Assembly: GCF_002113885.1 (NCBI RefSeq)
Contig: NW_018405342.1
Coordinates: 44,292-108,291, forward strand
Direction: 5' to 3'
Source of the DNA: Mizuhopecten yessoensis
Taxonomy: Eukaryota
DNA length: 64,000 nucleotides
Both the position numbers and the translations under genes were made by a program. Positions 1 to 64,000 of this stretch are shown one piece after another (the first letter of the stretch is position 1; each line of letters starts with the position of its first letter). Below the pieces are notes generated by a model that was not told the origin of the DNA, did no database searches, and saw nothing but the letters and a program-made list of their open reading frames with translations.

Positions 1-634
1 AAAAAATATCGATTAACGAATTCCCGGGCTCGCGAACACCTCCCTGGACACTCATTCCTCCGTGGACACTCAATCCACCCTCGTGAAAATAGTATTTATC
101 GACGTATTTCGGTACTTTGTACTGTTAAGATCGACCTTAAATTTTGCACACACCTAGATATATGAACAATATTTAGGAATCAGAAGAAAAAAGTGCAAAA
201 ATCTTATAACGAATTCGCGGGCGCGCAAAAACCTCCGAGGACACTCATTCTTCCCAAATATGCATTTTTATCGACGTATTTCGGTACTTTATACTGTTAC
301 GATCGAATTTAAATTTTGCACACCCCTAGATATATAAACAATATTTAGGAATCAGAAGAAAAAAGTGCAAAAATCTTATAACGAATTCGCGGGCGCGCAA
401 AAACCTCCGAGGACACTCATTCTTCCCAAATATGCATTTTTATCGACGTATTTCGGTACTTTGTACTGTTACGATCGACCTTAAATTTTGCACACACCTA
501 GATATATGAACAATATTTAGGAATCAGAAGAAAAAAGTGAAATAAATCTTATAACGAACTCGCGGGCGCGCAAAAACCTCGGAGGACACTCGGAGGACAC
601 TCATTACCCGGAGGACACTCATTAGGGTGACCGT
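1..634. repeat. 172-bp tandem repeat (about 3.5 copies, runs off the window start), possibly internal repeats of a DNA transposon ending near 634
   Basis: Motif gacgtatttcggtacttt recurs at 101, 273 and 445. The array ends in reiterated ggacactc motifs and ...agggtgaccgta. Confidence 0.8.
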
Positions 635-639
635 AGATC

Positions 640-875
640 TGTAGCCCAAGTTTCCTCTAGCCCTGAAACCAGACTTAGACATTTTGACAGACAGATGGTG
701 TCTATGTCTGGTGTCAGGGCACAGGAGCCTGAAGTTTTTAAGCATATTATAGGTATTTTATTTGTATTACCACGGACTTAGATAACCTAATCTAATTCCG
801 TGGTATTACTGTTATTATTCATTATTGACAGAACTTCAGGCTCCTGTGGTCAGGGCCAGAGGGAAACTCATGCTA
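640..875. repeat. Nested inverted repeats (MITE-like palindromes)
   Basis: Arm pairs: about 640-665/850-875, cacaggagcctgaagtt 720-736/832-848, taccacgga 768-783/790-805, plus a hairpin gccctga..tcagggc at 660-720. Confidence 0.7.
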
Positions 876-2157
876 AGTTTTAGACCCTAGAACAGCCAAT
901 ACAAGCTACAATTAAAAAGTTCAATACCTTAATGTGATCCTTAGAAAATAATTAATTAGCTCCTCATCAGGAAATATATTTTTACTTCTACTTCTACATA
1001 CCGCGTCTCGCTGTATCACCGATGTCCTGTGATTGTTTACATCTACACTCGACTCAGCGATCCACTTTCGTTTTCTGGTTCTGTTTACCGTCTAACAGGT
1101 GTCAGCTGATCATGACCCATGGAACGTCAGGAACGTCTGGGTGATACGGCCAACGCCCACTTTCGTTAGGTATATTTGTTCAGTTATACTCTATTTTGAG
1201 TAATGACGGCACACTCAAACAGTAACCAACAGGTGAGTGCGAGAAAAAACGATCCTCGGGTTTAATTTCCGGATCTGGTGTGTGGGCTAAGGGACGCAAC
1301 TTCTGCTCAATCATCGTTTTCTTTCTGCGTTTAAAATTTGTATTCTAGGCATAAGAAAAACCATAACCGTATATTTATTCTGTTTATGCGATCACACTTT
1401 CATATAAACTGTAATTATATTTAATTGCGCTTTTTGACATATAGTTGGATTCAGCTTTGACAACATTTTAATAAATCAGGAATTTTTGAGAAAAATTGAA
1501 GCTAAGTTATTTTAAGAAGGCACTGAAAGACACACTCTTTTTTTTTTTATTGTTAATACATGTCACTGATCATTCTAAAAAATCATTAATAATTTTCTTG
1601 GTTTTGTAATTACCTCATATTTTCAAAATATGAATTAGCACATGAATTTGAATGCATTGTCGGTTTTGTGACGATTTTTTTTTATTATATTTACTAATCA
1701 TAACCAAATTTAATTCATTTGTGTATATAATAAGACACTCATAGAAATTGTCAATATTATACTTAATTGTTACATTAAGTAAAACTTTGATATTACATAT
1801 TTCCAAACTGATGAATTTTCATGATTGAAGATATTGTAACATTATTGTTATGTGGTACTGTAAATAAAACATCTTAAATTTCTCTTTCTTTAAATAAATT
1901 AAACTCCTCTGCAACACGAAAGACAAAAGCACAGGGACCTTAAAATTTGTTACAGCTATATTTGGACCTAAACTTCAAAAGATTAGTATCTGCCTAGGGA
2001 TTGGTCAGGTTTTTATATACATAAAACCAATCAAACAGCATCCCACAAGCCTTCAATTTTGTAACGACATATTCCAAAGGTGCAGAGAAGATACAAAATC
2101 TACGTGGTATGTGTATATGAGAGCGGAACCCTTGGGTTTCGAACAGTGGTGGGGCTG

Positions 2158-2299
2158 TATGTGTTCACATATTGGCGAAAACAATTCTCAATCGCTAAAA
2201 AAAGTTATCATTCCTTATACCAAGTGTTAGTGTGAGTGTAAGGAATGACAACTCTTGGTAGATGTTGAGTTCATTGTGCGCCAATATTTGAACATGTAT
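2158..2299. mobile_element. About 140-bp imperfect hairpin (MITE-like)
   Basis: tgttcacatattggcg pairs with cgccaatatttgaaca; agttatcattccttatac pairs with gtgtaaggaatgacaact. Confidence 0.6.
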
Positions 2300-4636
2300 A
2301 TATCTTTGTAGTTATCTGGCATATATTTCCACTATAACTTACAATAGTACATACATTAACGACAAAATCACAATGAAGATATAAGTCCGAGGACATATTA
2401 GTGTTCTTCAAATATTTTTATTCCAAATTCTTGGAAGTACATGTACATATTATATACATTGACATGATCATTTATTGATGACAATTGAATGAATTTTCCA
2501 TTAGTTTCCATTCTATCCTCTGGGGAAAACAAGCATCGTATGACTAGAAAATCAATAGCAGGCGAGGGATATCGGCCATAAATAGTTTGTTTTTTAGGTT
2601 GTACATTTTTTGTACATACATATGTACTTACATACTTATTATGTAACTGGTCCCGATTTTTCCTTAGCAGTGTTGAAATATAAATAGAGGGAGAAAAATC
2701 TCCAATGAATCTGTACACTGTAGTTTGTGCTAAAGTTACCTCCCTTGCCTTTACGTAAAATAGGTTAATTAATTAATGATTACCGTCTTACCAATGTAGG
2801 GTGGATATTTCAATTCAATTTATAAATCGTTTAACTCATATTCACAGAATAATTCAAATACATGCAATCACTAAATAATACACGTTTCTAGTCGAAACGT
2901 TTTTGATAAAAAGATGTAGATTAAGAAATCAGGGGTTGATCTGCCTTTTCACTACAATTTTACAATGATGAGGGATGACAAAACATGATGATCAAGTTAA
3001 TTGATGCTTGATGAAAAAACAGAGTAATTAATTATAATGAAGAAAAAAAGGATGAATATTTGTTAATTTAATTATTTTAAATGTATTTTTTTCTGCTTCT
3101 TTTTCAGGACTGCCTCTTTCAAAACATGTTTGTCAAATGTTGAAGTTACTCAGCTGTTGTTTTCTCACAGCAAAATTACTAGGGAGAATTATTTTTTTCA
3201 TTTCAGCCCTGAGTTCCTTAAGAGTCATAAAATGGGGGACAAACATTTCTTGTTTTACAGACGCTAACAGAAATCAAGATACCAAACAACTGATAAAGCT
3301 GAACAGTACAATTATTTTGAAACACTATTGTGATGTTTGACAGACATATCTCAGGGGCTCAGATTACTGGTTTACTGGAGGCAAACTCTAACAATATGTT
3401 GTCCTTTTGTTTGTTATGTTGTAAGTGGCTCCCACCATGCATCAGTTTCATAAGGAGCTATGAAATGTTACCATGGTACATCACAATAACAATATGCATT
3501 TAACAATAAACAAAGTACCTGTACATGTACGTTATATGCTTAGACACACCAATCAAAGTAGTTTATATGCTACTGTGTCGTTACTGCTCAAATAGCAATT
3601 GTTCTCATAAATCATACATGTCACGCAAAATACTTGCTATCGCAGTTTTTCAAGCTATGATTGAAATATATGTACAGAGCACTGTAAGTTCCTCTTCAAA
3701 ATTGTTTTAAATAGATCTAGCTAACACACATCTGGAGGTTTAAAACCAATCAAACAGCATTCATTGTATTATGAATACAATGTGAAATAAGATTTTTGAA
3801 AATTAAGAAATTCAATGCAAGGCTACATGCTTGTTTACTGTTCAATCACTTTTTCATCATAACGAAAAAAAACATTTAAACCCCAAATCATCCTGTAAAA
3901 CTAAAAACCTGTTTTGAAATAACACTGCAACGTAACAATATCTGTTGCAGATCATGAAAGTCTTCAATAATCGTACTCACCTCAAATTGAAAGTGGTATG
4001 TAAAACATTTGACCCAACACTGTGTTTAATTTACACATTATTTAAATAACATCACAATCTTTACTGAGCCTGCATACCACTTGGAATGTGACAAGATGAC
4101 AGTGCAAGGAAGTGTCACTAAATGATGCCAGCATCCATAGGTTACATCTGTAAACGTTACACTTCCTTACTTAATTCATACTTACACAACTTCTACTAAA
4201 AAGTCAATCAATCCAAAGACTGTCTACATACTTATACAAACATACTTATATTTCCATGTTTTTATTTTTCTCACTTGAGATTTCCTTTTTACTATTGATA
4301 CATTATAATTTACAAATATTTCCCATATGCAGCAACTTAGTACATAATTAATCTAGTGGTTATCAAAACTCAGTCTTGCAAGCAAGCATGAGAAACCTTT
4401 AAACATGACAATTGCTACAGTATTTTGTAGAATGATGTCCAGTTCTAAAATCATAAGATGTTTATGTCTGATAAAGTATTTACAATACCCAGCCGACAAA
4501 TATTTTACAACTTATATACCATATTGATAAACCTTCATACAAATATAGAAGACATGGGGGGATGACAAATATGTACTTGTGCACAAACAACACTGGGTTC
4601 CATCAAAAAGGCCAACAAACAAATCAAGCCTTAATG

Positions 4637-4840
4637 GACATCGTAAATGGGTCAAGGTTACACAGACATCATAAATGGTCAAGGTTACACAGCCATCATA
4701 AATGGTCAAGGTCACAAAGACATCATAAATGGTCAAGGTCACACAGACATCATAAATGGTCAAGGTCATACAGACATCACAAATTGTCAAGGTCATACAG
4801 ACTTCACAAATGGTCAAGGCCACACAGACATCATAAATGG
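4637..4840. repeat. 27-bp minisatellite (about 7 copies), downstream of or within the APH1 3' UTR
   Basis: Unit aaatggtcaaggtcacacagacatcat; the ORF track shows a 9-aa periodicity. Confidence 0.9.
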
Positions 4841-5579
4841 ATCAATGTTATAATTACAAAGCGTATGCTATGATTTGAGTTAATGTTAAGAAAATGTGCC
4901 ATCAATCCTACATATCACCTATGACAGGATATCAAGACAATGTATACTTATCTTTTGAATACTGAACTGAAACTATATTTCATTTTCCACAAAAAAAATT
5001 TTTATTTTATTTCCTTTCTAATATTACCCAATGTAAATTTGTTCAAGCATATATTACCAACCTCATAATATATAAGACATATCCAACAAAATGTACAGCG
5101 GGAACACAATGACATCATCAATACACTACCATCAGTGGAAAATGGAAGCATGACCAGGACACAGGTATCTATATTGAACACTTTCTTTGTATAATGTGGT
5201 TTGAACGAAAACAGTATTATTGTATAACATGAAAAATTCACCAAATACTTTCTTCTCTGGTTTTTACATTTTACAAGCTTCTTTGTTGATACAAAGTTTT
5301 GTGTTCTATGTGGGAGTTACTTACTTTATAAGTTGTACACATCTTTACTGCAGTAATTTGTAAATGTATAAACAAACAAAGCAAGTACACAACGAGCGTT
5401 TCATTTTACACAAAAAGACTGTTACTGTGAACAAATTCATTTTTACGAAAGTCATACAATCTAAATAAACACAAATTTATTTATAAAACATGCAAATGTC
5501 TTGCATCTTTAAAATGAAAACCCAACAAATTTGTGAAGATAATCCAACAACGGCTCCTATATAGCTAGCTGTCCAGTCT

Positions 5580-5759
5580 TTAGTCGATCTCGTACGATGT
5601 CTGCTTACATGAACATGTGATAGCTGCCTTTATGTTTGCGATAGATCCTCCCGCAATTTTAAATGCCAGTCCACCAGTGAGAAACATGATGACATATGCG
5701 GGTACTAGGCTTCCCCAGTAGGCTGGTGTGTGAGTCTCACTTCTCTGGTTTAGCAGTGT
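5580..5759 (-). CDS. APH1: Gamma-secretase subunit APH-1, last coding exon 6
   Basis: Acceptor cag|ACA, phase 0. Encodes TLLNQ...AFKIAGGSIANIK...YEID then stop. Total CDS is 783 nt (260 aa). Confidence 0.9.
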   Translation of the reverse strand, partial: TLLNQRSETHTPAYWGSLVPAYVIMFLTGGLAFKIAGGSIANIKAAITCSCKQTSYEID

Positions 5760-7101
5760 CTGAAGCAAATCAAACAAACAAAACTGTTCTCACACATGTT
5801 GGAAGTAAATCCATTTTGTTATTAAAAATGTATTAGGGACAAAACTACAGTACTATTTTTGTTTTAATGACAACCATATCTTAAACTTAGAAGAAACTTA
5901 AATTTCTTTAAAACAGCTAATAAAGAATAAGTCCAAACTGATTAAATAAGGTTAATAAGTAAAAAGAAAAAGATAAACTTTTTAAATTGTAATTTTCATA
6001 TTTCGATTAGTTGATTAATCATTAGGAAGTCAGTTTTACTATAACAGCTTTGATGAGTAGAGAAAAACCAGTAATTTCAAAAATAATTCAAATTATGTCT
6101 TTTTTTACCAATTATCTTTCAGGTAAATAATGATAATAGAGAAATCAATTAACTGAATTTTAAGAAACCAATTTCGCTATTTCTACAAATACAGATAAAA
6201 TGTAATCTTGAAACTGTCAAACTGGTATATAAAATCTCCCTGCTTACAATATCAAATTCAGGGAGTGGTTGAATTAACATCTCTGAAAAATGTGTATTGT
6301 TTATATGCAATAATCAATTATAATTACACTCAATTCAAACCACAGTAAACCTCCAGTCAGTTAAAACAGACAAAAGGTTTGAAGAATAATCAGTTTTCTA
6401 ACTAGTGATAGAGCAAACATTTCATATTTGTTTTTAACAACATTTCAGATTGTTCAAACACATTGTATTTTGAGGATAAAAAGAACGGGAATTACATGGA
6501 AATTTGAAGTTTGAGTTGCACCTTTTGCATTCAAATCCCTTCCTTGCAAAAGTTTTAGTCAACTGTTGAAGACAAATCGACATATTTGCCATATAATTAA
6601 GCATTGTGATGAACCAGTTTCTTTTTTTACTTCTGCTACACATCATGCACCTGCCAGCTTAACAAATTTGAGGCCCTTACTATGTATATCATCCACTCAG
6701 TACAGAGTATGGAATGTTGACATAGTAATGCAAGATAAAACAAGACATTTTAATAAAGATCAAGATCTATAAACTCAGAACTTTGCAGAAGCTTTCAGTA
6801 TGGTTTGTTAAAATTGACATGGATATTTGCACAGGGAAATATTTCTTTTTGGTTGCGAACAGCTTTAAAGTTGCTTCTTGCATTCATAAAGGATCATTTC
6901 TAATCATAAGAAAAATGATGAAACATGCTCTGATTGTTTGAAGTTAATTTGATTTTAGTACCCATGATTTCATTGAATTCACACAAATTTAATCATATTT
7001 ATTTTATTTAATTGAAACTGACCGGCGACATACTGTACCTTTGATACAAGTGTGTAAAAATTAGATGATCCACACTAAAAAATAAATTTGAGATGGCTTA
7101 C

Positions 7102-7229
7102 CAGACAGGACACCAGCATGTGCGACACTACAACAATAGCTACATACTGGAACTTGCTCTTGTCCCAGGCATGGAAAAATATAATCCCCCAGAAAGTGTG
7201 CAGGAAGACAAAGCATAATGTCAGGAACG
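7102..7229 (-). CDS. APH1: APH-1 coding exon 5
   Basis: GT-AG bounded. Encodes AFLTLCFVFLHTFWGIIFFHAWDK...SHMLVSCL, including the two conserved transmembrane histidines. Confidence 0.93.
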
Positions 7230-7867
7230 CTGAAATTACAACAATAAGATAAATTATAGTATATGTTTATGTCTCTACAAAATAGAATGCACTATAAGTC
7301 TGTATATATATGGTATAATGTGTTTATAGGCCCTTGTGATATATAGGTAAAATGCATGTAAAATAGAATGTAATTGTATGTCTTTGTAAACAAAAACAAA
7401 CAAACAAACAAATGAAAAGAAAAAGATATATGTCACATTATCTTCTTCAAGATACACTAATTCTATCTAGATTGTGTTACTCACTGAACTGTGCAACTAT
7501 TTCCAGTAAGGAAACTTTCGGATACTACTGATTCATCTAACCTAACTTACTGCTCTTCTCCCACAACCTCTCTATGTTTTGATTGTTTTCTAATTTCACT
7601 CTTTGGATAAACCTCCTGGAGTTGGTAAACAGGTTTAGTTACACATGTACACTAGCTATAGACTGGCTTACATTCTTGTACAGAATTTTCCTTGTAGCTG
7701 ATGATCTCCCCCTAGTTTGAAATTTAGTGATCAAAATCATTAGAGTTAACATCATGGACATTATTTCATTGTGATTGGTCAATCTTTAAATTATGATGTC
7801 ATATTACAATGCTTTGCAAAGGCATCTTCTATATATACATATAGTGACATCATAATTCATAACAGTT

Positions 7868-8211
7868 ATGGTAGACGTTTCTAGATACTGGTACAGCTGT
7901 ATTAATGCTAACACTATGGTAGACGCTTCTAGATACTGGTACAGCCGTACTAATGCTAACACTATGGTAGACGTTTCTAGATACTGGTACAGCTGTATTA
8001 ATGCTGACACTATATGGTAGACGCTTCTAGATACTGGTTCAGCTGTACTAATGCTAACACTGTGCTAGACGCTTCTAGATACTGGTACAGCTGTATTAAT
8101 GCTAACACTATATGGTAGACGCTTCTAGATACTGGTACAGCTGTACTAATGCTAACACTGTGCTAGACGCTTCTAGATACTGGTACAGCTGTATTAATGC
8201 TAACACTATGG
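7868..8211. repeat. 48-50-bp minisatellite (about 7 copies) in an APH1 intron
   Basis: Unit atggtagacgcttctagatactggtacagctgtattaatgctaacact. Confidence 0.9.
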
Positions 8212-8535
8212 TGGAGAAAATTCCCAAAATTGCTGGTTAACACTTTTATCTATTTTAAAAATCTGTTGAAAACAAAGAAAAAGAACAATAAGTCACTTGT
8301 TAATTTTCAAAATTACCCAGGATTTCACCACATTTTTATGTTAATAAGAGGGTTTTATATTAGTCAACTGCTTTTTCTCTATCACGCTTGGATGTCAATA
8401 CCATTAGGAAATTTCAGATTAAATCTATTATTGACGTACAGTGAAAGACTAGCAATATATCTATTTATTTAATCCTGTTGACTACCAGGCTAAAGCTAAG
8501 TCTGGCGCTCTATGCCATCTAATATATATGCAAGA

Positions 8536-8653
8536 CCACACACTTGTGTTTTTCTAATGAATCAGAAAAGCACGAGTTTATTACGCGGACGAATACATAC
8601 GTCCGCCAGTAAATGAGTGCTTTCTGATTCGTTAGAAAAACACAAGTGTGTGG
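8536..8653. mobile_element. About 120-bp near-perfect hairpin (MITE-like)
   Basis: ccacacacttgtgtttttctaatgaatcagaaa...gcggacg pairs with cgtccgc...tttctgattcgttagaaaaacacaagtgtgtgg. Confidence 0.7.
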
Positions 8654-8873
8654 GCTAGCTTTTATCACATACCTTCCGTATTTGGTAGAGATTGATACAA
8701 AGATTTTATAAACTTTGATTTTTTTTGCAAATACCAGGAACTTTTCAGTTTGCCATGACAAGGGGATTCCAAAAAAAATAGTTCAGGCTAGTAGGTAATT
8801 AATACATTCCATATTGCACATGTGCAATACAGAATGTTGTATTTCATGGTCTGAAAATTGTTCGTATTACTAT

Positions 8874-10973
8874 AACAAGAGGCCCAGAGGGCCTGTATCG
8901 CTCACCTGGATACCTAAGCAATCATGGCAAACTATTCTCCAAATGAGATCAAGGGAATATGCCAGACCCCAAGGCCAATCCTTGTAGCATAGCTATATTA
9001 GATTTTGCATGCCCAGCAATTTTATGTATGGTTATGGGGTGGGGATCTCAACTGTTTCCAAGGTTTGACTCAGAAACTAGGTCCCTAGAGTTGTGGCCAG
9101 ACCCCAGGATTGATTCTAATATCGTGACTGCATTTGTCTCTTTTTGCCAAGCATTTGTATATATAGTTTTGGGGCGGGGATCTCAACCGCTTCAAAGATA
9201 TGACCCAGGGGCCAAGTCTGCTAGGGTGGGGCAGACCCTGGGATCAATTCTAATGTCATGACTGCATTCGTCTCTTTATGCCCACCAATTGTATATATAG
9301 TTTTGGGGTGGGGATCTCAACCGTTTTAAAGTTATGGCCCAGGGACTATGTCTCCAAGGGTGGGGCCAGACCCTAGGGACATCCTGGCAGCAAATGTGCA
9401 TTCTTCTCTTTATACTCAGCAATTGTATATATGGTTATATGGTGGGGGGGGGTCTCAAACATTTCCAAGTAATGCATTTTATTGGCCCCACCCCTTAGCC
9501 TGGGGGGTCAGCCCCACCATTTGTACAATTTTGAATCCCTGCCTCCCATGAACACTTCCGACCAAATATGATCAATATCCATGGCATAGTTCTGCAGAAG
9601 AAGTCATTTATAGCAATATAACCAAATTGCCCCCTTTTGGCCCCGCCCCTTAGCCCCCTGGGGAGTCAGCCCACCATTTGTACAATTTTTAATCACCATC
9701 ACCTAGGGATGCTTCCAGTCAAATATGGTTGATATCCACTTCTTAGTTCCAGAGAAGAAGTCACTTAAAGCAGTATAGCCAAATACCCTTTTTGGCCCTG
9801 CCCCTCAGCCCCCTGGGGGGTCAGCCACACCATTTGTACAATTTTAAATCCCTGCCTCCCAGGAATGCTTTTGATCAAGTATGATTGATATCCAGTGCAC
9901 AGTTTTACAGAAGAAATCATTTATAGCAATATAACCAAATTGCCCCCTTTTGGCCCCGCCCCTNNNNNNNNNNNNNNNNNNNNNNNNNNNNNNNNNNNNN
10001 NNNNNNNNNNNNNNNNNNNNNNNNNNNNNNNNNNNNNNNNNNNNNNNNNNNNNNNNNNNNNNNNNNNNNNNNNNNNNNNNNNNNNNNNNNNNNNNNNNNN
10101 NNNNNNNNNNNNNNNNNNNNNNNNNNNNNNNNNNNNNNNNNNNNNNNNNNNNNNNNNNNNNNNNNNNNNNNNNNNNNNNNNNNNNNNNNNNNNNNNNNNN
10201 NNNNNNNNNNNNNNNNNNNNNNNNNNNNNNNNNNNNNNNNNNNNNNNNNNNNNNNNNNNNNNNNNNNNNNNNNNNNNNNNNNNNNNNNNNNNNNNNNNNN
10301 NNNNNNNNNNNNNNNNNNNNNNNNNNNNNNNNNNNNNNNNNNNNNNNNNNNNNNNNNNNNNNNNNNNNNNNNNNNNNNNNNNNNNNNNNNNNNNNNNNNN
10401 NNNNNNNNNNNNNNNNNNNNNNNNNNNNNNNNNNNNNNNNNNNNNNNNNNNNNNNNNNNNNNNNNNNNNNNNNNNNNNNNNNNNNNNNNNNNNNNNNNNN
10501 NNNNNNNNNNNNNNNNNNNNNNNNNNNNNNNNNNNNNNNNNNNNNNNNNNNNNNNNNNNNNNNNNNNNNNNNNNNNNNNNNNNNNNNNNNNNNNNNNNNN
10601 NNNNNNNNNNNNNNNNNNNNNNNNNAGCCCCCTGGGGAGTCAGCCCCACCATTTGTACAATTTTTAATCACCATCACCTAGGGATGCTTCCAGTCAAATA
10701 TGGTTGATATCCACTTCTTAGTTTCAGAGAAGAAGTCGCTTAAAGCAATATGGGCAAATTGACCCCTTTTGGCCCCGCCCCTCAGCCCCCTGGGGGGTCA
10801 GCCCCACCATTTGTACAATTTTGAATCCCCACCACATAGGGATGCTTCCAGTCAAATTTAGTTTAATTCCAACCAGTGGTTAAGAAGAAGTCGTTTAAAG
10901 AAATTGTTGACGTACGGACGGACGCCACGGTATGGCATAAGCTCACCTTGGTCCTTCGGACCAGGTGAGCTAA
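8874..10973 (-). mobile_element. Non-autonomous Helentron (HINE/DINE-1/pearl-like) with internal tandem repeats, in APH1 intron 4; spans an assembly gap
   Basis: On the - strand: 5' ttagctcacctgg..ggtgagct sub-TIR and IR, a (gtcc)n microsatellite, central repeats of about 140 bp and about 165 bp, then 3' caggtgagcgatacaggccctctgggcctcttgtt (sub-TIR + hairpin). Both ends abut TT. Confidence 0.8.
9964..10625. other. Assembly gap (N run)
   Basis: Run of N. Confidence 1.
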
Positions 10974-11199
10974 CAAGATTCAACAGGTATGTGATAAAAA
11001 CACTTATTCATTTTGAAACATTCAATAACTCAAATACCAAGTAAGAAACATAATTTTCCCATTTAGACATATAATTAAATCTTGGAGTTTAAATTTCTTC
11101 GTGTTTCATGAGATTGTCACAAGATATTTTCCAATGGGTTTTAAATCAAGGTCTTTTTATCAGCCTGGGTCATTTATGTGGTTTTGTGCAGCACATTAC

Positions 11200-11322
11200 C
11201 CGTGACAACAAAGAAGAAATGTGAGTCGCCTTGGATACCGACAGTTCCTGGTCCAACCATATCTGCTAAAACATTGACGATGGAGAATGCCCCGCTGATT
11301 ATTCCATATCCGAGCCCAGAAA
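11200..11322 (-). CDS. APH1: APH-1 coding exon 4
   Basis: Encodes ISGLGYGIISGAFSIVNVLADMVGPGTVGIQGDS, containing the APH-1 GxxxG motif. GT-AG bounded. Confidence 0.95.
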
Positions 11323-12124
11323 CTACAAAGTAAAAGGGTCATGGACTTCATTAAAAACATATAGTTTGGTTAAAAATTATCGTAAAAGTTGAAACTATCA
11401 AGATCTACTTGTTAAACAGTACATCAGTTATTTATCACCTAAATTACTCATAACTATGGCAAAGGTTTTATCCTACCAGACTTGCTCATCCTCTTGTTTA
11501 CAAAACAACGACAAATCTGTTCATTGAATTAATTTAATAAAAGATATTTTACTGAATACTTGAATGTATGATGTAAAACCCTTCTACAATGGAAAAGCAC
11601 AAATGTCACAATTGGGTATACCTGTCAGACAGTCTCACACATCGTTTTTTTTAAAATAAATTTCCCAACTGAAAAGCCTGCATGCTATAGTAACTTTGAC
11701 CAAGTGAGTACCATTATTCATTTGGTGATATTGACAGTTTGAAAAATAAACAAGAATGCATACAATTACATTGACAATGCTCAAGCAATCAAGAATCATT
11801 TAGTTGTTTTAATTGTTTCATTATGGGAGATAATTCTAAAACGCCGGAAGGGAGATATCCCACACACAAACTACACTAGTACTAAAGTAAAATGTGTTCT
11901 TCGGAGAAATAACACAAACCACAGATATTTCACTTTCTCATACATTGTACATCTGATTTGTTTCACTATGAAATTGAAGCAGGTATGGAAATGCTGTCAG
12001 ATTTTTTATTAGCAACTGTGCCACTAACCCAGTTACACTCAATATCCTACCACCCCCACTTCACACACAATCAGTCTCTTTGTTCCGTAAATCCTTAATC
12101 TACACTTTACTCAGTGATACTTAC

Positions 12125-12219
12125 TGTAGGCCATGATGTGCTTGTTGGTGAAATCTTTTGGCTCCAAGTGCATATCTTGTTCTGTTTGAGTCACCATCTT
12201 TAAGCCTTCATCAGCTTTT
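12125..12219 (-). CDS. APH1: APH-1 coding exon 3
   Basis: Encodes RKADEGLKMVTQ...KHIMAY. Phases match the flanking exons. Confidence 0.92.
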
Positions 12220-12422
12220 CTGCAAAATTGAAATTACCATAAAATAGATTATAGTAATGAAATTAAATTCCTGCATTATTACAACAAACAAGATTTCAAA
12301 ACTATGTATGCTGACGAAACCTCCCCTGCGATCTTTTATCATTACATGACAATGCTTCTATAATCCTTCTAAATTTAGATTACCTTTGTATGATTAGTGT
12401 GTCACAAACAATGCTACATTAC

Positions 12423-12566
12423 CTTAATAGCTTATAGAACAACAGTCTGAAGAGCTCCTGGAAAATGACAGAAAACACAAGTCCAAAGGCCAGCTGTTCT
12501 CGCAAGGGTACAACTGCAAACCACAATATGGACGAGACCAGCAGCGCTAGCAGCCAGAAAAACCCA
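12423..12566 (-). CDS. APH1: APH-1 coding exon 2
   Basis: Encodes SGFFWLLALLVSSILWFAVVPL...FSVIFQELFRLLFYKLL. GT-AG bounded. Confidence 0.95.
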
Positions 12567-12976
12567 CTGTAAATATATAGAACAAGAACAGTCAGCTAGC
12601 ATATCTATGGAACATCAACACATGAATGCAAATATTGAACATAAAGAAATGAATAAAACATAAATAATCTAATGCATATTAAAAAGCTACCTACTTCACA
12701 TATGCATAGACCGTAAACTACAAAATTTGATAAACATACAAAACAAATAATATCCTTGCTTTGTTGATACCGACCAGCACTATACACAAAATCTTCCTAG
12801 AGAAGTGAAGTTAAACACGAAGTCTAGGTAAGTGACCTACTTTAGATATATTTGTAGAGAACTCCTCAATATTATCCATTGCTGGACTAATAAAGTATTG
12901 GAGTAAGACACAACATACATTGTAATATAATACAATATGAAAATGTTGATGATACCCAATACCACAAACAATATAC

Positions 12977-13089
12977 CTTGCAATGAGAACAATGATCCTG
13001 AGAGGGTCGCGGACAACAGTAAACAGGAAGAGTGCGAAGGGAGGTCCAAATGCAATTAAAGTACAGCCGAAGAATTCCATCAGTGTCAT
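12977..13089 (-). CDS. APH1: APH-1 coding exon 1
   Basis: MTLMEFFGCTLIAFGPPFALFLFTVVRDPLRIIVLIA is the typical APH-1 N-terminus. Donor gtatat. An upstream acceptor at 13134 implies a non-coding first exon. Confidence 0.95.
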
Positions 13090-14499
13090 GGTGATACAGG
13101 AGGTAGATTGTCCTAGAGCACAGTGACAGGAATCTGGATAAAGTCAACCAAAGTGTTAACATAAATATTGTAGTGGGAAACAAAGTATTAACATAAATAT
13201 TGTAGCTATATATAGTGGGAAACAAGAAAACAAAACTTAATTGGGTCACATCAGATTATTGCACAGTTCTCTGGAAATGTCTTATTTTCAATTAAGCAAA
13301 TTTGAACGGGCTTTGATTTTTTAAATGATTGTTTGGCCCTTAATTCATATATAAATGGTCTCCTTTAATAAACATGCTATTATACATTTAAAACTGACCT
13401 GTTTCTTCAAATAAGAATCACATTCTGTCTTATATATTTGTACATGATCTTGATGTTCCATGTTCAATATTTGTGTGTCGAAGTTCCGATGTTTCAATAT
13501 TTTCCTGACGATCAGGCAAAGTTTGAAACATCAAAGATTGACTGTTTCAAATTTATTGTAAAAAAAATGTTTTCGAACTTCCTGTGGATTTGAAGTAACT
13601 AGAGGTTAAACTCTGATGTAACATAATGTAGTAAAACATGCGACAACTAGTAATCCATTACAAATCTAGAAAATAATTTCTTCAGATTGAGCTTAACTAA
13701 AACTTGTTTTCAAATTGTATTCATGGACACATGTTATTGAAAACACCTTTCATCTCGCAAGATTTTACAACCTTTTGGACAAATGGAAAACAAACAATTG
13801 GCCGACGAATATATGTCCTGTTTCAATCAGCACCCTTATATGAGTGTCTTGTTGAGCTTATGTATTAAATTTATGTTTTCTGTCCATCTTTACCGGTTAG
13901 GAGAAGACTTATAGGCTAAGCCTGTTGTCTCATCCAATTGATCAATTGTTTTTGTCCAATAAAATTTGTTGAAATTTCAAATATGAATTATAACTGCATG
14001 AAGTTCGCACCAAATCTTGTACGCATTTTTTTGTATAAGTTTGACAACTTGTGCCCAATCCCTAGGGTTTGCATAATAGATGCAAATAAAAATATGTTTA
14101 AATAAACAAAAAAAATTGAGAGAGGTCCTTTTGAGGACGATCTGAAAATGGGTTCTAAAGATGTTTATGATAATGACGTCCACAACAATATACTGGCATA
14201 AATATCTTTATTTACTATCTATTAATCGAAACAATACCATTTTTAAGAGCTCGAGGAGCTATAGATATTTCGGACACCCATGTAGGTCTATAGTCCAAAT
14301 TAATTCTACTCATTCAACTATCATCTTATTGTGTTAATATCAACTGATAAATGTTATCAATTTTATAACAATTCAATATCATTGTCACGGACTAACATGT
14401 GACTCATCTACTGTACTGTACAGATTTAGAATTATGTATCGGTTTTGAAAAACCTTTACGGGGATTATTGGCAACTGCTAGGCATCAAATTCATTCCAG

Positions 14500-15400
14500 C
14501 GACTCACGTTGAACTTAAATGTGGGTTGTCCTCAGTCACATATCTCTTTAAAAGTGTATAGTTATGAAAAGCCGTCTTCTTCCTTCTTTGACAAAACTTG
14601 TGTTTTCCCTTTTCCGATTTCCTTTGATGTGCTCCAAACTAATTTGATCAATGTGTATGAAAATAATTTTGATCAAAAGATAATAATTAGATATAATTGG
14701 TATCTTTATAGATAATATTATGATTAAATATTTCAGAAATACTATGACTTTAACATAATTTTAATACATGAAAATAAACAGAAATAAGTCTGTAGGTTAT
14801 TACACATTTGTTTGGTCTTAAAAACGCTTGCTTTGAGTACAGTTGTAAAAGCAAATTGGATTTCAGACATTTAAGCTTCCTACTGACATAGACTAACTGT
14901 CAAAAGTTACTGGAAGTGGGTGCTTATGCCGATAGAGGGAAGATCTGGAAGAGATACGTCCAAAATGTCCTTTATGTCTGGTTTGTATAGAATCAATAAC
15001 CGTTCTTACTTATTTGGAACACATTAGGGTGATAAACATGTGAAAACCAGTATAATATAAATCTAAATAGGTTATAATAGCATAGAATGTAGGCCTATAG
15101 AATCTTTGTTTATCGGTTTTAGTCAGTCAGGACCCCTACTGATCGCTGTGCTTCTCATATTACGTACAGTGAATATCGTGCCTGTCATAAGGTTTACCTT
15201 ATATAGACACCGACAGACTCATATCAACGTCATGTACTGTTTTCAGTTATTCTGTTATTTGGAAGTATTGGTGTTAAATTAGCTTCTAGCCACGGAAAAT
15301 GACTAATTTTTGTTCTGCTATAGGAGCATATACATGTAAGCAGGTAACAGACTAGCAATTACCCGTTTACAGTAGCAATTTTATCACTGAAATGGGGACG
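14500..15400. promoter_or_regulatory. Putative shared (bidirectional) promoter region between APH1 and the FBXO30-like gene
   Basis: Head-to-head gene arrangement. Candidate - strand donor gtgagt at 14507 and + strand donor cag|gtaaca at 15344. No TSS data. Confidence 0.35.
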
Positions 15401-15641
15401 TTAGTGATATACCATAACGAGTAAACAACACATAAAAATCTTTTTAATATATTTAAAACAAAAAAGAGCATTTTTATTTTAGCAAAACACAATAAATACT
15501 AAAAATGAGGTACAATTGAGCACAAAAATTGTCTGATTTAGTTTTAAGATGAAAAACTTGGATGACATATCCATTGCTTATTGCTTTGTGTAGGGTAGCT
15601 ATAGTTAGAACAAAGAAAATTTCATGCTCACCTATCACATT

Positions 15642-15672
<31 letters not shown>

Positions 15673-15841
15673 GGACGCAGGCATAATGCCTATATATCAA
15701 GAACACAAAGTTTAACATCAGTTTATATGTTGATGTCCGGAATATGAATAAGTGAATTGTTATCTATCTCGTGGTTAAAAAAGCTTTCAGGTTGTCCCTA
15801 GTGTTTATCCAATCGGGATTTTAGTAGATGTTTAAACATTT

Positions 15842-16096
15842 ATGGTTGCATTCGTTTTCACACAATATGATTTGTTTTCAGGGCGTTTAGTGAAGTCTGG
15901 CCTAGAGAAGACATGTCCAGTAGCTTTCAGTTTGTCTATCCTGCACGCTCATTGTGAAGGATGTCATGATCGCTACTGTACTATCTCCCCTGATGACAGC
16001 AGCAGCTGTGGGGTCATCGAGTGCAGCCAGTCATGTGGACAGCGACTACATGGTTGTAAAATAGAGGACCACAAGAATGTTTGTCCTCTTGAGAAG
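15842..16096 (+). CDS. FBXO30: F-box protein 30/40-like, first recognisable coding exon (TRAF-type zinc finger); start codon uncertain
   Basis: HAHCEGCHDRYC...CGVIECSQSCGQRLHGCKIEDHKNVCPLEK matches the FBXO30/40 N-terminal Cys/His pattern. Donor at 16097. An acceptor at 15881 may mean the true ATG is in an upstream exon. Confidence 0.8.
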
Positions 16097-17057
16097 GTGA
16101 TATATATATCTTGTTGTCACATTTCTGTTAAAATCATATATATATATATATATTCCTTAATTTTTACATTTTTGCCATTTGAGATATTTCTTTCATCATG
16201 TGACAAATCAAAAGTTAGGATTGAAATTGACATTATTGAGACAAGTCTCAAGTTAACATGCTAATTATCCTTATTCCTGTTACTTCTGTTGGTAGGCGCC
16301 AAGGTCCCATCAAGCTAATATAAAGTCTTTTAATGGCTCCCATAGTCTATCTGCACACCTTGACTTTGATCAATACACATAATATTAACGAATTGTTCTT
16401 CTCTGATCTGACAAATTTAAGCGTTTAACAAATATTTTCCACCTTAAAATTTGATTCAACAAACACATATCTGTTTGATGGTTTGAAGTCAATAGCTGTA
16501 TGTTCAGGGGTTTTCATGTCTGCATAATGTATAATGGAGATCAAATTTGGGTTGTCATTACTGAAGAAAAATTGAGAAGAGCATAAAGGATTACAAATCG
16601 TTTGGGCCTGTTTTGGCCCGAAAAATTGATTGAAAATATTAACTGGTTACCATGGCAGCCATAATTGAAAACACAAATTAAATGTTTACATAATAGTACC
16701 GAGGAAATATTCAAAATTAGAGAAACAGTCATTTGAAAGTTCTATGGAAGATTTTTAATTTCTATGAATTTTGGGGCCAAAAAATCCAGAACTAATCTAT
16801 ATCTAATGAATACATTAGGAACCCTTACATTCCTAAAAGAAATATTGCAGAAAAAATGGTTTCAAATGAATTCAGTGTCATTTTTTCCATTCTAAAGAAT
16901 ATGACAATTCAATAGGTACTCAGGAAAATCTTTATTTGCTAATTGTAGTGTGGGCTTGCACTCATGCTCCAAATGTAAGGAAAAATGTACAAATATTTAT
17001 TAATATTCTTATACATTTATTCTTTCAATACCAAATAAATTACTGGTAATGTTGCAG

Positions 17058-18656
17058 GTCCCCTGTTCAAATCACATGTATGGCTGTCCGCTGGAGATGG
17101 CAAGAAATAAAATAAATGCCCACATTCGTGTTTGTCCGGCCAGTGTGGTTCGCTGTGTGATTGAGTGGAATCGCTGGCCTATGCATTCTGCAGAAGAAAA
17201 CATCAAGGCCCCTCTACCCTTGGACAATCCGCATGTGAGATGTGGTCAGCTAGACGTAGCACTGGCCCTTAGGGATCAGAGGATGCTGATGGAGTCCATG
17301 AAGGCACCTCAAAGGGTCAGAAAGGTTCTCCAGAACACAATAACCCAGCGATACCCAGGGGTCCCATTTGAGAATCGTAGTGGGTCGGTAGACTCCGACT
17401 GTCCGTCAGAAACAGCCTCTGTGACAGTGTCGGATGATGAGTTAGACACTCCATGGGAAAGTACAAGGTTTCCTCCTGGCCTAAAGATGAGTGTTTGTTC
17501 TAAACTGTATCGTGCAACAAAACATGCATCAGACAATCTAGTGGTGGCCTCAAATTCATTGTCCAATTACAAGGCAGGACAGAAGCAAGAGCACCTTTCA
17601 GAGATCAGAGAGGAACATGATGTCAAACCAGATAATGATATTGAAGCGAAAATCAAAGCAAAACTGGAATCATTGTCTATAGCATGTTCTAAATCGGATG
17701 ACAAGCCATCAGCGACAGATTATCAGGTAAAGGATGACATCCCCAGTAGTGATACATACGACAACTCCTGCTCAAAAGGGAGTGATTTTAAATGTAATAC
17801 AGGGTCTCTGGACGCGGTCAATAGTGGTCAGTCTGATGGTGATGATCAGCTGGGGGTCACAGATGTCCAGATAGAGGAAGTGTACAAGAAAGATGTCAAA
17901 CTTCACGAAATGTTAGGTGTGAGTCTCAATATTGAATGCATATCAAAGTATATCGCCAAGCACCCAAAGATGTACACCTTTCTCTGTGCTCAGGACTTCC
18001 GACGGGAAGAATACATATGGCACTTCAAAAATGTCCACAATGACATCCAGTGTGGATTGAATGGTGTAGTGGAACAACGGTGTCCACTAGCCTACCTCGG
18101 TTGTACATATTCTTACCAGAGGCTTGTCCCAGCAGAGCCGAGGGGTCATATTGTGCATAGCTCTCTGCTCGAGAGCTTCGGTCTGCTCACTTGTGTGGAT
18201 GAGGACAACACGGGGGAAGACAATGATGTCTCTAAAACAGTGTCAAGCCCTGACTGTCTCCAAACTCAAGCAGACTCAAACAATCAAGTGATGGATATGT
18301 GTGCTGAAATTCCCAGGCAGCGACTACGGGAAGCCACACCAGAAATTGTTACATCTCACAAATTTGATTCAAGAATAAAAGTGTATCCACGATTCCGTAA
18401 TCCTTCAGGGGGATATGACTGTGTGACTGCAGCACAGAAAGTCAATGAGGAGTTATCTCTCTTGCTTTTTTTACCCATGGAAGTGTTGATACACCTGGTG
18501 GCCTTTCTGGACAGTTTCAGCCTGTGTAACCTGTCTCTCACCTGTAAACTCCTCCGCAACGTCACTTGTTCCCTCCTTGTCAATAAGGGCATGGTGACCC
18601 CTGTCTGGGAAAAGGTCAAGAATGGATCAAAGTTCAATTGGAAGCTTTCATCCAAG
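17058..18656 (+). CDS. FBXO30: F-box protein 30/40-like, large central exon
   Basis: Contains VPCSNHMYGCPLEMARNK..CPASVVRCVIEWNRWP, MYTFLCAQDFRREEY..HFKNVHNDIQCGLNG..EQRCPLAYLGCTYSY and the F-box LPMEVLIHLVAFLDSFSLCNLSLTCKLLR. Confidence 0.92.
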
Positions 18657-18827
18657 GTATAAGTTTAATTTATTTTTTCTGTTTATCTTGGGGCAGCCCT
18701 ATGTGGAAATATGTTGTTGTTTTTTTGTCCTGTCATTAATTTTCATTAAATTAGTACATATATATACATAATACATATCTGGAATAAGGCTCTCATAGAA
18801 GTTGTAAGGGCAAACAATTTTTACTAT

Positions 18828-19718
18828 TTTAGCTAACCTGGTCGGAAGGGATCTACCATAGGGATTAAGGGATTTCATCCCAATTTGGTCTGAAGCATCC
18901 TTGGGCAAAAGGGACTCAATTTTGTATAAACAGTGAGTGTGGCCTTCCTGGTGGCAGAGGGGCGGGGCTCAATAGGGGAAACAGCAAATTCTTCAAAATC
19001 CTTCTTCTGTAGGAATGACAGGATTTGTCAAAATTTGGTATGAAGCACCCTTGGGTAAAGGCCCCTAATCCCTTGGACAATCCGCATGTGAGATGTAGTC
19101 AGCTTTTGTATTATATAAACAGTGGGTCTGACCTCCCTAGGGGCAGAGACGTGGGGACTAATAAGGGATATAGAGGAATAGCTTTAATATCCTTTTACTT
19201 CCATTGAGATGAAGATATTTTGACAAAATTCTGTAGGAGTGATAGGATTTTGTCCAAATAAGGTATGAATCGAAGCAACCTTGGGTAAAGGGGAAACAAT
19301 TTTGTGTGTAAACAGTGGGTCTGCCCCCCCCCCCCCCCCCCCCCTCCGGGGCAGAGAGTTGGGGCCCAATAAGGGCTATGGAGGAATAGATTTAATATAT
19401 ATCCTTTTGTAGGAATGACAGGATTTGTCCATATTTGGTCTTAAGCATCCTTGGACGAAGGGGACTTAATTTTGTATCAACAGTGGGTCTGACCACCCTG
19501 GGGTCAATGGGGCGGGGCCCAATAGGGAAAACATAAATAGCAAATTCTTTAAAATTTTCCTTTTCCTGTAGGAATGACAGGATTTTGTCCAATTGCATAT
19601 AAATGTAACCCCTGACTAACCGTGTAATACATGTACACTACCAGCAATATCTGGCTTTTTCAACTTCAATTTTGCTAACATTTCCAGGTGAGTGATACAG
19701 GCCCTCTGGGCCTCTTGT
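18828..19718 (+). mobile_element. Second non-autonomous Helentron (HINE-like) copy, in the last FBXO intron
   Basis: Starts ttagctaacctgg and ends caggtgagtgatacaggccctctgggcctcttgtt, the same termini as the 8874-10973 copy. Contains degenerate central repeats. Confidence 0.78.
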
Positions 19719-19785
19719 TTAGGATATATTACACACCACATTTTGCAGATTATGAAAAGCTCCTCCACATTCTCTTGTTTTTCAG

Positions 19786-20058
19786 AAATGGTGTTTCAGT
19801 ACAGGGTTCACTCCTGTACGAAAGTGGCGTTACAACAACACAAGTCCACTGTCCGAACATCTGAAGACGTGTGCGTACAATCGCCCGGAGGATAAGATCA
19901 TTCCCAAGGACATATGGACATACACCTCCACTACCGGGCATGACAGTACTAGTGCTGACGCCCCCATTATAAGTACCCTTCAACAGCTGAAGCATATGCG
20001 TACAGAGGTCAACCGTTACGACAATTTCTTGGCTGACGTACACATCTCCAAGGCATGA
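19786..20058 (+). CDS. FBXO30: F-box protein 30/40-like, last coding exon
   Basis: Acceptor ttcag|AAA, phase 0. KWCFSTGFTPVRKWRY...SEHLKTCAYN matches the FBXO30/40 C-terminal motif. TGA at 20056-20058. Confidence 0.88.
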   Translation, partial: KWCFSTGFTPVRKWRYNNTSPLSEHLKTCAYNRPEDKIIPKDIWTYTSTTGHDSTSADAPIISTLQQLKHMRTEVNRYDNFLADVHISKA

Positions 20059-20999
20059 CCATGTGAAATCTGCGAGTGGGATAGTAACTATGATCAACGG
20101 TGCTGTATTTCTCTAGTGGACTGCTATTGTATGTAAAAAATCGAAAAATGGCCTGTATCATAAATTAGAAAGTACTAAATATAAGCTGCGTGGAATTTGG
20201 AAATATTTGAACCAAGAATGAAGACATACTAAAATATCTAATAAAAGCCTTTTACTGAAATTAATATGATCCCATAGAATTTTGGAATGTTTCAAACGAT
20301 AAGTCATATATATAAAAGGGCATGGAATTTTTAAAATCAGCTAGCTTTTATTAGAACAAGATTATTCATTCTTAGAACTGATTTATTCTTATTTGGCATG
20401 GTTTTCCTTTAGATCTGACTGATATAAAAGCTCCATACAAATAATCACAGAACATATTTTATTATACACTATTAATGTTCTGATATGTGACCATTAGGTT
20501 GTAGAGAATGTCTTATTTATTCAAGATGTCTGTGATGATTTTAGCACACAAGAATGAAAATTGAGTGTGCTATATGGCATAAGGATTTATAATTAAGAGG
20601 AGAAAATGGTGTTCTAGAGTTATTTTTAAGTATAAAGACAAAGTAGTGTCTGAGGAGGATGTTACAGAGAATATACATTTTTTGGATAACTCACAAAATG
20701 ATTCATCAATTCTATCAAAAAATGACAATTGGGCATGAGGGAAAAATGTTCTTAAACACATAAAAGTTTTTAACAAACTGAAAAAGCTCTGACCTTCTGG
20801 ACTTTTAACACTTGACCCATTTTTACAAACCTGAGAAAAAACTGCTAATAATAGAAAAAAAACATAATATCAGTTGAAATTCATTCATTTGAAGTTGTAA
20901 GTTTGAAACATTATTTTAATCAAATTAAAACATAAACATGTTTCTCTCATTTCCCTGTGTGTAAGATAGAGCTGTCCAGGGTAAAAATTTAAAGGGGTG

Positions 21000-21424
21000 T
21001 AGGAAATTTCTATCTTACACCCCATTTCACGTGACGTGACGTCACAATGGCTCGACAATGACCTGACATCACGATTTTGGAACTTTTCATGCCACAATGC
21101 AGAAAAGGAGACGTGATAAAATGAAAAACCTTTTACAATATATTTACCATACACGTTTTTGTCTAAAAAGCTCCGGGGTAAAATTGATATTTTCAAAATG
21201 GTGGCCAGTCCAAACGCATTTTCATGGTTTATGAGCTTCTTCTGGTGGTTGGAATGAGAGAAAAATAACTCTTTCATGCCCAAGGGGGTAGGATAGAGAA
21301 ATTCCACCCTCTGGATTTTCAAATTTGTCGAAACCCTCGGCACAGCCTCAGGTTTTGCTTAATTTGAAAACCCCTCGGGTGGAATTTCCCCTATCCTACA
21401 TCCCTGAGCATGAAAGAGTCTTAT
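21000..21424. mobile_element. Unclassified element ending in a 150-bp hairpin (21268-21419), with TGACGTCA motifs upstream
   Basis: actctttcatgc..gtaggatag..aaattccaccc pairs with gggtggaattt..ctatcctac..gcatgaaagagt. tgacgtgacgtca at 21032. Left boundary approximate. Confidence 0.55.
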
Positions 21425-22145
21425 AATCTTTCAAAAAATATTTTTACTGTTTTCAAAGGTTAAAACAAAAAAGTGAAAAAAAAACATATAATTGATAGAA
21501 TATTTTATGAGTTTTCCAAATCAAATCTGTGTTTTGATTGAATTATCTGATTCAGACAGTATTTTTGATAAATTCTAACACATATCATGAATTGTTGATA
21601 ATCGAATGTTTATACAGAATTTTTCAATTCTGCTATGCGTGATATATTCATGTACATGTCAATTAATACTTTCACTGCCGAACCAAATATTTACCTTTTT
21701 ATTTTTGCTAGTCATGATCAGATAGTGGATTCTATAAATATATCAAGTAGATAACATTACTTTTACTGAGTGGCTTTCACATGGTGCCAGATATCAGAAG
21801 TGATTTCTCACACGGTGTAAAGTTGTCAATCAGAACTGGACGTTCTATTCACTGCATGCAGAGACACAGATTTTCTGTTTGGATACAGGTGAAGCAATTT
21901 AAGAATAAGTGGTTGTTTTGTTATATGTCCACTTCCTATACTAAGATGTTTATTTCTGCTTCACACGGAAAAGTATTGATATTCTGCCATACTCGTAAAG
22001 TATATATGGTGTTCAATGGGAAACCATTTCTAAATTTCACAAGATGTTCTATTCTATTAGCCAGAACTAGCTCCTTCTTGGCTGAATAAAATTGAAACAA
22101 GAGTGTCACTGACAAGGTTCATTTAGCAGGAATGTAATGTATATT

Positions 22146-22416
22146 TACAAGATTCATCTAGTCACTGCTTTGTAAAAAATGGTGTTCTTACCTAGAAAGT
22201 TTCGCGGACATTCTGCCAGCTTGGGCACTAGTAGAATGTTAGCGAAACTGTCTGGGTAAGAACATCCCGTCACCAGTGACCAAGCTGTCAGTAAGTCCGC
22301 GAAACTGTCTGGGTAAGAACATCCCGTCACCAGTGACCAAGCTGGCAGTATGTCTGCGAAACTGTCTGGGTAAGAACATTGTTATTTACATAGCAGTGAC
22401 TAGATGAATTTTGCAA
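22146..22416. mobile_element. Hairpin MITE with an internal 56-bp tandem amplification of one arm
   Basis: attcatctagtcactgct pairs with agcagtgactagatgaat. gcgaaactgtctgggtaagaacat occurs three times. Confidence 0.65.
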
Positions 22417-22629
22417 ATATAAGAAACAAGAATGTGTTCGAACATCAGGTTCTAATTTTTTAGCGCCTTTTTACACTATGGTAATTATAACATGACAGCA
22501 TTACAACCGCTGTCATCAATATATTGTCTACCACTTTTCTTCTGTTCAAGTTTTTTGCACACAAATAGAATATATGTACTGTATATCAGAAACCTTCAAA
22601 TCTATATCTGCCAAGTGTTGATCATTTAA

Positions 22630-23822
22630 AACCCATCACATGAACTTACTACAGTGTATGTGTAATGTGTTGTTTAAAATCATTCCCATTAACTTACAAC
22701 AGAGTATTTTAATGTGTTGTTTAAAACCCTTCCCATTAACTTACTACAGAGTATGTTTAATGTGTTGTTTAAAATCCTTCCCATTTAACTTACTACAGAG
22801 TGTTTAATGTGCTGTTTAAAATCCTTCTCATTAACTTACTACAGTTTATGGTTAATGTGTTGTTTAAAATCCTTCCCATTAACTTACTACAGAGTATTTT
22901 TAATGTGTTGTTTAAAATCCTTTCCATGAACTTACTACAGAGTATTTTTAATGTGTTGTTTAAAATCCTTCACATTAACTTACTACAGAGTATGTTTAAT
23001 GTGTTGTTTAAAAATCCTTCACATTAACTTACTACAGTGTATGTTTAATGTGTTGTTTAAAATCCTTCACATTAACTTGCTACAGCTTATGTTTAATGTG
23101 TTGTTTAAAATCCTTTCCATTTAACTTACTACAGAGTATGTTTAATGTGTTGTTTAGAATCATTCCCATTAACTTACTACAGAGTTTGTTTAATGTGTTG
23201 TTTAAAATCCTTCACATTAACTTACTACAGAGTATGTTTAATATGTTGTTTAAAATCCTTCCCATTAACTTACTACAGAGTATGGTTAATGTGTTGTTTA
23301 AAATCCTTCACATTTACTTACTACAGAGTATGTTTAATGTGTTGTTTAAAATCCTTCACATTAACTTACTACAGAGTATGTTTAATGTGTTGTTTAAAAT
23401 CCTTCACATTAACTTACTACAGTGTATGTTTAATGTGTTGTTTAAAATCCTTCACATGAACTTACTACAGTGTATGTTTAATGTGTTGTTTAAAATCCTT
23501 CCCATTAACTTACTACAGAGTATGTTTAATGTGTTGTTTAAAATCCTTCCCATTAACTTACTACAGAGTATGTTTAATGTGTTGTTTAAAATCCTTCCCA
23601 TTAACTTACTACAGTGTATGTTTAATGTGCTGTTTAAAATCCTTCCCATTAACTTACTACAGAGTATGTTTAATGTGCTGTTTAAAATCCTTCCTATTAA
23701 CTTACTACAGTGTATGTTTAATGTGCTGTTTAAAATCATTCCCATTTACTTACTACAGAGTATGTTTAATGTGCTGTTTAAAATCATTCCCATTAACTTA
23801 CTACAGTGTATGTTTAATGTTT
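22630..23822. repeat. 48-bp minisatellite (about 25 copies)
   Basis: Unit aacttactacagagtatgtttaatgtgttgtttaaaatccttcccatt. Confidence 0.95.
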
Positions 23823-26800
23823 TGTTTCGATCTAATGATTAATTCAGCCTCATTACGGAGGACAAACAAGCGAAAGTTTAACTGCTGCGAAAATTTCCCA
23901 GTATATAGTATAATGAAGAATTAGTCTTGCCACTCATGTATTAGATGACTTCTTCAATAGATAACACCAGTTTATTGAACGAATTGATAAATTTAATTTG
24001 CATTAAAGCCATCATGTAAATAGCACAGAGTTAAAAAGAAGTTTGTAAAAAAAAAAATCTTCTTTTTTCTTCAGATAATTGATCTACAGGTAAAACAATT
24101 TCCTGACCAATAATCTGCCAATTCAGTAATATTGATGAAGAAATTAAAAAAACTAAATCTGTATGAAAGAAATGAATTTTGTTATTAATGCCAAGATGTA
24201 TGAAATCTACATTTTGCTAATAACATGTCTTAACATTTTCAGAAGTTTTCTCCTATCGTAACACAATGAGACCAGCTATATAATGACAACACCTAAACTT
24301 TTGTTTTACATCAAGCCGTGATAAAAGATGCTCTCATGATCAGATGGTTTTACGAGCTCAATTACAATGATGTGCATGGCTAGTTTTAAGTCTGTAATGT
24401 TTACATGTGATATTTAGGGTTTAGTTTAAACATATTTATTTACCGAAAGCAATGGCAAGAGGATTTAGCACAAGATATATTAACATTATCAATGCCATCT
24501 TCTCCGATTTACCATTCAAATTTACAAACATGCACGCTCTGTAGTCAATAATTTGGGAGATTTTTAAAAATTAATGATAGGCATTCTAACAAGGAGATCA
24601 ATAAATGCAGACAGTGCGATTCACAAGACAGACTTTAATTAAGCCATATTTTAAGGAACTACTGTTATACTCTAAATATGTGTTAATGGTATTTAGCATG
24701 TGCTTAGTATGCGTTCATCATAACCGCAAAAAGGTGAGATTTAGAATTTATTACTAGAGAGATGTATTATTTTTCCTTAAATGATTTACGTATACGACAT
24801 TCTCCAGATTATTTCAAGAGCCTAGCGTGGAAGGCATGAAAGATGAATCTGTACTTAAAATTCGTTAAAGCTGGGTATAATAAAATCATGACTATTTCTA
24901 AGGGGATATCTAGCAGTTTGGTTTAACTGTGTTTAGTAGAATCACATGTAGGAAACGTTAAGTTAAACCATTCCTAATTTTGTACAATAGCTGCAGTTTC
25001 CTTCCTTTTCTCCTTTCCGAAACTCTTTAACATAGAGTTAAAGCATACGAGGGGCGACAATTGTAAACCGGTCCCATACTCACAACAGTGTATAAAGCAG
25101 GTAAAATGATAGAATTATACATATTCAACGAAGTTTCTCAGTTTAGCATATACTTAGCGTTACTTGGAACATCAATTTTCATTACAGACATCAATAATTC
25201 TCATCTGTGATACCCAACCATCAGTGTTGGAAAAAGCACCCCACCATAAATATTTCACCGCTGAATAGTAAATCAAAATCTCCGTTCAATTCTCTTCCAT
25301 TAAAGATGGATAAAACGTTTTTCTATGTTAGGAATGAAATCAATTAATCATTATCTTCGTCCAATTGAGGACGATATGAAGAGGATATGCGTAAAAGATG
25401 TATCAGTGCCAAAACGTCTAGAGACTGAACGCATCACGTAATGTACATGTCTATCTTTAATGATCTGAAATAGAACCTTGGGGGAACTCTGGCTTCTATA
25501 ATACTAGTTTGAGAAAATGAGCAGTTTGTAAAGTAGTTGATTAGATCACTAGTTTATGAATGTAACATTTTTGGGTATAAATCCAGACGGACCTGCAATC
25601 GTTTATGCAGTCCTTGCAAGGCTTTGTCAAGGCTCGCCTGAAAGCAGCATGCTATTACTAGGTCCGACATTATTTAATAAACATACAACTGTAGTCCGAC
25701 AGGTTGAACCGTTTCAACGAAAATGGCCCGTGATTACTAGTAGCTATAGCCTAATCAGTGTTACGTTGCACATTTTTATAGGGGAAACACAGTGATATTA
25801 TATGATATTATGATTATTATCTGATATATTTAGAAATTCAACATTCAGTCTGGGCAAGGTCATATCTGAATTTATCACGTACAGTCTCCAATGGTGTATC
25901 CAAGGGATGTGGACTTTGGTGCCGTAAATGCATCCTCGATACTCCAGGGGTTACGTTCGCTCACTTACTCTCTGCATCCCTGGAATATGTCATAGCAAAA
26001 TCGAAGGCACGAAGATAGCTCTTCTCGTGTCATCAACAAGGTGGCGCACACTGAACCTTCAATTTTGCTACGACATGATGCCGTAAATGATGTTATTTTG
26101 TTAATAAAACCAGAAGGAGAAAGTGTTCAAGTCTGCTTCCTGCGCCGTTATCCGGATAAAAGAGAACATTGTTTAATCAAGCGATTCATCGATTTTAGGC
26201 GAGATAAAATTGGCATAATTTTACTGTTGCATTGTTAGATATGGTGACGTATATAAATGATTACCGTTATATTATCTGTATTGGTGTGTTTGTTGTAGAT
26301 ATTGCATTGAATGGTTTCTGCCGGCCAGATTCCGACTGTTATGATATGTATGTAATAAACTTATGCAAATGAGACTGATGACAAAGCTTAAGTTTATGTA
26401 TGATTATAATACATTTGAAATACTAAGAACATTTGTTCTAATATTATTAGACTTTTTACTGTAGTATACAGTTTTACACTGATCTTTTCAAATTCACACA
26501 GTAATTTAAAAATACATCACCGTGAAAACGTTGTTTCCAAAATGTTAGCATAAATTTCCAATGTAGATTTGAGTTAACCGGTTCATCAGCAAAAACTACA
26601 ATTTAAATCAATAAATAGATAATGAAAGTACTGCTTTTTGTGTGTTAATTATTGCAAATACATGGCACATCTATAGCATGTGAAAAGATTTATTAACGCA
26701 TTTAATCTCCGTACTGATAATTATATTGGCTACATATAACCAAAGTAGAACAGTAAAAAAGAACATTTTTATATGGGTTCATTTGATTTGCAAAAATACA

Positions 26801-27263
26801 GGGCCGAACGGGTACGAACTAAAATATTGATTAGGAACATAATTCTTGAAACATATTTACACTAAACAGTTACGCTTAGTAAAGTTAATGTTCTACATTT
26901 ACATTAACTTTATATTTTTGCCAAAAGCAAGTTTATCCTTTATTTCTTTAAATAATATAATCATTCATAACGCACATGGTACGTCTTATATGGTATATGA
27001 AATATCTTGAATCAAATATCAGATATAAACTACAGGTATAGGATCTACATTGCTCTTATGACAGTCTTTCAAAAAGTGGTAGCCTTTTAGTAAACAGTTT
27101 TTTATGGGGTTGGTAATAGATCATATCATTTTCATAAAATTTGAAATAAATCATATGTTTGTGCGATATGTTAAGCAGTTTATGTATACCACCTTTTTGA
27201 GACAATTACAAAACATGCATGTGTTATACCTCAGAAGGTATATTTTCAGACGCGATTGATTTC

Positions 27264-27426
27264 AACTTTCCCCCCAGACATTCACGTGTTCTATCGTCAC
27301 TGAGGCAACTAAGGGAAACTTTTCCCCAGACATTCACGTGTTCTATCGTCACTGAGGCAACCAAGGGAAACTTTCCCCCAGACATTCACGTGTTCTATCG
27401 TCACTGAGGCAACTAAGGGAAACTTT
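27264..27426. repeat. 52-bp tandem repeat, 3 copies
   Basis: cagacattcacgtgttctatcgtcactgaggcaac at 27275, 27327 and 27379. Confidence 0.9.
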
Positions 27427-28327
27427 TGCCCGCAAGTTGATGTGTACCACCATCACAGAGGCATCTGAGTGCACATCCTCGATACTCGAGGGGTTACGCT
27501 CTCTGCAACCCTGGAATATGTCATGGCAAAATTGAACGCAAACGGTAAGATATTTGATTGGTCTCGGGTAAGATAAACTGACCAATTGCTAGACGTATAC
27601 ATGTCCTTTGAATACTATAGAGAAACGACAACCGACTTCAAAGCCAGTCATTCTTTCGATGTACAATGTACGTCAAATAATCTAACTAGTCTTCTCGTCT
27701 CATCCACAAGATGGCGCACACTGAGCCTTCGATTTTGTTTAAGGATACAAGTTTATTGTTTTCCTCCGATACATTACAATGTACAACATGAGGTATCAGA
27801 GTATAATAATACACATGTAATGACAAAATGGATGACAAGTACACAAAACAGTAACCATGATACATTATCAATAGATGGTGCTTGTAGTATATGTTTACAA
27901 CAGTTTGTTAATTTTGTTCCAACAAAAGGCAAATTCCATTTAATACTGTCTCGTTACAAAATGACAAAAGACCACTCATTTTAATTTGAGAGGGATTTTT
28001 TCTATAATACAAAGGAATATACTTTTCTCTAAGCTCTACAGTTATTAAATTTGTACATTTGAATAAATAATGAAATTCGTGACACATTCCAAGGTTGTAG
28101 AGAGCGTAACCCCTGGAGTATCGTTGATGACCAAGAAGATGACACGTACTATCTTTACTGAGTCTACTTTTTGCCCAGAAGTCGACGTGCTATCTTCAAG
28201 ACAAATAAATGTGCTCAGAAGGAGGTGTGTACTTTCTCCATTGAGACAAATGGGTTTGCGTTTTGCTTATACATGTAGTGAATACCGAGTCAAATGAGTG
28301 CGCGTTACGCTCATAAGGAGATGTGTG

Positions 28328-29713
28328 CTACCACGACTTATGAGTATGTGGTATGCTTAGAAGTTGAACAAAGTTATTTTTGTAACTGTTGATGTAGCGA
28401 CTGGCTTGAGTTACAATGGCAAGTTGTTGACCTTGATCCACGCTGATAGCACACGGCGGCACGGTTTTGTCAATACTCTGTAGTACAAAACGCTCTGTCT
28501 TATCCGTGCTGTAGACCGAGACGAGCCCGGACGCCAGACCCGCAATCAGTAGATCTGAGAGAATCGCCAAAGCGGGTGATTCATCCCGGAACTGTAGTTT
28601 AGTTGAGTGAAGAATCTTGCCGCTTTCGTCCGAGCAGCAGACGAAATTGCCGCCAATGAACTCATTCCTGACAAAGTACAAGAGCCCTGACGAGGGAGCG
28701 ACCTTCAGGTAACCCCGAATTGGCTCGGTCATACTGTCAGAAATACGTATTTTCTTCAGAAAAATCTTCATGTGGTCGTACACTTTGATACATCTCACCG
28801 ATTTGAACGACGACTCACACAGGACGAAGAGTCGGCTGTCTTGGTAGTCGATACCAACACAATACTGATCGGTATCTATGGAATGCGAGGACCAGGATAG
28901 AGTATACGGCTCAACGAAACGTACTCGCCTCTCTTTGGTTACGGTGACTGCCATTTCACCTGTGTCCATCAGGGCAACGTCAAACGGGGCGCCACCAACA
29001 TCCACCTCTAATAGAAGAGAAAGTTCGCCAGAGAAAAGTTTTAGTTTGTTATTATTTCGATCAGCTAGGAGCATACTTCCGTTTTTCAAAATGACTGCTC
29101 CTGTAAACCAGCAATGATGTTTGTCCGTTGCCGTGCGCCCGTTGAAGATCGCTTTGTATTTCAGTCTGGGTTGACCAAAAACGGCCACCTGGCCGGCAGT
29201 TACTTTAGCACTTTCCTTCGTCATTGTTTCCAATGCTTTCTGCTGGTCTTTAGGCTTCTGGATAACTTCTATGTATCCCGGCTGTATAGTGAAACGTTCA
29301 AAAGTCATTTCCGTCCCTGGACTGGTATCGATGTTGAACGAAATTGTCACGGGCAATTGATCGCCCGTGTTACCTATACAGCTCTCCAACTCATTCTTGA
29401 CATTTTTCAGTGCCAATTCGTCAAGCAGTCCGGTCGTGTTTTGGGCAATATCCATACATCGCCGATGCTCCGACCGTCGCTGTTCTAACTTCGAAACTTC
29501 GGCGTCATGTTTCTGACGAAGACTTCGAATTTGTTCCCTTTCTAGAATTTCAATCTTATCCCGTATGCTCTTGAAATATGTATAAATATCGACTCCGATT
29601 TCTGGTAATTCTTTTTTCAATCGTTCCTCATTGTCGCCTGCAGCTCGTTCTAGTTCGGTTAGCACGGTCTCTTGATCCCTAATCGCGCGCAAAATATCGT
29701 CTGCCTTATCCAT
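28328..29713 (-). CDS. Coiled-coil + NHL/six-bladed beta-propeller protein (TRIM2/3/71-like C-terminus, no B-box or RING), 461 aa, single-exon CDS
   Basis: Long, GC-richer ORF with a helical heptad N-terminus and NHL-like blades (NGSMLLADRNNNKLKLFS, PFDVALMDTGEMAVT). An in-frame TAA two codons before the ATG fixes the start. Confidence 0.82.
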   Translation of the reverse strand: MDKADDILRAIRDQETVLTELERAAGDNEERLKKELPEIGVDIYTYFKSIRDKIEILEREQIRSLRQKHDAEVSKLEQRRSEHRRCMDIAQNTTGLLDELALKNVKNELESCIGNTGDQLPVTISFNIDTSPGTEMTFERFTIQPGYIEVIQKPKDQQKALETMTKESAKVTAGQVAVFGQPRLKYKAIFNGRTATDKHHCWFTGAVILKNGSMLLADRNNNKLKLFSGELSLLLEVDVGGAPFDVALMDTGEMAVTVTKERRVRFVEPYTLSWSSHSIDTDQYCVGIDYQDSRLFVLCESSFKSVRCIKVYDHMKIFLKKIRISDSMTEPIRGYLKVAPSSGLLYFVRNEFIGGNFVCCSDESGKILHSTKLQFRDESPALAILSDLLIAGLASGLVSVYSTDKTERFVLQSIDKTVPPCAISVDQGQQLAIVTQASRYINSYKNNFVQLLSIPHTHKSW

Positions 29714-31439
29714 GTTTTATAAAAACTTCCAGATTAATTCTTCACATCAGTCTCAAACGTATACTCGGTGTTCACTGAAAGAGCAAATATTATCTACATT
29801 AGTGGTAGATACAGGATTATTAGAAAGGAGGGGGCTCAATCTAAATTACATATCTTCATTATCAACCGTCGTCCTCTCTGATATGTCGTAATCAAAGAGA
29901 AGGTAAGCAGCACTAAAAAATAGCTAAAAAACCAGCTACCTTGTTGACGTGAAGGAAAAGCGCCTAGCTTTACAGCTTCAATGGTAATCCCTCCTCCTCC
30001 TCCAGCCAGACCCACGTAGCACAGTTTTATTCCCATATCGCTTATACAATGTACAAATATCAGAAACCGTTGTTCGTCCGTCAAACTTTTCCTTGAAAAC
30101 CTTAATCCTTGTTAAATGGCTGATCTTATCATCCAAATATTATCTAAAACAACAAATGACCAGGGGACTTAATGATATATAAACGAAGACCCACCTCCTT
30201 ACCCCTGGAGGCAGATAGATGGCCCGATATCATAAACAAAATACTTTTTAAAGACTATCAATATGTAAAGATGACCATGCATTATCACAGAACTCCACTG
30301 AACGCTTTGCACGGACGTTGGGTCTCCCACTCCCCGTAATTAAAAACTACATTTTTATCTTCTTTGGCGAAGGATGTTTTGCATATTTTTACTGCGAACC
30401 ATCATTGGGCCAATGAGATATATAAACAAAGGGTGTGTCTCGTTCGTTGGGAGAGAGGGGCGAACTCCGTTTTAGAAATGGTAAACATTTCGTTTTCCCT
30501 TCTAAGTCCTTATAGTTTTTGGTGCAACTCCTGATCATCTGATAACAAATAATGTCCGTTGCGGCTTCATGTTAATCAAAATATATAGCCGCTTTCGACT
30601 TGAAATAATTGGCTGAAACCTTTCCTCTCCATTTCCTTCAGGTCGATTTTTCCAAAACTTTTTTATGATTTGTTTTTCGAAACTATTGACAAACAAAGAT
30701 GGCTACTTGTTATCGGACTGGCTGCGACTGCTTTCTAAATTTCGACCACAACGCTCGGACTATGGTAGCCAAACTTAATCTGAATAATGCTTTCCTGATC
30801 CTGAATGTGTGCTGATATTTATTAGGTTGATTTGAAATACAAAATTAATATTTAACATGTTGGGCTTATTCTTAACCACAATAGGTCGATTTTATCCAAA
30901 CGTCGTACAAACGTCCCTGTATTTACCGAGTGTTGTCATTTGAATTCTTCATAACCACCCGTGTCTCGGTCTGAATTGAACGGAAGCAGGTCAAAGTCTT
31001 GTTTAGTTTAGTTAAAATACCAAAGAAACGGGAGGGGCGATACAGGCCAGACCCCTTCTCCCTAGGCCTTCCACTATCCCACCACCACCACCACTATACA
31101 CAACTGAGCCTTTGCTAATTTGTGCAATATACTTTAAACTTTCTTGTCAAGAGCTTAGAAATCTCAACCACTTACATGTCCTGAAAGTTATATTTTATGT
31201 GTTTTATATCCCGATACAGTCTTTTTCTGAGGACATCTCGACATACTTAGTACAAGAACCAGGGACAATAATAAGATACGATAAAACCTCGATATAAAGC
31301 TCGAATGTATTCCCTACTTCGCCTACTGCTAACGTGCTACTTCGCCTACTGCTAACGTATTCGCTACTTCGCCTACTGCTAACGTATTTGAAGGGTTATC
31401 CTATCAATTACTTCATAAGCCCATTCCCTATATATCTTC

Positions 31440-32185
31440 CTCTTCATACTCTCCCTCCATCCCCCCCCCCCCCCCCCCCCCCCCTTCACTCTCGCCTAAA
31501 CTTACTCTTCCCTGCACCCTCACCAAACCTCCTTTTCTCCCCACAACCCTCGTCCTCCATCCAGCTTTCGTCTCCCTCTCCCTCGTCCCATCGCCTCTTT
31601 CGATCACCCTCGTCCAAACTCCCTGACCTTTTGCCCATCCTCCCTTGTCCCGTCGTCAACTCCCATCCAACCTCGTACAATTCCCTCTTCTTATTCGACA
31701 CACCCTTGTCCTCTACTTCTTCTCCCTTACACCCTCGCCCTCTACTTCTTCTCCCTTCAATCCCGCCCTCTACTTCTTCTCCCTTCCACCCTCGTCCTCT
31801 ACTTCTTCTCCCTTACACCCTCGCCCATTACTTCTTCTCCCTTCAACCCCGCCCTCTACTTCTTCTCCTTTCCACTCTCGTCCTCTACTTCTCCCTTCCG
31901 CCCTCGCCCTCTACTTCTTCTCCCTTACACCCTCGTTCTCTACTTCTCCCTTCCACCCTCGTCCTCTACTTCTTCTCCCTTACTCCCTCGTCCTCTACTT
32001 CTTCTCCCTTAACCCTCGTCCTCTACTTCTTCTCCCTTACACCCTCGTTCTCTACTTCTTCTCCATTCCACCCTCGTCCTCTACTTCTTTCCATTCCACC
32101 CTCGTCCTTTACTTCTTCTCCCTTCCACCCTCGTCCTCTACTTCTTTCCATTCTACCCTCGTCCTCTTCTTCTCTATTTCCCTCC
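31440..32185. repeat. Polypyrimidine/polypurine tract with an imperfect unit of about 30 bp and a poly-C run
   Basis: Unit ccctcgtcctctacttcttctcccttcca, from about 31700 to 32170. Confidence 0.9.
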
Positions 32186-32660
32186 AATCCAATATGTATC
32201 CATACATTAGGGTATACCACTTCGTTGAGAAAGAATTTTAAGTCAACAACAATATGACTGACCGTATCGGTGATTTTTTTAAGTGGAAAATTGGTTTCTT
32301 ATTACGGATCAAACTTGTGTATCACCAAAACAAATATAGACTGTAAGAGGATTTCAGTTACATGTAAATTAAAGATAATTTGGTATTAAAAAATATATAA
32401 ACACATACCCCGATACCTTAGCTGCTACTCCAGCGTTGTCACAGATGAAACAGAAAATAACCCAGTGACGTATCAGATAATGCATTGTTTCCGTTTGTTT
32501 ATTTTATTGATAATGATAGATAAGTGATTCGCGCTATCGCGAAGTCACTACCTTATTAGCTGTCAATATATATATAGGGATAAAATATCCCAAAATAACA
32601 AACGTAATAACCCTTATCAAATTCTCCCTTCCTGCTTTATTACGCACACAGGTAGTACAA

Positions 32661-34472
32661 TAGGTCGGTGGAATAGGTCGAACCTGGGGAAAAAAATACT
32701 ATGTTATCAAATTCTTCTGATTTCAACTCATCAATGTCTCTAGTATGACAGAAAAAAAGTCCTGAAAGATTCCACGTGGGGGAAAAAATTGGGGCCATTT
32801 TTAAATTTGGCCTATTTTTCACCTTTTTTCGCCAAAAATGAAGAACGAGAATATATCGGTTAGATGAAAGAAAATTCAGAATTTGGATATTTTCTTTGAT
32901 ATTAGAGTGCTGCAAATATGTTAATTTATTACACATAACTCTATATCCTACTTTGACAAAATTATTTGACTCTGGTATTGGCATCATGTTTCAAAATCAA
33001 AGATGGCTGACAATATCCGGATAAAACAAACAAAAAACATGGTACGAGCCCACTTCGGTCTGGTACAGGTATATTATGACAATATAATATATTGTAATAA
33101 TATAATATAATATATTATAATAATAAACTAACACTAATATTGCATATATAACGTGTTATCTGATAGTGTGAAAAAAATAGTTGGGTACATACAGAGGATA
33201 CAGTTATTAGCAGCAAGCATGCAATCCCTATGAACAGGATGGTTAAATAATACTTTCTCCAGAGTAGCTCCTAAACCCTGTATGCACTTTTCAATACGCA
33301 TGGCAATACATCATTCAATTTAACTGAAGATGTATATTGTGTATTAAAAGCACATATAAATCTGTTGTAATTATTATGTGATATTGCAGATACAAATGTA
33401 GTATGCAGTATAACCATAATCTGTTTACAATCTGGATTTATGGAAAAAGTGGAATTTCATTGAGAAGCAGCGGTTTTGCAGCAAGAATTGTCCAGGTTTT
33501 TTGTTGTTGTTATTAATGATTAATGATTATATGTACTACTTTTATTGACAATATTTGTAACAATGTTATAAAACGTCACGATAAGCCCATTTTTGTAAAA
33601 GTATGTTTTGCTGTATCAGGACTATGTACACAGGATTGGAACGGTTTCGCTAAAAACAAATGTGTCTTATATAACTCTTTCGTCTTTGTCATATACTGAT
33701 GCCTTCATTTCTGTCTTTTCAGGACTTGATATACAATAATCAGCCCATGACGTAAAAAATGACGTCGCCGTTTGTAACGTCACGTTTGATTGGCTGATAC
33801 AGCAGCGCAATAATTTCTAAGAGAAAAGAGTCCATCAATAAAAGTGGATTTCCACAGGGATTGTGTATAGTAGATTTAATTATAAGGATTAACTTGAATA
33901 TATTTTTCATGTTATGGAGCTATAACACAAAAATCGGAGCGTACTCTCATCATAAAACGGTTCGCGGTTTATTTAGAGTACATTCCGGGTTTTTTTTGTG
34001 TTATATCTTCATAACATGATAACTATATTCAAGTTAATCCTTAAATGATATACCTGTACCAGGCCGAAGTGGGCTCGTACCATTTTTTTGTTTGTTTTAT
34101 CCGGATATTGTCAGCCATCTTGGATTTTGAAATATGATGCCAATACCAGAGTCAATTAATTTTGTCAAAGTGGGATATAGAGTTATGTGTAATAAATTAA
34201 CATATTTGCAGCACTCTAATATCAAAGAAAATATCAAAAATCTGAATTTTTCTTTCATCTAACCGATATATTCTCGTTCTTCATTTTTGGCGAAAAAAGG
34301 TGAAAAATAGGCCAAATTTAAACATGGCCTCAATTTTTTTTCCCCAAAGGGAATCTTTCAGGACTTTTTTTTCTGTCATACTAGAGACATTGAGGAGTTG
34401 AAATCAGAAGAGTTTGATAACATAGTATTTTTTCCCCAGGTCACCCTGAAACGGACCTATTCCACCGACCTA
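32661..34472. mobile_element. Non-autonomous DNA transposon with terminal inverted repeats of about 410 bp
   Basis: 32661-33074 is the reverse complement of about 34048-34472 (taggtcggtggaataggtc...gacctattccaccgaccta). The TSD is either TA or caa. No transposase inside. Confidence 0.85.
33883..34043. mobile_element. 160-bp hairpin nested inside the long-TIR element
   Basis: taaggattaacttgaata pairs with tattcaagttaatcctta; preceded by tgacgt/attgg motifs at 33748-33795. Confidence 0.65.
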
Positions 34473-34769
34473 CAAATGATGACTTAAGTAAAACATAAGC
34501 ACCACCATAAAATAGTCGATCAAATGATAGGCCGAAAAAAAACATATTTTGAAGCCGTCATACACAAAGTACTGCCTTTTCCCCCCAAAACATCTTATGA
34601 CATTGGAAATTCAAGCATTATACTCGATTTTAGAATAGATGACATGGAAACATTCCTGACGACTAGCGAAGACTTATGCATGGCGTCATTATTTGAGGGA
34701 GCTCTAGATCTGGCTCAACTAGATTGGCGCGTCATAGCACGTCCACCGCGGATTTAATAAATATCATTG

Positions 34770-35152
34770 NNNNNNNNNNNNNNNNNNNNNNNNNNNNNNN
34801 NNNNNNNNNNNNNNNNNNNNNNNNNNNNNNNNNNNNNNNNNNNNNNNNNNNNNNNNNNNNNNNNNNNNNNNNNNNNNNNNNNNNNNNNNNNNNNNNNNNN
34901 NNNNNNNNNNNNNNNNNNNNNNNNNNNNNNNNGACGATGAGGTATTAAGATGAGAATGGTAATGAAGACAATGGTGTATTACTATTGATGATTGACAAGG
35001 CTGATGATGAGATTCAGTGACGATGACGATGATGATGAAAGAGATGACGATGAAAGAGATGATTGACAAACCATGCTAATGGGAATTGTATGTATATGTG
35101 TGTATGTGGTGTTGAATGTAATAAAAATGTCTTTAAAAAAAAAAAAAAAAAA
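34770..35152 (+). mobile_element. Polyadenylated retro-insertion (3' end of a non-LTR element); 5' part hidden in the assembly gap 34770-34931
   Basis: AATAAA at 35120, A-tail at 35135-35152, flanked by the target-site duplication atcattg (34763-34769 and 35152-35158). Confidence 0.65.
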
Positions 35153-35250
35153 TCATTGCGTCATTCATAAAAAATGCTATTCTTGTTGTAAAAGAAAACG
35201 ACATACATTTTGTAAATAAAAGATTTTCTTTCTTATTCTAGAATTAATTA

Positions 35251-35381
35251 TAAGGATTGGACAAAATAAGAAATTGTTCTATCGATGTATAGACCGAAAA
35301 CAACTGCACTCTTCACATAAACGCTTCCCGGTTTCCGGTCTATATATCGATAGACCAAAATCGTATCTAGTCCAATCCTTA
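35251..35381. mobile_element. 130-bp hairpin with the same end signature as 33883-34043
   Basis: ttaattataaggattggac...gtccaatccttaaat, with inner arms tctatcgatgtatagaccg / cggtctatatatcgataga. Confidence 0.65.
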
Positions 35382-36459
35382 AATACATAATAGTTGTTCT
35401 TACCAGAAATTTTATTCATATTCCACTTCCAACCCTTAATACTATTTATTCATATAGCAAATACGATGTCAAAGTAAATACATATGTAGTCCGTGTATGC
35501 ATATGCGATAACAGATTACAACTTATCAAATGCTCACGAGTCTTATAATTTTTCCACATTATTTGTGAGTCTCAAAACTGATTTGATAAGTAAATTTAAT
35601 GGACAATGAATTAAAAAATATAACTAATCTGAAAATTTCATTACTCATCTTAACTGTCCCAAGTGCAAATAAGCCTCCCGTCTTTCTATCGACTGAATGG
35701 CATTCAAAAAGATGATTATTAAATTCTAATTAAATGCTTCAACTGAACTCTCATACGTTATGCAAACCCAACAGCGAAACAACAAAAGGGTACTGACGCA
35801 CGTACAGGGACAAGGACGTTCCATTAGACAGGGTTGCCTACCTTCGTACATTTTCTTTCTGCTAAGGTGCGAATCGTTGGTTTGGCTGAAACTTGTTCAC
35901 ATTGGTAAATACCCGTATGCGAGAAGAAACCGTTTCTTTAAAAATTAAGTAAAAGCAATATCTCCTAAGAAGGAGTTGCTTGGGGAGTAAAAACTGTAAG
36001 AACCGCACCATAAACATTCCTACACATTTTGACAGTTGATTGAAGGTACCACATTATACCGCTTTAACACACCACACCAGACTTGGGAAGGTACCACACG
36101 AAGAGAAACCCACCCGTCCCTTTAATACCAGGGTTTTCCTATGCTCCGTTGTGGTGTATATGACACATTGGCGACACAGATGCGTATCAAGCACCAGATT
36201 GCTACGTGTACACCTAACTTTTTTCTGTGTTGGGAACTGAAAACAAAAACTATAGTATCACTGCTAAGTTCTAAATGGACGCTGTATGGTGCAGTTAAGT
36301 GATGTCACATGTACACAATGTGATGATCACCAGACATCGCACATGACCATCATGTGATCACCAGATCTGTTTGTCTTTTTACATCGATTTACTATTCAAC
36401 GAGTTACTTCCTTCTTCATATTCCAAATGATTAGTGTATGTCATATATTGATTGACTCT

Positions 36460-37545
36460 GCTGGGGGGCTACAATCCCCTGAGGTTGACCATAACAGTGT
36501 AGCTGGAAGGTGTTCTGGCAGGTTTACATTAAATACATATCTGTACTTCGGTTGTATCCTCCAATTGTCAAGTCGGAACTCTATGAGCGGTTTTATAGAC
36601 ACCATGTCCCTTACTCTATATTTATACTTGTGTTTCAGAACATTTCAGACTTTGATTTTCATCCTTTTGACCTTTAATGCTACTGATAAGTCCTTAATAG
36701 GTGAAAAAGACATATATTGTGTTGTAAATATAATTACTTGGCTTTATTTATCGACACACTAAATTTGAAATATCTTTATTCATATTAATGGTTCTTTTTT
36801 TTGTGTCAAGTAATTGTTGACCATACTAGAGGACTATCAATCCTCCAGGTTGGCCGTAACCTTATAAAGTTGTCTTTATCCAAAGGTTGGGACTTTGGTA
36901 TAAAAATTGCATAGGTACCTTTCCCTATCTTGTATTTCTACCTGTATTTCTACCTGTATTTGGTTCCCTATCTTGTATTTCTTTCTGTATTTCTACCTGT
37001 ATTTGGTTCCCTATCTTGTATTTCTTCCTGTATTTCTACCTGTATTTGGTTCCCTATCTTGTATTTCTACCTGTATTTCTACCTGTATTTGGTTCCCTAT
37101 CTTGTATTTCTTCCTGTATTTGGTTCCCTATCCTGAATTTTTACCTGAATTTGGTTCCCTGTCCTGTGTTTCTTCCTGTATTTTGTTCCTTATCCTGTAA
37201 TCCTACCTGTATTTGGTTTCCTATCCTGTATTTCTACCTGTATTTCTTCCTGTGTTTCGTTCCTTATCCTGTAATCCTACCTGTATTTGGTTTCCTATCC
37301 TGTATTTCTACCTGTATTTGGTTCCCTATCCTGTATTTCTTCCTGTATTTTGTTCCTTATCCTGTAATCCTACCTGTATTTGGTTTCCTTTCCTGTATTT
37401 CTACCTGTATTTGGTTCCCTATCGTGTAGTTCTACCTGTATTTGGTTCCCTATCTTGTATTTCTACCCATTTTTGGATATGGACTTTCATTCTTTTGACA
37501 ATACGTTCCATTGATGAATACTAAATGGACGAAATACACAAAATG
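36460..37545 (+). mobile_element. Two tandem degenerate units of a hammerhead-bearing (retrozyme/Penelope-like) repeat
   Basis: Shared blocks at 36465/36829 and before 36683/37511. Cores: ctgataagtccttaataggtgaaa and ttgatgaatactaaatggacgaaa. Confidence 0.45.
36920..37467. repeat. Compound 31-bp/12-bp minisatellite
   Basis: Units tacctgtatttggttccctatcctgtatttc and tacctgtatttc. Confidence 0.9.
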
Positions 37546-37734
37546 GGTGCATACACAAACCAGCGAGCTAGTTTAATTGGTCTATTATTGTCATACACAA
37601 ACCAGAAGTTCCTATTTAGCCATTACATTTACTAAAATTCTGTCAGGCTCATGGTTAGAATTATCCGCCAAAATTACCCTTAAGGTGACTTCAAATAGTG
37701 GTGGTAACCCTGTTAAGTGCTAATTTTCGTAATA

Positions 37735-39930
37735 CACCGACAGTATACTCGACACGAGGACAATATACTCGACACGAGTATTACCAACACCGACAGTATA
37801 CACGACACGAGTATTACCAACACCGACAGTATACTCGACACGAGTATTACATACACCGACAGTATACTCGACACGAGTATTACCTACACCGTCAGTATAC
37901 TCGACACGAGTATTACCTACACCGACAGTATACTCGACACGAGTATTACCTACACCGACAGTATACTCGACACGAGTATTACCTACACCGACAGTATACT
38001 CGACACGAGTATTACCTACACCGACAGTATACTCGACACGAGTATTACCTACACCGACAGTATACTCGACACGAGTATTACCTACACCGACAGTATACTC
38101 GACACGAGTATTACCTACACCGACAGTATACTCGACACGAGTATTACCTACACCGACAGTATACTCGACACGAGTATTACCTACACCGACAGTATACTCG
38201 ACACGAGTATTACCTACACCGACAGTATACTCGACACGAGTATTACCTACACCGACAGTATACTCGACACGAGTATTACCTACACCGACAGTATACTCGA
38301 CACGAGTATTACCTACACCGACAGTATACTCGACACGAGTATTACCTACACCGACAGTATACTCGACACGAGTATTACCTACACCGACAGTATACTCGAC
38401 ACGAGTATTACCTACACCGACAGTATACTCGACACGAGTATTACCTACACCGACAGTATACTCGACACGAGTATTACCTACACCGACAGTATACTCGACA
38501 CGAGTATTACCTACACCGACAGTATACTCGACACGAGTATTACCTACACCGACAGTATACTCGACACGAGTATTACCTACACCGACAGTATACTCGACAC
38601 GAGTATTACCTACACCGACAGTATACTCGACACGAGTATTACCTACACCGACAGTATACTCGACACGAGTATTACCTACACCGACAGTATACTCGACACG
38701 AGTATTACCTACACCGACAGTATACTCGACACGAGTATTACCTACACCGACAGTATACTCGACACGAGTATTACCTACACCGACAGTATACTCGACACGA
38801 GTATTACCTACACCGACAGTATACTCGACACGAGTATTACCTACACCGACAGTATACTCGACACGAGTATTACCTACACCGACAGTATACTCGACACGAG
38901 TATTACCTACACCGACAGTATACTCGACACGAGTATTACCTACACCGACAGTATACTCGACACGAGTATTACCTACACCGACAGTATACTCGACACGAGT
39001 ATTACCTACACCGACAGTATACTCGACACGAGTATTACCTACACCGACAGTATACTCGACACGAGTATTACCTACACCGACAGTATACTCGACACGAGTA
39101 TTACCTACACCGACAGTATACTCGACACGAGTATTACCTACACCGACAGTATACTCGACACGAGTATTACCTACACCGACAGTATACTCGACACGAGTAT
39201 TACCTACACCGACAGTATACTCGACACGAGTATTACCTACACCGACAGTATACTCGACACGAGTATTACCTACACCGACAGTATACTCGACACGAGTATT
39301 ACCTACACCGACAGTATACTCGACACGAGTATTACCTACACCGACAGTATACTCGACACGAGTATTACCTACACCGACAGTATACTCGACACGAGTATTA
39401 CCTACACCGACAGTATACTCGACACGAGTATTACCTACACCGACAGTATACTCGACACGAGTATTACCTACACCGACAGTATACTCGACACGAGTATTAC
39501 CTACACCGACAGTATACTCGACACGAGTATTACCTACACCGACAGTATACTCGACACGAGTATTACCTACACCGACAGTATACTCGACACGAGTATTACC
39601 TACACCGACAGTATACTCGACACGAGTATTACCTACACCGACAGTATACTCGACACGAGTATTACCTACACCGACAGTATACTCGACACGAGTATTACCT
39701 ACACCGACAGTATACTCGACACGAGGACAGTATACTCGACACGAGGACAGTATACTCGACACGAGTATTACCTACACCGACAGTATACTCGACACGAGGA
39801 CAATATACTCGACACGAGTATTACCTACACCGACAATATACTCGACACGAGTATTACCTACCCGACAGTTTACTCGACACGAGTATTACCTACACCGACA
39901 GTATACCCGACACGAGTATTACCTGACACG
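37735..39930. repeat. Highly homogeneous 33-bp minisatellite (about 65 copies)
   Basis: Unit acaccgacagtatactcgacacgagtattacct; 20-bp variants at both edges. Confidence 0.97.
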
Positions 39931-40967
39931 AGTTTTACCTACATTCAATATTGAAGCTGGTTATAATGTTTGTTCAAGACTGAGGCTTTCGCTGTATGTA
40001 TATATGATCGAAATTGATGAAATATTTTGCGAGCAATAAAAGTGCAATATTTGAATTTTATTAAACATATGTTGATTTATCTAACCATATACGTTACGTA
40101 ATCAATTTTTTGTATGACGCCTAAGCCTATATAGCTATATATATACTGTAGATTAATCGAAAATGATATTGATATATCATATTCTGTTTGCTTGATGAAT
40201 GTGACACAATTAACACTTCGGTTCAGCTACTATAACCAATCACATATATTTCATCATATCAGACTTTAGATAGTTGATTTATATCATCATAAATATTACT
40301 TCGTGTCACGTGACTGCTGACTGATAACGATAACGCGGCGGACAAGTTAAAGCATCTCGTACAGGAGTTGTCACCAAAAGTATCACTATCACAGGGAACT
40401 GACACTATTCTATAACAGTTGTAGGAATATTTACTTAATAACAAACCTTGATAAAGGGAGATAATAATACGTCTAATTAAAGTCAATATACAATATATGT
40501 ATGTATACATACTATACAAATTATATATCATTTAAAAAATATATGTGTTTTTCAACGATGTACTTTAAAATTGTACGAAATATTTGATAATAGAATTACT
40601 GCAATATTTCTACCCCTCCCTTAATGACCGGAAAAGACACTATTTTTAGCATACGCTATTTTATACACGCTGCTTTCAATATTTATCAAAGAAGCCAAAG
40701 GCCAGACTTTAAACAAGAAACAATTAACATAATAATGTTCAGTGTTCCCCGGATTTGTTATTTCTTGCATTCACGAGGTCCCCAGACCTTCGATATTTAT
40801 CATGTCTTCAGGGTTCATTATTTCTTTTGTCCCCTGGGGTTCGTCATTTCTTATGTCCCCTATGTAATTACCCCATCCATCTTTTTAATTGTGATAAAAA
40901 TCTGTTATATGTCTGTACCCTATGGTCGATGTATCAGTTATCAGATACCTCTCCATGCTATCACTTA

Positions 40968-41208
40968 ACCCTTGTGCACATGTGGTTTCCTCTAGATAAT
41001 ATGCACCCGACCCCTGTTAACATGTGGTTTCCTCTAGATCATATGCACCCGATCCCTGTGCACATGTGGTTTCCTCTAGATCATATGCACCCGACCCCTG
41101 TGAACATGTGGTTTCCTCTAGATCATATGCACCCGACCCCTGTGCACATGTGGTTTCCTCTAGATCATATGCACCCGACCCCTGTGAACATGTGGTTTCC
41201 TCTAGATC
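40968..41208. repeat. 42-bp minisatellite (about 6 copies)
   Basis: catgtggtttcctctagat recurs every 42 bp from 40979 to 41189. Confidence 0.92.
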
Positions 41209-42093
41209 TGCACGCTATCACCTGTTACCTGTACACATTTGGTTGGTAAATATCAGTCACATGACCATATGTACGTTATCACATCATAGCTGTAAATAAG
41301 TGTATTGTAGGGACAGGGGTAAACCTGATATATTTGTGGAGATGACACCAGTTTACAGAAAATGACCGACAGTAACCATCACCACGGACACTGAGAAAGG
41401 TACAGTAAATATATTTACACTGACCAATAGTAAAGTAAAACCACCAAAAGTGTACTGTCTGACCATTATAGTGGTCAGTAGAAGTAGTGACCACGCAATT
41501 GTGTACATATATTTATATGGACGCAAGACTGGCGTAGTTCCCAGTTTATAGTGATCAGCTTTGTACTGTAGTGCTCAGCTTTGTACTGACCACATCGGTG
41601 TAGTGCTCAGCTTTGTACTGACTACACAAGTATTCGTATAGTGACCAGAAGTTATCAGTTGTGTGTACGAACTAACAACATAAGTGAACACGGTCACTGT
41701 ACACTCGTAATTCAATGGTCACCACTTAAATTTGTTGTACATCACCTTATTTACTGTAAATCGCTCAATTTTCGCGAATAATCATTCTGAAATTTTGCTT
41801 CAAAAGAATAATTTGTGAGGACTAAATTCGCGACTAATATCAATATGCATTGTTTTTGTTCAAGAGAGACATGAATAACTGCTATACAATACATTTATAG
41901 TTACAGTACAAAGTTCGGTCGGAGTAGCCGAGTTTCTGATTACACAGTAAAAGCACGGTCAGAACAGACAGAGATCTGGATTATAAGGTACAAATCGTGG
42001 TTGGAGTTTACGTGTGTCTAATTACAAATCACAAAATTTTGTCGGAGTAGATGGGTTCTGGATTATACAGTACAAGGCTCGGTCAGAGAAGAC

Positions 42094-42680
42094 TTTTGGT
42101 TGGTTTGGTTTAGTTTTGGTTTAGTTTGGTTTAGTAGTGTTTAGTTTGGTTTAGTTTGGTTTAGTACTGTTTAACGTCCTACCAACATCTATGGTCATTT
42201 AAGGACGGCCTCCTCTGTGTGCAAGATGCATGCGTGTAGTGTATGCGTGTGTGTTTTGGGAGGCTGCGATATGGTCGTATGTGTCTCCTTGTGATAGCGC
42301 GGAACTGATGCCGACTTTATATTGCTACCTCACTAAAACATACTGCCGAAGACACCCAGCAGGACACCTCACTCGGTCACATTATACTGACAACGGGCGA
42401 ACCAGTCGTCCCACTCCTAAATTGCTGAGCTTTAAGCAGGAGTAGAAACTAACATTTTTACAGACTCTGGTAGTCTCGGCCAGGGAACAGAACCCAAAGC
42501 CTTCCTCACAGGGGCGAACGCTCAACTAATGGTCAAAAGTTAGGCATTGGGCAGAGAGACATTAGGAAGAAGAAAGTTGTTTAGAAAGAAGAGAAAAGAT
42601 AAGATCCCGAATTTAGTCGCCTCTTACCATCATGCAATTGGGGCAGCAGGTACAATTCTTACGCCCTACCTGCAGGGACC
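42094..42680 (-). mobile_element. tRNA-derived SINE (composite) with an (AAACC/AAACT)n tail and TSD
   Basis: Tail at 42094-42165, conserved-looking body (cagtataatgtgaccgagtg on the - strand), tRNA-like segment at about 42470-42530. TSD gtcagagaagac / gtcggagaagac (42082-42093, 42681-42692). Confidence 0.72.
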
Positions 42681-43349
42681 GTCGGAGAAGACGCGTTCCT
42701 GATTACACAATATATATAACTTGGTCGGTGTAGGCAGTGTGGAACCTTATCGCCAGATCAGAATCCGGACTCCATATAATAATTATTTTTGTCAAATACA
42801 TGTAGTTATTTGTGATTGGAGCAGTTTTGTATACCTGATACTTCTAGTTTTGCAAAGACCATTCGTACAGTATCTGCGCGGCACACGCCTTAACAACCAG
42901 TTCCGTTCTACTTCCGGTTAAACGGATTCCAGATCAGACATAACTTTTTCCCGATTTATTATCATTTACGTATAAATATTGCCAGTGTGACGGAAGTAAT
43001 TAAAACGTTGAAATATAGGGTCGTTATCATAGTCTACATCACATCAATACCATCTGCACTTAAGGTCTGGCCTGTTTCTATATGACTACTTCTTAACTGA
43101 CCAAGAATGTTTCCGCAATATTTTTTGACATCAATGTTTAGTTTTGCGCATTGTTCTATTGCATGCATGCAAGTGTACAACACATATCTACATATATGGT
43201 AGCTTTAACTGGAAAGTTGGAGGGGGGTTCCCTTAATAACGACATATTTGATTGGTACATGTATTTTACTTATTTTCTTTTCTTTCATTCATTACACGTC
43301 ATTACTCGAATCAATTCTTTACGTGTTACAGAAAATCCCGACAGGAAAA

Positions 43350-45152
43350 ATGTCGGCTGAGCTACCATTGGTTACTTCATCAGAAGATACAGGGGACTAC
43401 TTCCGGTGTGACCTTCATGCAAAGCGCCTGGAGTATCTGTGTGACACACATGGGTATCACGTGTGCGCGGACTGTGCGGTGTTCGATCACAGAGACTGTA
43501 TCATTGTCTCCACGAAAACGACAAGCAAACACAAGAAATTATCCTGCAACATCTCTCCAGTTCTCATACTGGCCGCACATCGCATCGGAGATGTGAATCC
43601 GAAACTCGGCCGACTCTTACAAAGTCGGGACGCAGTGTCGCTTACCCTAGACAACTATTACCAGAAGCTTAGAGATGCGATCGACGCCGCTGAAAGTGAA
43701 CAATATTCACAACTGGATTTTCTCTTTAACATAGAAGAAACCCGTCTCTTGGCCTGGAAGGACGAGTGTCAACAGCTGATGGACAAAGCAAAGACTCGAC
43801 TAGAGAGTGTCAGGAAAGGGGAAACAACTTCTATTGATAAAATTACCAAGGAAATAGGGCTCATTAAGACGCACCTTGAAGATAATCTACGAGGAAATGA
43901 CACAAACGTGTCATTCACTTTTGTGGGGGACACAGACTTTGACAAAGACGTGGAAACGTTTTCGCTGCTTCCGGGTAAAATTGTCGTAAAGCACGAACCT
44001 TTGGTCACGCGTGCACAACCAGAAAGCAACGACGAGAAAGAGTGGACAGGAATCAACCCGCAATCACCTGCTATTTTGTCTGAAAGTGATTCCGAAAATT
44101 TCGTGGATATTCCCCTGGATGGAGCAACGTCAAACTCGATCAATAAAGGCGATGCCGTGAATATCAAACTGCAAGAAGAAACGCAAGATGACGTCGCTGA
44201 AAGACGAAGCTCAAGTTATGATGAAACAGCACAAGAAAATAAAATCCTTGAATGTGTAGATCCATCTTCTTTGTCCTTGTCTACTCGTGGAAGATCGATG
44301 TCTGTGATGAATGCCGGGTACTCTCTCACTTTGAAGAGTTCAATAAACGCGCGCATGCCCAGTGACAACTCCCCCAGCTGGTTAACAGGTGCCACGTTTC
44401 TTGTTAACAACAGTATAGCACTGGCAGACAGAAAGAACAAAAAAATCAAACTATTTTCAAGTGCCCTTCACTGTATCTCCGAAGTGGTCATACCGTCTTA
44501 CCCTTTCGACATTGCTCAGACAGGAGACTTCAACTTAGTAGTGACTGTACCCAGAAATAAGCGCGCACTCTTCTTCCACTCAGAGGATCTTAAAACGTGT
44601 CCAATGTTTATTGACACGGAGCAGACATGTCTTGGTGTGTCTTGCTCAAAAGAGGTAATCGCCATCGTGTGCGAGACGTCATGGACCAAATCTATCACCA
44701 TTAAACTATACGACAATTCTGGGTCCTTGACTCGTAAAGTCTCAAAGATCGACGACAATCGGGAATTGGCATTTACGTCTGATTATATTTCTATTTGCCC
44801 CGTATCTGGAAACATTGCATTCAGAAATGGCGTCAATTTGTTTTATACAACATCAGAGGGTGATCTTTTATGGAAATCTATTATTCCAAACCAGTTGCTG
44901 AGCAACAGCATCAGAGGTATCTCTATCTTAAATGGCGGCGTCCTCGTCGTGTTTGACGTAAGTGTGTTCTACGTCACTTCAGATGGCCGACAGTGGAAGA
45001 CGGTGATGTCATTCAGCAAGCAGAGCAGCCCAAGTGCAGTGTGTGTGAGCAGAAGCAAAAGCAGCGTGCTCATCACACACGCAGACCCCTTCAGGAATCG
45101 GTCGGAAAACAACGTCGTCGATGTATTCACACTATCACAGAGGTTCGAATGA
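43350..45152 (+). CDS. B-box2 + coiled-coil + NHL/beta-propeller TRIM-like protein (RING-less), 600 aa, single-exon CDS
   Basis: B-box CDLHAKRLEYLCDTHGYHVCADCAVFDHRDC, then a helical region and NHL-like blades (NNSIALADRKNKKIKLFS, YPFDIAQTG). ATG at 43350, just after a splice acceptor ttacag at 43331. Confidence 0.85.
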   Translation: MSAELPLVTSSEDTGDYFRCDLHAKRLEYLCDTHGYHVCADCAVFDHRDCIIVSTKTTSKHKKLSCNISPVLILAAHRIGDVNPKLGRLLQSRDAVSLTLDNYYQKLRDAIDAAESEQYSQLDFLFNIEETRLLAWKDECQQLMDKAKTRLESVRKGETTSIDKITKEIGLIKTHLEDNLRGNDTNVSFTFVGDTDFDKDVETFSLLPGKIVVKHEPLVTRAQPESNDEKEWTGINPQSPAILSESDSENFVDIPLDGATSNSINKGDAVNIKLQEETQDDVAERRSSSYDETAQENKILECVDPSSLSLSTRGRSMSVMNAGYSLTLKSSINARMPSDNSPSWLTGATFLVNNSIALADRKNKKIKLFSSALHCISEVVIPSYPFDIAQTGDFNLVVTVPRNKRALFFHSEDLKTCPMFIDTEQTCLGVSCSKEVIAIVCETSWTKSITIKLYDNSGSLTRKVSKIDDNRELAFTSDYISICPVSGNIAFRNGVNLFYTTSEGDLLWKSIIPNQLLSNSIRGISILNGGVLVVFDVSVFYVTSDGRQWKTVMSFSKQSSPSAVCVSRSKSSVLITHADPFRNRSENNVVDVFTLSQRFE

Positions 45153-45263
45153 GAATTGCAGACTCTCAAAATTTCATCGATTTATGATGGTATGGAACAC
45201 AGTGTGGAAGCGCACCTTGAAGTATATATTTTACGCACCAGGATTGCTTTATTATTATTGTGT

Positions 45264-45743
45264 TTAGTTACACGTCTTTGAATAATATGCGACATTGCCG
45301 TTTTGGATGTTTCTGCTGTTTGCCAAATAATGGAGCATTTGTTCTTGTGTGAATAGGCTCTCGTATTCTTTGCTACCGTTTTTGTCGAGCATCTGAATGC
45401 CAATCGGTTTAATCGCTTGTAACGGAAATGTAAAGACATGAACACACGAACGATTTCGAAAGCTTAAATGCATCCATAAATTACGACGGCATTCCGTCAT
45501 ATTCCAACTAGACAGCCATATATACCCTACCAGATCGACGCCGTGTAAGGTCATCTCAAGATTCACAACGGAAGTTGTGATTTGATAGAGATGTGCACCA
45601 TCTACAACCTGTGTGAAGCCAATATTACCTGACTGCTTGTACATTTTCGTTTTGGAAGACACTCTCGCGTTTAATATACTGGAGATAACGAAACTATCGA
45701 GATTTTTGACAACAGGCCAATCCATTTTTTCCGGCGTAACCAT
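45264..45743 (-). CDS. Possible 159-aa orphan ORF convergent with the TRIM-like gene
   Basis: ATG-initiated, non-repetitive 480-nt ORF in AT-rich DNA. No recognisable domain. Confidence 0.3.
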   Translation of the reverse strand: MVTPEKMDWPVVKNLDSFVISSILNARVSSKTKMYKQSGNIGFTQVVDGAHLYQITTSVVNLEMTLHGVDLVGYIWLSSWNMTECRRNLWMHLSFRNRSCVHVFTFPLQAIKPIGIQMLDKNGSKEYESLFTQEQMLHYLANSRNIQNGNVAYYSKTCN

Positions 45744-46282
45744 TGGTCCATTAACCTCTTTATCACTTTGACGTCACATTATTGACTTTCATTTTTAAAT
45801 TAAAAGTAATGTCATTTTCGTAACCTTATATCGATGATGCTACTTTAAAAAATGACGTATTACGTTTTGTCATTTCCCTGCTCTTACAGGGATAAAACAT
45901 CGCTTAATTCACTACATATATCTGCAGTAATGCCCAATTGAGAAAAACTGCAATGGGTTAAATACACATTTACACTGTTCCTCGTTCACTATCACAAAAT
46001 ATGGCGTAAATACAATTCATAAAAAAGGCCAAAAGATAATAGTGCATTCAAAACTCATACAAGTGCACCGATATTATCCTTTAGCCTGTGCATGTCATGT
46101 GATGGTATCAATAGAAGAACCATTGTTAATTGCAAGACGAATGTAACATTATACATAGAATAAGTTTATCACCAAAACAATAAGACATCGAGATGATACT
46201 AAAATCTATATGAATTAATCAAAAATGCCAAGAGTGAAGAAAGACGTTGGGTCTATGTCGGCAAGGCTTTTGGTAAGGGTTG

Positions 46283-46477
46283 TTTGTGTTTTGCGTCCTA
46301 ATAACAGACATGGTCAATTAAGGACGTTCTAGTTAGTGGTAGAGGCGTTCTCGGAGAACAAACGACGACATACAGTCAAAACATGGCGACTGTCCCTGTA
46401 GGCCTTGAACCCGCGACCCAGTGTTGGAGGACTAGTGACCGTAGACGGTCAGACTAGCCACCAAGCCGCCGCGGCAC
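46283..46477 (-). mobile_element. Degenerate tRNA-derived SINE fragment
   Basis: Its tail-side block (cgtccta..aaca..atggtca.ttaaggacg) is shared with the 42.1 kb SINE. B-box-like gggttcaagg on the - strand at about 46403-46412. Confidence 0.5.
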
Positions 46478-49179
46478 CACTTAGGGAGATCGAAACATGA
46501 ACTCGCATAAGAGGCGATGTTTAAGAAAATGTATTTCATGTTTCATGAATCGGATAAGAAATGATGATGATGATGATTACAACAATGATGTTGTTTGTAT
46601 GTCATCATGATGATGATTTAATGATGTATCAGTTACGTAATTTGATGCCATGATGATGTTTAGGTTTGAGTTGGGAGTGTTTAGAATATGTGAGAAATAA
46701 AATGGAAAAGTGTAGAGAAATGACGCCAAAATTTAATTCATAATCTCAGTGATCTTGATTTTTACCCAAAAACGGAATCAAGAACAAGTTGGTCATTGAT
46801 ATTTATTTTAACAAACTTGGTTGCATTTACCCTGGCATACCACAGGCCAAATATCATGTCCCTAGACCTCTTGGTTTAATTTTCCATCACATTGACCCCT
46901 AATTTGAACCCGAACATGGGTCAAGACTTATTTGAATAGCCCTCTATCACAGTATACTACGGCCAAATACATTTGACCACTGTGAATACGAAAGTCGGTC
47001 AAGTTCATTCAGTTGAACTTGATAGCCATCCATCCCTGCAATCAACAGTATCTTGATGAAGTCGTTTAAAGACTAACATATATGACCCTGTGATTTAGAT
47101 CACTCATTTGAGCAAGTTTGATAGGCCTCTTCCGCAGCAAGCTACCGACCATATTCCATCACGCTTAGTCACGGTATCACGGTAAATCAGAGAGAATGTT
47201 TAAGGTTCAAGGCATGTTCAAAGACCTCACAATTAAAAATCTAAACTTATATATGTTATTTGTATACTTAATTTATAGTATATTGAACTTGTACATTGGC
47301 TGTACAAATATACATAACCAGGTTAAGGTAGTCAAAAATAAGGTATTAAGGCTGATGTCTACATAAAAATAGCTCACTGGACTTATAACATGTCAATCTC
47401 TTTTGCGATCAAACCGAGTGCTGAGAAATGACCCATAATTTAAAGTTCATTGATTTCTCTTCTACTAGCTGTTGAGAGGAATTCCGACCTCAAATAAAGA
47501 TAGATTTTGACATGCGAAACCCCTAAAATCAGAGTAAAATACCCTGGTAATACATCCCGCTAAGTAACCTTGATCGATAAATGAACTTTACATGATGTGC
47601 CATTTGATAACATCCTGTGATTATATGAATGCGCGAGACATGTTATAAACATTGAAGCTGAAAAGTCACTTTGTTTATAACAAATCTAGCTCTTTCATGG
47701 AAACATTGAATGTTAAGAAAGGACATTTTATATGAAGTTTAAGTAGTGTTCTTGGTCAAAGGTCTATTGTTTATACACATATAAACCGGTAAAATATGTT
47801 ACGCGGACGTTTTCTATGATTTTTGTACTTTCCCATAGCAACAATCATCTTCTTGTGAGGCCAGAATTCCTCTTTACACATAGTTAAAGAGAAACAAAGC
47901 CCCGCATGACCTAGGTTTATAAAGGATCTTCAAATAATATGTCATTTCGTAACATTCAGTTGGGTCGCTGAAGAAATTGACATATTATAAATCTGGTGAG
48001 CAACTTTTATCATTACATCAGCCTTAATGCCGTATTTTGACTTCGTTAACATGATTATGTACCTTTTTTAATATTTCATGTACAATTTCAATATATTTAA
48101 ATTACATATATATATTCCGATTTTTAATAAGGAAATTTGAATATGACTTGCCAGGGGGCTGAAATTTAGGGTGACTATTACATCTTTAAGGGGGCATGTT
48201 GAACCTTAAAGAAAAGATGAAAGGTTCCACACCATGGCAAAGCTTATATTTGCCATTCTTGCAGACAAGCTGTTGATTGAAGTTTAGCATCAGAGTGGTG
48301 AAGAGAACTTGGAGAGGGAAAATTTGAACAGGAGTTAATTCAGACAAAGCTGGAGAATCAAGGCTTTTTAGAAACTTAATTGATCGCATTGTGGAGTATG
48401 CAAATAAGCAGTATCCCAATATGTCAATCCTTCTCCTGTCGTTGGTTATCATGGTAAATAGTATGGAGGGATTTATAAGAAGATCTACAACAATGTCTTT
48501 ACATGATACTCCAAATGATTCTAGTACAGATCCGTATGATGGTCCAAAGGATTACCCACATAACATAAAACATGACAGGCAAAATTTTACATTAAAACCT
48601 GCAGAATTTATTGTCATCCAATAACTCCATATCTCAGACAAAATCCTTAACATACAAAAACAAACATCTATTAAACATTCCTCACATGCCCCACACTCTA
48701 TTAACATTTCTCAAATTATCTACACATGCCTCACATTCTCCTAAAATTCCTCACATTTTCTAAATATTCCCCACATTCTCCTAACATTCCTCACAATTTC
48801 TAAGCAATCTTCACATTCTCTAAATATTCCTCACATTCTCTTAACTTCTTTACATTGTCTATACAAATATGTAAATTTGCAATATTACATTATGTTCACA
48901 TATTCTATAAACACTTTCCTGATAATCTACAAAACACATTCCTTATATAAACAAATTCACAAATGACTGTTTTTTTCTGTTTTTCACCCTAGCTCTTACA
49001 ACACACTGTGGTGTCCCCGAGTTATCTTACGCAGTACGAATTCCAATCTAATGGTCCAGGCTCCGGTCAGTAAACAGTAAACTGACTCAATTCACCATCT
49101 TGAGTTATCAATGGCAATTGCTTTCTTTTCAAATGTCAGCAGAATGCAATGATTTGATCATCATGCAATTTACTTTGAG

Positions 49180-50585
49180 ATCACTTGATGTAACATGAGG
49201 TTAAAACAATAGGTTTATACATGTAAGCTCACTTGATGTAACATGAGGTCAGACAATAGGGTTATACATGTAAGCTCACTTGATGTAACATAAGGGCAAA
49301 CAATAGTTTTATACATGTAAGCTCACTTGATGTAACATGAGGTCAGACAATAGGTTTACACATGTAAACTCACTTGATGTAACATGAGGGCAAACAATAA
49401 GTTTATACATGTAAGCTCACTTGATGTAACATAAGGGCAGACAATAGTTTTATACATGTAAGCTCACTTGATGTAACATGAGGGCAGACAATAGTTTTAT
49501 ACATGTAAGCTCACTTGATGTACCATGAGGGCAGACAATAGGTTTACACATGTAAACTCACTTGATGTAACATGAGGGCAGACAATAGGTTTACAAATGT
49601 AAACTCACTTGATGTAACATGAGGGCAAACAATAGGTTTACACATGTAAACTCACTTGATGTAACATGAGGGCAAACAAGTTTATACATGTAAGCTCACA
49701 GGATGTAACATGAGGGCAGATACTAAGTTTATACATGTAAGCTCACATGATGTAACATGAGGGCAGACAATAGGTTTATACATGTAAGCTCACTTGATGT
49801 AACATGAGGGCAGACAATATGTTTACACATGTAAACTCACTTGATGTAACATTAGGGCAAACAAGTTTATACATGTAAGCTCACAGGCTGTAACATGAGG
49901 GCAGATCCTAAGTTTATACATGTAAGCTCACATGATGTAACATGAGGGCAGACAATAGGTTTATACATGTAAGCTCACTTGATGTAACATGAGGTCAGAC
50001 AATAGGTTTATATATGTAAGCTCACAGGATGTAACATGAGGTCAGACAATAGGTTTACACATGTAAACTCACTTAAAGTAACATGAGGGCAGACAATAGG
50101 TTTATATATGTAAGCTCACAGGATGTAACATGAGGTCAGACAATAGGTTTACACATGTAAGCTCACTTGATGTAACATGAGGTCAGACAATAGGTTTACA
50201 CATGTAAACTCACTTGATGTAACATGAGGTCAGACAATAGGTTTACATATGTAAACTCACTTGATGTAACATGAGGGCAAACAATAGGTTTATACATGTA
50301 AACTCACTTGATGTAACATGAGGTCAGACAATAGGTTTATACATGTAAGCTCACTGGATGTAACATGAGGGCAGACAATAGGGTTACATATGTAAGCTCA
50401 CTTGATGTAACATGAGGTCAGACAATAGGTTTATACATGTAAGCTCACTTGATGTAACATGAGGGCAGACAATAGGTTTATACATGTAACTATGCTCACT
50501 TGATGTCACACGAAGGCAGATAAGAGGTTGATACAGGTAAGCACACTTGATGTAACACGAGGGCAGATAAGAGGTTAATACAGGT
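49180..50585. repeat. 47-bp minisatellite (about 30 copies)
   Basis: Unit catgtaagctcacttgatgtaacatgagggcagacaataggtttata. Confidence 0.95.
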
Positions 50586-50751
50586 GTTTATTTCAAGATC
50601 GAGATACAGTTAATAAATTTCTTTTTGAAGTGTGTACTAGATAATTTAGATATAGGCTGATTTCCCTATTTGCATTTTCATTTTTTTATAATAAAAAATG
50701 GTATCAATTGAGAGATAGAGATATAACAACAGCCATCTGGGTAGGTGTCTT

Positions 50752-50877
50752 TGAAGTAGACTGGGTCAATTACTGGTCACCAGGTAACTCAGTAGATTGG
50801 ATTGTTAGTCTACAGCTTTGGATGTCTTAGATTTGAATCTCTATCTGACTGTTATATTAGTAATTTTCCCTGTCACA
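50752..50877 (+). mobile_element. Degenerate solo LTR of the tRNA-containing TRIM family
   Basis: gactgggtcaattactggtcaccaggtaactcagtag aligns to 59849-59887 and ends in ccctgtcaca. Confidence 0.5.
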
Positions 50878-51379
50878 TTAAGGTTATTAAGTTACTGCTG
50901 AGAAAATGTTAAGTTCACACAAAAACTATCGAGTAACAGTGAAAATATCAATCCCCAACCCATCTCTACCAACTCTGCTGACTGTATAGTAATGCTCATA
51001 CTCAACAGACAAATAACTCAGACCCAGTAACCTGTTCAGGACAGATATGGTTAATATTTCTTAAGTCATCAGAATAGCTCTGAAGATAAATTTGGATTGT
51101 TATATTGTAATTGACTCTTCAGGTAATCATATCAATAGAAATAGCCTGGGTTGTGTACCGGTCGGAGATCTAGGACCCCTTCACCAGTTCTTGGGATACA
51201 TATAGCTTCAGTACTTGGCATTCACCCCCCCTGAATAAGCCTCCGAAATAATTTCAGTGGCAGCCAGATGCCTACCCCTCAGAAGTTCAATTGTGTCCCC
51301 TAAATAATATCATTGGTTAGTTTCCTACGAGTCTAACAGCTATTTGTCAGCTCTTCATCCCCCTTGAGTCAGACACTGT

Positions 51380-54300
51380 TAGTTTAAGTGGTGGCCAGAC
51401 ATTTATCCTCAGCTCTACCATCCTCACAATCACACACTGTTACACTATATGTAGTTTGAGTGGTGGCCAGACATCTATCCTCAGTGTGACCATCCCCGCA
51501 ATCAGACACTGTTACACTATATATCTATCCTCAGTGTGACCATCCCCGCAATCAGGCACTGTTACACTATATGTAGTTTGAGAGGTGGCCAGACATCTAT
51601 CCTCGGCTCTACCATCGCCGCAATCAGACACTGTTACACTATCTACCATCCTCACAATCACACACTGATACACTATATGTAGTTTGAGTGGTGGCCAGGC
51701 ATCTATCCCTCAGCTCTACAATCCCCGCAATCAGACACTGTTACACTATATGTAATTTGAGTGGTGGCCAGACATCTATCCTCAGCTCTACCATCGCCGC
51801 AATCACACACTGTTACACTATATGTAGTTTGAGTGGTGGCCAGACATCTATCCTCAGCTCTACCATCGCCACAATCAGACACTGTTACACTAAATGTAGT
51901 TTGAGTGGTGGCCAGACATCTATCCTCAGCTCTACCATCCCCGCAATCAGACACTGTTACACTATATGTAGTTTGAGTGGTGGCCAGACATCTATCCTCA
52001 GCTCTACCATCGCCGCAATCAGACACTGTTACACTATATGTAGTTTGAGTGGTGGCCAGACATCTATCCCTCAGCTCTACCATCCCCGCAATCAGACACT
52101 GTTACACTATATGTAGTTTGAGTGGTGGCCAGGCATCTATCCCTCAGCTCTACCATCCCCGCAATCAGACACTGTTACACTATATGTAGTTTGAGTGGTG
52201 GCCAGGCATCTATCCCTCAGCTCTACCATCCCCGCAATCAGACACTGTTACACTATATGTAGTTTGAGTGGTGGCCAGGCATCTATCCCTCAGCTCTACC
52301 ATCCCCGCAATCAGACACTGTTACACTATATGTAGTTTGAGTGGTGGCCAGGCATCTATCCCTCAGCTCTACCATCCCCGCAATCAGACACTGTTACACT
52401 ATATGTAGTTTGAGTGGTGGCCAGGCATCTATCCCTCAGCTCTACCATCCCCGCAATCAGACACTGTTACACTATATGTAGTTTGAGTGGTGGCCAGGCA
52501 TCTATCCCTCAGCTCTACCATCCCCGCAATCAGACACTGTTACACTATATGTAGTTTGAGTGGTGGCCAGGCATCTATCCCTCAGCTCTACCATCCCCGC
52601 AATCAGACACTGTTACACTATATGTAGTTTGAGTGGTGGCCAGGCATCTATCCCTCAGCTCTACCATCCCCGCAATCAGACACTGTTACACTGTAAGTAG
52701 TTTGAGTTGTGGCCAGGCATCTATCCCTCAGCTCTACCATCGCCGCAATTAGACACTGTTACACTATATGTAGTTTGAGTGGTGGCCAGGCATCTATCCC
52801 TCAGCTCTACCATCCCCGCAATCAGACACTGTTACACTATATGTAGTTTGAGTGGTGGCCAGGCATCTATCCCTCAGCTCTACCATCCCCGCAATCAGAC
52901 ACTGTTACACTATATGTAGTTTGAGTGGTGGCCAGGCATCTATCCCTCAGCTCTACCATCCCCGCAATCAGACACTGTTACACTATATGTAGTTTGAGTG
53001 GTGGCCAGGCATCTATCCCTCAGCTCTACCATCCCCGCAATCAGACACTGTTACACTATATGTAGTTTGAGTGGTGGCCAGGCATCTATCCCTCAGCTCT
53101 ACCATCCCCGCAATCAGACACTGTTACACTATATGTAGTTTGAGTGGTGGCCAGGCATCTATCCCTCAGCTCTACCATCCCCGCAATCAGACACTGTTAC
53201 ACTATATGTAGTTTGAGTGGTGGCCAGGCATCTATCCCTCAGCTCTACCATCCCCGCAATCAGACACTGTTACACTATATGTAGTTTGAGTGGTGGCCAG
53301 GCATCTATCCCTCAGCTCTACCATCCCCGCAATCAGACACTGTTACACTATATGTAGTTTGAGTGGTGGCCAGGCATCTATCCCTCAGCTCTACCATCCC
53401 CGCAATCAGACACTGTTACACTATATGTAGTTTGAGTGGTGGCCAGGCATCTATCCCTCAGCTCTACCATCCCCGCAATCAGACACTGTTACACTATATG
53501 TAGTTTGAGTGGTGGCCAGGCATCTATCCCTCAGCTCTACCATCCCCGCAATCAGACACTGTTACACTATATGTAGTTTGAGTGGTGGCCAGGCATCTAT
53601 CCCTCAGCTCTACCATCCCCGCAATCAGACACTGTTACACTATATGTAGTTTGAGTGGTGGCCAGGCATCTATCCCTCAGCTCTACCATCCCCGCAATCA
53701 GACACTGTTACACTATATGTAGTTTGAGTGGTGGCCAGGCATCTATCCCTCAGCTCTACCATCCCCGCAATCAGACACTGTTACACTATATGTAGTTTGA
53801 GTGGTGGCCAGGCATCTATCCCTCAGCTCTACCATCCCCGCAATCAGACACTGTTACACTATATGTAGTTTGAGTGGTGGCCAGGCATCTATCCCTCAGC
53901 TCTACCATCCCCGCAATCAGACACTGTTACACTATATGTAGTTTGAGTGGTGGCCAGGCATCTATCCCTCAGCTCTACCATCCCCGCAATCAGACACTGT
54001 TACACTATATGTAGTTTGAGTGGTGGCCAGGCATCTATCCCTCAGCTCTACCATCCCCGCAATCAGACACTGTTACACTATATGTAGTTTGAGTGGTGGC
54101 CAGGCATCTATCCCTCAGCTCTACCATCCCCGCAATCAGACACTGTTACACTATATGTAGTTTGAGTGGTGGCCAGGCATCTATCCCTCAGCTCTACCAT
54201 CCCCGCAATCAGACACTGTTACACTATATGTAGTTTGAGTGGTGGCCAGGCATCTATCCCTCAGCTCTACCATCCCCGCAATCAGACACTGTTACACTAT

Positions 54301-57300
54301 ATGTAGTTTGAGTGGTGGCCAGGCATCTATCCCTCAGCTCTACCATCCCCGCAATCAGACACTGTTACACTATATGTAGTTTGAGTGGTGGCCAGGCATC
54401 TATCCCTCAGCTCTACCATCCCCGCAATCAGACACTGTTACACTATATGTAGTTTGAGTGGTGGCCAGGCATCTATCCCTCAGCTCTACCATCCCCGCAA
54501 TCAGACACTGTTACACTATATGTAGTTTGAGTGGTGGCCAGGCATCTATCCCTCAGCTCTACCATCCCCGCAATCAGACACTGTTACACTATATGTAGTT
54601 TGAGTGGTGGCCAGGCATCTATCCCTCAGCTCTACCATCCCCGCAATCAGACACTGTTACACTATATGTAGTTTGAGTGGTGGCCAGGCATCTATCCCTC
54701 AGCTCTACCATCCCCGCAATCAGACACTGTTACACTATATGTAGTTTGAGTGGTGGCCAGGCATCTATCCCTCAGCTCTACCATCCCCGCAATCAGACAC
54801 TGTTACACTATATGTAGTTTGAGTGGTGGCCAGGCATCTATCCCTCAGCTCTACCATCCCCGCAATCAGACACTGTTACACTGTAAGTAGTTTGAGTGGT
54901 GGCCAGGCATCTATCCCTCAGCTCTACCATCGCCGCAATTAGACACTGTTACACTATATGTAGTTTGAGTGGTGGCCAGGCATCTATCCCTCAGCTCTAC
55001 CATCCCCGCAATCAGACACTGTTACACTATATGTAGTTTGAGTGGTGGCCAGGCATCTATCCCTCAGCTCTACCATCCCCGCAATCAGACACTGTTACAC
55101 TATATGTAGTTTGAGTGGTGGCCAGGCATCTATCCCTCAGCTCTACCATCCCCGCAATCAGACACTGTTACACTATATGTAGTTTGAGTGGTGGCCAGGC
55201 ATCTATCCCTCAGCTCTACCATCCCCGCAATCAGACACTGTTACACTATATGTAGTTTGAGTGGTGGCCAGGCATCTATCCCTCAGCTCTACCATCCCCG
55301 CAATCAGACACTGTTACACTATATGTAGTTTGAGTGGTGGCCAGGCATCTATCCCTCAGCTCTACCATCCCCGCAATCAGACACTGTTACACTATATGTA
55401 GTTTGAGTGGTGGCCAGGCATCTATCCCTCAGCTCTACCATCCCCGCAATCAGACACTGTTACACTATATGTAGTTTGAGTGGTGGCCAGGCATCTATCC
55501 CTCAGCTCTACCATCCCCGCAATCAGACACTGTTACACTATATGTAGTTTGAGTGGTGGCCAGGCATCTATCCCTCAGCTCTACCATCCCCGCAATCAGA
55601 CACTGTTACACTATATGTAGTTTGAGTGGTGGCCAGGCATCTATCCCTCAGCTCTACCATCCCCGCAATCAGACACTGTTACACTATATGTAGTTTGAGT
55701 GGTGGCCAGGCATCTATCCCTCAGCTCTACCATCCCCGCAATCAGACACTGTTACACTATATGTAGTTTGAGTGGTGGCCAGGCATCTATCCCTCAGCTC
55801 TACCATCCCCGCAATCAGACACTGTTACACTGTAAGTAGTTTGAGTTGTGGCCAGGCATCTATCCCTCAGCTCTACCATTGCCGCAATTAGACACTGTTA
55901 CACTATATGTAGTTTGAGTGGTGGCCAGGCATCTATCCCTCAGCTCTACCATCCCCGCAATCAGACACTGTTACACTATATGTAGTTTGAGTGGTGGCCA
56001 GGCATCTATCCCTCAGCTCTACCATCCCCGCAATCAGACACTGTTACACTATATGTAGTTTGAGTGGTGGCCAGGCATCTATCCCTCAGCTCTACCATCC
56101 CCGCAATCAGACACTGTTACACTATATGTAGTTTGAGTGGTGGCCAGGCATCTATCCCTCAGCTCTACCATCCCCGCAATCAGACACTGTTACACTATAT
56201 GTAGTTTGAGTGGTGGCCAGGCATCTATCCCTCAGCTCTACCATCCCCGCAATCAGACACTGTTACACTATATGTAGTTTGAGTGGTGGCCAGGCATCTA
56301 TCCCTCAGCTCTACCATCCCCGCAATCAGACACTGTTACACTATATGTAGTTTGAGTGGTGGCCAGGCATCTATCCCTCAGCTCTACCATCCCCGCAATC
56401 AGACACTGTTACACTATATGTAGTTTGAGTGGTGGCCAGGCATCTATCCCTCAGCTCTACCATCCCCGCAATCAGACACTGTTACACTATATGTAGTTTG
56501 AGTGGTGGCCAGGCATCTATCCCTCAGCTCTACCATCCCCGCAATCAGACACTGTTACACTATATGTAGTTTGAGTGGTGGCCAGGCATCTATCCCTCAG
56601 CTCTACCATCCCCGCAATCAGACACTGTTACACTATATGTAGTTTGAGTGGTGGCCAGGCATCTATCCCTCAGCTCTACCATCCCCGCAATCAGACACTG
56701 TTACACTATATGTAGTTTGAGTGGTGGCCAGACATCTATCCTCAGCTCTACCATCCCCGCAATCAGACACTGTTACACTATATGTAGTTTGAGTGGTGGC
56801 CAGACATCTATCCCTAAGCGCTACCATCCCCGCAATCAGACACTGTTACACTATATGTAGTTTGAGTGGTGGCCAGGCATCTATCCCTCAACTCTACCAT
56901 CGCCGCAATCAGACACTGTTACACTATATGTAGTTTGAGTGGTGGCCAGACATCTATCCCTCAGCTCTACCATCTCCTAGAGATCAATCCCTGGTAGTTT
57001 TAATGGTGGCCAGACATCTATCCTCAGCTCTACCATCACCGCAATCAGACACTGTTACACTATATGTAGTGTTAGTGGTAGTCAGGCATCTATCCCTCAG
57101 CTCTACCATCGCTGCAATCAGACACTGTTACACTGTAAGTAGTTTGAGTTGTGGCCAGGCATCTATCCCTCAGCTCTACCACTGCCGCAATCAGACACTG
57201 TTACACTATATGTAGTTTGAGTGGTGGCCAGACATCTATCCCTCAGCTCTACCATCCCCGCAATCAGACACTATTACACTATGTGTAGTTTGAGTGGTGG

Positions 57301-57548
57301 CCAGGCATCTATCTCTCAGCTCTACCATCCCCGCAATCAGACACTGTTACACTGTAAGTAGTTTGAGTGGTGGCCAGGCATCTAACCTCAGCATGACCAT
57401 CCCCGCAATCAGACACTGTTACACTATATGTAGTTTGAGTGGTGGCCAGGTATCTATCCCTCAGTGTTACACTATATGTAGTTGTGGCCAGGCATCTATC
57501 CCTCAGGGTTACACTATATGTAGTGGTGGCCAGACATCTATCCCTCAG
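51380..57548. repeat. 73-bp satellite array (about 84 copies; 72-bp and 42-bp variants at the edges) abutting the ZCCHC17 stop codon
   Basis: Unit catctatccctcagctctaccatccccgcaatcagacactgttacactatatgtagtttgagtggtggccagg. Confidence 0.97.
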
Positions 57549-57600
57549 AACTGCTTGAACTGTCATACTTCTTGCTTTTATGATGCTTATGTTTTTGTTT
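57538..57600 (-). CDS. ZCCHC17: ZCCHC17 probable last coding exon
   Basis: Acceptor tttcag|AAA, phase 0. Encodes KQKHKHHKSKKYDSSSSSEG then TAG, continuing the K/S-rich tail. Confidence 0.75.
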   Translation of the reverse strand, partial: KQKHKHHKSKKYDSSSSSEG

Positions 57601-57994
57601 CTGAAATTAAAAAAATAGCATTTGCAGATAAAAGCTGATTTATGACTTTTGTATTCTCTATGAAACACTTAAGCATAATAGCGTTCACTGTCACTTTAAG
57701 AAACTAATGTTTCAAAAATCACCAGATTTTGGAACAGTCAAGATTACAGAAAACAAACTAAAATATTTCCAGCAAAATAACAAGATTACCATGTTTTGAA
57801 ACGTTTCTACCATTTTAGACTTTAATTTTAAGTTCTGTTTGATAAATCCAGACATGTTTCTCTTCCAAACTTTTATTTAGAAATTCCATCCGGTTTAAAA
57901 TTATCTAAAAAGAACACCTGCGATTGTCAGCAGCGTTGGTACATGACCTTAACTAATGACCTTGACATTAAGATATATGACCTTTATATCCTAC

Positions 57995-58096
57995 CTTCCT
58001 GTGCCGCTCCTCGTCACTACTATCTTCTGATGAAGCCTGTTTTTGGTGTTTGTGCTTCTTGTGTTTTTTCTTCTCCTTTTTGGGCTTTTTTTCTTT
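57995..58096 (-). CDS. ZCCHC17: ZCCHC17 Lys-rich exon
   Basis: Encodes KEKKPKKEKKKHKKHKHQKQASSEDSSDEERHRK. GT-AG bounded, phase 0/0. Confidence 0.85.
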
Positions 58097-58855
58097 CTGT
58101 GAAACCAGGATCAGCATTGTACAACAACAAAACTGTAACAGCAGTTAATTATCCTACCTGACATTCACCTTGTCACTGAAAGAATTACACACTAAGAAAC
58201 AAGGGACATTTTCATTTATGTGAAAATAGACAATTTTACCACTTTCAAACGAAAACTTACTTGGTACTGTTTAGCAATGTCTTAGATTTAAATTTGTTTC
58301 TCCATGTAACCAAAACTTGTTACTTTCTAAATAGACTTCTTATCTAAATTATATCAATATTTTAGATTATGCTATATTAGCGTATATAACTATGTCAATT
58401 TTTATTGTTTACTATATTAGCATGTATGTATATTAGGCACATGCCATTTAATTGATGAAATTCCTTTGCATGAAACTTTATGCATTCTGTGATACTCTTA
58501 ACTAAGATAACTGTGATATAACCTTATATATGTCGATTGCATCAATATATATGTAACTTTTAACTAGCACATGTTTTTTACTAGCAAGATTACCATGTTT
58601 ATTTATATATCGATTGCGTAAATATGTTATTTTATCTAACACATGTATTTCACTAACAAGAGGACCATGTGGAAGATTAGCCCTTGGCTAAACATGTATT
58701 TTATCCTCAATAAATAAAGTTTATTATTATTATAAACAACCAGTTCGTCTACTCAACATATTTTCTCTGATTTACTGAAATTCAGATAAGTACATCTGAG
58801 TACCTGAACAGGTACCAAAATCAAACAAATAACAGCCGTTTATAAATAAAATTAC

Positions 58856-58983
58856 CTTCCTTTTCTTCTTCAGTGAGGAACTCTCTTCCTCTGATAACTC
58901 CGGAAATCCATCATCCTCCAGGTCAGGGACCAACTCGTAGGATTTACCTCCCTTTGTGTGAAAACAATCCTGTGCTAAATGTC
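58856..58983 (-). CDS. ZCCHC17: ZCCHC17 exon (second half of the zinc knuckle)
   Basis: Encodes GHLAQDCFHTKGGKSYELVPDLEDD...KKKRK. Confidence 0.92.
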
Positions 58984-59334
58984 CTATGATATCAACAACG
59001 AGAAAAAGTTTTATATATATATATATACAGAAGACTAAGAAATATGGTATATTCATATTGAAGTGTTATATTAAGGACAGATTTGACCCTGTATTGATTC
59101 AGTACCAATTTCTGAAGAATATTTTGCTTAGTTTTAAAACGTTTTATGGCCATAAGATTTGTCAATGGTGAAAAGTTTTATAAACCTCAATACTGTCTTT
59201 AATCTCACAATATCTAACGATATGTTTAAGGTTTTCTGAATGTTAAACACAGTCCAACAAATAAATAAATACCAGAATGACGTGAAACTTTAAGTATTAA
59301 ACAAAGAATTCCACAGAGTAATTAACACATGTAC

Positions 59335-59435
59335 CATGTCCTCCACACTTGCGACATGTGGTGTCCAGGACTGCCCCGAGTTCTATTTTTGGTCTCCCAC
59401 CTCTCACGCCTTGCTTCTTCTGCCGATTGTCCAAG
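59335..59435 (-). CDS. ZCCHC17: ZCCHC17 exon (first half of the CCHC knuckle)
   Basis: Encodes LDNRQKKQ...KIELGAVLDTTCRKCGGH. The acceptor is AAG. Confidence 0.9.
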
Positions 59436-59619
59436 CTTAAAGGTACGACAGGAAGCATGTTACATTCTCTACATGTACATATTAAATTTTGGGCTATGAA
59501 TAAAGAAATCGGATATGTACATAGTAGGGTCCTTATGCCTAAATATATTTCTTTACAGTATTTGTGCATTGGATGTAAAAATGTTGGTTACATGTCCAGG
59601 ATATGATACAAGTGTCAAA

Positions 59620-59963
59620 AGTCAGCAACCAGATAGCTGCATTGGAAGAGCATCCATCCAGAAATTAAAGGGTCCCAGCTTTGAATCCCGGTTTGGACAT
59701 TGCGTTTTTCTTTCTCCTGTTACAAAATCTGTCAGCTTGCCAACACTGGGTGAATTTTGGCAGGGTGATACTTGATCCTGGGGTTGTGAAAAGTTGTGTC
59801 TTTGGTGGCAAAGTCTTAGATAAAGGAGGGAGGAATGTAGTGGAACTGGACTGGGTCGATTGTTGGCGACCAGGTAGCTCAATTGGTAGAGCGTCCGTCT
59901 CGAGTTCGGAGGGGCCCGTGTTGAATCAAGTCTGGCCATTGTGTCCCTCTTTCTCCTGTTACA
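59620..59963 (+). mobile_element. TRIM (miniature LTR retrotransposon) with tRNA-like LTRs, Helenus-like, in a ZCCHC17 intron
   Basis: Two direct repeats end in tttctcctgttaca (59724, 59963). A polypurine tract aaaggagggaggaa directly precedes the TG start of the 3' LTR (59836). A-box tagctcaattggtagagc lies inside the LTR. Confidence 0.62.
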
Positions 59964-60323
59964 CAAGGATCTCCAAATTGCAGATGGCTGATCTAAATAA
60001 TTGAGTTTCTTTGTCAGTGTTGTTTAACCCAGTCCATTTCCACTACATATAAAATTGAGGCCTGTAGGGTTTATCTAGCTTACCTTAACATATTATGGCC
60101 TAGTAAATACATATCAACATCTTTTTAGTTAGAGCTTAGTACATGCATATGTTAACATGTACATGGTTAGGGCCTAGAAAATGCATATATATGTTAACAT
60201 CTTTACAGCTAGGGCCTAGTACATACATATGTTAACATGTACATGGTTAGGACCTGGTGTATCAAATGTACAACATACCCTGTACTTGGTATGTAAATAA
60301 TTGGGGCCATGAGTAATGTATAC

Positions 60324-60403
60324 CTTAACTGTACATTGGTAGGGTCCTCATCTTGACCAGTCGTCTGGTTAACACACTTCATAGACAAGGACACCTTATC
60401 ATC
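60324..60403 (-). CDS. ZCCHC17: ZCCHC17 exon (end of the S1 domain)
   Basis: Encodes DDKVSLSMKCVNQTTGQDEDPTNVQL. Confidence 0.92.
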
Positions 60404-60644
60404 CTGTTGATGAAAAGATGTAAATGTGTACTTCAATATCATAGAATAGCTTTTCGGTAAACAATCCATAGAAAAGGTCATCTTATATATTCTGCCCTCA
60501 GAAATCAGTAAATCATGATTGTGTAATCTTTTTTTAATAAACATTTTACAGAGAAGTTATTTTTATTATCCTTCCTATCTGACAGAAATCAGAACATGGT
60601 CTTTATTTTCTATTTTCATTTTTATTTTTATTTTTTTGTAGGGC

Positions 60645-61130
60645 GTTTGGGTTACTTATGCTCGGTGACATAAGATAAGGTTTGGGTCACTTATGCTCGG
60701 TGAAATGAGATAAGGTTTGGGTTACTTATGTTCGTTGACATAAGATAAGGTTTGGGTCACTTATGCTCGGTGACATAAGATAAGGTTTGGGTTACTTATG
60801 CTCGGTGAAATAAGATAAGGTTTGGGTTACTTATGCTCGGTGACATAAGATAAGGTTTGGGTTACTTATGCTTGGTGAAATAAGATAAGGTTTGGGTTAC
60901 TTATGCTCGGTGAAATAAGATAAGATTTGGGTTAGTAATGCTTGGTGAAATAAGATAAGGTTTGGGTTACTTATGCTCGGTGAAATGAGATAAGGTTTGG
61001 GTTACTTATACTCGGTGAAATAAGATAAGGTTTGGGTTACTTATGCTCGGTGAAATGAGATAAGGTTTTGGTTACTTATGTTCGTTGAAATAAGATAAGG
61101 TTTGGGTTACTTATACTCGGTGAAATAAGA
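60645..61130. repeat. 35-bp minisatellite (about 14 copies), intronic
   Basis: Unit gtttgggttacttatgctcggtgaaataagataag. Confidence 0.93.
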
Positions 61131-61489
61131 TCCTAAAATGTAACACACTTTGACAGAAAATATATCATTCCAAACACCATTTACATCTGGAACACTGCTA
61201 GACAAAGTCATTCGCCTTAAATCAATCAAGCATCTACTTTTACACAGTTTTAAACCTGTTTGAAAGATATCTTTAGACTGTTGTTTCCTTTTTTTAGTAA
61301 GTGTTAACTACGACACTGCTCTTTATCATAATTTCCCCCAGTCCGGAGAAAATGACTTAACTGTTTATGGTTGATTGATTATTGATTGATTATGTTAACT
61401 GTTTATGGTTGGTTGATTATGTTAACTGTTTACGATTGATTGATTATGTCCAGCCCTACCAAGTTTACCTTCATTAGACATGTCCTTAC

Positions 61490-61590
61490 CTCGATAGAGA
61501 TAACTTTACACTGCACTTTTTCTCCGACACTCAACATCTCGGTCGGGTCATCAACTCTGGCCTTGGACATCTGGGATTTGTGTACTAGAC
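61490..61590 (-). CDS. ZCCHC17: ZCCHC17 exon (S1 domain)
   Basis: Encodes GLVHKSQMSKARVDDPTEMLSVGEKVQCKVISIE. Confidence 0.93.
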
Positions 61591-61665
61591 CTGAATTATA
61601 TTGACATCAAGTGGTTTTTACACCAAGACTTCAACAGGTCTGCCAAAGTAAAATTCTGTTTCTGG

Positions 61666-62385
61666 TTTACCTAACTACCCTAGTTCTAAGTCTGTCAGTG
61701 TCCTACATGATTTACCTAACTACCCTAGTTCTAAGTCTGTCAGTGTCCTACATGATTTACCTAACTACCCTAGTTATAAGTCTGTCAGTGTCCTACATGA
61801 TTTACCTAACTACCCTAGTTCTAAGTCTGTCAGTGTCCTACATGATTTACCTAACTACCCTAGTTCTAAGTCTGTCAGTGTCCTACATGATTTACCTAAC
61901 TACCCTAGTTATAAGTCTGTCAGTGTCCTACATGATTTACCTAACTACCCTAGTTCTAAGTCTGTCAGTGTCCTACATGATTTACCTAACTACCCTAGTT
62001 ATAAGTCTGTCAGTGTCCTACATGATTTACCTAACTACCCTAGTTATAAGTCTGTCAGTGTCCTACATGATTTACCTAACTACCCTAGTTCTAAGTCTGT
62101 CAGTGTCCTACATGATTTACCTAACTACCCTAGTTCTAAGTCTGTCAGTGTCCTACATGATTTACCTAACTACCCTAGTTATAAGTCTGTCAGTGTCCTA
62201 CATGATTTACCTAACTACCCTAGTTCTAAGTCTGTCAGTGTCCTACATGATTTACCTAACTACCCTAGTTCTAAGTCTGTCAGTGTCCTACATGATTTAC
62301 CTAACTACCCTAGTTCTAAGTCTGTCAGTGTCCTACATGATTTACCTAACTACCCTAGTTATAATTATGTCAGTGTCCTACATGA
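61666..62385. repeat. 45-bp minisatellite (16 copies), intronic
   Basis: Unit tttacctaactaccctagttctaagtctgtcagtgtcctacatga. Confidence 0.95.
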
Positions 62386-63145
62386 TGTATATTTTTGTTA
62401 AGCCTAATAGTTTAAATAAACCGATTACAAAACTTCAAGATTTCCCAATTCACTCTGCCTTTCCAATTTGTTTCAGAAAATCAATTAGAATCCATGTTTA
62501 ATTGAGATTGAAAGCTGACTGCAGACTTACAATAATTGTTTACATCATGTCAAATACCACTAACCAATTGTATTTCAGTGTTTTTCCAGAGCTAGTAAGT
62601 ATACACCCGTCTTTTAATTATTCAATTTTGCCATAATGCCACCACCAATTCACCTTACCCTTTTAAAACCTTGAGTATTGCTTAGGCCAAAAAGTAATGT
62701 GTATTAAGGTTTCTGATCAACCATATTGCTTTCTTGCAAACCCTTAAGTTCTTGACCTTGCCATTTTAAACACATTTTAAAAATATATTAATTATATTTC
62801 ACAAGCATTTAGTCTTAAAATTCTAAAGATGGGGATATAACTTAATCAGTAGTCTTCATTTTATCATAATAATTTAACAGCATGCTCTGATGTAGAAGTT
62901 CCATCACTATGTATATGTAGTATATGATTATCTACTGTATTCAATCCAACTGTGATCATAAGACATAAAAACACTCCCTATCATTTTTTTCCAGTCAAAG
63001 AGTCCCACCTTAACAAAAATTTACCAACTTACTAGAAATCACATCTTTCATGGATATTTTTTAAGAATTTTGGAAAGTTTTGCAATCATTCAAATTTTCC
63101 CAAAATTCTAAACATCCAGGGCACCGATTACATCAAATACCTTAC

Positions 63146-63203
63146 CTTGTTTTTTAGAATCAGGAATCTTTATAAATGCCCCATAAGACTTCACACTAGC
63201 CAC
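63146..63203 (-). CDS. ZCCHC17: ZCCHC17 (pNO40) exon, start of the S1 domain; upstream exon(s) lie beyond the window
   Basis: Encodes VASVKSYGAFIKIPDSKKQG. GT-AG bounded. Confidence 0.9.
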
Positions 63204-63412
63204 CTGTATCAAACAAAAACACATCATCACTTTGTATACATGTACAGTAGATTTCACTTGCTTAATGTCATTTTTCTGTTAATATCATGTCTTCATACTT
63301 TGAGAACAGCATTTTTCCTACTATATATAAATACATATTTATAAATATCACTTGATTTGATATATTATCAGCCAATTATCCCAAATACACAGGTTAGTGA
63401 GTGAAATAAATA

Positions 63413-63745
63413 GAGGTTCCCCAACGAGTGATGGTTGGTTATCATGTTTATCTAACTCGAGTTAGTTAATTTTCAAATTGTATAAACCTCGTGTCTTTTA
63501 CAATTTTAAAATTAACTAACAAGAGTTAGATAAACATGAAAACCTACCATCACGAGTTTGGGATCCTTTTTTTCCCATAACGTTCATATTTTATCTGGAA
63601 AGCCATATGTTTCCCTTGAAAATACACTATATCGGCTTCTGATTGGGGGTAACAATTGCCGTGAATCATGACGTCACAATCGAAGATGACGTCGCGAAGC
63701 ATTGTTATGAGACGTCATAAGTAAAAAATTGACCAATGAAATCAC
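63413..63745. mobile_element. 155-bp hairpin (63413-63568) followed by a TGACGTCA/CCAAT cluster; unclassified element
   Basis: catgtttatctaactc..gttagttaatttt pairs with aaaattaactaac..gagttagataaacatg. tgacgtc motifs at 63669 and 63687. Confidence 0.55.
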
Positions 63746-64000
63746 GTACAGGGTTGTTATCCACTAGTGGGTAACCAAAAATGTTTACCAATTCCTAGCA
63801 GGTTCATCCAATGAATCGGGAGTGAGGAAAGCTATAGGAGTTGTGGGAGAAACATGGTTTGTGCCCTCGGAATCTGGTGTTACTTTCAAAGTCTTTTTTT
63901 GTGGGGGGTTTCAGGGTATTGTGTTCTCATCAATGTCAATAGATGTCATAAAAATATGGTGTCCATTTACATACTAATAAATTCTTATTTTTGGAGGTTT

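Follow-up and report, generated by a model that had tools for sequence, protein, structure and literature searches.

The closest known counterparts of the repeat array described here are the VNTRs of 3' UTRs and the 'mirage' repeats of amphioxus. Mirage clusters in Adh3 and the globin genes BflGb6 and BflGb9 consist of copies that were born from an exon-intron boundary of the gene itself and carry its splice signals. Their centre is homogenised and their edges are excluded, and their length differs between haplotypes with the output of the gene reported as undisturbed (PMC3087553). The 37-bp VNTR in intron IVS7 of human F7 has a first unit that overlaps the end of an exon; the most upstream copy of its signal, a 5' splice site, is the one used and the downstream copies are silent (PMC1557585). 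The 40-bp VNTR of human SLC6A3 (DAT1) is a single-locus variable minisatellite of 3-11 copies in a 3' UTR, for which the available excerpts describe no overlap with a stop codon (PMC8502797, PMC4472402). Coding arrays behave differently: one-base losses at a repeat of the last-exon VNTR of human CEL can alter the C-terminal tail, the stop-bearing unit of mouse Prdm9 lies at the array edge, and both genes have coding, in-frame units with the stop in or after the last of them (PMC8692231, PMC3890296). In the Yesso scallop, the species of the protein P0001 considered below, minisatellites of 9-11 kb have been confirmed by PCR and used as chromosome markers; they are built of short units over several kilobases and were assigned to one chromosome pair, and the excerpted text mentions neither their placement relative to genes nor a 73-bp unit (PMC4856933). 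Within the literature covered, to which most subscription papers do not belong, no paper was found that deals with the present array or with the UTR of ZCCHC17 in a mollusc.

The array lies at the 3' end of the scallop ZCCHC17 gene, in a stretch of 64,000 nucleotides that was analysed as a whole (the window; Table 1). With the amphioxus mirages it shares a likely origin from its own gene, the exclusion of its edges, a variable length and an undisturbed product; unlike them, it spans the boundary between coding sequence and UTR and copies a stop codon rather than splice signals, comprises 86 units versus 3-6 in BflGb6 and is likely kept in the mRNA. As in F7, the first unit overlaps the end of an exon and the most upstream signal would be the one used, the signal here being a stop codon and the array exonic instead of intronic. 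It resembles the SLC6A3 repeat, which has far fewer copies, as a variable single-locus minisatellite that likely lies in a 3' UTR, and the Yesso marker arrays in its multi-kilobase length and short units. The stop-bearing unit is at the edge, as in Prdm9; it is the first one, in contrast to Prdm9 and CEL, and in-frame translated units of the CEL type are absent. Taken together, we consider it probable that the array is a single-locus minisatellite which arose from an old stop region and is now a variable, likely neutral passenger of the 3' UTR, with translation ending at the first stop.

Within the window, ZCCHC17 comprises seven minus-strand exons bounded by AG/GT, which join into an open frame with the end ...DSSSSSEG*; their conceptual product is identical to the C-terminal 210 residues of NCBI protein P0001. 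An S1 RNA-binding domain (PF00575, E 2.7e-12) precedes a CCHC zinc knuckle (PF00098, E 5.3e-4, narrowly below the curated cut-off) and a Lys/Ser-rich tail, as in ZCCHC17/pNO40, and a homologue search with the product returned matches named as ZCCHC17 orthologues. Contigs of sequencing runs X1, X11, X12 and X13 were compared over the gene, and those of X1, X12, X13 and X15 over the far flank of the array, together five of the 16 runs that contain the stretch. Over the gene, the contigs show coding SNPs at 58004, 58902 and 58931. X1 is a DNA run; X11-X13 were assigned to RNA by guess, with which their spliced joints agree, and X15 is a putative RNA run. The splice from 57995 to 57600 that an earlier note had postulated was recovered in RNA contigs of three studies (X11, X12 and X13) and is absent from the DNA run X1. 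Its presence in 3/3 RNA-type runs rules out a different terminal exon.

Table 1. Features at the 3' end of scallop ZCCHC17 (window coordinates unless another sequence is named).
Feature	Position	Strand	Remarks
ZCCHC17 coding exon 1	L011:2214-2107		outside window
ZCCHC17 coding exon 2	63146..63203	-	AG/GT ends and P0001 match
ZCCHC17 coding exon 3, S1 domain	61490..61590	-	
ZCCHC17 coding exon 4	60324..60403	-	
ZCCHC17 coding exon 5, first half of zinc knuckle	59335..59435	-	RNA joint 58982-59334 in X12 and X13
ZCCHC17 coding exon 6	58856..58983	-	RNA joints in X12 and X13
ZCCHC17 coding exon 7	57995..58096	-	RNA joint 57600-57995 in X11, X12 and X13
ZCCHC17 last exon, coding part, end S-E-G-TAG	57538..57600	-	stop 57540-57538; three-G run 57544-57542
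Single-locus minisatellite, 86 units, mostly 73 bp	51380..57548	-	57 units identical; edge units diverged on both sides
Array unit 1, 42 bp	57507..57548	-	coding end and stop in its first 11 bases
Array unit 2, 42 bp	57465..57506	-	number of 42-bp units differs among animals; joint 57521-57438 in X12 and X13
77-codon frame opened by one-base loss, hypothetical	57309..57542	-	in no run or protein
ATTAAA in aberrant unit 9	56999..57004	-	22% U downstream (U-poor); minor poly(A) signal at best
Decayed older copy of stop region	51256..51284	-	23/29 bases match, two of them coding bases that precede unit 1
Single-copy DNA beyond array, likely distal 3' UTR	50586..51377		RNA contigs end to end
First AATAAA after stop	50587..50592	-	6945 nt past stop; RNA contigs run past
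Second minisatellite, 47 bp, about 30 copies	49181..50582		also in RNA contigs
AATAAA, predicted main 3' end	48607..48612	-	8925 nt past stop; most U/GU-rich downstream of 12 candidates

The array is clearly non-random, consisting of head-to-tail units with 97% matches (TRF score 11016). The 57 identical units all lie in its centre and variant units at both edges; the homogeneity of the centre could partly be a product of assembly. In line with the earlier note, the array begins inside the coding sequence and its first unit supplies the stop: unit 1 starts at 57548, after the first 52 bases of the last exon, and includes the stop, located 8-10 bases into the unit, but no splice site. The overlap with the ZCCHC17 frame amounts to only eight coding bases plus the stop. 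The claim of 73-bp units, each with the same core, holds for the length of most units; units 1 and 2, the former bearing the stop, are 42 bp long, and an exact 14-base core occurs in 71 of the 86. Likewise, the G run that had been placed at 57541-57544 does consist of three Gs, at the corrected position given in Table 1. Three Gs are present in 74/86 units and, as the note had seen for edge units, a form with one G fewer occurs as well (11/86: unit 4, which carries another substitution, units 9 and 13, and eight of the last nine units). Each unit holds a stop, an ATG immediately after it and a short reading frame, and the main 73-bp unit has stops in two of three frames, so that the array is no coding repeat. 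Unit number is variable. The joint 57521-57438 in X12 and X13 corresponds to a minimum of one additional 42-bp unit after the stop compared with the window, so that 2/4 runs carry an extra unit at the array start; X1 has the layout of the window, and the X11 contig ends at the branch point and is undecided. This supports in part the suggestion of a repeat-driven 3' UTR length. Ratios of summed unit depth to flank depth, which are hints and not copy numbers, were about 10 in X13, 36 in X15, 61-69 in X12 and 142-154 in X1, with 86 units in the window; for the 47-bp array, the ratio in X1 was 28, with about 30 copies in the window.

The old ZCCHC17 stop region is the likely source of the array, since the S-[E/D]-G-stop end is common to other scallops, mussels, oysters and a limpet and since the unit occurs at a single locus. 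In a comparison made on proteins, those of Pecten (P0002), Argopecten (P0004) and Ylistrum (P0005) end at the same alignment column as P0001, and of the 15 other homologues closest to it, 11 end in [D/E]G; on these alignments, the stop predates the array. Searching the genome for the unit, as the note had proposed, gave 80/80 core-pattern matches and 41/41 DNA matches within this array, the only candidate place in an assembly that may be incomplete; the lack of any copy elsewhere in it rules out a multi-locus satellite family. At 100-130 bases beyond the array, a degraded version of the stop region is present, with a score reached by 1/1000 shuffles. The earlier note had left open whether the satellite grew from the stop region or captured the 3' end of the gene, and outgrowth is the reading that these data support. 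Capture, in which a pre-existing satellite inserted at the end of ZCCHC17 and brought a new stop codon, would account for the stop being physically part of unit 1, yet three other scallop genera and more distant molluscs share the protein end, and no further copy turned up in the assembly or in the two collections scanned (0 matches in metagenome or viral contigs, a weak search as scallop DNA is rare there); we regard it as extremely improbable. Under outgrowth, local slippage or unequal exchange would have duplicated the old stop region in tandem, after which the centre would grow and homogenise, leaving the edges out. The protein would remain unaffected, because the upstream edge of unit 1 has no homologous partner and ribosomes would stop at the most upstream TAG. 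Loss of one G would indeed open a frame whose stop ends at 57309, comprising 77 codons, and turnover could conceivably move the two-G variant into unit 1, so that a read-through protein about 76 residues longer would segregate. The nearest two-G unit is 147 bases from the stop, several such units match unit 1 over 20 bases downstream of the G run, and the frame, open in the window, is probably open in X1 too, in which the mismatches (5 + 3 = 8) fit a window-like unit 4; moreover, one-base losses in the human CEL VNTR can make harmful tails (PMC8692231). Against this, unit 1 matches 85/85 other units at no more than four bases upstream of the G run, so that an exchange must resolve in a window of 4-6 bases. 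The length of the frame is unremarkable, being reached by 504/2000 shuffled units (25%) in the same 42-42-73-72-73 layout and by 17/2000 shuffles once the repeat structure is destroyed. The proposed polymorphism of the C-terminus is further opposed by a stop exon that is intact, with three Gs and without gaps, in the contigs of 4/4 runs (X1, X11, X12 and X13), by the absence of other letters at 57438-57600 in the three RNA-type runs, and by the repeat peptide occurring in 0/120 homologues and, in a weak search, in none of 2271 longer candidate proteins. A rare two-G allele could escape, as contigs keep the majority allele and those compared came from 4 of the 16 runs that contain the stretch. 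The conserved terminus across bivalves suggests, from protein sequence, selection against change. Read-through is thus hypothetical, and a segregating longer protein very unlikely.

ATTAAA is, as noted earlier, the sole poly(A)-like hexamer in the array, the only AATAAA or ATTAAA there, 533 nt past the stop. The mRNA nevertheless likely extends 7-9 kb beyond the stop instead of 535 nt, and 57004 is probably not the main 3' end, since unique DNA on the far side of the array is covered by RNA contigs. In X11, X12 and X13, spliced contigs extend out of the last exon, across units 1 and 2 and into unit 3, placing the array start in spliced mRNA; units of the far-end type occur in RNA contigs of X11 and X12, and 50586-51377 is covered in 3/3 RNA runs, of which X12 and X13 also join across the intron 57600-57995. 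No contig bridges the array and the contigs are strandless, and an mRNA of the same origin that ends early at the ATTAAA, a usable signal, is therefore an alternative, albeit an unlikely one. The distal RNA would then belong to another transcript, candidates being a non-coding RNA or the long 3' UTR of a convergent plus-strand B-box gene (ORF end at 45152), and the summed unit depth in X13, only about 10x the flank, would be compatible with a short UTR. However, the early site lies in a single aberrant unit with U-poor sequence downstream, a B-box transcript would have to pass eight AATAAA/ATTAAA signals between 45799 and 50690, and, as a weak hint, depth beyond the array is similar to that of the coding contig (13-17 versus 10.4 in X12, 15-23 versus 16.2 in X13). 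With the long mRNA preferred, one transcript would cross the whole array, giving a 3' UTR of 7-9 kb in which the array is a neutral passenger, neutrality being assumed. Alternatively, array length may set UTR length and thereby tune the stability or translation of ZCCHC17 mRNA, through long-UTR decay or through the stop, ATG and short frame of each unit. Unit number does vary, units are present in RNA, unit/flank depth ratios differ widely (although they are not copy numbers), and the SLC6A3 VNTR 'may affect' expression (PMC8502797). On the other hand, no Rfam match was found in 47000-58200, four array units fold worse than 199/200 shuffles (z = +1.78), leading us to reject a structured RNA, and such arrays are widespread: tandem repeats make up 18% of the remaining window and 26% of the ZCCHC17 span 57601-63203. 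Tuning by length is accordingly improbable. Slightly more doubtful still is its fullest form, a heritable dial in which several-fold length differences of a 7-9 kb UTR, made mostly of copies of the gene's own stop, would adjust the level of the splicing-associated ZCCHC17. The array has the appearance of an ordinary variable repeat, not of a switch.

The locus offers a clean case of a minisatellite that was likely born from the stop region of a gene, in which the conserved protein end fixes the direction of origin. The array could be used as a polymorphic marker in this farmed species. If the mRNA crosses it, it would also supply 3' UTRs of naturally differing length, all on a single conserved gene, for studying how very long repetitive UTRs act on mRNA decay in a mollusc. 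Most likely the array itself matters little; a read-through allele would matter more if true, but nothing shows its existence.

Some minor candidates were rejected. The hypothetical read-through peptide gave a single sub-threshold Pfam match (DUF5126, 17 bits versus a cut-off of 27), an apparent coding allele in loose ends at 51480 was a mixed consensus of two contigs, and a second decayed unit at 51350-51283 was not significant (60/1000 shuffles scored as well). Finally, an RNA-only junction between 50963 and 48739, for which the preferred reading does not account, is present in 3/3 RNA runs.

ZCCHC17 is encoded on the minus strand by seven AG/GT-ended exons within the window, from 63203-63146 down to 57600-57538, which yield 210 codons with the C-terminal end DSSSSSEG-stop. 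The first coding exon (L011:2214-2107, on a longer stretch) lies 2.1 kb outside the window. The product contains an S1 domain and a zinc knuckle and is identical to the 246-residue NCBI protein P0001, labelled Mizuhopecten yessoensis nucleolar protein of 40 kDa-like; since this entry was probably annotated on the same assembly, it does not count as independent support. Human ZCCHC17 is reported to bind splicing proteins (PMC10055234).

Public runs were used to evaluate the terminal splice and the stop codon. Part of the gene end is covered by 16 of the 18 listed runs, and five different runs were examined, in every case as contigs; X11, X12 and X13 come from three studies and are presumed to be RNA. 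Positions 57600 and 57995 are joined in contigs of these three runs and unjoined in the DNA run X1. The terminal splice proposed in the earlier note is thus borne out in all three RNA-type runs, and an alternative terminal exon that skips 57538-57600 is rejected on these runs. Over 57438-57600, contigs of X11, X12 and X13 show no other letters and no gaps, and over 57396-57757 the X1 contig shows two other letters and no gaps. On this basis the stop is intact in all four runs, subject to contigs retaining only the majority allele. Single-base exonic differences from the window occur at 58004 (four of four runs), 58902 (two of four) and 58931 (one of four), and could serve as allele markers.

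From its start at 57548, 8 bases ahead of the stop, the array comprises 86 units, of which the first two are 42 bp and the remainder mostly 73 bp; 57 are identical. The earlier note describes the locus correctly, except for an offset of one base and for the size of the stop-bearing unit, which is 42 bp. The three-G run, at 57544-57542 in unit 1, is kept in 74 of the 86 units, and the two-G form is found in 11, eight of them among the last nine units. Most units carry an ATG directly after the copied stop, opening a frame of 9 codons (7 in unit 1), and dozens of such stop-start mini-frames are thus strung along the array. A variant unit pair recurs at units 24-25, 37-38 and 67-68 (55943-55798, 54994-54849 and 52804-52659) in an otherwise identical centre, which points either to duplications of several units at once or to the assembly.

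The stop appears to be older than the array. Orthologues from Pecten, Argopecten and Ylistrum end in SSSS[E/D]G at the same alignment column as M. yessoensis ZCCHC17; the relative P0003 ends two columns further on with a different tail. A C-terminal [D/E]G is present in 11 of the 15 closest other homologues, among them two mussels, three oysters and a limpet; in more distant homologues the end is variable. All 80 matches to a 16-base core pattern across the 988-Mb assembly fall inside the array, and a DNA search of the assembly with three array units returned no other place. Furthermore, 51284-51256 holds a decayed stop-region copy with 23 of 29 bases matching, a score reached in one of 1000 shuffles; the match takes in two bases of coding sequence that lie ahead of unit 1. 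As the unit begins with an old protein's conserved terminus and is absent elsewhere, the comparison is most simply read as local growth of the array from the stop region, the first of the two origins (growth or capture) put forward in the earlier note. In published models, minisatellites are born by slippage, at repeats that are either short or non-contiguous (PMC3389668).

Of the 16 closest proteins, 12 retain the [D/E]G end (57538-57546), and 17 of the top 35 end in G, even though the tail ahead of it is of low complexity. The extreme C-terminal end may have a role.

Loss of one G from unit 1 would exchange the last residue for 77 new ones, ending at 57309. Any stop codon is one base from read-through, and the real question is therefore whether the array makes read-through likely or long. 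A frame of at least 77 codons arose in 17 of 2000 trials when all 543 bases were shuffled outright, and in 504 of 2000 when one unit was shuffled and the 42-42-73-72-73 layout rebuilt; in an unrelated 33-bp array in the window, four frames are open over 683-768 codons. Arrival of the two-G variant in unit 1, resulting in a C-terminal polymorphism, is favoured by the identity of unit 1 to several two-G units over 20 bases downstream of the G run, and by the nearest unit of that type lying merely 147 bases away. Upstream of the run, 82 of the 85 other units agree with unit 1 over 4 bases and the remainder over fewer. Bringing in the two-G form by unequal exchange would probably require resolution within a 4-6 base window. 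Moreover, the read-through peptide is found in none of 120 homologues (the best 120 of 261 matches, lengths 135-431), nor, in a weak test, among 2271 longer candidate proteins. We consider such a polymorphism very improbable, and with the three-G run intact in four of four runs the earlier proposal of one is unsupported.

Length variation, on the other hand, is seen in the 3' UTR. Spliced contigs of X12 and X13 depart from the window layout at 57438 and rejoin it at 57521, corresponding to at least one extra 42-bp unit, and an X11 contig ends exactly at this branch point; X1 has the window's layout except for the last bases of unit 3. Proximal 3' UTR length thus differs from the window in two of four runs, and the predicted repeat-driven UTR length is partly supported, for this proximal part. 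Summed unit depth relative to single-copy depth, which is not copy number, is 142-154 in X1, 61-69 in X12, 36 in the RNA-type run X15 and 10-11 in X13. Since the X1 ratio for a 47-bp array (28) agrees with its 29.9 window copies, this hints that the assembled 86 units may be too few for some alleles.

Regarding the mRNA end, sequence downstream of ATTAAA at 57004 is U-poor; the first AATAAA lies at 50592 and, among 12 candidates, the one at 48612 has the most U/GU-rich downstream stretch. RNA contigs of X12, X13 and X15 cover single-copy 50586-51377 without gaps and continue past 50592 into the 47-bp minisatellite (49181-50582), which starts about 5 bases past AATAAA 50592-50587 and is entered in all three runs. 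Unit junctions confined in the window to the array's far end are present in X11 and X12. The contigs are strandless and none from the examined runs bridges the array. A plus-strand B-box gene ending at 45152 faces this region and could supply the RNA as a convergent transcript, but this transcript would then have to run through as many as 8 of the gene's own signals. The simplest reading, and a likely one, is a single 7-9 kb ZCCHC17 3' UTR spanning the 73-bp, 47-bp and small 40-bp arrays. Loose ends in each of the three RNA runs show a junction from 50963 back to 48739 (2.2 kb, enclosing the 47-bp array) that is absent from X1. Its flanks are both single-copy in the assembly, and on neither strand do its ends form a canonical splice pair; it would be compatible with a tandem-duplication allele as well as with a circular RNA.

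The array works in the manner of amphioxus mirage repeats (PMC3087553) and the F7 IVS7 VNTR (PMC1557585), in which duplicates of a gene's signal follow the genuine one and only the first is used. Mirage repeats span a splice site whereas the scallop array spans a stop, which places it outside that definition; we class it as a 3' UTR VNTR. The papers listed by literature searches include no description of it. We conclude that the array is a real, locally born and variable minisatellite at the coding/UTR boundary. It is likely neutral, and the long repeat-filled UTR is likely as well.

For M. yessoensis, PCR-confirmed arrays of 9-11 kb have been reported (PMC4856933). Tandem repeats make up 18% of the window outside the array and 26% of the ZCCHC17 span 57601-63203, and the intron between coding exons 6 and 7 carries a high-copy dispersed repeat (58220-58771) matched by hundreds of X1 DNA contigs. 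The two long single ORFs listed below are alike in build and, in our reading, resemble TRIM-like genes.

Other features of the window
Feature	Position	Strand	Remarks
Minisatellite, 38-42 bp units	60128-60255		ZCCHC17 intron
Minisatellite, 35 bp units	60645-61131		ZCCHC17 intron
Minisatellite, 45 bp units	61666-62386		ZCCHC17 intron
33-bp minisatellite, about 62 copies	37739-39940		Three plus frames open (745, 745, 768 codons), one minus (683)
Long single ORF	43209-45152	+	Weak B-box match
Long single ORF	28328-29716	-	Only weak coiled-coil-type match
F-box gene with TRAF-like zinc finger	15836-20058	+	Main ORF 17004-18662
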